In this document: positions 1 to 57,028 of the stretch, one piece after another
How the letters are laid out: each line of letters starts with the position of its first letter
Position numbering within the stretch: position 1 is the stretch's first letter
From: Hydrurus foetidus
Lineage: Eukaryota
DNA: 57,028 nucleotides
Assembly: GCA_900617105.1 (NCBI GenBank)
Contig: UYFQ01000125.1
Coordinates: 1-57,028, forward strand
Reading direction: 5' to 3'
Made by a program: the position numbers and the translations under genes
The notes under the pieces: generated by a model
Told to the model about the DNA's origin: nothing
Databases searched by the model: none
What the model saw: the letters and a program-made list of their open reading frames with translations, nothing else

Positions 1-320
1 GTTGGAGTATCCGGAGAAAAGACACTGCTGTAGTTGTATAGTATATGCGTGGATCCCGACGGTCAGCGGTGTGTGCCCTGGGGGTGCAGATCGTGGACCG
101 TTGGATGTGTGGGCTCATGGAGCCATCCATTCATCTATCTTCAACACGGATAGAACATGTGCAATTGCGTTGATATGTAAAGCTTCGTTGCCGTCTTGAT
201 TGATGCCGGTGCACAAGTTTAATTATCAAGTAATTACACAGTACAAAGTCTATTTTACGAGCCTTGGGTCACCGGTCGCACGAGAGTCACAAAGCATCCG
301 GATTCAGAGAAATCCCAACA
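1..320 (+). repeat. 5' LTR, family A copy 1
   Basis: Matches 5115-5434 and 50296-50614; ends in CCCAACA. Confidence 0.95.
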
Positions 321-330
321 TAATTAAACT
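321..330 (+). promoter_or_regulatory. Primer-binding-site position of family A (TAATTAAACT), complementary to its own LTR
   Basis: Abuts the LTR and has no TGG. 320-330 (ATAATTAAACT) is the exact reverse complement of 216-226 (AGTTTAATTAT). Confidence 0.7.
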
Positions 331-346
331 AGATCAGCGCATCGAG

Positions 347-3300
347 ATGCCGCCGAAGAAACAAGAAGAACCAAATCAGCTGCAGAGCAGTGCATGCTGA
401 GAATCGGACGCTACAACAACGTAGTGCAGTGGAGGGAAGACATGCAGAACGAGGCATGCGGCCTGTACGGGATGACCGGCACGTTCTTCACCACCAACAA
501 GAGTTACGTCCATCCGTATCCTCGCGAGGAGGATTACAATCCCACCTTTCAAACGGTGGAAATCGATACCACGACAGCGGGTACCGAAAATGAAGACGAG
601 GACGACGACGAATCCGTAACCTCGAGAATGTCATGATCGGGCCACAGCTTCCACCAGCGCCTCCTGTCGTGTACTCCGAGGCACTAATCGACAAGCTGCG
701 AGCCAATGCGTTCGAGGGACGCCGTAAGGCAGTCGAAACGCAAAAAGTCGATGAGCAAAAGCTCTTTCCACTAATGTGGTCGAGAATGTCGACAGGGTCG
801 AAATCTAAGGTGCGTGAGGAGCCAGGCTTCGAACAGGCACGCCTCAGATTGGACAGTGTGAAACTGTGGGAGTACATTAGAAGGAGTCATCTAACTCACA
901 TTTACGGAGAAGATGACTCGATGAGAGCGATGAATGTGCACGAACAGACCATCAGGTACAACTACCTCAGACAGGGCGAACGAGAGGTAATTGGTGACTT
1001 CAAGACGCGGTTCGATAACCAGGTATCAGCCAACAGAGGTGTGGGTATGACAGAAGTGGAAGAAGCGATTAGAGCAATCGACTTCCTCAGTAAGTTGGAC
1101 CCGAAAAGGTATACCGGTATGTTGACACTAATGCGTAACAACGCTGTACAAAACCTGCCGAATAGCTTCCCTTCTACCTTAGCCGGAGCATACAGGGTAG
1201 CGTCATCCTGGACCAGCTCGGGCGGAGGAGTCCCCCTCGGAGCCGAGCAACATTCCGCGTTTCTGACTGATTCTTTGGTAGGTACAAAGGAAAAAGTCCC
1301 GGGAAAAGGAGCAAAGGGGAAGACTGCGGGAACGAAAAAGAAATCATCGTCAGTGATCTGTTTCGTATGCGGAAAGACGGGACATTTCGCAAGAGACTGC
1401 GAACAACGCAAAGACGGAGAGCATGCGATGCTCACCAATGTCGAGGAGGATATCGAAGAAGACGACGAGAGCATAGAAGCAGCTTTCATCACGACAGACG
1501 AAGTCGCCCTGTTCACTCGAGTCATGTGCTGCTCGACAATCAGGCCTCAGTTAACATCTTTTGCAATCCATCATTGCTGACAGACATTAGGAAATCGCAG
1601 CATGCGATCCTCCTCAACGGAGTTCAGTCTGATGCGAAGAGTGTCCGAGTCGATCACGAAGGCGACTTCGGAGATATCGGACCAGTCTACTTCAGTCGAG
1701 GAGCGACAGCCAACATACTCTCCTTCGCAGCGATGGCAGACAGTGGTGCGGAGATCAGCTACGATCATGAGAGTGGATGCTTCAACCTACGTCCGGCTGG
1801 AAGCAAGACTCTGTACAGCTTCAGCAGGCAGAGTCTGCCAGGGTCGACAGGAAAGTTCTACGTGTGGGATGCGAGAACCACAGCTGGGCAGAAGCATCAG
1901 CGGCAGGAGCAAGCACTGGTGACGACAGTCGAAGACAACATGAGACGGTTCACCAAACGCGAGATTGGACAAGCGGCAGCAGCAAGAGAGCTGCTAGCTC
2001 GGATGGGTTATCCCCCAGTTGAGATGGCTATCGCGATGATCAGAGGCGGCAACAACTTCAGCGTCTCGGAAGCAGATTTCAGAAACGCTCACTCGATCTG
2101 GGGTAAATGTCTCGCCAGTCTCAGGGGGAAGACACACAAGAAATCGTCACCAGCGGCTGACATTTCATTGACACCTGCTCCTGCGCAGCAGCAGCAAGTT
2201 CTGAGTGTGGACATTATGTACTTGGAGACCACAGCGATACTGATCGCGGTTTCAACCCCTCTGGACATGACTCTCGCCGTGAGTCTTATGCGACTCGACA
2301 CTGAGAAGACCTCACGAGCTGCTGCGATTGTGAAACCGGCGCTGAGTGAAATGATATCGATACTCAAATCCAGGAACTTCATAGTGCAAGTCATCATGTC
2401 AGACGGTGAGGGTGCAATCGGCAAAATGAGGCTTGATTTGCTAGCGCTGGGAATCGAGGTAGATGTCAGCGCAGCTGGCGGTCACGTGGCTAGAATCGAA
2501 CGGCGGATTCAGATGGTGAAGGAGCGAGCACGCGCTCACATCAACGGTAGAATTCCATTCACTCCTACTGAACTCTGTCTAACCTACCTAGCTCTATTCT
2601 GCGTCTCCCGCATTAACTGTCAGCAGTCAGGATCAAGGCCAGGGGTCTTTCGCCGAGAGAACTATTTTCAGGACGGAGGGTTGACGGGAACTTGGACTTT
2701 CGTGCCGCCTACGGGGATTATGCCGTTTGTACCGTACCTAATACGAATAACACTATGCAATCTCGAACTGAAGATTGCATTGTAATGCTCCCCACACACA
2801 GCAGAACGGGATCGTTCAAGATGCTCTCACTGGCGACAGGCAAGATCGTGACGAGGGATCAATTCAAGATACTGCCTATGCCGCAGTCGGTCATAGCGAC
2901 GCTGAACGCCATGGCAGTCAAAGAAGGGAAGAAAATAACTCAAACCCAATTGCATGTGTTTGATGAACTACTATTCGCCAACAGTCTAGACAAGTCTAAA
3001 ATGCCATCCTTCATTACAAACCCCCCCACTGTCGAACGGGTATCGGTGGATCACCAACCCACACTCACCGACCTACCATCAGCTGACAGCATTTTCGAGA
3101 TTCCTCCTTCCGATGTGGGGGGTACCAGTCGCAGCCGAAGCTACGCCGCCATCAGAGGAAATCGGAATTGAGGCACTCGAAAGAACTGGGGTGCACGAAC
3201 GTGACCTACCTACACCACCCCTACCTACACCACCCACATCACCGCCTGAACCAGACGACATTTCAGCAGACACACCTGCACCTGAGATCGAACCAGTCCC

Positions 3301-4971
3301 ACAGCAACCAGCACAACCAGTGCAGTCGCCTGTGAGAGAACAACGCAGGGTACCGGTACCAACAGAGCGTATGGTGACGAGGTCAACCCGTACGAACGAA
3401 GATGCGTTCGTGACGAACACAGGGGGTACAGTGCCGAGATCCGCCAACACAGCACCAACCACACATGATGTAGATGAGGTGATGAAGAGGCACAGAGAGG
3501 AGATGGGGAAGAGCAACACTGCCAACATAAGTGTTAAAGAAGCATTTCGCACCAGAGGACACGAAGCGAAGAAAGTCATCGTGTCGGAGCTCAGGCAGAT
3601 GATAGATAAAAGGGTATGGGCGCCGGTGATGGGTGGGAAACTAACGGCGATGCAGAGAGCATCGACCATTCGATCCTCGATGTTCCTCAAGCAGAAGAAC
3701 AACCCGGACGGGAGCTTCCTCAAGCTCAAGGCACGGCTGGTAGCAGGTGGCGACCAGCAAGACAAGGGGCTATATGAGGACCTGTCCTCTCCGACTGTGT
3801 CTACTAGTGCCGTATTCACGTTGCTTGCGGTCGCCGCTCATGAGAAGCGTCGAGTCGCAGTAGTAGATATCAGTGGAGCATACCTCAACGCGGACATGAC
3901 ACTGGACGTGCCAGTGCACATGCGCCTCGATCGCACTGTGACAAATGCGTATTCAACCGGACAGGCACGGACGGGCTTCAGAGCACTGCAGCAGTGCACG
4001 TCGACGACTTACTCATAACAAGTAGGAGCAAGGCCAACGTGACGCACCTAGTCGAGGGACTACGCAAGAGGTACGGTGCAATCACATTATCGCATGGTCC
4101 TGTCGTAAACTACCTCGGGATGTCGATCGACATGCATATATCAGGACAGGCGATGATCACAACCACGGGCTACTGTGACGAGATAGTCAAGATATCGGGG
4201 GTGAAGGGCTCTGCGCGTACACCGGCCACAGAGGGGCTATTCGAGACAAGAGAGGATGCCACCACAGTGATAGAGCCGGTGCGAGTCTGGTTCCACAAAG
4301 TGGTCGCAATGGTGCTCTACTTGGCTAAGCGTACCAAACCGGAGTGCCTAGTGACAGTGGCATTCCTAGCCACACGAGTCAACAAGTGCACGACAGACGA
4401 CGTGGACAAGCTACAGCGTTTGGTGCGTTACATATACGCGACAAGGGACAGCGGCGTATTGCTGAGGCCGGGTGCAGGAGGTATCACGGTGAGGCTATTC
4501 GTTGATGCGTCCTACGGTGTGCACAGCGATGGACGGTCACACACGGGAAGCTGCGTGGTAATTGGAGACGTCGGAGCTGTGCACTGTCGATCATCGAAGC
4601 AGCTGATAGTTACGAAGTCGAGTACGGAGGCCGAGCTGGTAGGGCTGTCCGACTCAGCTAACCAAGGCATATTCATTCGTACTTTTCTCATCGCACAGGG
4701 ATACGAGATGGAGCCGGTGGTCATCTATCAAGACAACCAGTCTTGCATGGCGCTAGTGGAGCGCGGCAGATCCGGGGCGGAGCGCACACGCCACATCCAG
4801 ATCCGATACTTCTGGGTTAAAGAGCGAGTGGACACTGGCGAGGTGCGGGTGGAGTACTTACGCAGCGAGGACATGTACGCGAACGTACTAACCAAGCCAC
4901 TCCAGGGGGCCCAGTTCCAGAGGGAGAGAGACGGACTCACGGGATGGCCCACGGTGGACGAGAAGAATTAA
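347..4971 (+). pseudogene. Family A gag-pol, frameshifted, with an internal RT deletion
   Basis: Start MPPKKQEE at 347; knuckle CFVCGKTGHFARDC; protease VLLDNQASVNIF; integrase LSVDIMY/SDGE/IERRI; RT KARLVAGG, VDISGAYL, HVDD; RNase H FVDAS, SSTEAE, QDNQ, ANVLTK. Split over ORFs 394-636, 633-1580, 1367-2785, 2692-3171, 3113-4018 and 3994-4971. Confidence 0.93.
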
Positions 4972-5114
4972 GGGTGCCAGCGAGGAAGACATCCCGCCAT
5001 TCGATAACATTTAGTTAGACATTACTGCTTGAAAAACAATTCACATCTATTTATTGCTGACATGAAAATCCAATGCGTGCCTGGGTGCTTCAACTACTGC
5101 GTGCCTGTTGGGTG

Positions 5115-5434
5115 TGTTGGAGTATCCGGAGAAAAGACACTGCTGTAGTTGTATAAGTATATGCGTGGATCCCGACGGTCAGCGGTGTGTGCCCTTGGGG
5201 TGCAGATCGTGGACCGTTGGATGTGTGGGCTCATGGAGCCATCCATTCATCTATCTTCAACACGGATAGAACATGTGCAATTGCGTTGATATGTAAAGCT
5301 TCGTTGCCGTCTTGATTGATGCCGGTGCACAAGTTTAATTATCAAGTAATTACACAGTACAAAGTCTATTTTACGAGCCTTGGGTCACCGGTCACAGGAG
5401 TCACAAAGCATCCGGGCCTAGAGAAATCCCAACA
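5115..5434 (+). repeat. 3' LTR, family A copy 1
   Basis: TGTTGGAGTATCC...CCCAACA; a few substitutions and indels versus the 5' LTR, mostly near its 3' end. Confidence 0.95.
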
Positions 5435-6500
5435 CTACCCAACACCCAACTCACTTCTATAAAGCTATATCTGCACTTCCATCAATTTTAATTATCGTGA
5501 GGATCGAAATAATCGATAGTCCTCGAATCTTTGTAATCTGCAGCTAGAATTTTGAAATATTGTCTTTTGGCATAGAGGATTTTATGGAGAAATTGGGGAT
5601 CAGCATAATTGAAATGGTTACCAATGTTTTAAAGGACTCTATTCGAGGAGTTGAGAGCATTTTTAAACGTCTTATTGTTATTTTTAAACGTCTTAATGGA
5701 ATCATCTGGCAAGCGTAATATCCTATAGCATCTGGTGCTCTGATGGAAAGTAATACCAAGAAGTGATTAGGAGCTGCCTCCAATAATTGCACTTGAAACT
5801 ATAGAACTAGTAAGGATCACATTTCCACAAAAAAAAAAATTTGGAGGCACTGCATTCATCTTGGCAGTGGCGATAGATGGAAAGCACGATTACTCTGCAA
5901 ATAAAATTTCGTAGGGTGTTCTTCCTGCGGGTAAGATTTCAATCTATTTTTTTGTTTTGCTATAAAATTAGTAAAAGCAATAAAAGATGTTATCTGCATT
6001 CATCATCTGCGTATGTATATCGTTCGCTAGGAGAACACTCGTATACGAGAAATGTCCTCGTCAGCACTTCTGTCATTCTATTTCTTATTATCTTCCGGTC
6101 CGTAAGATGAGATTGGAATTGAGATGAACATGGGACATTGCATCATGCAGAATGCTTGTTTTGCTTCACAAAAGCATCGATGAAAATTTATACAAGTGTT
6201 TGAAAGGCATAATTATTCGAATTTCTACAAGTGTATTTCCTTTAAAAAGCGTATCTATTCGTACGACGTTGCCTCAGGAAACTCTCCAGATTTTTGAATA
6301 TGAATATCGCCACGCAATGGAGAGATAAAATCCTCGGGGATCAGAATTGTCAGGTCTTATTTGCAAGTGACATTTAAAAGTTATTTTAATTACATGCGCA
6401 GTAAAGGCGCGCTGACATCATACACTTTGTATTTACAGTTTCAGATCAGTTATATCCTTCAGAAAGCCCCCTCCTCGGTATGGTATATAAAAAAATTTAA

Positions 6501-7454
6501 TTACACAAGAAGCACTCCGTTTATGCATCCGTCCAATTCGGGGTTGTTGGTAATTTGAGCGTATTTGCCCCACACGACCTTTCCAGACTGAGTCACTAAA
6601 CCAAGTTCACTTACATTTACTTCAACAATTGTACCCTTCGTTATCACCCCAAGATTTGTATAAAGTGCGCTGGAGGGATTTTTCTTTACTCCGAGAATAT
6701 CGAGGCAAAATGTGGTTTTCAGTTCCGGGTGTGTAATATGAGCTTTCTTGAATCGAAGTCCTGTTGGACGGATGAACCTCTCGTACTTCGGTGCCATTCG
6801 AGTGAATGAGTCACCGACAAAAGTCACCTTCGTTATCATACGTTTCCAACTCTTCTTCATTCTTTTCCCTGATTTCATTTGTCTGAACATTTCATCATCG
6901 GCGATAGGCTTCACTTTCGGAATTGGCACAGTCCATTTGCCAGCCTTATCTTTGCGCTTCTGTTTCACGGTGTTCGATAATATTTTTGCTCTGGATACTT
7001 CATCACGATCGAGCAGATATGCTGGTAATGTGCTATCATTATCCTTGTCATCATTTGCGTGCTTGTTAGATCCCTCGTTATGCAGAGCGAGGGTCTTTCT
7101 CATCGCAGCCTTCTCTTTAAACCTCTTCGCATTAAACAGTTTGGCTCTAAGACCGAAACTTCTCTGCGCGAACTCGGAGACTTTATGCACCTGACGTGCG
7201 TCTCTCTTCCTCTCTCTTTCCATTTTGTCCATCCTGACACCGAACCTCTTTCGGTGCCTTTCCATGTGCTCATGTTGTGGCTGTTAATAGAATTGAGATA
7301 TACAGAAATTAAGGATTCCGCTTCAAGGACAAATAATCATATCGGACAGTGTGAGGTTGAGTCGCTTGTCGCAGATATGTATAAAATTGGATGTTAGGTA
7401 ACTGGTGCAGAGAGAAGCGTCACAGTACAGAAATGTAACCCGTAGACGCACCAT
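6501..7454 (-). CDS. NSA2: 60S ribosome biogenesis protein NSA2 (predicted exons 7454-7452 and 7280-6501; 260 aa)
   Basis: Conserved NSA2 motifs [48 protein letters not shown]...INGVLLV. The N-terminus [10 protein letters not shown] is restored by a GTGCGT...TAACAG intron at 7451-7281. Confidence 0.95.
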
Positions 7455-8368
7455 TTTTTGTAGGCTTTATGAGGATGCTATAGGAGAAGGTCTTGCTCGG
7501 ACTGGTAAATGTGACTCTGAGCTGCTGGAGCACGATGGAGAACCCGACTTGGGAGGCGACTCATCCATTTCTTGCCATCCATTTGATTTGATTTCCGGAT
7601 CGGATCGATCGGTTTGGGTTTCGGATTTGGGCGATTTGGGAGCGCACGTACGGTAGGCACTGTACCCACCTCATCTTCTGTAGTTACTGGGTCTACCTAT
7701 ACACTCCATTCTGAACACTCGAAGTTACACAAGGATCAGCAGGGTAGACTCTTATTTCTGCTCCGCCTGTTTGTTATTCAAGGTCACTTCTTCTGCTCCA
7801 AGAATTGCTTGTTAAAGAAAGCTGACGCCACTCTTCACGGAAGCGCAACTACGATCTTTCTCTGCGACTCAATTCCGCAGGTGCCGTGATAAGGCAACAT
7901 TAATTTCTCACAAAAACATAACTTCAAATATTTCTGTCGAATTTGACAAAAATCAGAAGACGAGAATTATGCCAGTTACTTGCAAATTGAAGGTAAGTTG
8001 TGCGCACAGTATTCTGTAGCGTATTCTAGACTTAACTAAGATCTACAGAAGGGAAGGTGCTCCGACAGCGTTTCCTACTTTCTCGTGACGACCGTCATAC
8101 AGCTTTTTGGGTCGATCCTCATTTCTCTGAAACAGATAAAATCAAATACAATGAAGAATCTTATGTCGAGTGACCGAGCTGGTGGTAAATAACAAATAAT
8201 GGCAGCTGAAGAAGCATGTACAGCTGTGAGTCACTCGGAACCGCAATTATTTTGTAGAATAGATAACGGAGCCGCTAAGGCCAGTATCGCAAGATAAATT
8301 AGCATCGTTCCGAGGGGTTCAAATAAACTTGAGTTGAGCTCGATTAAAGTAATCATTCTAGAGGTGCT

Positions 8369-9134
8369 TCACAGTTCGACGCACATCTCCTTCGCTAACT
8401 TGTCTCTCATTTCGGCCCCGTACAATACCTCGACCAGAGCCAAAGCAAACTTCAGGGATGTGCCGGGTCCCCTGGAGGTGATAATATTTTGGTCAATAAC
8501 GACGTCATCGTTTGAAGTAAAATCTTTTTGCATACTGTCTCTAAACTTCGCGGCAGGATAACAAGTTGCCCTCTTCCCCTGAAGAATCCCGAGAGGCACC
8601 AAAACTACCGCTGGTGCAGCACAAATTGCCGATAAATATTTTTGTCTGAGATTTTGCTTGGTCAGCAGTTGCTGAAGCTCCTTGCTGTCTCGAAGATGTT
8701 CTGATCCTGGCATACCTCCAGGAAGGCAGCTAAACATTTTTGTTGACTTCGTCAGCAAGAGAGCTAATTGCAGAATCGTATATTGAGGCGTAAGTTACTC
8801 ACATAAGATCCCATTCCAGTTCGACACAATCTACCATGAGTCGGTCAGCAACAATTTTGACTCCCCTGCTGCAAGTAACGTGAAGAGACGGACTTACGCT
8901 GGCCAGGGTCACCTTGGCTCCAGAACGGACCAACGTATCGACTATGGTGACTGCTTCTATCTCTTCGGATCCGTCGGCGATTGCAACGAGGACTTCTCTG
9001 GTTGTTTTGGATTCACTGAAAGCCATTCTCAAAGCTGTTCTCCCTCTGGAAAGACTAGTGGAAAATCTAATTTTCGCACTTCCCAAGCTCAGCATGGCTA
9101 AAACAAAAGCGACATGGAACAGTCCAAATTGCAT
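8369..9134 (-). CDS. DJ-1/ThiJ/PfpI (YajL-like) deglycase/glyoxalase with N-terminal presequence (exons 9134-8803, 8729-8369)
   Basis: Motifs ADGSEEIEAVTIVDTLVR, spliced WDLICLPGGMPG, catalytic AICAAP, ITSRGPGT; GTGAGT...TTTAG intron. Confidence 0.92.
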
Positions 9135-9542
9135 TCCAGCTCTTTCTAGCACTTGCTCAGGATTGTGAAATTTGAATTGAATTGGTTGTTTGCTGCTTCA
9201 CAATAATTCAGTGTCACGTCCCAATTACAGTTCGAGTTCCACAATAAATCGGTTACAGAACGACAATTCCGTGTTCCACAACACAACATACTGCGCATTT
9301 CTTCGGTCGAAATCCAACTCAACTGTACGGTATCTGTGATCTGTGATCTGTGATGCGGTAATCTAATGCTTATGTGGGATGGTATTTCACGAAGAATCTG
9401 TTTACCTTCAGCTGTCCTGTGAATCCCATGGCGAGTGCCACTAGCGCCTGAAACATTACCTCAACTATTTGATGTGGTAGCGATCTAGGAATATCCTCCG
9501 CGATCCGAGACGTTTGTTAGAGCCCCACTGTGGTCTCCGAGG

Positions 9543-12500
9543 ATGAAAAGCAGCGTCATGAAAAGTTGTCTGCGTTGCTTTATGCTTGCACTCTCTGTAG
9601 CTGCTGTTGTAAGAGGGTCATGGTTTCAGACAGTTTCAAAAACGCCGGCTTACACCATTGTCTCAGGATCTTTTTCATCTTCCCAGACATGTGTCATGGT
9701 TGGAAATAACGGTCAACGTGGTGTACTCGTTAGATCCGCGAATAGCGGATTCACATGGGCGACTCCGACATTCGTCACCTATCCAGTTACTGATGTCGCT
9801 GCGATATTGATTAGCTCGACCTACAACTTTCTGGTCGTCTCTAGATCAGGGGTTATTGCTCTGTCCACGAACGACGGATTATCCTTTTCCGTAACAGCTA
9901 CGTTGGGTACCTTGAACACTTACTTTCTGAATGGTGTAGCAATTGGCAGTAACAAGGTTGCCTATGCTGTTGGGGCTACTCAGAGTAATACCGTCGCGAA
10001 GATCTTTAAGTCGGACAGCACTCCTCCCACATATTCAGCATGGAATGATATCACCCCAAACATAGCCTCAAGGGTATCGCTTGCATTTAATGATATGGAT
10101 TTTCTCAGAGTTTGTGACTTTTTTCAGAAGCCTTACGTATTTTTGATTTAATGTCACAAATTCAATTTCTGTTTAATGTCGAATAGGAATTGACGTCTGT
10201 AACATCTTTCGATGGCACAAATGTAATTGTGGTGGGTTATGGTGGCAGCATATTCTATTCATCGAATGCAGGTACTGACATGAAATTGATGACAATATCT
10301 ATCATGTGTTCGCCGACAATACTAAGTCTAACAGATATGCAATATACAAAATAACTGAGCTTTACTATTTGTATCACTATCACGTCAGGTATACTTTTTA
10401 AAGCAGCCGCAACAATTTCATCCACGGAAACTCTTCAGTGCGTATCTAGTAGCAGCATCTCATTCGCAATGGCGGCAGGTATGGTACAGTCTTGATCTTT
10501 GTTGAATAGAATGTATCACCAAAACAGATAAAATGTCTGTCATACAGACTGAAAAGAGGTTTAGGGACAGTTGAAATTGCTATTTCATTTTCATCATATA
10601 TGATGGATGCTTGTGCACTCTGAGACATTTATTCTCTTATAGTAATACAACAATCAAATCGCTGCAAGCAGATTTCTTCAAATGAAATAGCATCAAATTC
10701 AGTACAATTACCAGCACTTTCATGTCTCCAAAATCTTTCCTGAAATTTCTTCAGATAAACAGACATTGAAAAAGAAAATTATTACTATTTTATATATTTG
10801 ATTCCGATAAGAATCTCATTTTTTAGAAGACTGCATTATCTTTTGCAACCGTAATACATACGTACTGATTCTAATTCTAACATTAGAATTCATACTTTAA
10901 TTTACACATTACCTGCCACTCATCCTTACTAACGCAACAGTCTTATTTCCATTTTAACTTTTTTTTATTTCATTCATCTTTTTATTGATGTAGGGGATAA
11001 GTTGGGATTATACAAGACTACAAACGGGGGAGCCAACTGGGCATCTATATCAAGCGGTCTGCCTACACTTGTGGCAGGCAGTGACATTCGATTTCACGCA
11101 ATATCAGTAGGTGCGACTTGTATATACATCGATTTTACATTTTTATCTATATCTCTGCGGATCTTTATTTTATTTATACAACACTATGTTTACGCGGTTT
11201 AAAGCTTAAACATTCATGCATTTGTTTTTCGCTTATTCGTACCTCTGAAGATTACTCAATATTACTGTATCGAGAATACCGTTATTCATCGACTCTGTGA
11301 TGTCATGTTTTATTCTTGTACATCCATTTAATGTGCAGTTTGAAGTCTTGTGTATTACGTATACATAGTCCAGGGTTTGTTGTATAATTTCTCCATTTTT
11401 AGAATACTGCAGTATAGAGTTGTAGATCTTTTGTTTTTAACGAGCTTTGGAATTATGTCACTCAATCGTGGAGGGTCTTGTTAAGAATTTTTTCTACTTA
11501 TGTTGCACTTCAATCTTATGTTATGTCTTACAAGTTATGATGAGGATTACCAATTAGATTCGCTTTATGTAATACGCTTTACACATCAATCTTACTCTTA
11601 AGAAAGGAAAGGAACTTTTGTTTCTATCAGAATTGTGATCTAATTTGTATTTAATCACTTAAAATTTTTGTGTCACAGTATCGTCATCAGTTGCTTACGT
11701 GTCAACTAGCAATGGTTACATTCTAAGGACGCTTAATGGAGGTATTTATTAATTTGTGTCGAATACTCTGTTTCCTGTTATGTTGCATATTATACTTATT
11801 GATCATTTGAATGAGAAATTAATTCCAATATTATTATATATTACAAAACTCATAGAAGCATAACTTCAATTGATGACTACTTGTGTACTATAACATAAAT
11901 ACTAGAACACTAATATACATCTATGTGCATTTATCTTATTTCAATTTTTTTAGGAACCAACTGGGGTCTGGACCTTGGGTACACCGGATCCTCAGGTTCC
12001 GCGCTAAGCAGCATCGCCATGTATAGCCAGGATATCGGGGTAGCCGGAACATCCGCTACAGGAGCTTCCAGTGACTCCTTTCTGTATACCAGATTTCCCG
12101 GTAAGATTATACCGGTTATTACGGTATACGGTATAATCAGATCAGTCAATTGCTTTTTGATTATTGTGGAAGTCAAAACAAACAGCAATTTCTGCGATTT
12201 TCTAGAAGCAAATTGACGAACAAAGAATGATAAAAACGTTGTTCTCAGCGATCATTTCCGAATATAAAAATACGATATTCCCTGTTTTGTCGTGCCTTCG
12301 AGGATATTAGATAGATCTACAATTAGTACTGCATTAATCGGACTATGATTACACATGACTCTGAATTTATAATCTTATATCTTTTTTTATAATCTTATAA
12401 TCACGTGGCACACGCAGTCGCATTGTGCCACGTACTATACGAGCAACAATATCTTATTTTCCGTTTCTTTTTAGTACTTGATTCGTGAATTCATGCCACT

Positions 12501-15500
12501 CAATATGTCTATTCTCAACGACTATCATGAAATGCTGTGAAATCACAACATTTACAGTGCAACTCAACGCACATTTAAATGTCGTTCATTTCCATTTATT
12601 TTAATCAGACCCAACATCGTCTCCTACTGCAAGACCTTCTTTTGTACCTTCAAATAAACCCACTGGACAGCCCACTTCAGTTCCATCAAGTCAGCCTACG
12701 GGGCAACCTACAAGGTGAACAAGTTTTTGTTTTCAGATACATATCGCTGAAGTCACACATATTCATATTATATCCATAAGTTCGTAATATCGTACTATAA
12801 ATATCTTTTACTCTATATTTTACAAATATGCTCCAAGAAAATCCTGTGTTGAAGTGTCCTCGAAAACAGCTGTTTGTGTTTCACACCAGAATTCGTGATC
12901 ACTTCATCTTTCTTAGAAATAATGATCCTCTACTAAGCATTATAAAGAGTACCGTGTATTTGACACATTTGTGTGTGTGAAGCGTATGTACAACCTACAG
13001 AGTGTACGTAGTATACTACACAGTGTAACACTCCACCCTCCCCTATAGAGCTTTAAATAAAAAGCATTTCAAATTACATGATTCGATTAAAATCTCATCA
13101 CTACAAATCTTTCAGGCATTATTTTTTATCCTCTAAATATATCCGTCCATATTTTTCCACACAGTATTCCAACTGGGCAGCCTAGTTCTCGCCCTTCCAA
13201 TTACAAAGCACCAACAGGTACTATACACCACTATAACCGACGTATTGATTGACGTTTTTTATGATAGCCTGTATCGGCATGAGCTGTTCTGGAACAAATT
13301 TCCGCATGATTGCATTTTGCTTGAATTTCTTCTTGTCACTTTTTATTCTTTACATGTACGTTTATGTGTAAGTGCGATTTATTTCGAAACGTTACACATA
13401 TGCGTGTGTGTGTGTGTGTGTGAGTGTGCGACTACAAATACCTGTTTAGTACGTATGTGAGTGATGCGCCACACCCATATAAGTCACTCCTCTGCTTCAA
13501 ACCACAACAGTCATATACATAATCTAATCTCCACGGAATATTCTTTGGAATCATCTCACGGAACATTCTTTTGTATATCTTAGGAATGCCATCTGGTCAA
13601 CCCACTAGTCAGCCCTCAGGCTACACCGCAACCAGTCCTTACGTGTGGACAAAGGTTAATACAGGTAACGAAAAGACAAAAAAATTATTCTATTTTTAAC
13701 AGCGCAAAATTTTACGAAACGCTTCTCTTCAATATTTGATACTAATGTGGGGTAGATTTTAAAAAGCTCATAATGTTGATTATGGCTTATTACCCTCTGA
13801 ATTCCTTATGTGATTTTTAATCACGATGAATATCTTGCATGAAGAATAATATCGAATTTTCGCTACATATTGCGCTACATAACTCTCCAACTAAAGCCAT
13901 TCCGCTCTTTCACAATGTCCAATTATCTAACAGGCTCTGCCGTATTGGCATCTACGAATACAAGATACGATTATTTCAGTAATCTTCCGCGTTCTGCTGC
14001 ATGGTCCAGTGCAACGAATGTAGTCGCAGTTGGCAGCATTGCAGTTTTTAATTACGGCTTATTAATGCGATCAACAAATGGAGGCTTGACTTGGACCGCT
14101 ACTGCAGTAAGTACCTCTACTCTTTGATTCGTTTGTACGTTCGTACCTACATCTTATTCATTTTTTAATCTTCTTTTTAATTACATCCCATCTTACTTAT
14201 TTAACTTAATTTTATCTTATTTCTTATATCTATCGTATATTATGATATTTAATATTTTGCATTTTGAATAGTGCAACGCTGATTTGATGCAAAGTGCTGA
14301 AGAAATCTAAGAAATCTTTAATGACACATTTTTCTATGCAGATTGCCAATAACAAGAACAGCTTTTCTTTCACAGACGTGGCTTCATATATTACCGGTAA
14401 GTTAATATCCTCAATAAAAAAATATTGAGCAAAGTTTAATGTCTTTATGAATAATAGTTTATAACTTATGTAAGAATAAAGCTATGAATAAAATAAAGCT
14501 GATTTTGAAAAAGCAAATGTGCATGAAATTGTTCATGAATATTATACATATGAAATGAATGTTCTTTTGTAATACCCATAAATTACCGCGTATAAGTTCT
14601 TCTTGATGAGTTACATACAATAAAATGTACCTATATAAACTTCAGAAATTGTAGCCCAAATTATCGTCCTTTTATCACTCACTTTATTTTTAGTAGACGC
14701 TGCTAATATGTTACAGTGTGCATTTAGGTATACGATTTATTGACCAATATTATATACCATGTAACAGTAACCGATAAAGAAATTTGTTTTCCTCTCTGAA
14801 GCAGGAAAATACACTTTCACCAAAACCTCTTGTAGAAAAATCAAAATACCATCATATCACACCCATTACACGCTACGTACCCTATCACTCCTTCCTGCTC
14901 CCTTCTCCTACATCTCATTTCTATCCATTTCATTTCTTTTCGATTTCTTTATTTTAGGGGGTATAACGTACTTTGTTGCAGTCGCCACTACCGGCCAAAT
15001 ATACCGATCAGCTGACGGGGGCGCCACCTGGCCTACGGTAGCCACGGCTAATGGAACGCTGCAAGGTACGTACGTATGTGTGTCTACCAGTTTGTTTGTG
15101 CTCGCATATTCTATGAATCCGTGTAATCTGTGATTTGCTATTTTCTTTACAACAATATCTCATCTAATCGTTCGTAAAAGTGCATCATTTTTTCCACTTC
15201 CCCATATCTTGGTAATTTACATTTTTATTTTTACATTTTTTAGGTGTGGCGATTGACACTGCTGGTAACGGGTATGCTGTCGCCCTCTCAAAGGGCACTG
15301 CAGCGGTGTACCGATCCGTTCCGACGGTTTCAAATCCTTTTTTCACTAGATGGACATCCATCATGCCGAGGAGTAAGCTCTGTTTTCTATGATATTGTGT
15401 TCTCTCTCTTTCTTTTTTTCTTTCTACTTTCCTTACTCTGTGACCTTTTTCTTTTATCGCCTACCTTTCTATCTAACTTGATCCCCTTCTTGAATTCACG

Positions 15501-18500
15501 CACATCACTACTTCTATCGCAATCGCCATCCATGTGTCTGCAAATTATCCATCGTATTGATGTGCCAACCCCCTATAAGTTATCATGAATTCGCATCACT
15601 AATAATCTCTGCACTCTCTCTGCTGATCTCTCCATTCTTTTTCTTTTTTTTCTCTTACTGTCGTAAAGCTTTGTTGTTTCAAATCAAATCTCTCCGTTTT
15701 CTCCTCTCATTTCCTGTCACAACTTCTACTCTATCACTCTCCATTCACCACCCCTTACTCTCACTTCATCTCCTATTTTCTTTCTTTCCCCTCCCTCACC
15801 CTCATCCTCACTAACTCTATTTTTTCTCTTTCTCTTTCTCTTTTTCATTTTTTAAGATTTGACGACAGACTACTACGCGGTAGCTTCATTGACTACTGCA
15901 GGCAGGATTATCATCGTTGGCTCATCAGGTAACCTAAATCAATTAGTCTATATCTTGGTTTCCATCCCGAAAAGATGGCATAAAAGAGCCATTCTTATTT
16001 GTCACCAATTTTATTTTGTGTGGTATCACTGAATATTTGCGCCATACAAATTAATTTTGTCGTGGTACGTTCCTATTTCAATCAAGCTCTCACATCTCCC
16101 AAGCATTGAGGACATATTTCCTCATTATATTGTAATTTTCGATACTTTTGGACGCACAGGAACGGTCGCGTACAGCTTGAACGCACTGGCAACAACACCG
16201 ACATTTGTGTTTCCTAAGAAAGTCACCTCAAGTGAGTTACTGTCTAACTATTGCTGTCTCTTTTTTGACTCGATCTCTGAATGACTGTTGATCTGACTTT
16301 GTTGATGACTGACTGACTGACTGACTGACTGACTGATGACTTGACTGACTGACTGACATGATGACTGACTGACTGACTGACTGACATGATGACTGACTGA
16401 CTGACTGACTGACTGACTGACTGACTGACTGGCTGACTGACTGACTGGCTGGCTGACTGACTGACTGACTGACTGGCTGGCTGACTGACTGACTGACTTT
16501 ATGTCATCCAGTGCCACTGGCACAATCAACTTATCGACTCATCTCACCACCATCCTCTCATTCCTTGCATATCTCAGATCATCTGTACTGCATCGCAAGT
16601 CAAGGAAGTAGCTATGCGATCGCTGCCGGCGCCGCTAGTACTATCATACAAACGAGAAATGCAGGTGTGTAATTGTTGAGCACCCCGTATATTCACTTTC
16701 AAGTGCAAACCGACAAATACAAGTGTGCGAGTACATTTATCTATGCAGTAAGTGTCTAATAGATGGTACATTGAAGTGGTTAAGATACAGTGTATGCCAC
16801 TGTATGAGTGTATGAGTGTACATGAACAGCAATATCACTCTAATCCATCACGCTGCACTTGATGTTGTTATCTCATACATGCGCATATTAGAAATAGACA
16901 TCATACATACACATATTCATACATACACACGCACGCTTACATACATTCACGTACGTATTTTTCATACAGGAGTATCCTGGACATTATTACCGGTAGATCA
17001 AGCCGTAATTAGCAGTAACTCCGACTTTCAGTTTCACGCTGTGACAGTGCTGACCCAAGCAGTGGCGTACCTTTCTGGGTCGAATGGCATCATTATAAAG
17101 ACAGGTGTGATGGGGCAGAATGTAGCACAGGATGTGAAAGTGAAGAGTTAGATGGTGGTGTGGAGAATTGATCGAGGGAAAGAGAGAGAGAGAAAAAGAA
17201 AGAAAAAGAAGAGAGAAAAATGGGTTGGAGAAAAAAAGAAGAGAGTGAGAGAAAGAGGAGATGATATTTGAGAGTGGTGAAAAAAATGATTGGCACAGTG
17301 CATTCCCATGAAATTAAACAGTTCACTGCGACTCTAAAATGCCGAAGAGACGAGACGCCATCCATTCTTCTCCTTTATCATCCTTCTTTTCCTTCCTCCT
17401 TTTTCCTTTTTTTCTTCTTTTCTCTTACGCTCCTTCATAGCCTGTTCGTCACAGAAGCTCAAGGCACGTGCTTGATTACCGGTCCATTTTAATGCTGAAC
17501 CCACGCCTATTATCCACAATGCACACAATTTAACAGTTAGTGTGTGTGTTGTGGTTTATAAAGTGGGTCCAGCATCAAAATGGACCGGCAATAAAACACA
17601 TTCTTTAATTAAATTGGACTCTCACTTCTCTTAATTAAATTCAATCGTTAAATTCATTTTATATTATTTCATTCCTCTAGTGAACTCTGGTCGAACCTTT
17701 ACGGTTGAAACCGTATTGACGAATGTAGTAAACTCCAATGGGGGTACACAAATCAACGCTATTTCAATGTTCAATAGCTTGATCGGTGTGGCGTTGGATA
17801 GTGCAGGTACGACCTGCCAATGTCAACGAATATTGCTTGCCCTATCCTACTCTTACTTGGCTCTATGACGCACTCTTTAACGCTTCGGCGGCAGGCGTGT
17901 CTGCTATTCTCATAGTCATTTACTGCACTTTAATCAACGTACTCACTTGTCAACTTCAGTCTCTAACTACCACTAACTCTTACTACTTTTACTATTTCCA
18001 GCTTCATGTCCATCCTTTCCCCATCTCTCAGCCCATCTCGTTCCCCCACAGCAACACCTAGCAGAGTACGTAAAGCAAATTGGACGAAACTGCTATATCT
18101 CACTGTGAATTCTTTTTGAATTGAAAAGTGGATCCTTTTGTCTTCAACACGATAGACGCATACAACAGCTCCTTCCTATTTTACACATTATCATTTCTCT
18201 CCTCATTATTCCTTCCCTAACTGCTGCTGTCATTACCATTTATGATCCTTGCTGCTACTGTCATTATTATCATCATCAGATAGGATTCAGCACCCACATA
18301 TTACATCTTACTCTTACGTTACTTCGTTTCCATTTCCTTACTTTACAGCAAAATTTAAACCGCTGAGATTCATCTAAACTAACCTTTGACTACTATTTCC
18401 CATTATAACTACTATCAGACTCCTAGCGGTACACCTTCACTCACTCCAACCCCACCGCCATCAGCAGGTCAGTGAGATAATCAATCTGTGACGATCATAT

Positions 18501-21500
18501 CGTATCGACTGACTGTCATAAGAACTGGTGTGGATATCAAGAGTTACTGTATATGCTTCATGTATTTCATCAATATTCTATTATTGATCATTGCGATAAC
18601 TAAACTGCCGAATCGTCTACTAATAATGAAAATCGAATAAACCCGCTACTTCATCACTCTAGGTTTGCTTGTTGTCGTACCTCCTACAACAAACAGTTTG
18701 TCTCCCCACGCACACGCACACGCACACACCATTCTTACACACACATCCCTCCACACGCACACACACACACCATACTTAGATTCTCATCTCCTCCCCCCTC
18801 CCCCCCCTTACACACACTCACACACGTACTCAGAGCCATCCACAGGAGTACCCTCTGTCAGTCCCAGTCTCACCCCTACGGGTATACCGTCTATACCGCC
18901 TACCGGCCAACCTACTGGCCAGCCAACTAGTCGACCCTCGACACCTACAGGTATAGTAATCTTATTTGTTTCTTTTGCTATTGCATTTGAGAGTAGTGGA
19001 TAATGAAACTGCTTGCATTAATTCATTATAATGTCATTGCCCTGTCTGTTTATCTATCTATCCTTTCATTCATACACTTACTAACTTTCGTATAACGTAG
19101 GACGCCCTTCTACGATGCCTTCTGGCCAGCCAACAGGACAGCCCACACGGCAGCCATCGGGACAGCCAACAGGGCAACCTACGGGTCAACCTACCGGTAG
19201 TCCCACTACATCACCGACTAACACGGTTTATCTGAGCGTAAAAATGTCACTGTTTCAGGCAAGGAAATAAAGTGTACAGACGATACGTTACACATGTACT
19301 TTTTGATGATGCTACATAACATCATTTTTTATCCTATTACACTGTGCTGAGTATTTATCTTTTGTCGCTGTGGGTATCGTTTGGTGTTCCGTGTAAGGTA
19401 GGTACCACAGTCAGCTTCCATCACTTTTGTAGTGCACTCTGTCTCTCACAGAAACATTACCACCCTCTTCTTTAGTTATTACCTCTGTTCTTCTTTTATT
19501 AAATCACGTGTTGCGAATTGCTAATACTCTCCCCTTTGTAATTTACCCCATCCATCCTGCCAAGTATGATATGTAATTCCATATCATGTAGTCTCTTTTC
19601 TATTGTCTACTCTACTCCTTTCCACTTGTCTCTCATTTCAATCTCTCCCCATTCGCCTTCACAATATCCTTCTATTGTTAATCTCCCGACATCATCTCAA
19701 CTACACCGCTCCATTTTACAGCGTATCACTGGAATTAGCTATGTGGCATTCATCAGCAGCCGCGCCAATGCAGATCAATTTAAATTAACCATCGCTGACA
19801 TCATCGATCATCCCGTTGAAGAAGTGGCTATCACGTACTATTACGGACAGGTGCGTACGTACATGATTCATTGCGAATCAGCTGTAATATTAATGATTAT
19901 CTTCTTTTATTTACAAAACTTCTTACCTTTTTAACGGAGGGTAATTGAGAAGTATTGTTAATGCTAGTTAGTGTTACACTTTGTTCGTGAGTAATGACTA
20001 CCATATTACTCATAACTCCGATGACCCTTTTCTTATTGAATGACACGTACTTGAATCACCTCAATTTCATGTCAATTATTTTTTGTTCTTATTTCTCAAA
20101 ATTTCGCCTCAATTTATTAGCGATCTTATGACCTTAATTTTACGAATCTCTCTTCCTATCGAGTTGGTCCTGTAAATTTCTTCGTAAGAGATTTTGTCGG
20201 ATAGAACCCAAACTCAGCGCTTCTATATCATTTACACTACACATTTTTGATCATGTCTCAGGTAGAGAACGTGATCAACTAACAAGTAACATTATAATGT
20301 CTTCCGTCTATTTTCTATCTCACAGGCGTTGACACCTACCCCATTCCCATCCGCAGCACCCTCTCTCCTCCCCACCCGCCTACCATCCAGCGCCAGACCA
20401 ACATTCTTCCCCACAGTAATCCCGTCTAGAACCCCTTCCTTTGCCCCCTCTGCTACCCCCACACGCACTCCTTCACTGTCCCCGTCATCAACCAGTCCGA
20501 GTACCGCTTCCCCGACTTCTCCCGCACCCTCTATTGCAATCAGGTGATTGTAGTGCACTTGAGATGCGCTCAAAACACACTTATATCACGCTAAAGTGAT
20601 CATAGTAACTGTGACAATATGCAGATTCATGTCTCTTACATTGCATACTGCCCACTGTGTACAATGCCTCCTATCCGTGTAAGAATACTTATCAGTACTG
20701 ATATATACTGTACTTTTTTTCTGCCTATCAGCGCTGCCCCTCAACTCAGAAGACAGTTATCAAGCGACGAAGAAAGCGAGAATACTGAGTGGGAAATGGA
20801 AACATATGAAGTCTTAAGGGATGAGGTAGATGATGAAGTAGAAGAGGTGAAAGGAGAGGAAGATGAGGGTGGAGAAACGTACATTCCAAAGCGTACAAAA
20901 TTAATGTCGAGAAGGAGGAGACAACTTCAAGTTAACGAGTACGCACGTACAGATGCTTTATCACTAGATGTGACTGGGTTTTATGTCGAAGATGTCATTT
21001 CTACCAATGCGAATTCCGTTGGGATTAATTACACCATTTCGTTTATCATTCAAAAATACGGATTTTCAAGTAAGTACGGATTTTGAAAGTGCCTTACAGA
21101 GTACTTAATGCTTGTGTTCTGTCTACAGTCAAGTTGATGTGTGCTGTGCTATGATGTGTTGCATTGTAGCTGGATGTACATTGTGTAGTATGGCATTATA
21201 TTTTCGCGTAGGTATTCTGTTAGTTTTATTTCCTCTACGCTGACCCGTACGCAGGAGATATCCCAGAATCTGTCGCGAAACGTGTCCCCCTCGCCTCTCA
21301 TAACAGAATGAAATGTCTAATTTGGCACTGAAGATGTGATTTGATTACAGTTGGAAATAGCATTTCATTTCTATGTTGAATTTGTGCATTTTTTGTTAAC
21401 AATTTATTCTACACTGATAACATCTTCCCAAGATATTTCCACCCCTTTTCATATTAGTTTTCTTTTATTTCAGTCACTTGATTTAATAGATGTCAATAAT

Positions 21501-24500
21501 CTGTTTCGCATATCTCTTTTTCTTCCTTGCACACTACTGTCTTAAGCACAAACCTATTAATAAAACACCACCTAACATAATTCCACTTCACTCCCCATTT
21601 CATAATCTATTCTCCACAGGTGTCAATGTAGCTGTTAACAGCGTGCTAGCCAAACTAAATGCTTCCATTCTGTCTGGATCGTTTGACTCGAAAATGAGAA
21701 GCTCTGGTAAGTACATACGTTCATTTTGCGTATGTCTGTTAGTGCTTTATGAGCATACGTGAATGTGTTACTATTATTTTATCAATCCTTTCTTGTGTAA
21801 GTATACATATACGTTACACGCGTAGCAGTAAAATTCATGTATTGTAAGCTAGCGTTGTCAAAATTATTTGTTATCATCATGTGCAAATTCATCTTGTAGC
21901 AATTAATTGTTTGTGTTACCATGTCAAGCGTCTACACCTCGGAATATTAATTCAAGTATTTCCTATTCGCTACACGGAGAAACCTCCGTTCATTTACGCC
22001 ATCGCATTAAATCAATCTTTTATCATACCGAACCAACACCCCCTCTTCCGCATCTAACTAACCCTTCCATCACTACCCCTTCAGGCCTGCCTGTGTACCG
22101 CTTATCCAGCGTAAAGTCCTCCCGCCCTGTTCTCGTAGCACCCGCTGCTGTGTCAGTGATGCACACCACTCGATCTCCCTCACAGCTCCCTACCCTTTAT
22201 CCCTCACAACCACCCTCTGCTGCATCACTGCTACAGGTGAGTGCCTCTTATTGTCTGTTACAATGGGTGACCCGGCAATGGAGAAATAACCCTCCTATCT
22301 CCCCAGTCTAAATCTAATCAGGAAGCCTGAATTTTTGTGCTGAATCATATATTTTTATTTGCGGGGTGTATCCAATATTACGATGCAGTGTGTTCATGAA
22401 ATAATCAATAGGATTAGACTTTATTTTACATGTATTGTCAATTGGTTCTATTCTCAGAGCGTAAGATTCTTTTTGTGCTAGACCGCATTTTGACAACTTG
22501 ATGTATTCATTATGATTATCTTAATTGCGCAAGATCGAATCAACTAAATGGACTTGTAATGATGCCACTGATAACTCGTGTTTACATGAGTGACATTGCA
22601 TGTATTTGATACCACTCTCCCATGTAACCCCTTCTCATTCTTGAAAGCATCCCAACTTATATTTGACTAATGAACCAATTCACCCCTCTTTTATCCTTAC
22701 ATGGTATACATCATTCAAACTCGTTTATTTCTCTCTCCCTTCTTTACACTTGTTCCACTTCTACTTCTACTTCTACTTCGTTTTCACAGAATGCCGCCAA
22801 TTCTCTGAAGATCTCTGTCACGAACACTTTAATACTTATTGTGGTTTGCTCTGTCGCTGGATTCATTTGTCTCCTCGTATTGGCGTGTGTTGTTTTCAGC
22901 GGGAAGATAAGGTGAGTTGAAATTGATGAAGATGATGTGTATACAATTGTGTTCATCTAATATTAGCTGCAACTGTTCTTGACAAAAAGCACATCTAATA
23001 GCAGCGTGATTCAGTACAGCGTAACAATGTCGTTGTACCGCATCGTTACGCCACATCTTGAACGAACACAAGACACGACATGTACACCTAACCAACAGCT
23101 TCACATGCACTTAAAAGTTCCTCGACATCTGATAATTGAAATTCACATTTCTTTAAACAGGAAAATGTTATGTTGTTGTTGTACACGTGGCGGCAAAGAG
23201 GATGAGGAAGATGTGGAGGATGACGACTCAGACGAAGCGGAGAGGAAGTCGAACAGATTCGGTGTCAAGAAAACATACAGTGTCACTGACTCTGACAAAT
23301 TTGAATACGGTAAGAATCTCCGATACACCCCGTATAATAAAGTATTTTCCTTTTTAGGCCTCTTCAGTATTGTACTGATATCAAACTTCTTCTTCTATTT
23401 CTTCCCACACTTTTCTGTTCTTGACATTATCAGTACTTCACAGACGCTGCACTTATTCATCTCATCATCCGCGTTCTCATAGGACACCTCAACTATTCCT
23501 TCTCTTTTCTTCCTCACTTTTCATCTCATTTTCACAACGAATATCACTGCCCCTCTTTTCTATATTCAATCCTGTTTTATGATCTCTGACTACTGCGACA
23601 GACTTTTTACTATTCTATTTTGAACTTCCACATTATCAGTCCACATACCGTTGGTGTCGTCAAAGACACACTATTTATTATTACACCTTAAAAGTATCTA
23701 AATTTTCATTTCTCTCTATTTTGGTATTTAACGTATTTGCAGTTGCGAGTCGAGGAGGTGCCAACTTGAGGAGCCTACAGACAAAAAGCAAAGGTGTGAC
23801 ACTATAGAACGCTGTGCTGTGCTGTACTATGTCACGCTGTGCTGTATTATGTTTCACTGCGCTATAATGTGCCAAGTCATGCTATGTCATACTATACTGT
23901 GCTATGCTTGACTATGCATGCCATGAGTGCTGTCGCATGTGAGGCTTTCTACCGACACGTTGATATGGTATACTATACTATGTCATGTGATGTCACTGGA
24001 CGATGTGCATTCATATGCCACGCTTTATCGTGCTCGTATAGGAAAAATGTATACTACTGTACTTCTCTAACTACTCTCAGGAAATTCTTATCTCTCACAA
24101 ACATCTCATATCATGTGAGTACGATATAATATTTTATCTGTTTATAAAATATTTTGAAAATTAGATGAGACGAAGAGTGAAAGAGATAAAAAGAACGAAA
24201 AAGCAGCAGCAGCAAGCAAAGTTTCTCGATGGAAAGGAAACGGTAAAACTCCCAAGCAACAGCTCGACTCTGCCAGTGATTCCGATGATAGCGAAGATCC
24301 ACCTCTAAAAGGACAGAAGAACAATCTGTTTGGACGTGCTAAGAAAGCTCATGCTAGTGGTGAGATCAATTTTCTCTCTTTTCCTACCTCTTCTTTGTTT
24401 GTGTGTTTTATGTTTGTTTGTGTGTGCTTGTATCTACGCAATTGTGTGCACCTTGTTGTTCTACCTCCCAGTTACGGTACAATTGTCGAAAAGCGTGTTT

Positions 24501-24558
24501 GGCGGCATGTCAATCCAGTTTGCATATTTCCAGTGACCGCCTGTCTTCTTATCTATCC

Positions 24559-24589
<31 letters not shown>

Positions 24590-24936
24590 CTCCTGTATAC
24601 CATGCTTTGACAGCTAATTAGACTTATCCTACTCCCAAACTTATCAACTGACGCACTCCTATCCCTCCCTCTCTCCCATCCCTCCCTTCCTTCTCTCACT
24701 CCCATCTGTCACTCCCTTCTTTCACTCCCTCTCTCCTTCAGATGTGGATGAAGCACCGTATGACCGTACGTACACGGACAGAAGCAATGACGTTGTTCCG
24801 GAGAAGAAGAACTTCAACGCGGGTAAGTATGGATTACGTGCAAAGAAGAAGGTCGAAGAACCCTCTGATGACGAGACAGACGAAGGCAGAAACCCTTGGG
24901 AGAAAACAAAGAAAATAGTCGGGAAGTCAGGTCGTA

Positions 24937-24970
<34 letters not shown>

Positions 24971-25545
24971 CGATGGTGCTTCTGTAATACGGAAGCCAGC
25001 CTTCACAAAAGCACGAGCGAGGACTGGTGGGGGTGGAACGGGTCGGTCCACCCCGACCCAGTCCGATGTTGAGAAGGACCACATGTCGGGGGTTGAACCC
25101 AAGAATCCTTTCCTTCATTCCAAGGCTGACAACTATCGCAAGGCAAGGGGAGCAGGCAGAGCTGGGGCTAACTCTGGAATGGAGTCGAATGATGACGTCA
25201 TGGCTAAGTTCAGGACCAACAGGAATCATGTGGAAGGTATGAGATCTTTTTTTTCTTTTAATCTATATTATAGTGTATCATCTCTAATTTTGTCGCAATA
25301 GAGTCATTTCTGTGATATTCCCCTCTGCTATCAACATTTACGCCCCTTTGGGATTGACACAACTCAGCAATTCTAAGCGCAACTTATCATCTCCTTCATA
25401 GATTTTTATCTCTAGTGTACGTTTGTTTTATTTGCTTCATCTGTTCCCCCAATAACTCGTGCTAGTGCCTTTATTAGCGCCCGAAATAGATAACGTCTGC
25501 TTAATCTGATAAATTCTCCTAATCCACTCTATCCTCCCTTCCTTC

Positions 25546-25604
<59 letters not shown>

Positions 25605-26057
25605 TCGGTGATCAAGTACAGGTAAATCAAACGTCTCATCCTTTTCTACTCGTGGTACATCCTTTCCTTTACTAACTCTTTTCCTTTTTGAGTCTGTCAT
25701 GCTTCTTCATCGTTTGGTCCTGTTCACCTTAATGTGTTTTTCATCCTACTTCATTCTTGCTACTTTTTATTATCGCGTCCCGTCATATTTCGCCCTTCCT
25801 TACCTCATCTGACTGCTCCTTATCTTATCATACTAATCGTTATTTTGTCTCACCTTATCTCATCTCAACTAACCATTTACAGCGTTACCTAACTGACCTT
25901 ACCTAACTCTGAATAAATCAAATCTAAACCACTTCACCCTGACACCCCGCATAATTTCAATAGAAATGCGAACTCTCGCAACGCACCCCCCAAATATGGT
26001 GCGGATGCTCAGGAAGAAAATATGAACGACTTACTGCAGAAATTTAGAAAAAGATAG
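9543..26057 (+). CDS. Large multi-exon secreted/type-I membrane protein: signal peptide, two BNR/Asp-box (beta-propeller-like) regions, PT-rich stalks, TM helix, acidic/basic cytoplasmic tail. Exon set is approximate.
   Basis: Signal peptide (MLALSVAAVVRG). SxDxGxTW-type motifs RSANSGFTW, STNDGLSF, KTTNGGANW, RSTNGGLTW, RSADGGATW in short GT-AG exons. PTGQPT/PSxxP exons at ~12610-13620, 18420-19260 and 20326-20543. TM LILIVVCSVAGFICLLVLACVVF (~22830-22900), then MLCCCC. The last exon probably ends ...LLQKFRKR* at 26057. Confidence 0.72.
16306..16498 (+). repeat. Intronic (GACT)n microsatellite with GGCT/GAT variants
   Basis: Visible tetranucleotide run; it explains the spurious SQSV ORF 16248-16529. 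Confidence 0.95.
25545..25606 (+). repeat. Intronic (CTTT)n microsatellite
   Basis: Visible tetranucleotide run; it explains the spurious KKER ORF. Confidence 0.93.
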
Positions 26058-27415
26058 CCACAGTGAAACGACATGGCTTGATATGTTGCGAGATGTGATA
26101 AGATGGCATGCAATGCATCGCATCTTATGGAATTAAACTAAACTGAATGCATTCAGAAGAGATGTGATAGCCTGATATCAGGCAGGAGAGAGGTGTAATA
26201 CAGACGACTGGCATACATAACAGGACATGACAGAAAAGAAGAAAGAAACAGAGGGACAAAATTAGGTTGAGAGAAGAGAGATATGAACAAGAATGTACAT
26301 AGAAATGAATATAAAAATGATATAAAGGTGATGTAATATCAGCACAATAACTAGTAGTGCTTGCGACTTACTCTCGCGCATTCCGATGGCTCTTACAATG
26401 CTTTCATGTTATACTATGCGGCACCATTTCCCACCCCACCCCACCCCAACCCCCCCCCTCCCTCCCTCCCTCCCCCCTTAACCCATATCATCCCCCGAAA
26501 CCCACTACCCTACTATTTCCCGCCCTTTCCCTCCCTCCAAACCCCCTCACCGCCCCATTTCCACACACAATTTCATACACCCACACCACCCTACCCCATT
26601 CTACACCATCCCGTCCCGTCCCGCCTCACCCTAACATCAGACTAAGCAGTGCTACACTCAGAGAGATGAATTGATCCACGTGGACAGATAAAGTCTATAA
26701 ACTCAAAACTGATACATGGAGAGCTTCCAATTTCGAATAGGAGTAGTTTTTCAAATATCCAAATCATTTAATTTCATCGGCAATCAGATGCAAAATCATT
26801 CAATTCAATTCAATCTAACATTGATGACATTTTTAGGATAGACATCAAACGTGAGAAAAATAGAATTTAACTTTTACATTTTTTCCGTGGATTCATCTTA
26901 TATAAACCCGGAGATATGATTCGTGAACAATTGAAGTGAAAAGAATGACAAAAGACGTCTACTTCACGAGATTCACAAGGCGATATTCATACATATCTAA
27001 TCACGGGCGATTAAACCCCACAAATATTTGTAAAATTCAACAATTTTTTACATTTTCGAGGCATGTTTTTCCCTTTCTTTTATCTCAATGTGAAAAAAAG
27101 CATCGAGCTGGGGCTTTTTCGACTAACAGGATGATTTCATGAAGGACTATGATCGAGTACGGTAGCAGAAAGCTAACAGATTAATGTCAAATCATTAAAA
27201 AGTGGAATCTCAGAAAATCTGCGTTCTCGAAGTACTCCACTGTATGTCTGTACGTTCTATCAGTACGTACACTATCAAAATTCAAAAATATTTGAAAAAT
27301 TTCTCGACTGGACAAGCTTCAGATGGAGCTAATGAACAACTCTTCAATATTGCCTCGTCTCCATATTCAAGATTGTTGCTTGCCCATCTAGTCGGGACAT
27401 TGGATTCTCTCGAAA

Positions 27416-28633
27416 ATGTCGCTTTGGGCTGATAAATCACGTCCAAATACGCTGAATAAGCTAACTCTACATCCTGAGATCACAGTCCGGTTGCATGCGT
27501 TGGCAAAGAGCGATGAACTTCCACATCTTCTTTTCTATGGACCCTCTGGTGCAGGGAAGAAAACCAGAGTGATGGCTTTGCTGAGAGAAATTTACGGACC
27601 CAGTGTTGAACGCGTTAAATTAGAACACCGATCTTTCAAGACGACGACCAACAAAAGTATTGAGATAACGACCCTCGGTTCCACTAATCATATCGAGTGC
27701 AATCCTTCGGACGCAGGAAATGACGATAGATTTGTAATACAGGAGGTGATTAAGGAAATCGCCTCACACGGTAATCTGCAGTCAGGGACAGCTGGAGCTA
27801 AAGGATTCAAAATAGGTGTGTCTTGGATATTTAGAGGTGTAGCTTAAACTTTGCTGAATTTTGATCTGACAATGTCTCCACTTTCAGTTGTCTTAACTGA
27901 AGTAGATCGGCTATCGAGGCAAGCTCAAGCTGGTCTAAGGAGAACGATGGAGAAGTAAGTTGAAGACATCATATTATTTCTGTATATGAAGAATCTCAAC
28001 TAAAGCCATTCTTCCCTGGCCAGGTATTCGTCACAGTGCCGCATCATACTGATCTGTAATTCGGCATCCAAGATCATCGAGCCTGTGCGATCGCGTTGTC
28101 TGGGAATACGAGTGCCAGCCTCATCTCATGAGGTCATTTCAGATCTTCTTGTTGCTGTTGCCAAGAAAGAACAGTGCGTGTGCCCACAAGAACTCGCTCA
28201 GAGAATCTCCCTTCAATCTGACCGCAATCTCAGACGTGCCCTACTGATGCTAGAAGCGGCTAAGGTGCACAATCCCCCCGGTGCAGCCGGCCTAGCCCCG
28301 AACCTTGTGGTGGAGCTGCCTGACTGGGAGATATACATCAAGCGGCTGTCTCGCGAGATAATGCAGGAGCAGACCCCTTCTATGCTGCTGCAGGCTAGAG
28401 AGATGATGTACGAGTTACTCACCAACTGCATCCCCGCTGATGTCATCATGACCACTCTCACGAGGGAGCTGTGCAAAGTTTTGGACGACTCTCTCAAACA
28501 CGAGTTAGCGCACTGGGCCGCATACTACGAGCATCGCATCAGACTGGGCTCGAAAGACATTTTCCACCTTGAAGCCTTCGTAGCGAAGTTCATGGCGATC
28601 TACAAGAGGTGGCTCATAGCCATGTTCGAGTAA
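27416..28633 (+). CDS. RFC3: Replication factor C subunit 3 (yeast Rfc5 orthologue); exons 27416-27815, 27888-27954, 28024-28633
   Basis: MSLWADKSRP, PHLLFYGPSGAGKKT, spliced VVLTEVDRLSRQAQAGLRRTMEKYS, SRC motif, C-terminal IFHLEAFVAKFMAIYK. Confidence 0.95.
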
Positions 28634-29115
28634 TTACCGACTGTTCTTTCTTCTTCACCAATTACATTGTAAAGTTAACTCTCTTTGTTTGTCAGTAGTT
28701 CTACTAAGCGCTCACCACTTGAGATCGTGTCGTGACACCCTTTCCCTTTCTTGTATCACTTCTTATATTCGGCCTACAGCGCTGCCGTAGGCCTAGTGTA
28801 ATAGGTGACATCAGTCATACAGCACTTTAACCGGACAAACGGTGGGAAGTAAAAAGATCAACATAGTGTGTATAAATGGACTATGTTATTTACACTTGAT
28901 ACATAGGTGGTTGGTTAGATGCATTACATGCTCTCTACCCGTAAATGCACTAGAGAAGGAAATACAACCCCTCTGCAATCTGTGCTGTTTCTTCACGAAG
29001 TGGCTATGTGAATGGTCCTTACGAAACAGTGAAAGTGAAAATGACACAGAACTGCCTGTCAGACATCCGTGTCAGTACAACAGTTCCCAGTCGATATGAT
29101 GAGAACGTACACAAT

Positions 29116-32106
29116 TTACTTGTACTGCTTGCTCTTCACAAAGGCACCGGGAGTGCGATGGCTTTCTTTGTTTACTTTCTTAGTGTCGAACTTGCCCTTA
29201 GAATGCCTCATTTTCCACTGCTGCCTTCCTGAAGACGTGGACGCCTTGCCCATGCCGTGCTTCATGTCACCCGCAGTGAACACTCTGTCTTCCTTCACTG
29301 CACTCACTGCAACCGCACTTGCACTCACTATCTCACTCCCTTCACCTGCCCCCTCACCGACACTAGTGGATCCACCCATCAAGGGGTCGTTCTTCTTGCT
29401 CTGCTGGATCTTACGGTCTATTTGGCCGTCACCTCCCTGGGTGCGCCTTTTCTTGCCCTTACGACCGGTGTTACTGTGCGCTACGCTGCGCATGCTGTGC
29501 GGTATGAGGTACTCAGGTACGTGTTTGAGGTGTTCCTTTTGATGAATTGGGTGCAGTATCGCCTTGTCGTGTCGCAATACCTAAACATAGAACAGTACAT
29601 GTAATGAAAACATAAAATGTAAGTGACGTTACACATTACAGCTGATACAATAGTACGTAACAGAGTACTCTCTCCCACGCATTTTCGTTTTTATATTTAC
29701 CTTTAAGTCGTTAGGATTCTCAGAAAAATGTGCTTTAAGTTTGGTAGAATTTAATATTTCTCTTTTAAGTTCTGCAGTCCTGAATTCTTTAACAGCTGCA
29801 AGTGTAACACTCCGACACGTGTCTTCTACTCGATAGCGAAAACTTTCTAATTCCGTCATGTTGAAGTTGAGTGGTGTGGGCTGCATTCTGCTCTGCTCTT
29901 CTGCTTCTTTGTTACCGATGTTGTCGGTGTGACCTCCTATCGCGGCTAGTACGTTATCTCCCTCTACTACCCCTAGCCGTGGCTGCTGCGACCGCACTAT
30001 ACTGAGCACTTCACTGTCCCTCATTGCTACCGTGTCCCCTCCTTTTATACCGGAGACACCGGCTAAAGGTTCCGGTAGAGACACAAAGGAGAGGGAAGTC
30101 CCACTGGCCCCTCCTCTAGCAGTGCGTCCTATTCTGTGTGTGTATGACGCGGGTGTGGCGGGGAAATCAAAATTTATCACGAAAGATACCCCTTGAAAAT
30201 CAATTCCTCTCGACACTCCGTAGTCAGCATCTCCGTTGGCTTTTCTTTTGTTATAAGCAGCTCCTGCCTTCCCTTCCTTTCCTTTCAAAGGCTTCTTTTC
30301 CTCCACCTTGTCAGATGGTCTCGACCGCTTCCCTGTCTTTGCCTTCACCTCTTCTTCTTCTTCTTCTTCTTCCTCATCATCCGCACTGTCATCCTCTCCC
30401 TCGAGTTGTTCTACTTCTTCATCTTCATCACCGAAGTCAAAATCCTCACCATCTTCTCCCTCTTCTTCCTCCTCTCCCTCCGAAACCTCAAACTCGCCAC
30501 CATCACTATCATCCGATTCTTCTTCTTCTCCTTGATCTATACTGGCATCAGTAGCTATAAGATAGTCGAACACTCCTCTATTGAACTCTTCCAACATGTG
30601 GGTGCGACTGTTGAGCGGCACTTCACTGTTCAGTACCGCTGCTGAGATGAAGAACTGTTGGAGGAAGAGTTTTAACTTGTAGCACTTATTCACGTCATTC
30701 ACAAATATCAATCCTTTGCCCTAAGATTATGACAGAGAGAAAGAGAGAGAGTGAGAGAATGCGTGAGTGAAAGCAAGGGGGTGACAGAGAGAAAGAGGGG
30801 ATGAGTGAGAGAGCGAGAAAGAAGAGTGTGTATAAGAGAGAGAATGAGTGGGTGAGAGAGTGAGTTGATCAAAGTGTGCGACAGTGAAAGATTTTTGTTG
30901 TGATGTTACGTCATGATCAATTCTAAAGTATGCACGGCAGAGAACGTTTAGTGGTTATCGCTTCAGAGCAGAATTTTCGTCGAGTAAAATAAAATATTTA
31001 ATATCTTCTTCAGTCAAAACAGTAGTCATTTTATGATAAAAATGCAGATATTCAAATAAGCCTTGTTGCTGCAGAGAAATTCAAGCGCCATAAATAAGTG
31101 TAGTATAAAATGAATATCACGTAATAAAATTTATGCGTGAAGAAATGCCCAGCTATTGTGAAGATGATCAGACTGACCTGCAACAAACCAAGTTTGATGA
31201 AGACGTATAGGACGAGAAATTTATCACTTTCAGTCGCGTTTAAGTAGAACTGAAGCAGCTGTCCTATTCCTTTCTCCTCCTATGAAATAAACGCCAATAT
31301 TTAGTTGGTAGTTGGTGGTAGGAGAATTTCTACTGATAGGCAATGTGCATCGATTCACCTCAAGTCTTAAAACTGCAGGGTTATGAAGCAGTACTCTTTT
31401 GAACTTATCTAACTCAGGAGATAGCGTTGCAGACATTAGCAACCCCTGGAAAATCTTGGGCATTTTCGATGTAATCGTGTGGACATCCTCTGTATAGCCA
31501 AAGGATAAAACTAAATCAGCTTCGTCTATCACCAGTGTCTTCACGAAGCTCAAATCTATCGAGCCGTTCTTCAGTTGCTGTACCAATCGCGCTGGTGTTG
31601 AAATAACTACGTCTGGTTTACTCTGCAGCTTATGAGTCTGAATGGTGACATTGTCATCAATCAGGCCGCATATGGTAATGTTATCTCTGCAGTAGTATAT
31701 CAGCTCTGTCACATGTTTCTCTATCTGCTTGCATAATTCCTTAGTCGGTGCCAATATGATACACTGCACTCTAGCACTATCATCCTGATCTGCTGCTTTA
31801 CTAGTCAGCAACTTATGGAGTAATGGCAACGAGAAGGCGACAGTTTTTCCTGTATTCGATATGTCATCATTTTTAGCATCACGATACCAAAAGTCTACTG
31901 GTAAAGGTCATTTTGAAAGCTTCCTTACCCGATCCAGTTCTCGCACGAACTAAGACGTCTTTTCCCTGTAATGCAATAGGGATACATCTGGATTGCACAA
32001 GCGTGGGATAGGTGAATCCTAGCTTTGAAAGAGCTTTAATCAGTCTGCGATCCAATCCGAAATCTCTCTGAATCCACGTCTTTTCCTCATCCAACAAAAA
32101 ACTCAT
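29116..32106 (-). CDS. DBP9: DEAD-box RNA helicase DBP9/DDX56, about 5 exons
   Basis: Q motif PTLVQ, ARTGSGKT (spliced), [68 protein letters not shown]. Confidence 0.93.
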
Positions 32107-32489
32107 CTTCAAATAAAGTACTCGAAATACTCAATATCCTCTAAATGAGCCGCTCGCTGGTCAACCTCTTCTCGCGAAATGTCTCCAATTCTTGCCTACC
32201 ACCATAGAAGTTGTCAATATTTGGCAAGTGAACGTTTGAATGAATGGTGCCAAACCTGGAATCCCTTTGGGGACGGGAAATATTTGACACATATCGGGTC
32301 GTTTAGCATGTTCTTGTTGTTTGATGTGAGTCTTGTTTTTTACTGGTTAATTATGCTTCCCTCAACTCAACTTTAATTCGAAATTCCGGAAAATTGGACG
32401 GAAATTCCATCGTTATTTTTTGGTAAGTATGTATTCACAAGTTGGACATAATAATGACATGAAAAAAAAGTTTCTTTTAACTAACATTC

Positions 32490-35400
32490 TTATAAAACTC
32501 GTCCTATGACAGTAGCAGTGCAAAGGACTCTAGATGCAGGATCTTTCGAATCTTTAGTGGCGTCTCTAAGATATATCGAAAATGGAACGATTCTATCCTT
32601 TTTCACTACTTCACTGCTCTGTGCCTTGCCTTCTCCTTCTCCTACCACCTCCGCATTATCTCCTTTACTCTGACTATCACCCTCCTTCCCCACTCTCCCT
32701 CTACTCCCCGCAGGTCTGGGATCAAAGCAAGCAATGCCTTCGTCATTCACATGAAAAGACGCGTCTCTCTCAATCTGTTTCCACGCCTTGGACGCTTTAT
32801 TAACGGAATCGGTAGGTTTAGCCGCATATCCGGGAAAAGAAATCATCGAGCCTAGAGGGACTTCTGATGGCGCGTAGACTGGCGAGAACTTGGATCAAAT
32901 GTGCGGAATTAAACAGTTAGGTAGAGGAATAAGTGATGAGGTTACATGTGACTTTGTTTTACTTGATGAGGTTACATGTGACTTTGTTTTACTTGATGAG
33001 GTTACATGTGACTTTGTTTTACTTGATGAGGTTACATGTGACTTTGTTTTACTTGATGAGGTTACATGTGACTTTGTTTTACTTGATGAGGTTACATGTG
33101 ACTTTGTTTTACTTGATGAGATTACATATGACTTTGTTTTACTTGATGAGGTTACATGTGATGTGATGTGATGTGGATTGAATAAGGGAGTTGTCAAGAG
33201 AAAAGCAGCGCAAGAGATCTAGCAACTAGTACATCAAGAAGAAGGATACGTCATGTACTAGTGATGAACCTGAGCTCTCTCCAGACAATTTGTTGTAACA
33301 TGAGAACAATAGCATGTAAAGTCTTCCAACATGACATCGTTTCTTTTCATCATTATTCTCTCATCGACAATTTTCGCGTAATTATGACAGGACAAACATG
33401 ACAGATAGTAGAATACAAACAATGTAACGCAGTTTAGTTCATCTTTTAACACTTGATAAGAACTACAACTCTTATGTACGTTACAAATGCTGTAACTCAC
33501 GACTGACGCACAATGATTAATGAGATAGTACGTATGCGTATTTACTATTTACCTTGTCGGTTTCATCTGTGCTGAAAAGAAGCATGACGCTGGATGCAAC
33601 ACCAAAGAACGCTCTTTCCTTCAAATTACACAGGACCACCATGTTACGGCCAATTAGGCCGTCCATACCAGAACTATTTCCGGCTATCATTCTTTGAGCT
33701 GTAACTGCCGTCCTAAAAAGAGAACAAGGAAAATGCATTCAGTACTGGTGAATCATGTTCAAATTGAGTGGAGGGATAGTGGTAGTGATATAGGTGTAGG
33801 TAGTGCTTGCAGTAATAACGGATGTACATGATTTCTAAAACTGTCTAGTAACGGAAGAAACACTTCGTGTGAGACACTGATCAACATGAACAATCACAAA
33901 ACATCACATCAAACAGTACACGGCAAAACTGAACAAGAAAATATAAGTAGAAATATAAGCAGATGTACAATGCAAATGCATCGAGAGATGGTTGATCTGC
34001 AGTACCTCATGATTCCGTCACTGGATCCAAGGTCCACCACGGTCACCACTAGATTGAGGGCGGTCGGGTCCGGGTGGGGCCCCACTGACACGACCTTGCC
34101 CACTCGCAGCTAGGAGTGACATGTGATAGAGTAGCAGCGGTAGGGTGCAGGTGTTACGAACAGTTTTATATTTTATAGATTTGACGTCAATATCAAATAC
34201 TATAAAAGTGACAATCAAATTCAAAATAAATATCAAAGTAAGTAAGAATATCAATCACAATAAGTATTAATAAAAATATCACATCATATACGAGAGTTTG
34301 CGTGATAAAAAAGGCTGTGTAATCACTTTCAGTACTATTTGTTTGAGTCCTCACACTCAACCCATATCAGCACTACATCATTTGAGTGTTTTTGCGAATT
34401 GTTTTCACTCATTTTTCGCACCAAACGGATTGGGTAGCGTGCAGTAACGGTTAAGTTGAGTGCACAAAAGACAAGAAGTCGTTCGAAAAGCGAAAAGTGT
34501 GTGAAAGTGAGGTTACAAAAATACTCTGATATTCTTTTCCTTCCTCACCTCTAACAGCGGGAGGGCAAGTTCACTGAGAGTTATACCGGAAGACGTACGG
34601 CCAACAGCTCTCCCTCTGGGATTGGATCCGACTGGCCGGGTAAGTCTACTGGCACTCCTACCACTGTCTCTGTTGCTGTCACTGCTGCCTTCAAGATTAG
34701 AAGGGGCACTGTCCGTGCTCTTGTCCATAACGTCCCTTTCTGCACTTCCCTCTCCCTCTCCTAGTCCTTCTTCATCACCCTCTCCTTCACTCTCCCCTCC
34801 ATCTTCACCCTCACCATCTACTGACGCTGTTCTCGTTCCTCTCGGGCCAGCCCCTCCCATTTCCCATGAAGATTCGTCAGATCTGCTCGATCTAGACCCT
34901 CCCTGTTCGTTGTCCCTTGCAGGCCCTCTACCTCTCACTGATTGTTTAGATGCTGATCCTTGTAACAATTCAAACTCCATCAATCTGCTGTGCGACATGA
35001 GCAGCAACGCATCAACAGCCTCTTCTGCGCTATCAGATGCCCACAGTGCTTCAGCTATAGCTAGATGGCATTCTGACGCTTCGCATCTCAAAAGTCTCTC
35101 TAGTGGCATGTCTAGTAATTTATTACGATGTTCAACTGGTTCCCCTCTCCCAGACAACAATCCCACCTTAATCAAGGTGTCATCAATAGATCTCGAGTTC
35201 TGAATTAAAGGGACTTGGCGTGATAAGTCTCTGAAATGCTCTTCAGGTAGAGGACGGTAGCGGCAGAAGAATTCAAAATGCCAAGGTAAGAAATAAAAGG
35301 TGTGTCTTTTTCCGTGATCATCCGATCCGAAGTGGTCTTTAAAATGCACAGAAAGTTCCCAGTATATAGCAATTCTTTCTTCTGCTGTAGGATACCAGCT

Positions 35401-36417
35401 CTTCTTCTCCGCCCATTCCTTGAATATCCATGGTTTAATAAGAGCACCTCTTCCCGCCATCATAGCTGTAACCCCGCTTCTCAATCCTGTGACGTCATCA
35501 ATATGATGGGGTGCGCCATTGTTACTCTCTAGCATCCTATCCTCCGCTTCGTACCATGTAAGAATGTCGCCATTGCCGATGATAGGCACTCCAGCTTTTC
35601 TGGCTATATCGGATATGATATTCCAATCAGCTGGGCGTGTGTAGCGCTGCTCCATTGTTCTTCCGTGGACGGTGACTGCAGCAACACCAGCGTTGACAAG
35701 CCCTTCAACCACTTCATGAGCATTGATTTTTGAATCAGAGACTCCCAGCCGAATTTTGACCGTCATCGGTAGAGGGGTTGATGCAACTGTTAATCCCACG
35801 AGCTTTTCAAGAGAGCTGGGTCTCTTCAACATCGCAGCACCGAGCCCTCGTCTAGTAGCCTCGTAGATTGGACACCCACAATTCAGATCAATCCATGTAG
35901 CTCCTTCTATAACCGCAAGCTCCGCTGCCCTCAGGGCCTCATCTGAGCTTTTCGTTGCAATTTGAAAGCCGAAGTACTTCTCAGTCGGTCCTTTTTTCGC
36001 TAGAGCTCGCTCCTTCTTCTGGGCCTTATGATATCCCTTGAATAAGTTTCTTGCATAAGCCATCTCGCTCATGGTAAAGTTGGAATTAAAGTCTGCACAG
36101 AGCCTACGAAAGGGTAAATTTCCTCCCCTCGTCAGTGGTGCCAATATCAGCTGATTCTGTAAGCTACTTTGGAACTCTTTTACAGACAGTCGCGGTTGAC
36201 TGCTTACTTCTGCTGTGGAGCTTAAAGATTCATGCGGATGTTTACTGAAGCCGCTGCGAGCATCGTGCATAATATGCCGACCTTGCCTCAGGGATCGAGT
36301 AGTAATCGAGGTGAAAGCCATTATCGGAGAAGGTGGCTGTACCACAAGTATTAAGAAGATGAAATGGGCAAAACGAGATGTTCCATAGATGCTGCTGTAT
36401 GGACCGTCCGCAGACAT
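32490..36417 (-). CDS. tRNA-dihydrouridine synthase (DUS3-like) spliced to a C-terminal tRNA-binding OB-fold (EMAP II/Arc1p/Trbp111-type); exons ~36417-34549, 34109-34006, 33712-33553, ~32888-32490
   Basis: DUS motifs LAPLTRGGNLPFRRLC, IDLNCGCP, TVKIRLG, VHGRT, GNGDI, GRGALIKPWIF. Phase-compatible splices give LLE|LRVGKVVSVGPHP...VDLG...VVLCNLKERAFFGVASSVMLL. The true start codon is uncertain. Confidence 0.85.
32934..33161 (+). repeat. Intronic 30-bp minisatellite, about 7.5 copies (GTTACATGTGACTTTGTTTTACTTGATGAG)
   Basis: Six identical units, one unit with 2 substitutions, and partial units at both ends. Confidence 0.97.
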
Positions 36418-36522
36418 CAGAAAGTTATCAAATTCTTCGAAATGGGCCGCCTCCTTGCAAAAATACCTTGCGTCTCCATCAGTACAACCAGAACTTCTAA
36501 CGAAGGTGGTGACAGCGGAGAC

Positions 36523-36813
36523 TGTCGGGATTCGGCGGTAATCCAGAAACGGAAAACGGTAGAAACAGAATTGGTTTTTAAGTTTACCGAGTGAAAGATT
36601 GTGATTGTGGAATGGAAACGATGAGGTGAATCGAGTGGAATGAATGCAATTGAAATGGACAATGTGTAGCTGTTGGAGAACTGGTCGCGACCAGTTCTCT
36701 TCTGAACTGCTTCAACGTGGAAAGATCGGATCGTCATCGTGCCGTTGGGACCGCTCGGTTGTTCGGTGAGCATTGTGTTGTGTGTTTGTGTTTGAAATGA
36801 CAATGCAATGACA
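36523..36813 (-). repeat. 3' LTR, family B
   Basis: Same sequence as 41844-42134. Confidence 0.97.
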
Positions 36814-36902
36814 TGCGCCGGTAAGTGATATATGATGAATCGATATGTGGCTTATGTTATATTGAGAAATGTGGAGTACTATATGTAGGGAAGGGTGAGA
36901 AA

Positions 36903-39900
36903 TTACAATGATGAGTGAGGGTTGTGTGAAGTAGTTGGAGTGTTGAGTAGTTTGCTGCGGAACCATAAGAATTTGGAGGGGGTGAGGCTTTTGGTGAGTC
37001 CATCGGCAATCATGTCGTGAGTACCTATGTGTTGGGGGACAATCTCTTTGGTTTTGTAAAGCCAGCGTATGTAGTGTGATTTGAGGGCGATGTGGCGGGA
37101 CTTGCGGGTGATCTGGTGTGCGGTGGTCAGATTGATGGCTGGTTGGTTATCTTCGAGGATAACTGTTGGAGATATTTGGGGGAAGCCTAGATCTGCTGCA
37201 AACTGTCGGAAGAATTTGACATCTTTCGCGCATCTTCCGAGGGCGAGATACTCGGCTTCGCAGGGGCTGAGGGCGATGCCGGAAGTTTCAGCGGAAGAGT
37301 GGACGGCGAATGGAGCGTTGGTCGTGCCGATCTGGATAGTGTACGCAGAGTGAGAGTGTCCGTCCGGATGGCATGCGTGGGATGAGTCAGCGGCAGCGAG
37401 GATAGTGACTCCGGATGGAAATGAGGATGGGTTGGCGGAGAAAGTAGGGCCGATGTGGGGGCAGCCTTTGAGATATCGGAGGAGGTGGATTTGTTTTGAA
37501 AGGTCGGATTGGGTTGGGGAAGTGTTTCGAGTGCATAGGTGGACAACTTCTTTTCTGATATCGTGTCGAATGGAAAGTAGGAATATGAGAGTGCCGTTGA
37601 TGCGTAAGAAGCGGGTGCGGTCTACTGGGGTAAGGTCGGATGGGGGTCGAAGAAGTTTGCGGTGGATGGTGTAAGTGCGGGGGGACGAGGTCCATGCCAG
37701 ATTGATGTAAGAACTTAATGATGTGGGCGCCTTGGTCGAGAGTACATGAGTGGTCAGCGTTACGTGTTAGACGGACTCCGCAGACACCTGTCGAAGCATC
37801 ATTGAAGGCTATGGGTCCGTAGCGTCCTGTAAGGATGGTTTTGAGTTCATCGCGTAGTGTACGGGAGCAAGTGACGTACCATCCATCGTCGACATGCATG
37901 TTGAGGGTCAGTGAGTCGGCGGGGTTGTCGGGACATTTCTTATAAAAGCTGTGGTGGTCAGAGGGTGTTGGGTGAAAGCCAGCAGATGTTAGGAGGTTGA
38001 TGAGGTCTTTGTCATATTCGTGGTTGGCTTGCTTTATACCATAGCAACAGCCAGTGATTTCTGCGAGCTTGTTGGCGAGGGGACTTGGGAGGTCGGCCGG
38101 GAGGATCGCGATTAGCTGGTGGCCGTTGGTCATCTCGCGTGTGAGCTTGTTGTGGAGGAAGGCGCCTGGAAAATCGAAGTCTCCAAGAAGGAGCTGGTCG
38201 AGGCAGTTACGGTGTGCAGCATCGGCGAGGTAGGAGCTGAGGATGAAGGCACGATTGGTTGTGTCGGAGGTTCCTGCGTATGTATCGTTGTAGGATTCAC
38301 GTGGTTGGCGGCTACCGTCGATGGCGAGGCGAGCAGTGACAATGCCGTTGGATTTCTTCTTGATCAGCATTTGACTACGTAGGAAGATGGCTTTGGATTC
38401 GACACTGGAACGAGGAATGAGTTGAAGGGACTGGTAGGTGTCAAAATGTTTTCCCAGTTCCTTTGCTATTCCTGCAGCAATGTCGGAGGCAGGTAGGAGC
38501 TGCGAGGCTTTACGTATGGACATTTCAGCACGTTGGGGGGTAAGCGGTTGGGGTTCAAGGAGCGTGTGTCGATTGTTGAGGGGAATTGTTGGAGGATTGT
38601 CTATACGGTGCTGGCGATTGCGAGCTGCGGCGAGTTTAGCATTGTCGAGTTTACGTTGGGCAGCGTTGATGTACGCGGAGGGAGGGGGTAAAGGAGGTGG
38701 GACCAGTGTCGAGGGTAGAGAATAACAGCCTCGCCAGAAGTTGGTGGAATGGGATGAAGGATGGGGTGGAGGGATGGATGAGGAAGGAAATGGAAGGAAT
38801 GGAAGGAATGGATGGGGGGGGGGAATGGAAGGGATGGGGTGGAAGGATGGGGTGGTGGTGGATGGGGGACGGAGGAATGGGGTGGGTGGACGGAATGGTG
38901 GAGGGTGGATGGGAAGGATGAGGATGGACAACGGGGGAGAAGGGATGTGACCTGTCACTGTGGCGATGGCTTCAGTGTGAGGTGTATCAGGGAGTTGAAT
39001 TACAATGTTTGGTGATGGTTGGGTTGATGTCTCTGCGGTTGGAGGGGGTGTTTGTGTGGTTGGAGTTGTTGGAAGGGGTGTTTGTGCGGTTGGAGTTGAA
39101 GGGGGAAGGGGAACGTTGGGGACGAATGGTTTTGGGCTCCAGTTGAAGGGAACGAAGTGACGGGGGAAGGGAGCGGTTGGGCGGCGGGGCACGATTGCAC
39201 CGTTTGCAAGAAGGAAGAGTGTACGGCCGGTGAGAAGATCAGGAGCCATGCATACTCCAAGTTCGGCCTTGGGTTCGGCGTTTGCAGCGGTATGGTTAGC
39301 TCTAGCCAGGGCGTGGCGCTTATCTGTATGTTGAGTTACCATGCAGCAGGAGCCGAATGGGAAGGGGTGGCGGGTGGGTTTGTGGCCGTGGAGGAGTTCA
39401 TTGGGGGTAGATGGAGAACTACGTACGTTGATGAGGGTGTTCCGCGTAGCAGCTATGGCCTTGTGTAGGTAGAGAGTATACTTTAGTGGGAGGTGGTAGG
39501 AGAGGCCTGAGAGGGTGGCGGTTGTAAGCTGCCGGAGGGTGAGGATGGAGCGCTCAACGCGTGCGGCGTGTTCTCCAGGGGGGGAGAGCTGAAGGGAGAT
39601 TCCGAGGGATCCAAGTGGTGCAGCGAGGGAAGTGTTGATCTTCTCACAGTCGCCGTGAAGGGTGTGAACGCGATGGTGATGTGCATTGTACGTGGTGGCG
39701 ATAATGTGGTGTAGGGCTTTGAAGACAGCCGGAGTGGATTTGGATGAGGCACCAACGACGGAGAGGTGGCCAGTGAACTCGTCTACTATGATGATTTCAT
39801 GGGTGTGTAGGCCTGGGGAGGGCTCTGGGAGGAGCTGGGGGTCGAAGCTGAGGACGGCTCCAAGTGAGGTGGCGGGGGCGCTAGTGGAGGGGGGATGGGA

Positions 39901-40646
39901 GGGACTGCGGTGTTTACCAGCGGTGCAGTGGGGGCAAGGGCCGCGGAGTTGGCGGTTAAGGGTGACATCGGAGCAGGTTAAGGTGCTGAAAGGGAGCTTG
40001 CCGGTGGAGAGGTTGACACAGAGGCTGCGATCGGAGGGGTGGCAAAGTTCAATGTGGAGGTCTTCAGCAGCATCAGCGCGAGAGCGCTGCTCAGAGTTGA
40101 TATGGGGTACAGCATGCATGAGGGGTAGGAGGGTAGGCTGCTCTGCGGTAGTATGGGGTACGAGGGAATGCGCGGCCATTGGGGGTGATAGTATGAGAGG
40201 GGTTGATTGATGAAGCGTGGAGGAGGGCGGCGAAGTCTACAGGGGTGGGCTAAGAGGGGTCCTGAGGGGGAGGAGCGGATAGTGACGTGACTAAGGGGGC
40301 GAAGGGGGTCAGGTCCATATGTAGCACCGCAGCGTTGCATTTGGCCCAGGCTGAAGAGGTTAACGGGTAGTGTCGGAGAAAAGTAGGCAGAGTTCATAGC
40401 GTTGGTGGTGGGGAGGCAGAGGAGGCGGCCGCGATGGGTGACCGAGCAGGAGCCGCCGACACCTCCGATGGAGAAGGTGTGAGGGAGTGGAGCAAGATCG
40501 TAGAGTAGGGAGGCATCATTGACAGTGTGGAAGGAGCAGGCGTTATCCCAGTAGGACTGATGGTGGTTGAGTGAGGTTGGTGTACTGGAGGAAGCGAGGG
40601 CGAGTGGACGGGAGAAAAGTGCAAGGGAGGTCGTGGGGGCTGGTAG
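36903..40646 (-). pseudogene. Family B pol (PR-INT-RT-RNase H), several frameshifts as assembled
   Basis: Protease YWDNACSFHTVN; integrase H..H..CPHC, LSFDP, HGDCE, VERSI; RT TARLAIDGS, FDFPGAFL, CYGIKQA, HVDD; RNase H SPCEAEY, LEDNQ, IADGLTK; stop at 36905-36903. Confidence 0.9.
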
Positions 40647-41828
40647 TCAGGCGGAGTCCGAGGCGTCGGAGGCGTGGTCGAGTTGGCTAAGGAGTGCTCG
40701 GAGGCGTTGAGAGGTATTGGACGGTGTGGGGGAGGTAAATGGTGGCGGCGGAGGGTGGGGAAGTCGGTTGGGGTTCTTGGAACAGTAGGCGGACAGATGG
40801 CCGAAGCGTTGGACTTTGTCGGCGGAAAGGCACCATGTGCAGTGGGTAGGGTGAAGGTGAGGTTTAGGGGTAGAGTCTTTCTTACCGTTTGCAAGACGTG
40901 GACGGGGGGAAGTCGCTGAGGCTTTGGAGGCGATGAGTGCGGAGCCTTGGGAGGAGACGTCGTCGCGTGCGAAGGAGAGTGAGTTTGCGATCTTCCAGCT
41001 CTGCAGTTGGGACATAAGAGCTGTGGGATCTGGGAACCGTCCGGTTGGATGGTTGTGGAGGAGCTCATCAAGGGCGCGGCGGAACTCGTTGCGGTTGAGT
41101 CCTGCGAGGTAAAGGAAGCTAGTTAATTCAGGTATAGATACAAAGCCCGGGTGAACCGCGGACTCGAAGTCGAGCTTGAATGTTTCAGTCATAGTGGTTA
41201 TTAGTTCAATGTAGGATTCATGTGGCAAGTCGGATTGTGAAACATTGACATAAAGGCGGGTGCGATGGAGTTTGGTGGCGGCATTCCCGATGGAGTGAAT
41301 GTCGCGGACCATGACATAGAAGGGATAGCTCCGAGAGCCGATGGGTTGAAGTTGGTAGGTAGGGTAGTTGGGGTGGGTTTTGACTGCGGTGTGGGAGGCC
41401 AAGGAAATATGTCGGTAGAGATGGTCGAGGCAGTCTGTGTCCTCGTCGGAGAACCGACGCTGTGCTGCCGAGAAGATCTTTTTGTCATCTCTAAAGTTGG
41501 TATTGCCGAGGGTGCTGAGGGGAAGAGTGGCGGGATCGAAGTTGGGTTGAGCGGCTTCGGCGTCGGTGGCTTGTCGGCGCTGATAAGTTAAGAGACCTGG
41601 AGTGGGAGCTCCAGTGAGGTCGGCCTCGAGGTCGGCCTTTGTTGGCTCGATTGGAAAGGGTTGGAGCGGGATGGTGGTGTCGGAGAGGATTTGCTGCCCA
41701 GCGACACCAAATTTGGTGAAGCAGAGGAGCTTCAAGGCTTGATGCCACTGCGACCAGTTGTCTGAGTGGAGGTCCAGCATTGGATGTTGAGCAGTGGAAG
41801 TGGCAGCGGCTGTGGATGTGGAGAGCAT
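40647..41828 (-). CDS. Family B gag (393 aa)
   Basis: ATG starts 2 nt after the PBS; LDLHSDNWSQW gag-like N-terminus; CX2CX10HX4C knuckle; ends at a TGA in frame with protease. Confidence 0.88.
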   Translation of the reverse strand: MLSTSTAAATSTAQHPMLDLHSDNWSQWHQALKLLCFTKFGVAGQQILSDTTIPLQPFPIEPTKADLEADLTGAPTPGLLTYQRRQATDAEAAQPNFDPATLPLSTLGNTNFRDDKKIFSAAQRRFSDEDTDCLDHLYRHISLASHTAVKTHPNYPTYQLQPIGSRSYPFYVMVRDIHSIGNAATKLHRTRLYVNVSQSDLPHESYIELITTMTETFKLDFESAVHPGFVSIPELTSFLYLAGLNRNEFRRALDELLHNHPTGRFPDPTALMSQLQSWKIANSLSFARDDVSSQGSALIASKASATSPRPRLANGKKDSTPKPHLHPTHCTWCLSADKVQRFGHLSAYCSKNPNRLPHPPPPPFTSPTPSNTSQRLRALLSQLDHASDASDSA

Positions 41829-41830
41829 TG

Positions 41831-41843
41831 CTTAAAAACCAAT
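41831..41843 (-). promoter_or_regulatory. Primer-binding-site position of family B (ATTGGTTTTTAAG), complementary to its own LTR
   Basis: Plus strand 41831-41844 CTTAAAAACCAATT is the exact reverse complement of 41890-41903 AATTGGTTTTTAAG. Confidence 0.75.
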
Positions 41844-42134
41844 TGTCGGGATTCGGCGGTAATCCAGAAACGGAAAACGGTAGAAACAGAATTGGTTTTT
41901 AAGTTTACCGAGTGAAAGATTGTGATTGTGGAATGGAAACGATGAGGTGAATCGAGTGGAATGAATGCAATTGAAATGGACAATGTGTAGCTGTTGGAGA
42001 ACTGGTCGCGACCAGTTCTCTTCTGAACTGCTTCAACGTGGAAAGATCGGATCGTCATCGTGCCGTTGGGACCGCTCGGTTGTTCGGTGAGCATTGTGTT
42101 GTGTGTTTGTGTTTGAAATGACAATGCAATGACA
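41844..42134 (-). repeat. 5' LTR, family B
   Basis: Same sequence as 36523-36813; flanked by TSD GAGAC. Confidence 0.97.
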
Positions 42135-43007
42135 GAGACAGCAGAGTCTCAGCGGCTAAAAAAAGCGGGACACGGTAGTACACAGTGAACGATGATTTAT
42201 CAGTGATTTATCCGATTTCGTTGAGTTTTCGCTGCGGTATGGTACAGTATCTGGTATCTAGGGTACTGTATGACCTGTAAATCAATATCAACGGTGTAGA
42301 CGAACGATTGCACGGAGGCATGAATCGACTGAGAATAGATCGGCTGACTATCCCGTCTGAATTAGATAGACCTAGAAATGATATGATAAGAATCCGGAGG
42401 ATTGAAACAACCCTCATAAATTAATAAGTGTGCAGCGTACAGTCAATCACGAGGTGGTTAAAACGACCCCATGAAAGTGTTGGATTCTCAAAGCCTGAAT
42501 GCCAAATTATTGACAGTCAGAATTGATAGGTTAGAGATCTTTGCAGACTGGATCAAAGTTGATGATCATCATCGGCTACTATAAATTTAAGCTCTTTAAT
42601 TATCCGAAAAACCTGCCACTTTGACACTGTCTCAAATCCAATCGCCTCTGGTACAATATTTAATTCAAGTGTCCAAAAGTACGGTAATGTTTCAACATGG
42701 CGTTGAAGACGTATTGTGTACTTTTTATTGCATAAAAATCAAAGCTGTACTTGACAAATATCGGATATCTAGTTTGAATCGTCTGAAAGGCTTGTCTAAA
42801 CTACAATGTCTACGATCAACAAATACTCTCACTTTTGTTTCGTATTGTTGCTTTTCGAGATTAATGTATGTATTACCGCGCGTGACGATTAGTAACTAAA
42901 AGGTCTGGTATTACGCTCCGTATCAAAACGGTGCCCAACTTAACATTCCGGCTTTCAACACTATGGATTTGGTTGACTGTAACTGCTGTAGGTGTTGCGT
43001 CCTGAAG

Positions 43008-44042
43008 CAAGGGGGTATAAAAGGAGAGGGGGCGGTTTCGAGACCCATCCCCACTCAAATATTTCTCACCAACCCCTCACCAAATTTTCAGAATTCTGAA
43101 CTACCCGCGGTCATAGTATGGTGCAGTGCGAAGTACCGCATAGTCAAAGAGATTTCAGCCTGTGGGAGCAACTGCGAGCAACTCCACTCCTGAGTAACTC
43201 AAATCTAACGAGGGCTCAATGTTTTATTTCTTACAGCACATGAAACACGTTGTAACTTAAAAATGTCTATCTATTCTATAAAAATCAGCCTTATTTTGTG
43301 GCTGCACAACCGAGACTGCCAATTGCAGGAGCGATCAGATCCTGCAGCAGATCCTAAAATTCCCAATACGTCAAGCCTTTAGAGAGCTATCCAGATGTCC
43401 TGTTAGCCCTGATCGAAGTATAGAAGAGTTGAATACCATGAAATCAATTCCTCGCCAAACAATGCTCGAAAAACAGTTCAACGGCAGTCGAGCAAAGGAT
43501 CACTACCTTCAGCCACGATAAACATCTTCTCGGACATGGTATCGTCGTCCCAGTACATTTTAAACTGTTCGCCTGTAGAATTTGTTACAGCAATGCAGAG
43601 AAAATTAGGTGAAAGTAGACGGCAAATTTTTCGAAATCAATAACTTCATGAATATTGAACTGTGCCTTGGCAAATTCAGGTAATAGCTTTGTTGTGGATA
43701 AGTTGAGCTTTTACCTGAATCTGCCAAGGTGACGATCAGTATTCGAATTTTGACCTCATCAAGCGAAGCTTACCATGATGGGGAAGAACCAAATGGCGAC
43801 ATCCGTCGCAGACAAAATTCGTTGAACTGATGGAGTGGAAAATTATAACACACTATCGCGGCCAATGGACGATGACGCGCTGCAGTTTCTGGGCTTGCTA
43901 CATGCTGCCAAAGTGGAGGTTGAATTCAGCATTCATGATGTCGACTGCACTCGGGTAGTTCAGAGTTGAGTGAAGGCTTGGTGAGAAAAATTTGAGTGGG
44001 GATGGGTCTCGAAACCGCCCCCTCTCCTTTTATACCCCCTTG
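43008..44042. mobile_element. Non-autonomous DNA transposon (1035 bp), 65-bp TIRs, 7-bp TSD; possibly P-superfamily
   Basis: 43008-43072 and 43978-44042 are inverted repeats with 1 mismatch (CAAGGGGGTATAAAAGG...). CCTGAAG flanks both ends (43001-43007, 44043-44049). No long internal ORF. Confidence 0.9.
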
Positions 44043-44239
44043 CCTGAAGCGTGCCAGATCAATGCAGACGTAGACTGATACTCACGTTACACCAACGTCA
44101 CGCATAAGTACAACGCATACGTAGCCCTGAAATTTGACCTGTCCATCCAAAGGGACACACGATGAAAATGTGTCCACTGTTGTAGCATCTCCAAATATAC
44201 TGCGATGTAGTTCCGTCGCGAGGTTACTTCTAAAGAGCT

Positions 44240-45980
44240 ATGCGTATCAGTCTACCATCACTATTATTCTCTCTTCCAACTGTCATCTGTTTGGCTCCGC
44301 TTGGCACGCGTTCAGTTCTAAAAGAAATGATATCACAATCGGCTCCATCAAAGTGGGTGGCGATACCTCAAGCACCAGCTGACAAAATCCTCGGCCTCAA
44401 CGAGGAATTTTTAAAAGATGAAGCTAGTGGGAAAATAAGTCTTGGTGTTGGCGCTTACAGAGATGATAATGGGAAACCGCTTGTGCTAGACTCTGTTCGG
44501 GAGGCTCGAAGACTTATCGAATCAAGAAATATGGATCATGAATATACTGGAATCGCAGGCATTCCCGCATTCGTAAAGCATAGCATGGTATTTGCATATG
44601 GAGTTGATGCAGAAGTCATCAAGTCTGGCAGAATCGCTGCTGTACAGACTCTGTCGGGTACTGGAGCCTGTCGGCTAGTCGGTGAATTTCTTGCGAAGTT
44701 CATGGGAGTTGGAACAAATATTTACATTCCGAATCCTACATGGGGCAACCATGTCGCAATTATGAAGAACTCTGGACTCGAAGTCGTTAGATACCGGTAC
44801 TTCAATGCCGAAACGAAAGGTTTCGATTATGATGGGATGATGGCCGATATCCTTGCTGCAGACGATGGTTCCTGCTTTCTACTTCATGCTTGCGCTCACA
44901 ATCCGACAGGTAGAGGAAGTGATACTAATCAGCCCTCTGGCTTAAGGCAGTTATGAATATCGCAATCTAAATCGGTATTCTGTGCATTCTCTGACAGGCT
45001 GTGACCCCACTTCAGCGCAGTGGGACGAACTCTCAGCAGCGATGATGAAAAAGAATCATGTCGTGGTTTTTGATTCCGCCTACCAAGTGAGTGATAATTC
45101 TAAAGTGTTGCTCGCAGAGTGCTTTTTGATCGTTCAGATCTTATTACTCATCGACACTCCTTTCTCCACAGGGCTTCGCCAGTGGTGACTCTGAAAAGGA
45201 CGCCTACTCCATCCGAAAATTTGTTGCCGATGGCCATCAAGTTTTTCTCTGCCAATCATATGCTAAGAACTTCGGTCTCTACGGTGAGCGTGTGGGAGCT
45301 CTCTCAATAGTGACTGGTTCCGCTGAGGAGACAGAGAGAGTTCAGAGTCAGGTACCACACATAGAAACGAAGAATACTGCGCTTCCCCTCTGACTAGTCG
45401 TGCGTGTGTCTTACTGTATATGTGAGTCTGACTGCGTGTGTGTGTCACTGCGCATCGCGCAACGCAAATCTTATGAAATGCACTACTCTACATAATATTT
45501 CGCATAACTCCTGGAGGGTTTATTTTGCCTTAGCGTAATCTTCATCACATATCACTTCTAATCGCTCCCATATCACCGCTGCTCCACTCTACCACCGTAC
45601 AGCTAAAGGTGCTTGTACGTGCCATGTACTCATCTCCCCCACTATACGGTGCAAGAATAGTCGCAGAAATTCTTTCAACTCCGGCATTACACGAAACATG
45701 GACCGGAGAGTGCCGCGCCATGGCTGACAGAATAATTGAAATGCGTCACGCTTTACGGAGGGAACTGACGGCTGTTGGGTCCACTCTCCCTTGGAACCAC
45801 GTCACCGATCAGATCGGAATGTTCTGCTTCACAGGGCTCTCAGAAGTCCAAGTTCTTCGTCTTAGGAAAGAGCATCACATTTACTGCACTGATGATGGCA
45901 GGATATCCATAGCAGGCATGAACTCTAAGAACGTTGCCGGAGTCGCTGCTGCTTTGCACTCTGTGACGTCATCAAATTAG
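44240..45980 (+). CDS. Aspartate aminotransferase with N-terminal presequence; exons 44240-44909, 44998-45086, 45172-45351, 45603-45980
   Basis: [45 protein letters not shown]-lysine motif [32 protein letters not shown]. Confidence 0.96.
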
Positions 45981-46970
45981 AAAGTCGGAACAAGAAGTAC
46001 GTACAGCATAGAGATACAGCTCAGGGAATTGGTGATAATATACGGTAGTGATAGACGCTGTAGTGGAGCACACTTCTCATGTGCGTTTGCGAAGTAGTGA
46101 CGCACTGGAGTGTACTGGACAGAGTAGACTAGCATCAACACTTACTGCCAGATTATGTAACACCTGTTTGAATACCAATTAATTTCAGCGACTACTGCAG
46201 TCTTTATCCCTCTTATCGTAATATCTCCTCGGGAGTTATTACATTGGATACACCACAGAGTTCGAAGGACATTCGTAGCTGCAGAACAAGAAGGAAGTAG
46301 GAGTGTGGTCAAGGGTTCGCAGTCGTGTCATGCAGAAACCGTTCAAAGTCACGAACAGGAACCCCTGAGAATCTCAACCTGTTGGATTGACCGTAGTAGT
46401 CTTCATGTGAGGCATATTTGATACTTTTGGAAAAAAAATACAAAATACCACACTTGAAAATTATAGAAAACAATTGTCAGTACTGAGAGAGGCGTCGCAG
46501 AAAGCGAGAAATATCATACTTAGTATTGCATAATCGTTACAAAGCATCAGCGACATCATAGAAAAATATTCGTAATATTGTCGCACTCTTCTCACTACTA
46601 GTCACAAAATATCTTTGATGTCTGTACAGTGAAATGATCACCGCATGAATGATCGAAGGGGCAAACAAACTAAATAACTAACTCACTGACTGACTGACGG
46701 ATCCTTGCTGCTGACATGATTGCTTCTCGTCCATCTTCATCAGGGTGATCAGTGTCACTACACAGTGGTCTGTTAAACTCCCCAACGCACCGCTACCTCC
46801 CAACTTCTCTATATATCTGTCTAAACACGATACGCTCTCGACATGCCCGACATGGACAGAAATGATAAACAGTATCGTCGGAGACATCGCGATCTCAACT
46901 ATCAATCGTGCTTTCTTAAAATACCTCAATCATCATTTGCTGCGAGCGCTGCTCATACACATGGTCATGC

Positions 46971-49900
46971 TCATGCAGACAGGAGTGATGACTCAGCGAC
47001 AACATTAAGTAGCCACTGCTTCAATTGATTGTCCTCCATCTTCGTCATACGGGAGGCATCTATGCGGCGCACAACCACTCCTCTGGACTTTAAGTACGCA
47101 TCTCGCAGCTTGCAGAAATTGATCTTCTTCTCCTGCCTGTGGTGTATGCCGTCCACCTCGATATTGATCACTAGCCATTTGCCTTCAGACGATGCTTCGG
47201 CTTCATCGGTCTTACCAAAGAATGGTATACGAACTACAATGTCACTCTCGAACATATCGAACAAGTACTCGTTGCTAGATACCGTTACTCTAGTCTGTCC
47301 CAATATCTCTACGGCGGCATGATGCATCCTCTTCTCTACCTTTGATGTAAAGTCATCCATGTATTCGCCCTTTGTCATCCTGCGGCGATGCTCGCTACAG
47401 ACCGAGTCAGAGAATTTCGTCCACAACTCATAATTAGTGTCATCAAGAACGTCACGCCTAAAGGGAATGCACAGTAGCACTGCTTGACCGACACTCAACA
47501 AGTCAAGTCTGCTCATGCGATTCACCTCTGTTAAAGCCATTGTGTGGCGTAGAAGAACAGCCAATATTCCAACGCAAAGACGACTGCTCATACTCTGCAT
47601 GCCGTACAATGCGTTGCCTACTGCCTGAGCGTCGAGTGACTCCTTGCAGCTGTGCACCTTATCCGACAGAGCTGATATCATCGATCGCACTTCCACATGA
47701 TCACTGCTCATACTCTGCATGCCGTACAATGCGTTGCCTACTGCCTGAGCGCTCAGTGACTCCTTGCAGCTGTGCACCTTACCCAACAGAGCTGATATCA
47801 TCGATCGCACTTCCACATGATCACTGCTCATACTCTGCATGCCGTACAATGCGTTGCCTACTGCCTGAGCGCTCAGTGACTCCTTGCAGCTGTGCACCTT
47901 ATCCGACAGAGCTGATATCATCGATCGCACTTCCACATGATCACTGCTCATACTCTGCATGCCGTACAATGCGTTGCCTACTGCCTGAGCGTCGAGTGAC
48001 TCCTTGCAGCTGTGCACCTTACTCAACAGAGCTGATATCATCGATCGCACTTCCACGTGATCACTGCTCATACACTGCATGCCGTACAATGCATTGCCTA
48101 CATTCTGAGCGCTAAGTGACTCCTTACAGCTGTGCACCTTACCCAGCAGTGCTGATATCATCGACCGCACTTCCACATGATCACTGCTCATACACTGCAT
48201 GCCGTACAATGCATTGCCCACTGCCTGAGCGCTAAGTGACTCCTTACAGCTGTGCACCTTACCCGACAGTGCTGATATCATCGACCGCACTTCCACATGA
48301 TCACTGCTCATACTCTGCATGCCGTACAATGCGTTGCCTACATTCTGAGCGTCGAGTGACTCCTTGCAGCTGTGCACCTTACTCAACAGAGCTGATATCA
48401 TCGATCGCACTTCCACATGATCACTGCTCATACTCTGCATGCCGTACAATGCGTTGCCTACTGCCTGAGCGCTCAGTGACTCCTTGCAGCTGTGCACCTT
48501 ACTCAACAGAGCTGATATCATCGATCGCACTTCCACATGATCACTGCTCATACTCTGCATGCCGTACAATGCGTTGCCTACTGCCTGAGCACTCAGTGAC
48601 TCCTTGCAGCTGTGCACCTTATCCGACAGAGCTGATATCATCGATCGCACTTCCACATGATCACTGCTCATACTCTGCATGCCGTACAATGCGTTGCCTA
48701 CTGCCTGAGCGCTCAGTGACTCCTTGCAGCTGTGCACCTTACCCAACAGAGCTGATATCATCGATCGCACTTCCACATGATCACTGCTCATACTCTGCAT
48801 GCCGTACAATGCGTTGCCTACATTCTGAGCGTCGAGTGACTCCTTGCAGCTGTGCACCTTACTCAACAGAGCTGATATCATCGATCGCACTTCCACATGA
48901 TCACTGCTCATACTCTGCATGCCGTACAATGCGTTGCCTACTGCCTGAGCGCTCAGTGACTCCTTGCAGCTGTGCACCTTATCCGACAGAGCTGATATCA
49001 TCGATCGCACTTCCACATGATCACTGCTCATACTCTGCATGCCGTACAATGCGTTGCCTACATTCTGAGCGTCGAGTGACTCCTTGCAGCTGTGCACCTT
49101 ACTCAACAGAGCTGATATCATCGATCGCACTTCCACATGATCACTGCTCATACTCTGCATGCCGTACAATGCGTTGCCTACATTCTGAGCTCTCAGTGAC
49201 TCCTTGCAGCTGTGCACCTTATCCGACAGAGCTGATATCATCGATCGCACTTCCACATGATCACTGCTCATACTCTGCATGCCGTACAATGCGTTGCCTA
49301 CTGCCTGAGCTCTCAGTGACTCCTTGCAGCTGTGCACCTTACTCAACAGAGCTGATATCATCGATCGCACTTCCACATGATCACTGCTCATACTCTGCAT
49401 GCCGTACAATGCGTTGCCTACTGCCTGAGCACTCAGTGACTCCTTGCAGCTGTGCACCTTACTCAACAGAGCTGATATCATCGATCGCACTTCCACATGA
49501 TCACTGCTCATACTCTGCATGCCGTACAATGCGTTGCCTACTGCCTGAGCGTCGAGTGACTCTTGACATTTTTTTATCATGATTGTAATGCTGCCAAGTA
49601 GCTCTAATGATTGACGTGTTTTCAATTTGTTGTTCTGCAGTCCAAGCAGAGCCATCGATATTGAATGGGAAGGTACTGCCTCTCTGTTTTGAGTCGACTT
49701 TACCAGAGCTGCTGTCATTGAAGCCACAACAGCTAGATATCCATCGTCGTCCTCTACTAAGCACTGCAGACCATACAGAGTAGCAGAGATATCGATAGGT
49801 CTCCAAGAAGCCGATGATAGAATCTCAACCTGTGACGCAATAGCTGGCAGGTGACGTTTTAAATGAAAGTGGGATTTGTTCCCAGATGATTTCTTCCCTG

Positions 49901-50051
49901 TGATGCGCATGAAGTCCGATATCTCACGTACAGTACATCCAGGCTGCCATTCCTCCACGTACGCATCATCAATTTTAGACGATTTACCACCGGAAGATGA
50001 ATACATGAATTTGCGCTTATGAATGCCCTCCACCGCATCGCGCAACGCCAT
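46971..50051 (-). CDS. Tandem 40-aa helical-repeat (OPR-like) protein with C-terminal RAP domain, 1026 aa
   Basis: Unbroken ORF with 2 degenerate plus 16.5 near-identical repeats ESLxAQxVGNALYGMQxMSSDHVEVRSMISALxxKVHSCK. C-terminal SDIV...NIEVDGIHH...KLRDAYLKSRGVVVRRI matches the RAP/DUF559-like pattern. A possible splice acceptor just before the ATG means the N-terminus may be incomplete. Confidence 0.85.
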   Translation of the reverse strand: MALRDAVEGIHKRKFMYSSSGGKSSKIDDAYVEEWQPGCTVREISDFMRITGKKSSGNKSHFHLKRHLPAIASQVEILSSASWRPIDISATLYGLQCLVEDDDGYLAVVASMTAALVKSTQNREAVPSHSISMALLGLQNNKLKTRQSLELLGSITIMIKKCQESLDAQAVGNALYGMQSMSSDHVEVRSMISALLSKVHSCKESLSAQAVGNALYGMQSMSSDHVEVRSMISALLSKVHSCKESLRAQAVGNALYGMQSMSSDHVEVRSMISALSDKVHSCKESLRAQNVGNALYGMQSMSSDHVEVRSMISALLSKVHSCKESLDAQNVGNALYGMQSMSSDHVEVRSMISALSDKVHSCKESLSAQAVGNALYGMQSMSSDHVEVRSMISALLSKVHSCKESLDAQNVGNALYGMQSMSSDHVEVRSMISALLGKVHSCKESLSAQAVGNALYGMQSMSSDHVEVRSMISALSDKVHSCKESLSAQAVGNALYGMQSMSSDHVEVRSMISALLSKVHSCKESLSAQAVGNALYGMQSMSSDHVEVRSMISALLSKVHSCKESLDAQNVGNALYGMQSMSSDHVEVRSMISALSGKVHSCKESLSAQAVGNALYGMQCMSSDHVEVRSMISALLGKVHSCKESLSAQNVGNALYGMQCMSSDHVEVRSMISALLSKVHSCKESLDAQAVGNALYGMQSMSSDHVEVRSMISALSDKVHSCKESLSAQAVGNALYGMQSMSSDHVEVRSMISALLGKVHSCKESLSAQAVGNALYGMQSMSSDHVEVRSMISALSDKVHSCKESLDAQAVGNALYGMQSMSSRLCVGILAVLLRHTMALTEVNRMSRLDLLSVGQAVLLCIPFRRDVLDDTNYELWTKFSDSVCSEHRRRMTKGEYMDDFTSKVEKRMHHAAVEILGQTRVTVSSNEYLFDMFESDIVVRIPFFGKTDEAEASSEGKWLVINIEVDGIHHRQEKKINFCKLRDAYLKSRGVVVRRIDASRMTKMEDNQLKQWLLNVVAESSLLSA
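47583..49562 (-). repeat. Coding 120-bp tandem array, 16.5 units
   Basis: Exact 120-bp periodicity, visible as alternating near-identical 60-nt lines; no indels seen. Confidence 0.98.
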
Positions 50052-50295
50052 TTCCTATAAAACAGATCGTAGACAACAGAACGATGCGCGAGTAATGACC
50101 AATGATCGATTACAGATCACTGCAGAATCGATATTCCTAAATTTGAGAAGAACAACAACTCTCGAACATTGCGAATTTCTTCATTAACTTCCGTTAAAAT
50201 TGTAACGGAATCTGAGAAACCTGAAATATTTATACGGTACAGTATAGCTATGGCGTGCCAAACTGTCCAAAATGGTATAGAATGCGGGAGTGCCG

Positions 50296-51866
50296 TGTTG
50301 GAGTATCCGGAGAAAAGACATTGCTGCAGTTGTATAGTATATGCGTGGACCCCGACCGTCAGCGGTATGTGCCCTGGGGGTGCAGATCGTGGACCGTTGG
50401 ATGTTTGGGCTCATAGAGCCATTCATTCATCTATCTTCAACTTGGATAGAACCATGTGCAATTGCGTTGATATGTAAAGCTTCGTTGCCGTCTTGATTGA
50501 TGCCGGTGCACAAGTTTAATTATCAAGTAATACACACTACAAGTCTACTTTTACGAGCCTTGGGTCACCGGTCGCACAAGTCACAAAGCATCCGGGCTTC
50601 GAGAAATCCCAACATAATTAAACTAGATCAGCGCATCGAGATGCCGCCGAAGAAACAAGAAGAACCAAAGTCAGCTGCAGAGCAGTGCATGCTGAGAATC
50701 GGACGCTACAACAACATAGTGCAGTGGAGGGAAGACATGCAGAACGAGGCATGCGGCCTGTACGGTATGACAGGCACGTTCTTCACGACCAACGAGAGTT
50801 ACGTCCATCCGTATCCTCGAGAGGAGGATTACAATCCCACCTTTCAAACGGTGGAAATCGATACCACGACGCGGGTACCGAAAATGAAGACGAGGACGAC
50901 GACGAATCCGTGAACCTCGAAAATGTCGAGATCGGGCCACAGCTCCCACCAGCGCCTCCTGTAGTGTACTCCGAGGCACTAATCGACAGACTGCGAGCCA
51001 ATGCGTTTGAGGGACGCCGTAAGGCAGTTGAAACGCAAAAGCTCTTTCCGCTTATGTGGTCGAGAATGTCGACAGGGTCGAAGTCTAAGGTGCGAGAGGA
51101 GCCAGGCTTCGAACAGGCACGCCTAAGATTGGACAGTGTGAAACTGTGGGAGTACATCAGAAGGAGTCACCGAACACGCATTTATGGCGAGGATGACTCG
51201 ATGAGAGCAATGAATGTGCACGAGCAGACAAACAGGTACAACTACCTCAGACAGGGTGAGCGAGAGGTAATCGGCGACTTCAAGACGCGCTTTGATAACC
51301 AGGTATCGGCCAACAGAGGTGTGGGCATGGCAGATGTGGAAGAAGTGATTAGAGCAATCGACTTCCTCAGTAAGTTGGACCCAAAAAGGCATACCGATAT
51401 GTTGACACTGATGCGTAACAACGCTGTACAAAACCTGCCGAATAGCTTCCCTTCCACCTTAGCCGGAGCATACAGGGTGGCGTCATCCTGGACCAGCTCG
51501 GGCGGAGCAGTCCCCCTTTGCGCCGAGCAACATTCCGCGTTCCTGACAGATTCTTTGGTAGGCACAAAGGAAAAAGTCTCGGGAAAGGGAGCAAAGGGGA
51601 AGACTGCAGGAACGAAGAAGAAATCATCGTCAGTGATCTGTTTCGTATGCGGAAACACAGGACACTTCGCCAGAGATTGCGAACAACGCAAGGATTCGGA
51701 GCATGCGATGCTCACCAATGTCGAGGAGGACATCGAAAAAGATGACGAGAGCATAGGAGCAGCATTCGTCACGACAGACGAGTTCGCCCTGTTCACTCGC
51801 AGTCATGTGCTGCTAGATAACCAGGCGTCTGTAAACATATTTTGCAATCCGTCATTGCTGACGGAT
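50296..51866 (+). mobile_element. Family A copy 2, 3'-truncated (5' LTR 50296-50614, gag from 50641, ends inside protease)
   Basis: Closely matches 1-~1585; same PBS TAATTAAACT at 50615-50624; homology stops after VLLDNQASVNIFCNPSLLT. Confidence 0.95.
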
Positions 51867-54189
51867 TGCACGTACGTATGTACGTGTGTACGTGACCATA
51901 CAAGTGTACGCTATGCTACATGCGTGCGTACGTACGTACATATTGACCATGTACGTGCATGTGTAAGTACATGTGTGTGCGTATGCATATAATAATTTGT
52001 ACTAACATATGCACGTACGTATGTACGTGTGTACGTGACCATACAAGTGTACGCTATGCTACATGCGTGCGTGCGTACGTGCGTACGTACATATTGACTA
52101 TGTACATGTGTAAGTACATGTGTGTGCGTATGCATAAATGAGTATGCACTAACATGTGTAAGTACGTGTGTACGTGTGCATGTTATCATATCTGCATGTG
52201 TACTTACATACGTACGTGCCGCATAACGTACATGTATATATTTGTAACTATATTTGCAACTACATTACTACAGACATAGCTTGATAGAATCAAGTGGTCT
52301 GACACTCCCCGTAGTGAAGATGTAGTGTAAAATAATGCATGTTTACTTATGAGCTACCTTTATAATATTAGAATTAACATAGTATATGTGTGATCAAGAC
52401 AAATACAATATTAAAACATAATTAGTATAGTGCTCTTTAAAGATTTCGTCTCTGAGACTGATCTATAATTTGATTTAGAAGTTTATTAAATATTGGTTGA
52501 GAAACTCTTTTTGTACCAATATCTGAATTATTATCGCTTTAACAACTACGCAAGTACCATCAGCAACCTTCTCTTTGACCCAGTTTTCGGTGAGGTCGAG
52601 GTGCCGTAGGTTGCGTGTCATGTGTGCTGCCTTAGAATGGTATATACAGGCTTGGTTGTCTTCTTCAATAGAGGTTGGACCTTGGACCCATCCCATCATG
52701 TTTAGGATGCCTCTGTTGGCTATGACCTCTGCTTTGAGTGTGTGGTTGACAGCCTTGATTTCCGACTCTGCCGTTGATGTTGATATGCTGCCTTGGTCGG
52801 TGGAACACCAGCAGATAAGGTTACGGCCGAGGTATCCAAGATATGCAGTCTGGGAGTGGCTATTGTCGGGATTACCACCCAAATCTGCATCGCATTGAAA
52901 CCGGAGTTGGAGTAGCGTTGTCATAGTCTCGATGTCTCTGGGTCCATCGTGTCCATGGAACACTAGTCGATCACTTCGTGCGTACTTGCAGTACTGCAGT
53001 AAGTGTTTGAGGAATTTGATATGTCTGGGACCTGGGTTGTTACTATAACGGGACAGTACATTGAGTGCATACAGAATGCCGACCATGGTATGTACCATAC
53101 CGTGCATTAGTTGACCCACGACCCTCCTGTACGGGTACTTCATACACTGCATACGTTCCTCAGGGGTAGAAGCGTTGTCTAGTTTTGACAATGCAGGTTC
53201 TTGGTCCCCATTTGGGTATCGTAAGTGCATGTCCTTTGCACCAGATATATTAGCTTCTTTTATTATTGAACCAATCATGCGATGTTGATCCATATAATAT
53301 GTGCCATCTTCATCACGCTGAATACGAATACCAACGAACTCCTTGTCAGTTGCATCAGTGACTTCATACTTGTGTGCATTGAAGGTGGCGATGATCAGAT
53401 CCTATTCATCAAGTTTGTCCGAAGGACCAAACCATCTGAAGTCATCACTGTGACCAATGATAAGCATGGGTCTACCATCTGTGGTCCATTTAAAGAAGAA
53501 CTTGAGGTCCCAGGGTGTGTTCTTGTAACCACACTCGAAGATACAAATATCAAACTCAATGGAAAAGTTTTGCCCTGCAGGTGGGAATCCATAAAGATTG
53601 CCGACAGCCTGAAAGCAGAAACCGGGTGGGCAAGTGTATCCCTGCGGTGTCTTTATGTGCACCGGGAAGTTAACATTTGCTCTTGTAATGAGGTAAGCAC
53701 CAATGAGGTCACCTCCTTTCATTACTAGTCCATATGCTGCTGCAATGCTTAGTGCCATCTTGATGGAACACGATGATACATTTCCGCAGTATACGGCGTC
53801 GGGGTCGAAGTCCACGAGTGGTATCATCATATCTCCCCGTCCCACTAAACGGGCTTTTTTCGTACCGTCGGTTTTTATACTAAAAAGCCACATCATTGGT
53901 ACCAGGTGTTCGTCAATGTATGGTACTAATACATGTAAACATGAGTTCTTCTCGAATTTCTTTAATTCAGTATCTATTGCGTTTTTCCATTCAGGAGTAG
54001 CCATAGCTTTCCAGAATGATTTTGGCACATTTAGTTGATCGAAATTGATGAATATTTTTTCGTGATGACTTGCTTCAATCAATGAGAGAAAATGTTCGTG
54101 ATTTCTATCATGTGTAGAGTACCAGTAGACAGCATCGTCATTTTCAATGTTTTGAATTGGTGTATTAATACCAATGTCATTATCATCGA
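51867..54189 (-). mobile_element. Copia family C, older degenerate copy: RT-RNase H, PPT and truncated 3' LTR (51867-52304)
   Basis: Near-duplicate of 54933-57028. TGG>TAG stop at 53402-53404 and a 10-bp deletion near 52537. On the minus strand, PPT GGGGAG is followed by TGTCAGAC. Confidence 0.92.
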
Positions 54190-55233
54190 TGTAAGACTAA
54201 ATACAAGATGTCACCTTCTAGCGTTCGCAGCGAAGGTGAAGAAGCAGCTGCAGGCTACCGTTTCAATTCAGTGAGCTATCGAGTAGACGAAGCTGTGAAG
54301 TATAACGTATTAAATTCTGATTAGAGTTTACAGATAGCCACGCAAAAGAGCTATCGGAACAGTTCATGACAGTGAAACTACCTTGAGACAAAGTTCACAG
54401 CGAGATGTGTTGTTCATAGCATGTGCTTGAGGAACGTTGCATGAATGCTTATAGTAACGAAGTGTTTTGGCGATACTGAAGAATCATGAAAGGCGAACGT
54501 TCATTTGCGTGAGGTCAGAGGGTTCGTACTAACTGCTACATGGCGATAGTACAGGGGTACGTATGCGTGTATATGTATATGAACGTACATGCGTGATTAA
54601 CCACTATATGGCGATAATGCGGGTACATGTATGTAGAACGTATGGGTAAGTGCAAGAGTTATCCACGTATGTACACCTATATACATCTATGTACTACGCT
54701 ATTGGCGATCATTCATACGTACATATTAGGGCTATGGCATACGTAATGGCGGTACGTTGTGCGTAATGTGTATTTGTACTGGCTTGTATGCGTACATGTG
54801 CGTGTGCGTGACCATGCAAGTGTACGCTTTACGTGCGTATCTGCGTGCGTACGTGCGTACGTGAATAATGACGCATTACGTAATGTAGAATACAATGTGA
54901 TGCGTGTATATATAATAATTTGTACTAACATGTGCACGTACGTATGTACGTGTGAGCGTGACCATACAAGTGTACGCTATGCTACATGCGTGCGTGCGTG
55001 CAACGTACGTACATACATATGACTATGTACGTACATGTGTAAGTACATGTGTGTACGTATGCATAAATGAGTATGCACTAACATGTGTAAGTACGTGTGT
55101 ACGTGTGCATGTTATCATATCTGCATGTGTACTTACGTACGTACGTGCCGCATAACGTACATGTATATATTTGAAACTATATTTGCAACTATATTACTAC
55201 AGACATATCTTGATAGAATCAAGTGGTCTGACA
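54190..55233 (-). repeat. 3' LTR, family C, containing degenerate TACG/TGTA tandem repeats
   Basis: TG...CA ends with an imperfect terminal inverted repeat; its right part matches ~51990-52304. Confidence 0.85.
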
Positions 55234-55365
55234 CTCCCCGTAGTGAAGATGTAGTGTAAAATAATGCATGTTTACTTATGAGCTACCTTTATAATATTAG
55301 AATTAACATAGTATATGTGTGATCAAGACAAATACAATATTAAAACATAATTAGTATAGTGCTGT

Positions 55366-57028
55366 TTAAAGATTTCGTCTCTGAGACTGATCTATAATTT
55401 GATTTAGAAGTTTATTAAATATTGGTAGAGAAACTCTTTTTGTACCAATATCTGAATTATTATCGCACGATTTAACTTTAACAACTACGCAAGTACCATC
55501 AGCAACCTTCTCTTTGACCCAGTTTTCGGTGAGGTCGAGGTGCCTTAGGTTGCGTGTCATGTGTGCTGCCTTAGAATGGTATATACAGGCTTGGTTGTCT
55601 TCTTCAATAGAGGTTGGACCTTGGACCCATCCCATCATGTTTAGGATGCCTCTGTTGGCTATGACCTCTGCTTTGAGTGTGTGGTTGACAGCCTTGATTT
55701 CCGACTCTGCCGTTGATGTTGATATGCTGCCTTGGTCGGTGGAACACCAGCAGATAAGGTTACGGCCGAGGTATCCAAGGTATGCAGTCTGGGAGTGGCT
55801 ATTGTCGGGATTACCACCCAAATCTGCATCGCATTGAAACCGGAGTTGAAGTAGCGTTGTCATAGTCTCGATGTCTCTGGGTCCATCGTGTCCATGGAAC
55901 ACTAGTCGATCACTTCGTGCGTACTTGCAGTACTGCAATAAGTGTTTGAGGAATTTGATATGTCTGGGACCTGGGTTGTTACCATAACGGGATAGTACAT
56001 TGAGTGCATACAGAATGCCGACCATGGTATGTACCATACCGTACATTAGTTGACCCACGACCCTCCTGTACGGGTACTTCATACACTGCATACGTTCCTC
56101 AGGGGTAGAAGCGTTGTCTAGTTTTGACAATGCAGGTTCTTGGTCCCCAGTTGGGTATGGTAAGTGCATGTCCTTTGCACCAGATATATTAGCCTCTTTT
56201 ATTATTGAATCAATCATGCGATGTTGATCCATATAATATGTGCCATCTTCATCACGCTGAATACGAATACCAACGAACTCCTTGTCAGTTGCATCAGTGA
56301 CTTCATACTTGTGTGCATTGAAGGTGGCGATGATCAGATCCCATTCATCAAGTTTGTCCGAAGGACCAAACCATCTGAAGTCATCACTGTGAGCGATGAT
56401 AAGCATGGGTCTACCATCTGTGGTCCATTTAAAGAAGAACTTGAGGTCCCAGGGTGTGTTCTTGTAACCACACTCGAAGATACAAATATCAAACTCTATG
56501 GAAAAGTTTTGCCCTGCAGGTGGGAATCCATAAAGATTGCCGACAGCCTGAAAGCAGAAACCGGGTGGGCAAGTGTATCCCTGCGGTGTCTTTATGTGCA
56601 CCGGGAAGTTAACATTTGCTCTTGTAATGAGGTAAGCACCAATGAGGTCACCTCCTTTCATTACTAGTCCATATGCTGCTGCAATGCTTAGTGCCATCTT
56701 GATGGAACACGATGATACATTTCCGCAGTATACGGCGTCGGGGTCGAAGTCCACGAGTGGTATCATCATATCTCCCCGTCCCACTAAACGGGCCTTTTTC
56801 GTACCGTCGGTTTTTATACTAAAAAGCCACATCATTGGTACCAGGTGTTGGTCAATGTATGGTACTACATGTAAACATGAGTTCTTCTCGAATTTCTTTA
56901 ATTCAGTATCTATTGCGTTTTTCCATTCAGGTATAGCCATAGCTTTCCAGAATGATTTTGGCACATTGAGTTGATCGAAATTGATGAAGAGTTTTTCGTG
57001 ATGACTTGCTTCAATCAATAGAGAAAAT
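55366..57028 (-). CDS. Family C pol, RT-RNase H portion (5'-partial, intact frame)
   Basis: KKARLVGRGD, GDLIGAYL, NLYGFPPAG, HSDD, YPYRRVVGQL, CDADLGG, STAESE, EEDN, SDIGTK. Confidence 0.93.
   Translation of the reverse strand, partial: FSLLIEASHHEKLFINFDQLNVPKSFWKAMAIPEWKNAIDTELKKFEKNSCLHVVPYIDQHLVPMMWLFSIKTDGTKKARLVGRGDMMIPLVDFDPDAVYCGNVSSCSIKMALSIAAAYGLVMKGGDLIGAYLITRANVNFPVHIKTPQGYTCPPGFCFQAVGNLYGFPPAGQNFSIEFDICIFECGYKNTPWDLKFFFKWTTDGRPMLIIAHSDDFRWFGPSDKLDEWDLIIATFNAHKYEVTDATDKEFVGIRIQRDEDGTYYMDQHRMIDSIIKEANISGAKDMHLPYPTGDQEPALSKLDNASTPEERMQCMKYPYRRVVGQLMYGMVHTMVGILYALNVLSRYGNNPGPRHIKFLKHLLQYCKYARSDRLVFHGHDGPRDIETMTTLLQLRFQCDADLGGNPDNSHSQTAYLGYLGRNLICWCSTDQGSISTSTAESEIKAVNHTLKAEVIANRGILNMMGWVQGPTSIEEDNQACIYHSKAAHMTRNLRHLDLTENWVKEKVADGTCVVVKVKSCDNNSDIGTKRVSLPIFNKLLNQIIDQSQRRNL

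Follow-up and report, generated by a model that had tools for sequence, protein, structure and literature searches.

Probable Self-Priming of Reverse Transcription in a Copia Retrotransposon Family from a Likely Chrysophyte Host

The Ty1/copia element that opens the window (the whole 57,028-nucleotide stretch of DNA analysed here) probably primes reverse transcription with its own RNA in the manner of Tf1, a reading to which we give a probability of about 0.8 from comparisons of sequence. The preliminary description of this DNA had proposed that the RNA folds back to prime itself, and the proposal gains support from relatives in which an arm of the long terminal repeat (LTR) has changed jointly with the primer-binding site (PBS). 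The duplex between these two segments is a real feature of the element and is likely functional.

Element A1 (1-5434) is a Ty1/copia LTR retrotransposon with an RVT_2 domain, TG...CA LTRs and a CCHC gag. The parts of A1 and of a second copy in the window, A2, are as follows.

1..320, forward strand: 5' LTR of A1, ending in CCAACA, 96.9% identical to 5116-5434
173..181, forward strand: TATA-like nonamer TATGTAAAG, weak
214..216, forward strand: CA dinucleotide directly before the arm; its context resembles an initiator in degenerate form, with a start predicted at 215 or 216
216..226, forward strand: LTR arm, the predicted self-primer; 11-bp complement of 320-330
320..330, forward strand: PBS position (321-330) plus the terminal A of the LTR; complement of the arm at 216-226
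347..1580, forward strand: gag with CCHC zinc knuckle, broken by frameshifts; its N-terminus agrees with relatives
1367..3171, forward strand: protease and integrase region, frameshifted, upstream of the reverse transcriptase (RT); motifs read by eye
3113..4971, forward strand: reverse transcriptase (RVT_2, Copia type, E = 1.3e-9) and RNase H, frameshifted
5110..5114, forward strand: short G-rich stretch before the 3' LTR (PPT position); relatives have similar GGGGTG ends
5115..5434, forward strand: 3' LTR of A1, with a copy of the arm at 5332-5342
50296..51865, forward strand: copy A2, with 5' LTR to 50614, arm at 50513-50523, PBS at 50614-50624, and gag; 91.9% identical to 1-1584 and interrupted at 51865

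The first T of the A1 5' LTR is lost at the window edge; A2 and the 3' LTR both have it. The protease and integrase region (1367-3171) has no Pfam or PDB match, and an Atlas look-up of its open reading frame gave no result. In the three runs, which behave like DNA, the LTR is covered hundreds of times as deeply as host sequence (where depth is flat at about 95-200 in runs X1 and X2), which suggests many family-A copies but does not give a copy number. Loose ends at 320-333 in DNA runs X1 and X2 also reveal family-A copies with a G at 321, the first PBS base, and an altered LTR end.

The element that interrupts A2 (51866-57028, reverse strand) is a third RVT_2-bearing one, with 2.9-kb units that are 96% alike and ACGT-rich repeat arrays. 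Its RT and RNase H (RT-RH) region is just 21% like that of A. Other repeats in the window include a 1026-aa open reading frame on the reverse strand (46971-50051) that is built from a 120-bp unit repeated about 17 times (copies 91-97% alike) and whose Pfam matches look like repeat artefacts. A 132-bp imperfect palindrome occurs at 17468-17599. An inverted pair of about 100 bp (43007-43107 with 43952-44043), its members about 1 kb apart, is possibly a small DNA transposon.

Two statements of the preliminary description hold as they were made: that 320-330 pairs perfectly with 216-226 over 11 bp, and that the sequence following the 5' LTR lacks TGG. The two segments are exact reverse complements, and in 5000 dinucleotide shuffles of the LTR an 11-bp match never arises. 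Neither copy 1 nor copy 2 has a TGG in the 15 nt that follow the LTR. When 528 internal positions are taken as a mock PBS, none reaches 10 bp, and within the window both 11-mers are confined to LTR or PBS copies of family A. Divergence of the 3' LTR into its flank puts the LTR end at 320, so that ten paired bases (321-330) lie outside the LTR and the eleventh is its terminal A. Element A thereby fits the rule of at least 10 bp for a self-primer given in PMC6317226, with 10 bp from offset 0 and 11 with the terminal A.

The duplex of A consists of A-U pairs throughout except for two (-7.6 kcal/mol). The predicted probability that the arm pairs with the PBS is 0.70-0.97 in 20 of 21 transcript ranges and 0.00 in one. 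The fold of 216-345 as a whole is no more stable than shuffles (z = -0.27). The same pairing occurs in A2 (50513-50523 with 50614-50624). It had been cited as intact in a diverged copy, and both arms are indeed identical, but its support is weak at 92% overall identity with no arm changes; since both arms are unchanged, A2 shows no covariation. The TATA-like sequence placed about 35-40 nt upstream of 216 is likewise present as the nonamer at 173-181, but by eye it is not evident at the same place in relatives, and we dropped it as promoter support.

A second Copia family of the window is represented by element B (reverse strand, 42134-36523), which has a 5-bp target-site duplication and carries the following features.

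41844..42134, reverse strand: 5' LTR of B, 100% identical to 36523-36813
41890..41903, reverse strand: LTR arm of B, 14 nt, pairing with the B PBS
41831..41844, reverse strand: PBS position of B plus the terminal A; 14-bp complement of the arm, reached by 0 of 5000 shuffles
36523..36813, reverse strand: 3' LTR of B, identical to the 5' LTR

The last A of the B LTR and the next 13 nt are perfectly complementary to LTR sequence that lies 60 nt ahead of the LTR end. The register is that of A and the letters differ. The two elements are 28% identical in the aligned RT-RH part, and a midpoint-rooted tree without named references places B outside all of the fetched loci. B is a less clean case because its PBS has a TGG at offset 2 and its arm lacks an initiator-like motif. 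The coding region of B is frameshifted although its LTRs are identical, which may reflect recent lesions or read errors.

The survey of relatives drew on 98 loci from an RT-RH alignment, mostly with 38-64% identity in the best segment. Several of them have a single open gag-pol frame. Of the 98 loci, 66 offered an LTR-leader segment of 100 nt or more that could be used, and 32 did not. In the first pass the 3' arm was anchored at any ACA or GCA, and a locus was called significant at p <= 0.05 against its own shuffles; 36 of the 66 loci were. At least 11 perfect pairs occur in 30 loci, compared with 2 in a direct-repeat control. The duplex starts at -1 or 0 from the ACA or GCA end in 33 of the 36 (four offsets were allowed). 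The LTR end of most relatives was placed from the ACA motif and not from flanks. It is set by flank divergence in one locus (L043), where a 15-bp duplex starts exactly at the LTR end.

Searches with other designs find the same signature. An anchor-free search near the gag ATG gives at least 10 bp in 33 of 57 loci and in 1 when the direct orientation is used. When arms and PBSs are swapped among loci, 57 of 4556 cross pairs reach 11 bp, compared with 32 of 68 self pairs. Blind anchoring by terminal repeats worked in 20 of 50 loci, with several anchors clearly wrong, and 12 of the 20 are significant. A second pass, which has no null of its own, adds duplexes of 10-22 bp in 11 of the other 30 loci and the 15-bp duplex of L043. 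Both passes together yield a duplex in 48 of 66 loci, the 12 second-pass ones being without a null. The first 47 duplex loci form 45 groups at 90% and 42 groups at 80% protein identity.

Ten loci have only an 8-9 bp or unclear match (L003, L004, L014, L016, L017, L023, L026, L036, L045, L081). Eight lack the LTR, the PBS or the start of gag and are thereby beyond judging (L011, L021, L027, L044, L059, L087, L093, L098). One of the 36 significant loci is probably spurious (L012), with 213 nt before the ATG and no initiator motif. A tRNA-like stretch seen by eye in the LTR of L022 was not confirmed by ARAGORN or Rfam. A locus search based on gag found nothing in metagenome or viral contigs, and an RT-RH search of viral contigs also found nothing.

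Some further observations concern individual relatives. The PBS of L028 and L043 begins with C at the 5' LTR end, where a terminal A is expected. This A is present in the 3' LTR of L043, which indicates that the junction can lose or shift it. Downstream of pol, three loci (L027, L044 and L087) have inverted repeats of 17-20 bp with a common TACAGTAC core and loops of 30-35 nt. Loci L080-L098 are eukaryotic Copia contigs within bacterial MAGs of a genome collection, probably through binning contamination.

A chance match of the 11-mer in A might be considered, as it is AT-rich and copy 2 adds no covariation. The shuffles of its LTR, the recurrence of the signature in a second family of the window and the 36 significant relatives leave this explanation almost no weight, and as a reading of the lineage we consider it refuted by the anchored, anchor-free and swap comparisons of the relatives.

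The preliminary description had named covariation of the two arms across relatives as a check, and such covariation is found: PBS and LTR arm change together, so that the complement is kept while the letters differ. Two double-sided changes separate L008 from L015 (83% RT identity). One, within the 8-bp core, separates L016 from L017 (94%). Three loci that are 85-89% alike in RT-RH (L034, L035 and L040) have different duplexes of 22, 19 and 25 bp, and the joint turnover of arm and PBS among them is very fast. Across relatives the duplex ranges from about 9 to 25 bp. Only at PBS positions 2-5 do the loci have letters in common, in the form of a bias towards AATT (21-29 of 38 per position).

Covariation is evidence of pairing and not of priming. 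The duplex might therefore be selected for a structural role, such as packaging, dimerisation, translation control or closing of the leader, with another molecule acting as the primer. Fungal GalEa elements set a precedent for this, as they keep a hairpin at the PBS position that has no known role according to PMC5445492. We nevertheless consider a structural role unlikely. The duplex in the relatives occupies exactly those bases from which minus-strand synthesis has to begin, and the PBS bases vary between families, which leaves no constant site for another primer. Furthermore, the other arm starts at an initiator-like motif.

The AATT bias could also be read by a host RNA, in which case a tRNA, half-tRNA or tRNA fragment would prime through this core and the LTR complement would be secondary. 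The TGG of element B might be taken in the same sense, as might the reverse complement of 321-338, which by eye we take to resemble the 5' end of a tRNA. Half-tRNA PBSs without TGG do exist among Copia elements, as described in PMC6317226 and PMC5445492. Priming of this kind is very unlikely here, however, since the 36 significant loci contain 35 distinct PBS 10-mers and no TGG. TGG is also absent from the 20 blind-anchored relatives. The PBS of A pairs over at most 9 nt with any of 67 other segments and over 11 nt with its own. No Rfam match occurs in 1-700 at E <= 10, which is a weak test for so short a stretch, and near the LTR of B there is one sub-threshold chance match only. The window contains no tRNA gene.

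A position for the RNA 5' end is suggested by the sequence at which the LTR arm begins. In 22 of the 36 loci the arm starts at, or one base after, the A of TCA (2.2 expected), and six more of the 36 have only CA there. Pairing beyond this motif falls to 87 of 360 positions (24%). The motif resembles the initiator-like consensus proposed for diatoms, TCAH(+1)W (PMC4686930). It was not used in the first-pass searches, so it provides separate evidence that the arm may correspond to the 5' end of the transcript. In element A the context is ACA, a degenerate fit rather than TCA, and its transcription would start at 215 or 216.

Self-priming might instead follow another route: a transcript with its 5' end further upstream might be trimmed on both sides, or a second, co-packaged RNA might supply the primer. 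When the RNA is extended back to 190, an additional imperfect stem can form upstream of 216, and pairing in cis and in trans look alike in sequence. The fold from 190 is no better than shuffles (z = 0.06), however, and in relatives the pairing ends at the initiator-like motif. We regard this route as extremely unlikely.

Self-priming by the 5' end of the element's own transcript would proceed in a few steps. RNA polymerase II would start at 215 or 216, and the first 11-12 nt of the RNA would pair with 320-330 and close a loop of about 93 nt. By analogy with Tf1, the element's own RNase H would then cut after about nucleotide 11, and the freed 3' end could be extended by RT into U5. More speculatively, the PBS may be recopied from the self-primer in each cycle, and such recopying would explain the fast joint turnover of the two arms.

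Element A keeps the DD of RT and three acidic positions of RNase H, and all of the 68 aligned relatives conserve the latter three. At the fourth RNase H position (about 4882-4884 in the window), which belongs to the motif ADxxTK described in PMC5445492, the clade of A has Asn. This residue occurs there in 67 of the 68 close relatives and, across the tree, in 30 of 101 rows. The median duplex is 10 for loci with Asn (n = 15, the subclade of A) and 14 for loci with Asp (n = 43), a comparison that sets aside nine loci (L043 among them) and amounts essentially to one contrast on the tree and not to a test.

The label CoDi, which the preliminary description had attached to relatives of family A, is not established, as a neighbouring host gene points to a chrysophyte and not a diatom.

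6501..7265, reverse strand: host NSA2 gene (Ribosomal_S8e), with chrysophytes as the nearest named relatives

The NSA2 protein is 91% identical to a cluster that includes a Hydrurales protein; its identity is 86% with Epipyxis and 83-84% with Paraphysomonas, Chromulina and Mallomonas. Proteins of raphidophytes, Parmales, oomycetes, xanthophytes and eustigmatophytes are 74-79% identical, and one protein labelled Ectocarpus is 83% identical. Because the best matches are chrysophyte (a best-hit ranking, not a tree), the host is likely a chrysophyte rather than a diatom. The Atlas cluster nearest a family-A gag is eukaryotic with Bacillariophyta commonest, a label that comes from only 2 members of known phylum.

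Experimental demonstration of self-priming comes from Tf1, a Ty3/gypsy element, and among Copia elements one plant lineage is covered by prediction only. If the reading offered here is true, aquatic protists carry a tRNA-free, multi-copy Copia group, and the mechanism works with RT and RNase H of the Copia type. This would bear on whether hairpin or self-priming preceded tRNA priming, a question raised in PMC3601003. The natural series of 9-25 bp duplexes offers ready substrates for studying how RNase H chooses its cut site. Annotation tools that require a tRNA PBS would miss or mislabel such elements.

Element A is not the first Copia element for which self-priming has been put forward. The earlier framing of Copia elements as typically tRNA-primed overlooks PMC6317226, which predicts self-priming for the plant lineage TAR (89% of 203 elements) and cites a like proposal for Houba and Osr-1. 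A literature search that left out most subscription papers, the source for Houba and Osr-1 included, found no paper on self-priming in stramenopile Copia elements. This window contributes a likely chrysophyte host, the occurrence of the signature in two deeply diverged families next to each other, and the initiator-like anchor. As PMC6317226 describes them, TAR elements resemble A in being Copia elements whose PBS, within 0-5 bp of the LTR end, is complementary to their own 5' LTR over 10 bp or more, and in that self-priming is predicted from sequence only. They differ in their plant host.

The Tf1-type elements of the Ty3/gypsy group, namely Tf1 and Tf2 of Schizosaccharomyces pombe, Tj1, Tf1/sushi and Tcn1, share with A a complement of about 11 nt between LTR and PBS and the lack of a tRNA, as described in PMC7175516 and PMC4600332. 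In these elements the duplex also abuts the LTR end. They are separated from A by their RT, as A is a Copia element (RVT_2) and no member of Tf1/sushi. The mechanism has been shown for Tf1, in which RNase H cuts between bases 11 and 12 (PMC7175516), whereas for the lineage of A it is deduced, and the lineage has duplexes of variable length that turn over fast.

The CoDi elements of diatoms resemble A as Copia elements in a stramenopile (PMC2806351, PMC2774666) and differ in the diatom host, in contrast to a likely chrysophyte. The main texts of both papers contain no match to tRNA or self terms for priming. In fungal GalEa elements the Conserved Hairpin Site (CHS) pairs with a partner that lies 12-41 bp downstream, and the authors saw no complement in the LTR (PMC5445492), whereas the partner of A lies in the LTR, and downstream, in 336-400, A offers no partner of 4 nt or more. 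The GalEa site is nevertheless like that of A in having no tRNA PBS and in a motif that includes the last A of the LTR, and one CHSeq1 form has the AATT core seen in the lineage of A (PMC5445492). GalEA and CoDi both belong to Copia Branch 1 (PMC2774666). It is possible, as a tentative extension, that a broad stramenopile Copia radiation, reaching past the diatoms into golden algae, acquired self-priming separately from Tf1 and TAR, with A and B using it together in one genome. An initiator-anchored primer of 9-25 nt would then be recopied into the PBS in each cycle and both arms would turn over together. If the AATT core is common to these elements and the GalEa hairpin, priming without tRNA may be old in Copia Branch 1.

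Follow-up and report, generated by a model that had tools for sequence, protein, structure and literature searches.

Introduction

The arrangement in which gag and pol of a retrotransposon lie in one reading frame, separated by a single UGA, is already known from yeasts. Tj1, Tcry1 and Tosmo1-3, which are Ty3/gypsy elements of the Tf1/sushi group from fission yeasts, are described as having a conserved GAA-TGA-CT sequence at the gag-pol junction (PMC10085805), and Tj1 is reported to lose its activity without the stop (PMC4600332). Among the copia elements, Tca2 (pCal) of Candida albicans has gag, UGA and pol in one frame and expresses pol from the gag-pol RNA (PMC2194720, PMC7175516). According to these reports, a 300-nt segment around the Tca2 stop was not read through in S. 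cerevisiae (PMC2194720), and the mechanism of stop bypass is still regarded as open (PMC7175516).

Type II readthrough is defined by the hexanucleotides UGACUA or UGACGG (PMC13517186). In Ustilago reporters, UGA followed by CU is reported to be sufficient for readthrough, which is lowered when the stop is UAG or UAA, and Trp, Arg, Cys or Ser are listed as the residues inserted at UGA (PMC4207609). The description of UGA-CUA as a leaky context in the initial annotation of the locus studied here is in line with this experimental leakiness of UGA-CU.

Here we analyse a Ty1/copia LTR retrotransposon located on the minus strand (42134-36523) of a 57,028-nt stretch of DNA, hereafter the window, whose gag terminates at UGA-CUA. 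From sequence comparison, we infer with a probability of roughly three in four that context-driven, type II readthrough of this stop sets the ratio of Gag to Pol without local RNA structure, and the rate of readthrough and the inserted residue are part of the same inference.

Results

The two 291-nt LTRs of the element, with TG...CA ends, are 100% identical and, together with the 5-bp GTCTC target-site duplication, point to a recent insertion, in agreement with its initial description as very young (Table 1). The domain order, protease, integrase, reverse transcriptase and RNase H, is that of copia elements. A Pol_BBD match is followed by an RVT_2 match (Pfam), the latter with an E value of 0.0011 in the window and 7.7e-6 in the relative P0081, both under the curated cut-offs, while the integrase between them has no Pfam match and was assigned by eye from its motifs. 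RNase H ends in ADGLTK, fitting the ADxxTK motif at the end of copia RNase H (PMC5445492). On the other side of the 3' LTR (36523-36417, minus strand), a dihydrouridine-synthase gene (Dus, PF01207) has its first in-frame ATG about 106 nt downstream of the element, and the LTR may affect the expression of this gene.

The first ORF can be identified as gag by the capsid fold of its product. An AlphaFold2 model built from 104 homologues has a pLDDT of 88 and matches best the Drosophila Copia capsid (8vvw_A; Z 12.0, rmsd 8.2, 178 aligned residues). All seven structures with Z of at least 8 are retroelement capsids or Gag-derived proteins, with PEG10, MOAP1, PNMA2 and Ty1-derived capsid domains following Copia. 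A Foldseek search with the model gave no match at E 0.001, and no Pfam family was found for the window Gag, with three weak member matches among the 104 homologues. Downstream of the zinc knuckle, Gag ends in a conserved two-helix hairpin (40760-40650, minus strand; residues 371-407 of the relative P0083) with pLDDT above 80, and distant Gag relatives likewise have amphipathic helical tails.

Table 1. Features of the copia element and its gag-pol junction, in the order of the sense strand (window coordinates).
Feature	Position	Strand	Basis or remark
Target-site duplication, upstream copy (GTCTC, 5 bp)	42135..42139	-	sequence
5' LTR, 291 nt, TG...CA	41844..42134	-	100% identity to 3' LTR
Candidate self-primer, 14-nt LTR segment	41890..41903	-	exact reverse complement of primer-binding position
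Putative primer-binding position directly past 5' LTR	41831..41844	-	pairs with LTR segment over 14 nt
gag ORF, ATG 41828 to TGA, 393 aa	40647..41828	-	capsid fold like Copia capsid
In-phase intron candidate, disfavoured	40640..40885	-	donor-like GTAAG at 40885, CAG ending 40640
CCHC-type zinc knuckle, C-x2-C-x10-H-x4-C	40782..40841	-	C330, C333, H344 and C349 present in 90% or more of 104 sequences
TGA stop and CTA, type II readthrough hexanucleotide UGACUA	40644..40649	-	sequence; class as defined in PMC13517186
Spacer from stop to protease, 31 codons	40554..40646	-	no ATG in any frame; PLAL motif common with relatives
Protease domain (YWDNACSFH)	40326..40553	-	Asp at 40547-40545; first in-frame ATG at 40397
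Integrase and reverse-transcriptase frame	37387..40236	-	split from protease frame in window copy by 31 missing nt
End of reverse transcriptase and RNase H frame (ADGLTK)	36903..37766	-	split in window copy by 2 missing nt near 37641-37680
3' LTR	36523..36813	-	repeat comparison
Target-site duplication, downstream copy, 5 bp	36518..36522	-

As initially annotated, the minus strand reads GCC TGA CTA CCA at the end of gag, with the TGA at 40649-40647, and no further stop interrupts the frame over the next 222 codons (39978-40646), which include LPAPTTSL...YWDNACSFHTVN. Codons 32-107 after the stop match Pol_BBD with an E value of 6.6e-5 and 23.6 bits, under the curated threshold of 27. TGACTA is found once among the 45 TGA triplets on the sense strand of the element; CTA makes up 21 of its 1618 codons (1.3%) and CTN 10.7%, and it is unlikely that CTA follows the stop by chance. 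As in type II readthrough, the coding sequence downstream is in frame, conserved and devoid of a start of its own.

The protease active-site motif is usually Asp-Ser/Thr-Gly. Both copia elements of the window have Asp-Asn instead, as DNA here (40547-40539, minus strand) and as DNQ in a second element described below (about 1550, plus strand), and DNAC is common to all three relatives that include the active-site motif. Since the stretch between the stop and the catalytic Asp is free of ATG in all three frames, a Pol with an active protease must originate upstream of the stop or by a non-standard route. In eight of 13 Pol records the start coincides with the Met at 40397, downstream of the Asp, or lies immediately ahead of this Met, and three records include the Asp. 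The three records that contain the spacer have PLAL and YWDNACSFH in common with the window, implying that the spacer is translated.

One such non-standard route would be a Pol made separately, either from an internal promoter, as from the minor junction promoter of Tca2, or from a non-AUG start in the spacer. One near-cognate ACG lies in frame as the fifth codon past the stop, and the weak junction promoter of Tca2 is documented (PMC2194720). However, besides the missing ATG, the corresponding codon of the diverged relative P0143 reads A-[AG]-C (spacer positions are perhaps not homologous), and a separate Pol needs no spacer in the gag frame, yet this frame is kept in three diverged relatives. 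Free Pol would also need another route into the particle, according to the Tca2 work (PMC2194720). We therefore regard separate synthesis as quite unlikely and readthrough as the better account of the open spacer.

The window copy is damaged, so that the stop had to be judged against other copies. We compared the window with contigs of six runs from six studies, one of which is possibly the source sample; such contigs drop rare variants. Near 40670, a few codons upstream of the stop, 60 nt (20 codons) are missing relative to P0083 and P0086, two intact members of the same cluster whose Gag has 413 aa as compared with 393 aa in the window; the codons GAC TCC GCC ahead of the stop are untouched by this loss. 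About 240 nt are missing from the proline-rich linker. Relative to near-identical contigs, the window also lacks 31 nt (26+1+4) between protease and integrase near 40181-40240, and 2 nt (1+1) near 37641-37680, and these two losses exactly explain both frame changes in pol. ORF 40397-39978, named in the initial annotation, is consequently an artefact of the 31-nt loss. In intact relatives the frame continues into integrase, reverse transcriptase and RNase H: P0074 covers protease and integrase without a break, and in P0081 a single Pol of 1177 aa is preserved.

The second copia element is a different one (40-5400, plus strand, with a partial copy near 50336-51325), having 245-nt repeats that are 99% identical, a classical CCHC knuckle and several frameshifts, one of them just ahead of the protease motif. 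The host ORFs in the window appear intact, unlike both copia elements. The defects likely come from uncorrected long-read errors in repeats, and real decay is possible. Other repeats of the window comprise 17 copies of a 120-nt unit at 47463-49682, open on the minus strand as a 40-aa repeat (AQAVGNALYGMQSM motif), a 30-nt tandem array of at least seven copies at 32904-33191, and a tandem duplication of about 2.9 kb with 96-100% identity at 52099-57019.

A search for Gag homologues of 216-688 aa gave 68 matches, of which the full-length ones are 53-97% identical; lengths of 689-734 aa fall outside both this search and that for longer proteins. The C-terminal helix is reached by 53 of the 68, and 51 of these end at the same column or one residue past it. 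By a motif test, 50 were scored as ending there, 48 of them four residues after a conserved aromatic and two one residue later; P0057, which stops at the same column by eye, raises the count to 51. Ala is the final residue in 44/50, and 39/50 finish with DTA or DSA. The exceptions are P0065 (a cluster of three), which is about 17 aa longer and then ends, and P0067, with a frameshift-like tail. In P0071 a Gag-end-like SDYQES is in frame with the protease with no stop between. P0065 and P0071 look degenerate.

A profile search extended the family to 315 cluster representatives (50% identity clusters) at E of at most 0.001. The best 150 include 72 new representatives of at least 300 aa, of which 55 have a scorable knuckle and end 44-113 aa after it, where some ends could be contig ends and a stop is indistinguishable from a frameshift in distant families. 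In sixteen the knuckle could not be scored, and one, P0220 with 1004 aa, extends further. P0220, a gene model from Mallomonas annulata, is also the only one of 222 Gag-like proteins that matches the protease profile; it is devoid of the catalytic motif and of most of the integrase and reverse transcriptase, and looks like a spliced gene prediction. The protein search for longer Gag homologues found no fused Gag-Pol proteins, which is weak evidence.

We also considered whether the TGA arose by chance, as a nonsense mutation or an assembly error in a dead copy of a single-ORF element. The deletions of 60, 26, 4, 1, 1 and 1 nt and of about 240 nt agree with such a view, as does the frameshifted state of the second copia element. 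However, these deletions are missing from the other copies, whereas the stop is present in 51/53 homologues and in contigs of several studies. Chance decay is accordingly the least probable reading and is excluded, unless the gene calls of the homologues are wrong. On these alignments the stop is best taken as an inherited family trait.

The contigs allow the junction to be examined at the DNA level. A sense codon in place of the TGA, which had been named as the observation that would speak against readthrough, was not found in the contigs from six studies. Near-identical contigs that span the stop differ from the window at two (X1), four (X7), three (X15) and three (X10) other letters (four studies); the two differences of X1 presumably correspond to the Tyr/Ala codon beside the deletion in the window. 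None of the 40 best-supported of 250 difference rows falls within 40631-40722, although a change in a contig of low depth may have escaped notice. The conservation of TGACTA, initially proposed as a check, thus holds among near-identical contigs, whereas the more diverged relatives are only compatible with it (T-N-A C-N-A).

In these relatives the spacer changes by whole codons. The alignment with a second subfamily, about 87% alike, extends to 40654 and shows a 3-nt indel in the spacer; the spacer indels in two diverged subfamilies are of 3 nt. Three runs contain a more diverged contig; it aligns over 26 nt at 40633-40658 but not in its flanks, and its offset at the same junction is 93 nt, i.e. 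31 whole codons. Single-base indels in the spacer occur in one degenerate contig, from X12. The translation P0143 shifts to the -1 frame a little upstream of the end of Gag; it comes from a relative about 60% identical, whose nearest homologue is P0042 (57% identity to the window Gag). At the stop, back-calculation yields T-N-A, followed by C-N-A, C-N-A and C-N-C, which permits TGA, TAA, TTA or TCA at the stop and then any C-N-A codon. Its protease motif lies 47 codons past the stop in the gag frame, as compared with 32 in the window, making the spacer 15 codons longer and supporting variation of its length in whole codons.

P0143 also bears on splicing. If an in-phase intron between the donor-like G|GTAAGA at 40885 and the CAG that ends at 40640 were removed inefficiently, the stop would be lost and the capsid fused to the protease spacer, leaving out the zinc knuckle. 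Of the 27 GT sites that gag contains ahead of the stop, this donor is the sole GTAAG; its phase matches that of the first AG beyond the stop, and it is kept in two loci of a bacterial metagenome-assembled genome (MAG), L001 and L002 (86% identical DNA). Host GT-AG introns have C-rich 3' ends, one of which, by eye, ends in CTGACAG. However, the phase match is a 1-in-3 event and unremarkable, and the donor shows no sign of conservation in the protein sequences: GK is present in 7/54 linkers, and donor-compatible [GSRC]K in 31/54 as compared with 29.8 +/- 3.5 in shuffles. At the acceptor, P0143 forces A-C rather than A-G, and this lack of the downstream AG counts against splicing. The 40640-40885 joint is not among the joints listed (15 of 24), and a second contig set left too little sequence on one side. 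Splicing is therefore unlikely in our view, and readthrough remains the preferred explanation.

Scans for the junction DNA in metagenome contigs and viral contigs found nothing, and among genome contigs two loci were found in one bacterial MAG record; one of them, L002, breaks off about 10 nt short of the stop, and the MAG gave no match to the protease. Five of its contigs (G001, loci L001-L007) contain pieces of the retrotransposon family that are 64-98% identical, and they are likely algal contamination of the bin. Environmental DNA matching the element comes from freshwater, sediment and air metagenomes, and the sole named distant Gag homologue is from Mallomonas annulata. Taken together, these sources make a chrysophyte-type alga the likely host, i.e. 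the copia lineage likely belongs to chrysophytes or freshwater golden algae.

The signal at the stop seems to be devoid of local structure. The stem-loop suggested downstream was not borne out: the 150 nt from the stop fold to -8 kcal/mol as compared with -14.1 +/- 2.9 kcal/mol for shuffled sequences, which is weaker than all 200 shuffles (z +2.06). Structured windows were absent from the first 300 nt after the stop, where windows of 40-300 nt gave z values of +0.7 to +1.6, and the best long-range partner for the first 45 nt reached -23.1 kcal/mol as compared with -22.2 +/- 2.2 kcal/mol for shuffles. The folding covers nested structures and not pseudoknots, and the stretch after the stop is G-poor.

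Stramenopiles use selenocysteine, and the codon here is UGA, so that a dedicated recoding deserves consideration, whether as selenocysteine, as A-to-I editing to a Trp codon, or as a host code that reads UGA as sense. Against the first, the one SECIS-like pattern in the element lies inside gag and does not fold, and Rfam gave 0 matches at E values up to 1; against editing, the unstructured junction offers no double-stranded substrate. A UGA-sense code disagrees with six host ORF ends, which are TAA (four), TAG and TGA, and with the use of TGG in five of these ORFs. Moreover, the fixed column at which Gag ends fits true termination. We consider a dedicated recoding very unlikely, in contrast to context-driven readthrough.

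As regards priming, the longest match between the primer site and the LTR is 14 nt, and none of 2000 shuffles reached 12 nt. This single 14-nt match suggests that the copia element of the window may prime on its own LTR. Single bases are lost from the A run of the LTR (41896) in some contigs and from the matching T run (41834) in some; L001 has a shorter A run and its primer site is deleted. Self-priming is known for Tf1/sushi elements and has been predicted for the copia TAR lineage, Houba and Osr-1 (PMC6317226).

Discussion

The claim of programmed readthrough made in the initial annotation is supported by our analysis, because both the position of the stop and the frame beyond it are conserved, and neither another start nor a conserved splice route was found. 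In the proposed mechanism, most ribosomes would stop at the UGA and release a Gag of about 410 aa, comprising the capsid, the zinc knuckle and the C-terminal helical hairpin. A small minority would instead incorporate a near-cognate residue and proceed into one protease-integrase-reverse transcriptase-RNase H frame, and the outcome would be the excess of Gag that is needed for particle assembly. It is likely that the primary context suffices as the signal, as it does for fungal UGA-CU, perhaps with help from distant sequence.

We found no description of readthrough in an algal copia element, or of a chrysophyte copia lineage, in the literature searched, which included few subscription papers. 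The large copia lineage with separate gag ORFs, likely of chrysophytes, is thus apparently undescribed. It is possible, though on balance doubtful, that the whole chrysophyte-type lineage (315 Gag clusters) uses bare UGA-CUA readthrough, with at least the window family self-priming, and has thereby converged with Tj1 and Tosmo. Readthrough in the window family would extend UGA-CU readthrough to stramenopile translation. General principles are unchanged, since the layout has been published for yeasts. A copia family with UGA-CUA, many variants and no local structure offers a clean test of minimal-context readthrough in copia elements. There is also a practical consequence: automatic annotation will treat young elements of this kind as broken and place the start of Pol past the protease active site, as in 8 of the 13 Pol records.

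MuLV gag-pol readthrough is of type III, with UAG-G and an H-type pseudoknot. The initial comparison with gammaretroviruses therefore chose the wrong class, the element having TGA-C without nested structure, although the purpose, Gag in excess of Gag-Pol, would be the same. The identical UGACUA is reported for Sindbis virus and other type II viruses, alongside UGA-CU readthrough in fungi and animals (PMC13517186, PMC4207609). Several type II viruses are described as having extended 3' stem-loops; the window element has none, resembling the minimal Ustilago signal.

Among retrotransposons, Tca2 is similar in being a copia element with an in-frame UGA between gag and pol. After its stop, a purine-rich spacer of 8 nt and a predicted pseudoknot are described, whereas in the window element CUA and the pyrimidine-rich, unstructured CTACCAGC follow. 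Tf1/sushi elements and, by prediction, the TAR lineage may be similar in another respect, as their primer-binding position is described as complementary to their own LTR instead of a tRNA. A further likeness in layout is that to Tj1, Tcry1 and Tosmo1-3, which, as described, have a single in-frame TGA followed by CT (CTA or CTG) and a Pol without its own AUG; Tj1 also self-primes, as the window element may. However, these are Ty3/gypsy chromoviruses with GAA before the stop, whereas the window element belongs to Ty1/copia and has GCC there (Ala in most relatives). Since the group, the host and the codon before the stop all differ, the match with the Tj1 and Tosmo elements is likely convergent.

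Follow-up and report, generated by a model that had tools for sequence, protein, structure and literature searches.

The locus described here raises the question of how a Copia retrotransposon, termed family B, starts reverse transcription: from the 3' end of a host tRNA, or from a piece of its own RNA. LTR elements are generally taken to be primed by tRNAs; Tf1 is the one proven exception, and plant TAR is a predicted case among Copia elements. In the window (the whole stretch of DNA analysed, 57,028 bases) the complete family B element runs from 42134 to 36523 on the minus strand (5,612 bp). Its 5' LTR (41844-42134, TGT...ACA, 291 bp) is 100% identical to its 3' LTR (36523-36813), and copies of the target-site duplication GTCTC lie upstream (42135-42139) and downstream (36518-36522), all on the minus strand; the element thus has the two TG...CA LTRs and the target-site duplication of Ty1/copia, and the identical LTRs and GTCTC duplication indicate a recent insertion. 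The gag ORF (40647-41828, 393 aa) ends in a TGA in frame with pol, which in this copy is spread over three frames: a first piece with the protease region (39978-40646; weak Pol_BBD match, E 6.6e-5, and matching N-termini of relatives), a second with integrase followed by reverse transcriptase (37387-40236; Pfam RVT_2 and alignment), and a third with the reverse transcriptase C-terminus and RNase H (36903-37766), all on the minus strand. The order gag, protease, integrase, reverse transcriptase, RNase H is that of Copia. The reverse transcriptase is divergent (RVT_2 E 0.0011, under the curated cut-off; Atlas RVT_2 clusters at 0.95-0.96), and a Pfam search with gag gave no match. Environmental collections hold 49 pol and 68 gag homologues, the latter 39-97% identical to the family B gag, and family B is present in 20 of the 24 runs listed, mostly freshwater, sediment and air metagenomes.

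Gag and pol share one frame with a single stop between them (TGA at 40647-40649, minus strand), and a single gag/pol stop in the same frame is also found at L009:1148, L010:390, L011:1393 and L054:2500 (TAG in L054); pol is therefore likely made by stop-codon readthrough. Directly downstream of the element lies a dihydrouridine synthase gene (34513-36522, minus strand; Pfam Dus, E 3.6e-53), with which the 3' LTR is in frame in a stop-to-stop ORF and whose expression it could affect.

On the minus strand, 41903-41890 reads CTTAAAAACCAATT and 41844-41831 reads AATTGGTTTTTAAG, separated by a loop of 45 nt. The first stretch is an arm within the LTR (LTR positions 232-245; second copy at 36569-36582 in the 3' LTR) and is predicted to serve as the self-primer, at or close to the 5' end of the RNA; the second is the primer-binding site (PBS), composed of the terminal A of the 5' LTR and the following 13 bases and placed two bases before the gag ATG. 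The two are joined by perfect 14-bp Watson-Crick pairing, terminal A included. A duplex of this length over the PBS and the terminal LTR A had been described in an earlier note on this DNA, and re-reading of the sequence confirmed both the match and the loop. The LTR end from which the register is counted is set independently, by the identical 3' LTR and the GTCTC duplication. With folding begun at the arm, the predicted pair probabilities of the duplex have a mean of 0.93; with the whole LTR folded, 13 of the 14 pairs are still at 0.9 or above. An Rfam search over 41700-42200 gave no match. According to Neumann et al. 2019 (PMC6317226), self-priming is predicted where at least 10 bp of LTR complement start 0-5 bp after the 5' LTR; family B has 13 bp from +1, and 14 bp with the terminal A. 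A chance inverted repeat in A+T-rich DNA might be suspected from the composition of the duplex (A-U in 10 of 14 pairs) and from one 12-bp chance match between families, but this explanation is already refuted: in 20,000 dinucleotide-shuffled versions of the LTR, each scored at the best of nine offsets for the start, the match never came to 13 bp; the window contains no second perfect inverted repeat of at least 14 bp with a loop of 4-150 nt; the match recurs in 19 of 23 elements; and it covaries in one clade of relatives. Judged from its sequence, family B probably primes reverse transcription with the RNA of its own LTR arm, in the manner of Tf1, and not with a host tRNA.

Family A, for which the earlier note had claimed the same geometry, has an LTR arm at 216-226 (plus strand; also 5332-5342 and 50513-50523) and, at 320-330 (plus strand; also 50614-50624), a PBS with the 11-bp complement of that arm. 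The register is that of family B, the loop is 93 nt, and the duplex is present in both copies; at least 11 bp was reached by 7 of 20,000 shuffles, and the duplex disappears once the whole LTR is included in folding. The RT-RNase H regions of close family B relatives are only 22-28% identical to that of family A. Of family C, the 3' side alone lies inside the window. The second family A copy (5' part; region 50296-57028) is broken at 51865 by two tandem partial family C copies of about 2.9 kb, 96% alike; the family C LTR contains long GTAC/GCAC-type repeats.

Relatives were collected by an RT-based scan of metagenome contigs, which gave 53 loci with 25-48% best-segment identity, many of them entire elements that have collapsed to a circle in which a single LTR separates pol from gag. 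The LTR-PBS-gag junction was placeable in 21 of the 53, giving 23 testable elements together with families A and B. The remaining 32 loci, L042, L046 and L060 among them, were left out, their junction not being placeable; these 32 also include L057 (partial duplicate of L056) and L016, L029, L039 and L055 (LTR with no gag after it). For each ACA lying no more than 150 nt from the gag ATG, the bases that follow it were matched against the 250 nt on the upstream side; the longest perfect match was kept and compared with 400 dinucleotide shuffles treated in the same way. By this statistic, which was fixed after the regions were inspected, a match to the own LTR at p<0.05 is found in 19 of the 23 elements (8-15 bp): 14 with 10-15 bp and five with 8-9 bp, of which L010 and L053 lengthen via G-U pairs and L011 across a bulge. 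A significant match is absent in L014 (probably without an LTR), L033, L054 and L058 (with mismatches). Within the offsets searched, every one of the 19 positives has its helix beginning at -1 or +1 relative to the LTR end, and the arm always lies 13-132 nt ahead of that end; the end itself is independently confirmed for B, A and the L017 family (in L039 an L017-family LTR runs into unrelated flank) and is taken from the TGT...ACA ends in the other elements. Most duplexes stop sharply on their outer side, which is what an RNA 5' end would give. In L018 and L013 the 77-nt loop begins GTA just after the arm; that of L018 contains GTAAGC, TACTAAC and TAG and resembles a small intron inside the LTR.

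In an all-against-all comparison of 18 representatives, the own LTR region is strictly the best fit for the PBS in 15; L033 and L054 fail, and L023 is tied with a 12-bp chance match in the A+T-rich L009. The 306 cross-family pairs comprise 300 at 7 bp or less, five at 8 bp and one at 12 bp. Positives occur in the B clade (B, L009, L010, L011; SH-aLRT 99), the L021 clade, L040/L048, L013/L018, the A clade (A, L056, L059) and L053, and when the RT-RNase H tree is rooted at its midpoint they fall on either side of the root (a quick tree of 46 rows with long branches, built without reference sequences). The earlier note had expected the arrangement to be widespread and the complement to be kept in sister elements; both expectations held, with a family-specific PBS/LTR match in 19 of 23 testable elements (21 metagenome relatives, A and B) and a complement in most relatives, with clean compensatory change in one alignable clade.

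Gag-based scans of metagenome and viral contigs, and RT-based scans of viral contigs, gave no match. Prokaryotic genome bins gave three gag fragments: L001, with the LTR end present and the PBS shortened by a deletion, and L002 and L003, both without a junction; further searches of two such bins gave internal pieces only. L001-L008 (genomes G001 and G002) are eukaryotic retrotransposon contigs in two bacterial bins, likely contamination. In L003 (6074-7106) the gag fragment is a long inverted repeat folded on itself, 75% alike.

The compensatory change is found in the L021 clade. In its seven alignable elements, with four distinct PBS sequences, the 11-bp helix is paired in 77 of 77 cells, although the sequences are related and the cells are therefore not independent events. 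Two-sided change is seen in 3 of the 11 helix pairs (8 cells) and one-sided change in none; the covariation score was reached by 0 of 500 shuffles, and slid-helix controls are 20-51% paired. The count of pairs with two-sided change, taken alone, is within the shuffles (139 of 500). Within family B, a one-base deletion in the PBS run (41834) is carried by contigs of runs X6, X1 and X13 and a one-base deletion in the arm run (41896) by contigs of X6 and X1; L001 carries the shorter arm. The two deletions look like a compensating pair, but they were not seen together on one contig, and run X13, listed with the PBS deletion and not the arm deletion, counts against compensation.

Covariation demonstrates pairing, not priming, and the duplex could be a conserved structural or regulatory hairpin (for packaging, dimer formation, translation control or masking of the site), with a tRNA fragment or another small RNA priming at or near the site. 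Some Copia elements are known to use a half-tRNA as primer (PMC6317226), a PBS-less hairpin with a role described as unknown has been reported in fungal GalEa (PMC5445492), and the complement of the family B PBS is readable as an anticodon-loop-like CU-UAA-AA. Three observations make this reading improbable: the PBS is completely different between families and follows the LTR rather than a fixed host RNA; the absence of one-sided (G-U) changes in 77 cells is unusual for an ordinary structural helix; and, for the offsets searched, the helices of the 19 positives without exception begin at precisely -1 or +1 relative to the end of the LTR. A half-tRNA-Leu(UAA) primer was considered and judged unlikely.

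The PBS of family B contains TGG at +3 after the LTR, in a usual PBS register, so that it had to be weighed whether an intact host tRNA, with a 3' end reading ...CUUAAAAACCA, is the primer and the LTR match a by-product. TGG is present at the PBS in 1 of the 18 representatives, family B itself, and is missing from the other 17, including the nearest relatives with a junction (L009, L010 and L011). A tRNA fitting the family B site would need to start UUUUAAG. Its acceptor stem would then be rich in A-U and open with four U, a very unlikely feature in a tRNA made by nuclear Pol III; in other runs, moreover, the family B PBS commonly has one T less. A tRNA gene search of the window found none. 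Since TGG is confined to family B among the representatives, tRNA priming is unlikely, and since the PBS changes with the LTR family by family, it cannot track a small fixed set of host tRNAs. The whole-tRNA primer was judged unlikely on the single TGG among 18 and the implied UUUUAAG start, and is given very little credence here; the caveat raised over TGG in the earlier note is thereby largely answered.

If family B primes itself, its transcript would start at or just before 41903 (minus strand), the RNA 5' arm would fold back onto the PBS and then be cut to act as primer, and about 45 nt of strong-stop DNA would be made before transfer. If plus-strand synthesis then copies the attached primer, any alteration of the LTR arm would pass into the PBS within a single round; copying of this kind would explain two-sided changes without mismatched intermediates. 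The Tf1 primer is reportedly not removed, as a 2006 title of Atwood-Moore has it. Loops of only 13-21 nt in L040 and L009-L011 leave very short strong-stop DNA. The dinucleotide AC stands just before the arm in 12 of 16 elements (background 0.24; post hoc test), and TCA directly ahead of it in L056, L058 and L059. The stramenopile initiator is TCATTCT according to PMC3599244, and the AC and TCA contexts may fit an initiator at this place, which is suggestive only; the bases that precede the arm in family B, GTAAAC, resemble the initiator poorly. A contig of an RNA run covers 41559-41920, bridging the PBS and running 17 bases past 41903. Since assembly collapses the two LTRs and a contig does not reveal where transcription starts, this contig neither supports nor refutes a start at 41903; its extension is explicable by LTR collapse or by DNA. 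Contigs of run X20 (RNA) are sparse.

The arm might instead act from the RNA 3' end, where the 3' LTR carries another copy of it, or from a separate RNA molecule, in a circle or dimer, as a primer or as an aid to strand transfer; this would be a tRNA-free route other than that of Tf1. The arm is indeed present in both LTRs, several PBS cores are near-palindromic, and Ty1 5'-3' pairing is a precedent for a circle or dimer. The extra helices of Tf1, moreover, were not found in 16 elements. However, the arm always lies 13-132 nt ahead of the LTR end and is immediately preceded by a context resembling an initiator, and if the RNA were cut behind the arm at its 3' end, the sequence required for strand transfer would presumably be lost; we hold this route to be unlikely.

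Priming from the RNA 5' end has its experimental model in Tf1, in which 11 bases at the start of the RNA pair with the PBS and, once RNase H has severed them, act as primer (PMC7175516); where the Tf1 transcript starts, that it is cut between bases 11 and 12, and the role of RNase H have all been shown experimentally, and the self-priming model of Tf2 is restated in PMC5341516. As in Tf1 and Tf2 of Schizosaccharomyces pombe (Tf1/sushi), the PBS beside the 5' LTR is complementary to the LTR, over 11 nt in Tf1 (PMC7175516) and 8-15 here, and a tRNA match at the PBS is absent in Tf1 and improbable here. Unlike in the Tf1/sushi group, which are Ty3/gypsy chromoviruses, integrase precedes reverse transcriptase; the element is thus a Copia and not a Tf1/sushi member. 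The 'pretzel' structure described for Tf1 has three duplexes, two of them extra helices beside the PBS (bioRxiv 10.1101/2022.12.06.519325). In a crude test restricted to contiguous helices, neither extra helix exceeded shuffled loops in any of 16 elements here.

Among Copia elements, the TAR lineage of plant Ty1/copia (Houba, Osr-1) resembles family B in that its self-priming is predicted by the complementarity criterion of PMC6317226; according to that source, self-priming is predicted for 12% of plant elements, TAR included. Family B differs from TAR in its host, likely an ochrophyte alga rather than a land plant, and further in its non-purine plus-strand primer site and in having gag and pol in frame across one TGA. 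Fungal GalEa (Donnart et al. 2017, PMC5445492) are, as described there, Copia elements that have no tRNA PBS; the sequence immediately following their LTR is paired and in many cases palindromic, the LTRs (TGT...CA) are short, the target-site duplication is 5 bp long, and the polypurine tract is variable. Their partner sequence lies 12-41 bp downstream, is conserved and is no LTR complement (PMC5445492), whereas here the partner lies upstream in the LTR and varies between families; the GalEa Conserved Hairpin Site (9-bp CTGATCAGT/CTAATTAGT, partner downstream) is not found in family B, the PBS of which differs and pairs upstream. In L054, the sequence after the likely LTR end has no self-complement and reads CTGATCGGT, one base off the GalEa CHSeq1, CTGATCAGT, given in PMC5445492.

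Like the diatom CoDi elements (Maumus et al. 2009, PMC2806351), family B is a Copia element, probably of a stramenopile alga, and the nearest Atlas clusters with any taxon record list diatoms (1-4 records each). Word searches found no mention of a tRNA or PBS for CoDi in the main text of PMC2806351 and no mention of priming in PMC1940013. The earlier note was aware of no demonstration of such a mechanism in stramenopile Copia. No report of self-priming in stramenopile or algal Copia was found in the literature covered, which included few subscription journals; the idea is nevertheless less new than the note implied, self-priming being already predicted for plant TAR (PMC6317226). The CoDi feature table (PMC2806351) and the PBS tables of PMC6317226 may bear on it further. 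New here are the host group and superfamily branch, the central duplex without the extra helices of Tf1, and the unusual plus-strand primer site of the B branch.

No polypurine tract precedes the 3' LTR of family B; the plus-strand primer position (36814-36830, minus strand, ending CCGGCGCA) is non-purine and carries instead a G+C motif ending CCGGC(G)CA. A motif of this type also stands before the LTR in L010, L011, L017, L019, L021, L023, L030 and L033; the region has 4-7 purines in its last 12 bases and is conserved between elements with unrelated-looking LTRs, which suggests an unusual plus-strand primer.

We put forward, tentatively and as something short of probable, a wider reading: that tRNA-free self-priming is normal across a deep protist Copia radiation (RT-RNase H identity down to about 25%) separate from TAR and Tf1, with the central duplex alone, a PBS rewritten in each round and, in the B branch, a non-purine plus-strand primer. 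On this wider reading, both primers of the B branch would depart from the textbook, and a hairpin or self-priming state would be supported as ancestral or repeatedly gained in Copia. Broad self-priming in algal Copia would show that the exception to tRNA priming is common outside model organisms; it would also bear on whether self-priming came before tRNA priming, hairpin priming having been proposed as ancestral by Benachenhou et al. 2013 (PMC3601003). Such elements would presumably lie beyond the reach of silencing by PBS-targeted tRNA fragments, and they would be overlooked or wrongly assessed by annotation tools that require both a purine tract and a PBS matching a tRNA. Being young and abundant, family B is a practical place for a first direct test of self-priming in a Copia element.

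Two further features of the window are recorded. A 1,027-aa ORF (46971-50054, minus strand) consists of about 16-17 near-identical 40-aa repeats (120-bp units). The host is likely an ochrophyte stramenopile: for the RFC subunit encoded in the window, all 14 species-named rows among 101 matches are diatoms, Tribonema or Pinguiococcus, at 51-58% identity (proteins of at least 367 residues).

Follow-up and report, generated by a model that had tools for sequence, protein, structure and literature searches.

OPR-RAP proteins, such as the Chlamydomonas NCL proteins NCC1 and NCC2, Arabidopsis RAP and the OPR-RAP proteins of Paulinella, consist of two-helix repeats of 38-40 aa with a RAP-type domain after them. 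NCC mutants are reported to acquire novel RNA targets (PMC8635915). The protein described here, encoded in a 57,028-nt stretch of Hydrurus foetidus DNA (contig UYFQ01000125.1; hereafter the window), shares this order of parts and belongs to a family that has likewise undergone a lineage-specific expansion, but it differs from OPR-RAP proteins in its fixed 40-aa period, the absence of a Pfam RAP match, its lineage and the lack of a presequence-like extension in this copy. Human FASTKD4 and FASTKD5 and the apicomplexan HPR-RAP proteins also share its predicted overall structure and a Vsr-like pocket, yet they consist of degenerate 37-aa HPR units and show only 9-13% identity to it. The base-recognition code of OPR and HPR repeats is still uncharacterised, in large part owing to the degeneracy of the natural units; for HPR this is stated in PMC12691811 (section 4.2), and the OPR positions given in PMC13126933 derive from a thesis. 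Whereas published OPR repeats are degenerate in this way, the units of the present array have a mean identity of 94%.

In design, the nearest parallel lies with TAL effectors and TALE-like proteins (STAR and others; PMC11417379), which combine a near-identical scaffold with few variable positions, cryptic N-terminal repeats and a half repeat, and change their arrays by recombination, as is the case here. TAL repeats, however, are 33-35 aa long and of another sequence, and their code is an adjacent diresidue in a loop, whereas the main variable sites here are non-adjacent and lie where helix A begins, an arrangement shared with PPR-type codes; furthermore, the present protein carries its own nuclease-fold domain and has relatives that bind RNA. 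No TAL family was found among 12 Pfam matches at E<=1, nor any TALE chain among the best 50 structural matches. The TALE-like architecture proposed in an earlier note on this DNA holds for the layout, the uniform array and its recombination, but not for descent, given the 40-aa unit and the helix-A variable sites: the likeness is one of evolutionary design, not homology. Related repeat features are also seen in bacterial DUF1601/SKWP and RAP repeat proteins (Atlas), and a search with the family profile recovers one protein from Pseudomonadota that carries 12-13 repeats of this 40-aa kind. SKWP solenoids are likened to RAP proteins in PMC13667924, although by description DUF1601/SKWP proteins differ in their 37-42-aa units, other C-terminal domains and host-directed or unassigned roles. 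In the literature searched, with most subscription papers outside its reach, we found no account of this chrysophyte family or of near-identical OPR arrays.

A uniform and mosaic repeat array

The gene is a single intronless open reading frame (P0001, 46971..50051, minus strand) of 1026 aa, predicted to form an OPR-like solenoid and a Vsr-like RAP domain. All of its parts lie on the minus strand. The N-terminal cap (aa 1-83; 49803..50051), whose first 15 codons are read in another frame than the ancestral extension discussed below and which holds a family-conserved basic motif at aa 47-68, is followed by two degenerate repeats (aa 84-126, 43 aa in length, and aa 127-166; 49554..49802). The array proper comprises 16 full 40-aa units (aa 167-806) and a 17-aa half unit ending at aa 823 (47583..49553), and leads through a degenerate helical linker (aa 824-899; 47355..47582) to a predicted Vsr-like PD-(D/E)xK domain of the RAP/DUF559 type (aa 900-1024; 46980..47354). 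Judging from the match of the whole model to FASTKD4 (9gek), the linker would occupy the place of the FAST-like helices of that protein.

The protein contains 17 AQ[AN]VGNALYG motifs spaced exactly 40 aa apart, and Tandem Repeats Finder reports a period of 120 with 16.5 copies and 94% matches at 47583-49562, which confirms in the assembled sequence the 16.5 near-identical 40-aa repeats described earlier; the two degenerate repeats ahead of them and the terminal half repeat are likewise present. As had also been claimed, the variable positions are few and fixed, with amino-acid variation confined to positions 1, 4, 14, 30 and 31. Among the 16 units, position 1 is D in five, S in nine and R in two, position 4 is A in 11 and N in five, and position 14 is S in 14 and C in two (units 12-13), while positions 30 and 31 read LS, SD, LG or SG. 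The string of position 1/4 pairs, reproduced exactly, is DA, SA, RA, RN, DN, SA, DN, SA, SA, SA, DN, SA, SN, DA, SA, SA, DA. All six combinations of these residues occur, and 53 of 78 site pairs fail the four-gamete test, with a minimum of five recombination events. The array units are thus recombinational mosaics, in line with the reshuffling previously suggested. By eye, the published OPR helix-A segment PQDVSN..W falls in register with AQAVGN..Y (PMC12691811, section 4.2), and the xPQxLSNxxW-type helix-A signature is recognisable in the same comparison. The PPPEW motif of the OPR linker and helix B is absent from all units; according to PMC12691811, almost one in four OPR motifs likewise shows no recognisable PPPEW.

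The protein is one of a large family, in which the eukaryotic members that bear a name come from chrysophytes, and repeat number and order vary across relatives, as the earlier note had proposed to compare. Repeat identity is below 50% in 145 of 197 relatives. The closest paralogues share 88-97% of the scaffold, as against only 57-80% of the caps. Paralogues are many and their turnover is high; the 57-kb window itself holds a single copy and no paralogue cluster. An allele from a second assembly (P0097, on a short ENA contig) is identical at 382 of 386 cap residues, too similar to reveal purifying selection, and has the half unit only. That this allele, 99% identical in the caps, has no more than the half unit, together with the lack of any other 40-aa array of more than 14 repeats among the 197 proteins, would fit a 16-unit array that was misassembled from a shorter one. 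We find that explanation scarcely credible: 14 of the 16 units are distinct at the DNA level, units 11-13 form a distinct older block, no exact internal repeat exceeds 227 nt, and the same contig keeps apart the copies of an identical 291-nt LTR pair and of a 2.25-kb duplication of 96% identity. Collapse of the array in the short contig is the simpler reading of P0097.

Predicted fold and the Vsr-like C-terminal domain

To place the protein structurally, we used a model of the last 3.4 repeats and the C-terminal domain (pLDDT 93.2, pTM 0.88); the full protein, when folded from its sequence alone, reached a pLDDT of 45.7, and that model was set aside. In the model each unit forms helix A at positions 2-11 and helix B at positions 20-35. 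The best matches of the whole model are Toxoplasma mitoribosomal chains (Z 15.0, rmsd 6.1, 302 residues aligned; another such chain, Z 11.9), followed by the FAST1-FAST2-RAP structure of FASTKD4 (9gek; Z 14.4, rmsd 5.2, 279 aligned) and the Polytomella ATP-synthase chain 6rd4_2 (Z 13.2); Chlamydomonas mitoribosomal chains are matched as well. The 40-aa two-helix units and these matches support the OPR-like helical solenoid suggested from the sequence. Sequence searches of the PDB returned nothing significant, and a profile match to mL104, in the same helix-A register, was weak (E 0.31). Full-protein Pfam matches (Spectrin, DUF3898, PMEI, Dak2 and others) proved to be summed weak repeat matches with no passing stretch and were rejected.

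The predicted fold of the C-terminal domain resembles those of I-Bth0305I (Z 11.7, rmsd 2.5, 95 aligned), Vsr (1cw0; Z 11.5, rmsd 1.9, 102 aligned) and NGO0050 (Z 11.5, rmsd 2.1, 94 aligned), that is, rmsd 1.9-2.5 Å over 94-102 residues, with a conserved D...E-x-D-G-x-x-H...R-D pattern; Vsr, I-Bth0305I and DUF559 proteins are DNA nucleases and, unlike the present protein, lack a helical-repeat arm. Pfam DUF559 (PF04480) scores 22.8 bits on this domain against a cut-off of 20.6. In contrast, Pfam RAP (PF08373) gave no match to the isolated domain at E<=0.1 and was absent among the best 25 of 55 Pfam families listed for 31 family members. As a lead, aa 880-1026 match most closely three Atlas clusters in which RAP makes up 96-100% (scores 0.91-0.92). 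The RAP nuclease-like domain of the earlier note is therefore retained as a RAP/Vsr-like fold, although not as a Pfam RAP match.

The conserved residues of the domain are D937, E965-x-D967-G968, H971 and R983-D984; across 106 non-redundant C-domains, D937 is kept in 96, E965 in 100, D967 in 87, H971 in 79 and D984 in 104. From motif order, D937 and H971 appear to be the counterparts of the Vsr catalytic Asp/His, and the likely catalytic residues are kept in this copy. At position 980 the protein has Cys, where Vsr and DUF559 proteins presumably have Asp. The Vsr pair is D51/H69 (PMC11879112). FASTKD4 has Asn at the position of the Vsr His. It shares the fold, but nuclease activity was not found for it, and for FASTKD5 the key residue is D429, at a site that is not resolved (PMC11879112 and PMC12242768).

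That Vsr and I-Bth0305I, the closest small-domain matches, act on DNA could indicate a TALEN-like double-stranded DNA nuclease that is no longer sent to the mitochondrion and attacks, say, the DNA of giant viruses or of retroelements, all the more as the layout of cryptic repeats, uniform array and half repeat is TALE-like and a 17-unit array would give genome-level specificity. This is very improbable in our view. The characterised relatives of the repeat all bind RNA (PMC8660880, PMC6212722), and the present array is net acidic (charge -8), with no fixed Lys or Arg in helix A. This acidity also tells against the RNA binding favoured below, since mitoribosomal OPRs hold RNA through basic grooves (PMC8660880). 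A viral contig scan yielded no relative in 122 candidate stretches, and the window contains no significant target. BFVD returned matches to the C-terminal domain only, none at E<=0.001.

Positions 1 and 4 as candidate specificity residues

In two comparisons made on other proteins, positions 1 and 4 show the behaviour expected of specificity residues. In a conserved paralogue with 16 orthologues of 11 repeats each, ranked for being repeat-specific yet invariant among orthologues, positions 1, 4 and 2 come first to third of 21 variable positions (ratios 0.94, 0.92 and 0.90), compared with 0.64 for position 30 and 0.48 for position 31. The invariant string of candidate code pairs in this paralogue reads RE, VA, EN, NA, KE, DA, DA, NE, TE, DG, SH. 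Between near-identical neighbouring units, differences are most frequent at positions 4 and 1 (0.47 and 0.41; next 0.32), in a sample of 22 of 256 other proteins and 10 scaffolds, five of which rest on one pair; the margins of this test are modest. Family-wide, seven other positions are more variable than these two. The suggestion that the variable residues form a code thus gains indirect support for positions 1 and 4 from both comparisons, but positions 30 and 31 appear less code-like.

In the model, positions 1 and 4 are the N-cap and the first turn of helix A, coinciding with the helix capping box, and positions 30 and 31 fall within helix B. On a helical wheel, positions 3, 7, 10 and 11 occupy the exposed face and position 4 its flank, 101 degrees from the core. 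The specificity signal may be partly structural, because positions 1 and 4 sit at the capping box and the whole start of helix A is conserved in orthologues. Carried to its end, this would make positions 1 and 4 an N-cap box in a largely sequence-independent RNA clamp or scaffold, comparable to mitoribosomal OPR/HPR proteins, ASA2 and RESC6, with a Vsr-like domain that does not cut. The top structural matches are indeed structural subunits, S, D, N, T and G dominate position 1 across the family with E common at position 4, and for FASTKD4 nuclease activity was not found (PMC11879112). We nevertheless judge such a clamp quite improbable. R, V, E and K are poor N-caps, and yet they are near-invariant at position 1 of particular repeats among orthologues; units with no other differences still diverge by several bases in the codons of positions 1 and 4; and the protein likely retains the His in whose place FASTKD4 has Asn.

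A broken 5' region and the proposed function

The paralogues begin with presequence-like extensions, and that of this copy is broken by stops, an insertion, a frameshifting deletion and a Copia LTR. Two remnants of the ancestral extension remain on the minus strand: 13 codons that include an in-frame stop and are not in the reading frame of the ORF (50236..50274), and 11 codons with one stop that overlap the ORF out of frame (50011..50043). Between them lie ~190 nt without paralogue match (50044..50235, minus strand), which may be an intron, since they start with GT and an AG after a T-run sits 3 nt before the present ATG; inspected by eye, however, this visible GT/AG pair still leaves the upstream stop, and splicing rescue of the ancestral start was rejected. 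Remnant 2 is followed by a frameshifting loss of ~45 codons relative to the paralogues. A Copia-like LTR (50296..50614, plus strand; 93% to the LTR at 5114-5434, with zf-CCHC and RVT_2 matches) is separated from the downstream ATG by 244 nt and takes up the place in which the paralogues have the codons for their first ~60 residues. The remnant outscored all 500 shuffles and all 60 real control stretches, though by the summed statistic one real control nearly equals it (299.8 vs 304.6). The first 35 aa contain six acidic residues, compared with 0-3 in 23 of 26 other listed proteins, and by composition no organelle targeting peptide is seen here; a distant upstream exon is possible. The presequence-like extensions of the paralogues, the broken extension of this copy and the allele P0097 sharing its new start are new here. 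Organellar RNA processing, one of the roles first suggested, is accordingly likely for the paralogues, but doubtful for this copy because its extension is broken.

The same damage would be expected of a 5'-truncated, dying gene of the same family and mechanism, which lost presequence and promoter to mutation and Copia insertion and whose array reflects neutral unequal crossing-over, in a family with many paralogues and high turnover. This is a real possibility, if an unlikely one. The two stops fall within 24 remnant codons, while 386 unique and 640 array codons are free of stops and frameshifts, a distribution with a chance of ~0.003 under uniform decay, a figure biased by the long ORF having been the entry point. 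The probable catalytic residues are intact, the second assembly carries the same start, and long orthologous family members likewise lack presequence-like N-termini. Retargeted or dying is the best reading of this copy.

With a little better than even confidence, we propose a sequence-programmed RNA binder and endonuclease, from a likely mitochondrial subfamily evolving in TALE style, with this copy working outside the mitochondrion. The nuclear gene, of a likely chrysophyte alga, would encode a solenoid of OPR/HPR/FASTK type that probably binds single-stranded RNA, one base per repeat, via positions 1 and 4. The bound RNA would probably pass to the Vsr-like (RAP-type) C-terminal domain, which is predicted to cut it. 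The subfamily would be young, its repeat scaffold homogenised and its code residues kept diverse, and its target sites would change TALE-fashion as recombination between units reshuffles those residues. It likely acts on mitochondrial RNA, since paralogues start with presequence-like extensions; this copy likely works elsewhere, since the extension is lost and the remaining frame is open. Its putative target is a site of ~17-19 nt. When repeat types were mapped to bases, the window held no perfect informative match; a one-mismatch CA/TG-rich site in the LTR pair at 36777/42098 was not counted as a target, because 8% of 150 shuffled repeat orders also match an LTR. Defence against viruses or transposable elements, as first envisaged, is so far unsupported, with no target found in the window. 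A bolder version, which we hold to be speculative and rather unlikely, is that the chrysophyte family comprises natural TALE-style programmable RNA endonucleases with a uniform OPR-type scaffold and a recombination-rewritten two-residue code, that this copy, no longer confined to the mitochondrion, cleaves RNA in the cytosol or nucleus, for instance transcripts of retrotransposons or viruses, and that short-read assemblies, by collapsing the arrays, hide the family.

Here a uniform natural scaffold in which only candidate code residues change is attached to a predicted nuclease, which makes the array suited to reading off the OPR/HPR code and to testing whether RAP domains cut. Such arrays are likely undercounted in short-read data. 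If it works as proposed, the protein would be a compact programmable RNA binder and nuclease beside PPR and PUF tools, and the family would be the second instance, this one eukaryotic, of arrays that evolve as those of TALEs do.

The repeat array and its genomic setting

The array protein is encoded by an intronless ORF of 1026 codons on the minus strand (50051..46971), in which the motif AQ[AN]VGNALYG occurs 17 times at a spacing of exactly 40 residues, defining 16 complete units followed by a half unit of 17 residues. Across these units, only positions 1, 4, 14, 30 and 31 vary. On re-reading, the string of position 1/4 residues given in the earlier note matched exactly, and the two degenerate units and terminal half repeat that it described are both present. 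The resemblance to TALE architecture likewise extends to the uniform scaffold, the half repeat and the degenerate leading repeats, but the array protein is not a TALE. As assembled, 14 of 16 units are distinct at the DNA level, units 11-13 having synonymous changes of their own, and the longest exact repeat inside the array is 227 nt. Since the same contig also resolves an identical 291-nt LTR pair and a 2.25-kb duplication at 96%, long reads are suggested to lie behind it.

The gene content of the window is eukaryotic (Copia-like elements, NSA2, a helicase, Dus and an aminotransferase). The top NSA2 matches stand at 93% and then 91% (the latter from a cluster that includes a Hydrurales CCMP1899 member), and other named near matches are from Epipyxis, Paraphysomonas, Chromulina and Mallomonas; the source is thus likely a chrysophyte. 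A Copia-like element on the minus strand (36523-42134; GC skew +0.49), whose 291-nt LTRs are 100% identical, is likely a very recent insertion. A second Copia family is represented by three related pieces (1-5434, 50296-54093 and 54791-57028), including a tandem duplication (51871-54093 and 54791-57028, 96%). The window also contains an AT/CG-alternating tandem repeat with a 143-147-nt unit (51867-52231), a 30-nt tandem repeat (32934-33161; 7.6 copies, 97%), an imperfect 130-nt palindrome (17468-17599), and a pair of 78-nt inverted repeats about 1 kb apart (43007-44043), possibly a non-autonomous DNA transposon.

Positions 1 and 4 as a candidate code

The orthologue comparison used a conserved long paralogue, for which 21 candidates yielded 19 anchored orthologues (mean pairwise identity 74%) and 16 after removal of near-duplicates. 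Position 1 showed 3.01 bits between repeats and 0.19 within a repeat among orthologues (n=16), and position 4 showed 2.07 and 0.16 bits, respectively (n=16). Among the 21 positions with more than 1.5 bits, position 1 ranked first, 4 second, 2 third, 30 ninth and 31 fourteenth. Neighbouring units identical at 32 or more of 40 residues were found in 22 of 256 other proteins, on 10 interrelated scaffolds, five of which contribute one pair each; their most frequent differences fell at positions 4 (0.47), 1 (0.41), 30 (0.32) and 2 (0.31). Lowering the threshold to 30/40 changed the order to 1, 4, 30, 34 and 37. In two relatives, locus L002 and protein P0096, neighbouring units differ at 1 and 4 only. 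Family-wide (117 units), positions 19, 20, 24, 31, 34, 35 and 39 vary more than 1 and 4, so that tolerance alone does not explain the differences at the latter. Part of the signal may be structural, since the start of helix A is conserved in general and residues 1 and 4 make up a helix capping box. A published OPR logo (PMC13126933) marks one primary determinant and three preceding positions.

All six combinations of D/S/R and A/N at positions 1/4 are present in the array, and the alleles at codons 1 and 4 are separated by two or three base changes each. The four-gamete test failed in 53 of 78 informative site pairs, a count in which same-codon sites are not independent and to which recurrent mutation could contribute a similar signal. 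A minimum of five exchanges is required, including one between codons 1 and 4, in line with the recombinational change proposed earlier. Taken together, the six combinations, multi-base alleles and four-gamete failures suggest that old code alleles persist on a homogenised scaffold; these alleles would thus have recombined at sub-unit scale.

Predicted fold, C-terminal domain and 5' end

The structural model of residues 687-1026 (59 sequences; pLDDT 93.2) places a helix pair in each unit, at positions 2-11 and 20-35. Foldseek returned six matches at E<=0.001 (four Toxoplasma mitoribosomal chains, Tetrahymena mL104 and a Polytomella ATP-synthase chain), followed by FASTKD4 at E 0.003 with the top query TM-score (0.55). 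VIA-align against 48,161 chains ranked 9g6k_Li (Z 15.0), FASTKD4 (14.4) and 6rd4_2 (13.2) highest, Z below ~13 being common among helical repeats; for residues 900-1024 the top matches were I-Bth0305I, Vsr and NGO0050 (Z 11.5-11.7, rmsd 1.9-2.5 A). The weight of the predicted fold assignment rests on these small-domain matches and on the coherence of the match set. Excerpts of PMC8190603 likewise report 6rd6 chain 2 and mL104 as templates for Plasmodium RAP proteins. The modelled helix-pair units, and matches including mL104, 6rd4_2 and FASTKD4, support the suggested OPR-like motif. The C-domain scores above the Pfam DUF559 cut-off; its proposed RAP nuclease-like identity agrees with the nearest clusters in language-model features, which are RAP, and with the Vsr-like fold, but Pfam RAP is not matched.

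Among 106 non-redundant C-domains (out of 139 BLAST matches), the residues kept are D937 (96), E965 (100), D967 (87), G968 (90), H971 (79), R983 (96) and D984 (104). By motif order, D937/H971 are likely the equivalents of the Vsr catalytic pair D51/H69; FASTKD4 has Asn in place of this His, with no nuclease function seen (both from the accessible text of PMC11879112). FASTKD5 is reported to cleave RNA in vitro, its site unresolved (PMC12242768, in part), and cleavage by the predicted Vsr-like domain of the array protein is plausible.

Most paralogues carry an N-terminal extension of 100-150 residues that is basic, Ser/Thr-rich and acid-poor in composition, as mitochondrial presequences are. 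The array protein has an acidic N-terminus and starts 15 codons ahead of the conserved region. Two pieces of an extension remnant lie on the minus strand at 50274-50236 and 50043-50011, in a frame other than that of the ORF, and together match, end to end, an unbroken run of 24 extension residues in the relatives P0083 and P0096. The remnant has two stops, a split of ~190 nt and then a frameshifting loss of ~45 codons; a Copia LTR begins seven codons upstream of it, at 50296. The remnant's best score (54.8) is higher than that of any of 500 dinucleotide shuffles or of 60 real control stretches, the highest control reaching 48.4, and the summed score is only just over the best control. A sequencing error of one assembly was rejected as the cause, because P0097, a near-identical allele elsewhere, has the same start. 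That the unique body is still open while the remnant decayed favours continued selection, an argument biased by the long ORF having been the entry point of the analysis. Long orthologues in the family have low-complexity, non-presequence N-terminal sequences, and human FASTK illustrates that action in the cytosol and nucleus is possible within the superfamily (PMC5737537, excerpt).

Relatives and proposed mechanism

Two overlapping sets of 73 and 53 matches came from word searches. Searching 1.84 billion representatives with a profile yielded 972 matches at E<=1e-30 and 3717 at E<=0.001, 150 of them listed. Among the matches listed, those assigned to named eukaryotes come from Chlorochromonas danica, Epipyxis and Spumella vulgaris, and one other from a Pseudomonadota MAG. 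Repeats are mostly degenerate, with internal identity below 50% in 145 of 197 relatives with at least two 40-aa units, and number at most 14 in these proteins, versus 19 in the array protein. In about a dozen close paralogues 88-97% of the unit scaffold is shared, against 57-80% of the caps. Comparison of repeat number, as the earlier note had proposed, revealed 7/8/3 and 11/7/5/5 units despite near-identical C-termini, and P0097, which has 382 of 386 aligned residues in common with the array protein, has only the half unit. These differences, known from proteins alone, may be real variation or short-read collapse.

A conserved chrysophyte protein of 1200-1700 aa (P0016, P0020-P0031, P0037-P0040, P0080 and others) was also observed; its repeat code is invariant (RE VA EN NA KE DA DA NE TE DG SH), its ends are low-complexity, its start is not presequence-like and its C-domain is degenerate, and it likely serves in the cytosol as an RNA-binding factor for a single conserved target. 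P0164 (1420 aa, Pseudomonadota MAG) has 12-13 family-type units ~70% alike, then an OTU protease domain, and P0140 (1871 aa) has roughly 30 such units, each 39 aa long and differing chiefly at positions 2 and 4; both are possible host-directed nucleic-acid binders. Two loci in bacterial-type context (L007:3399-5303 and L014:1109-3082) combine degenerate helical repeats with a C-terminal domain resembling DUF559/MTES_1575 below Pfam cut-offs. Loci L003, L004 and L010 encode 39-40-aa repeat proteins with a common cap motif, without a clear C-terminal nuclease; L010, on a 5.8-kb contig of a Verrucomicrobiales MAG, looks eukaryotic and is possibly a binning contaminant. In the predicted protein P0071, tryptophan synthase alpha is joined to a family N-cap and repeats, a fusion that may stem from gene calling or assembly.

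In the proposed mechanism, the solenoid groove likely holds single-stranded RNA, as the basic grooves of OPR-like mitoribosomal proteins do (PMC8660880, in part); the acidic array (net charge -8) contrasts with these and counts against it. Residues 1 and 4, next to the invariant Q3 and N7, would likely read one base per unit, the predicted Vsr-like domain would likely cut beside the site, and inter-unit recombination would rewrite the target. With repeat types mapped to bases, no target was found in the window, so that the suggested defence against viruses or TEs is speculation. A TG/CA-rich 17-mer in both LTRs (36777 and 42098) matches the pattern of repeat types at all but one position; 8% of shuffled orders also match an LTR, which makes it no more than a lead at chance level.

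The combination of repeats and RAP is known from green algae, Paulinella, apicomplexans and animals (PMC8635915, PMC7729196 and PMC6212722, in the parts available). The array protein is predicted from its model to work like OPR-RAP/FASTK proteins, within the same structural superfamily. It differs from OPR and NCL in the strict sense in Pfam RAP match, PPPEW, repeat degeneracy and, by composition, targeting-type N-terminus, and is therefore filed as neither. In the openly available papers searched, we found neither a chrysophyte 40-aa family of this type nor a near-identical OPR-type array exposing candidate code positions.
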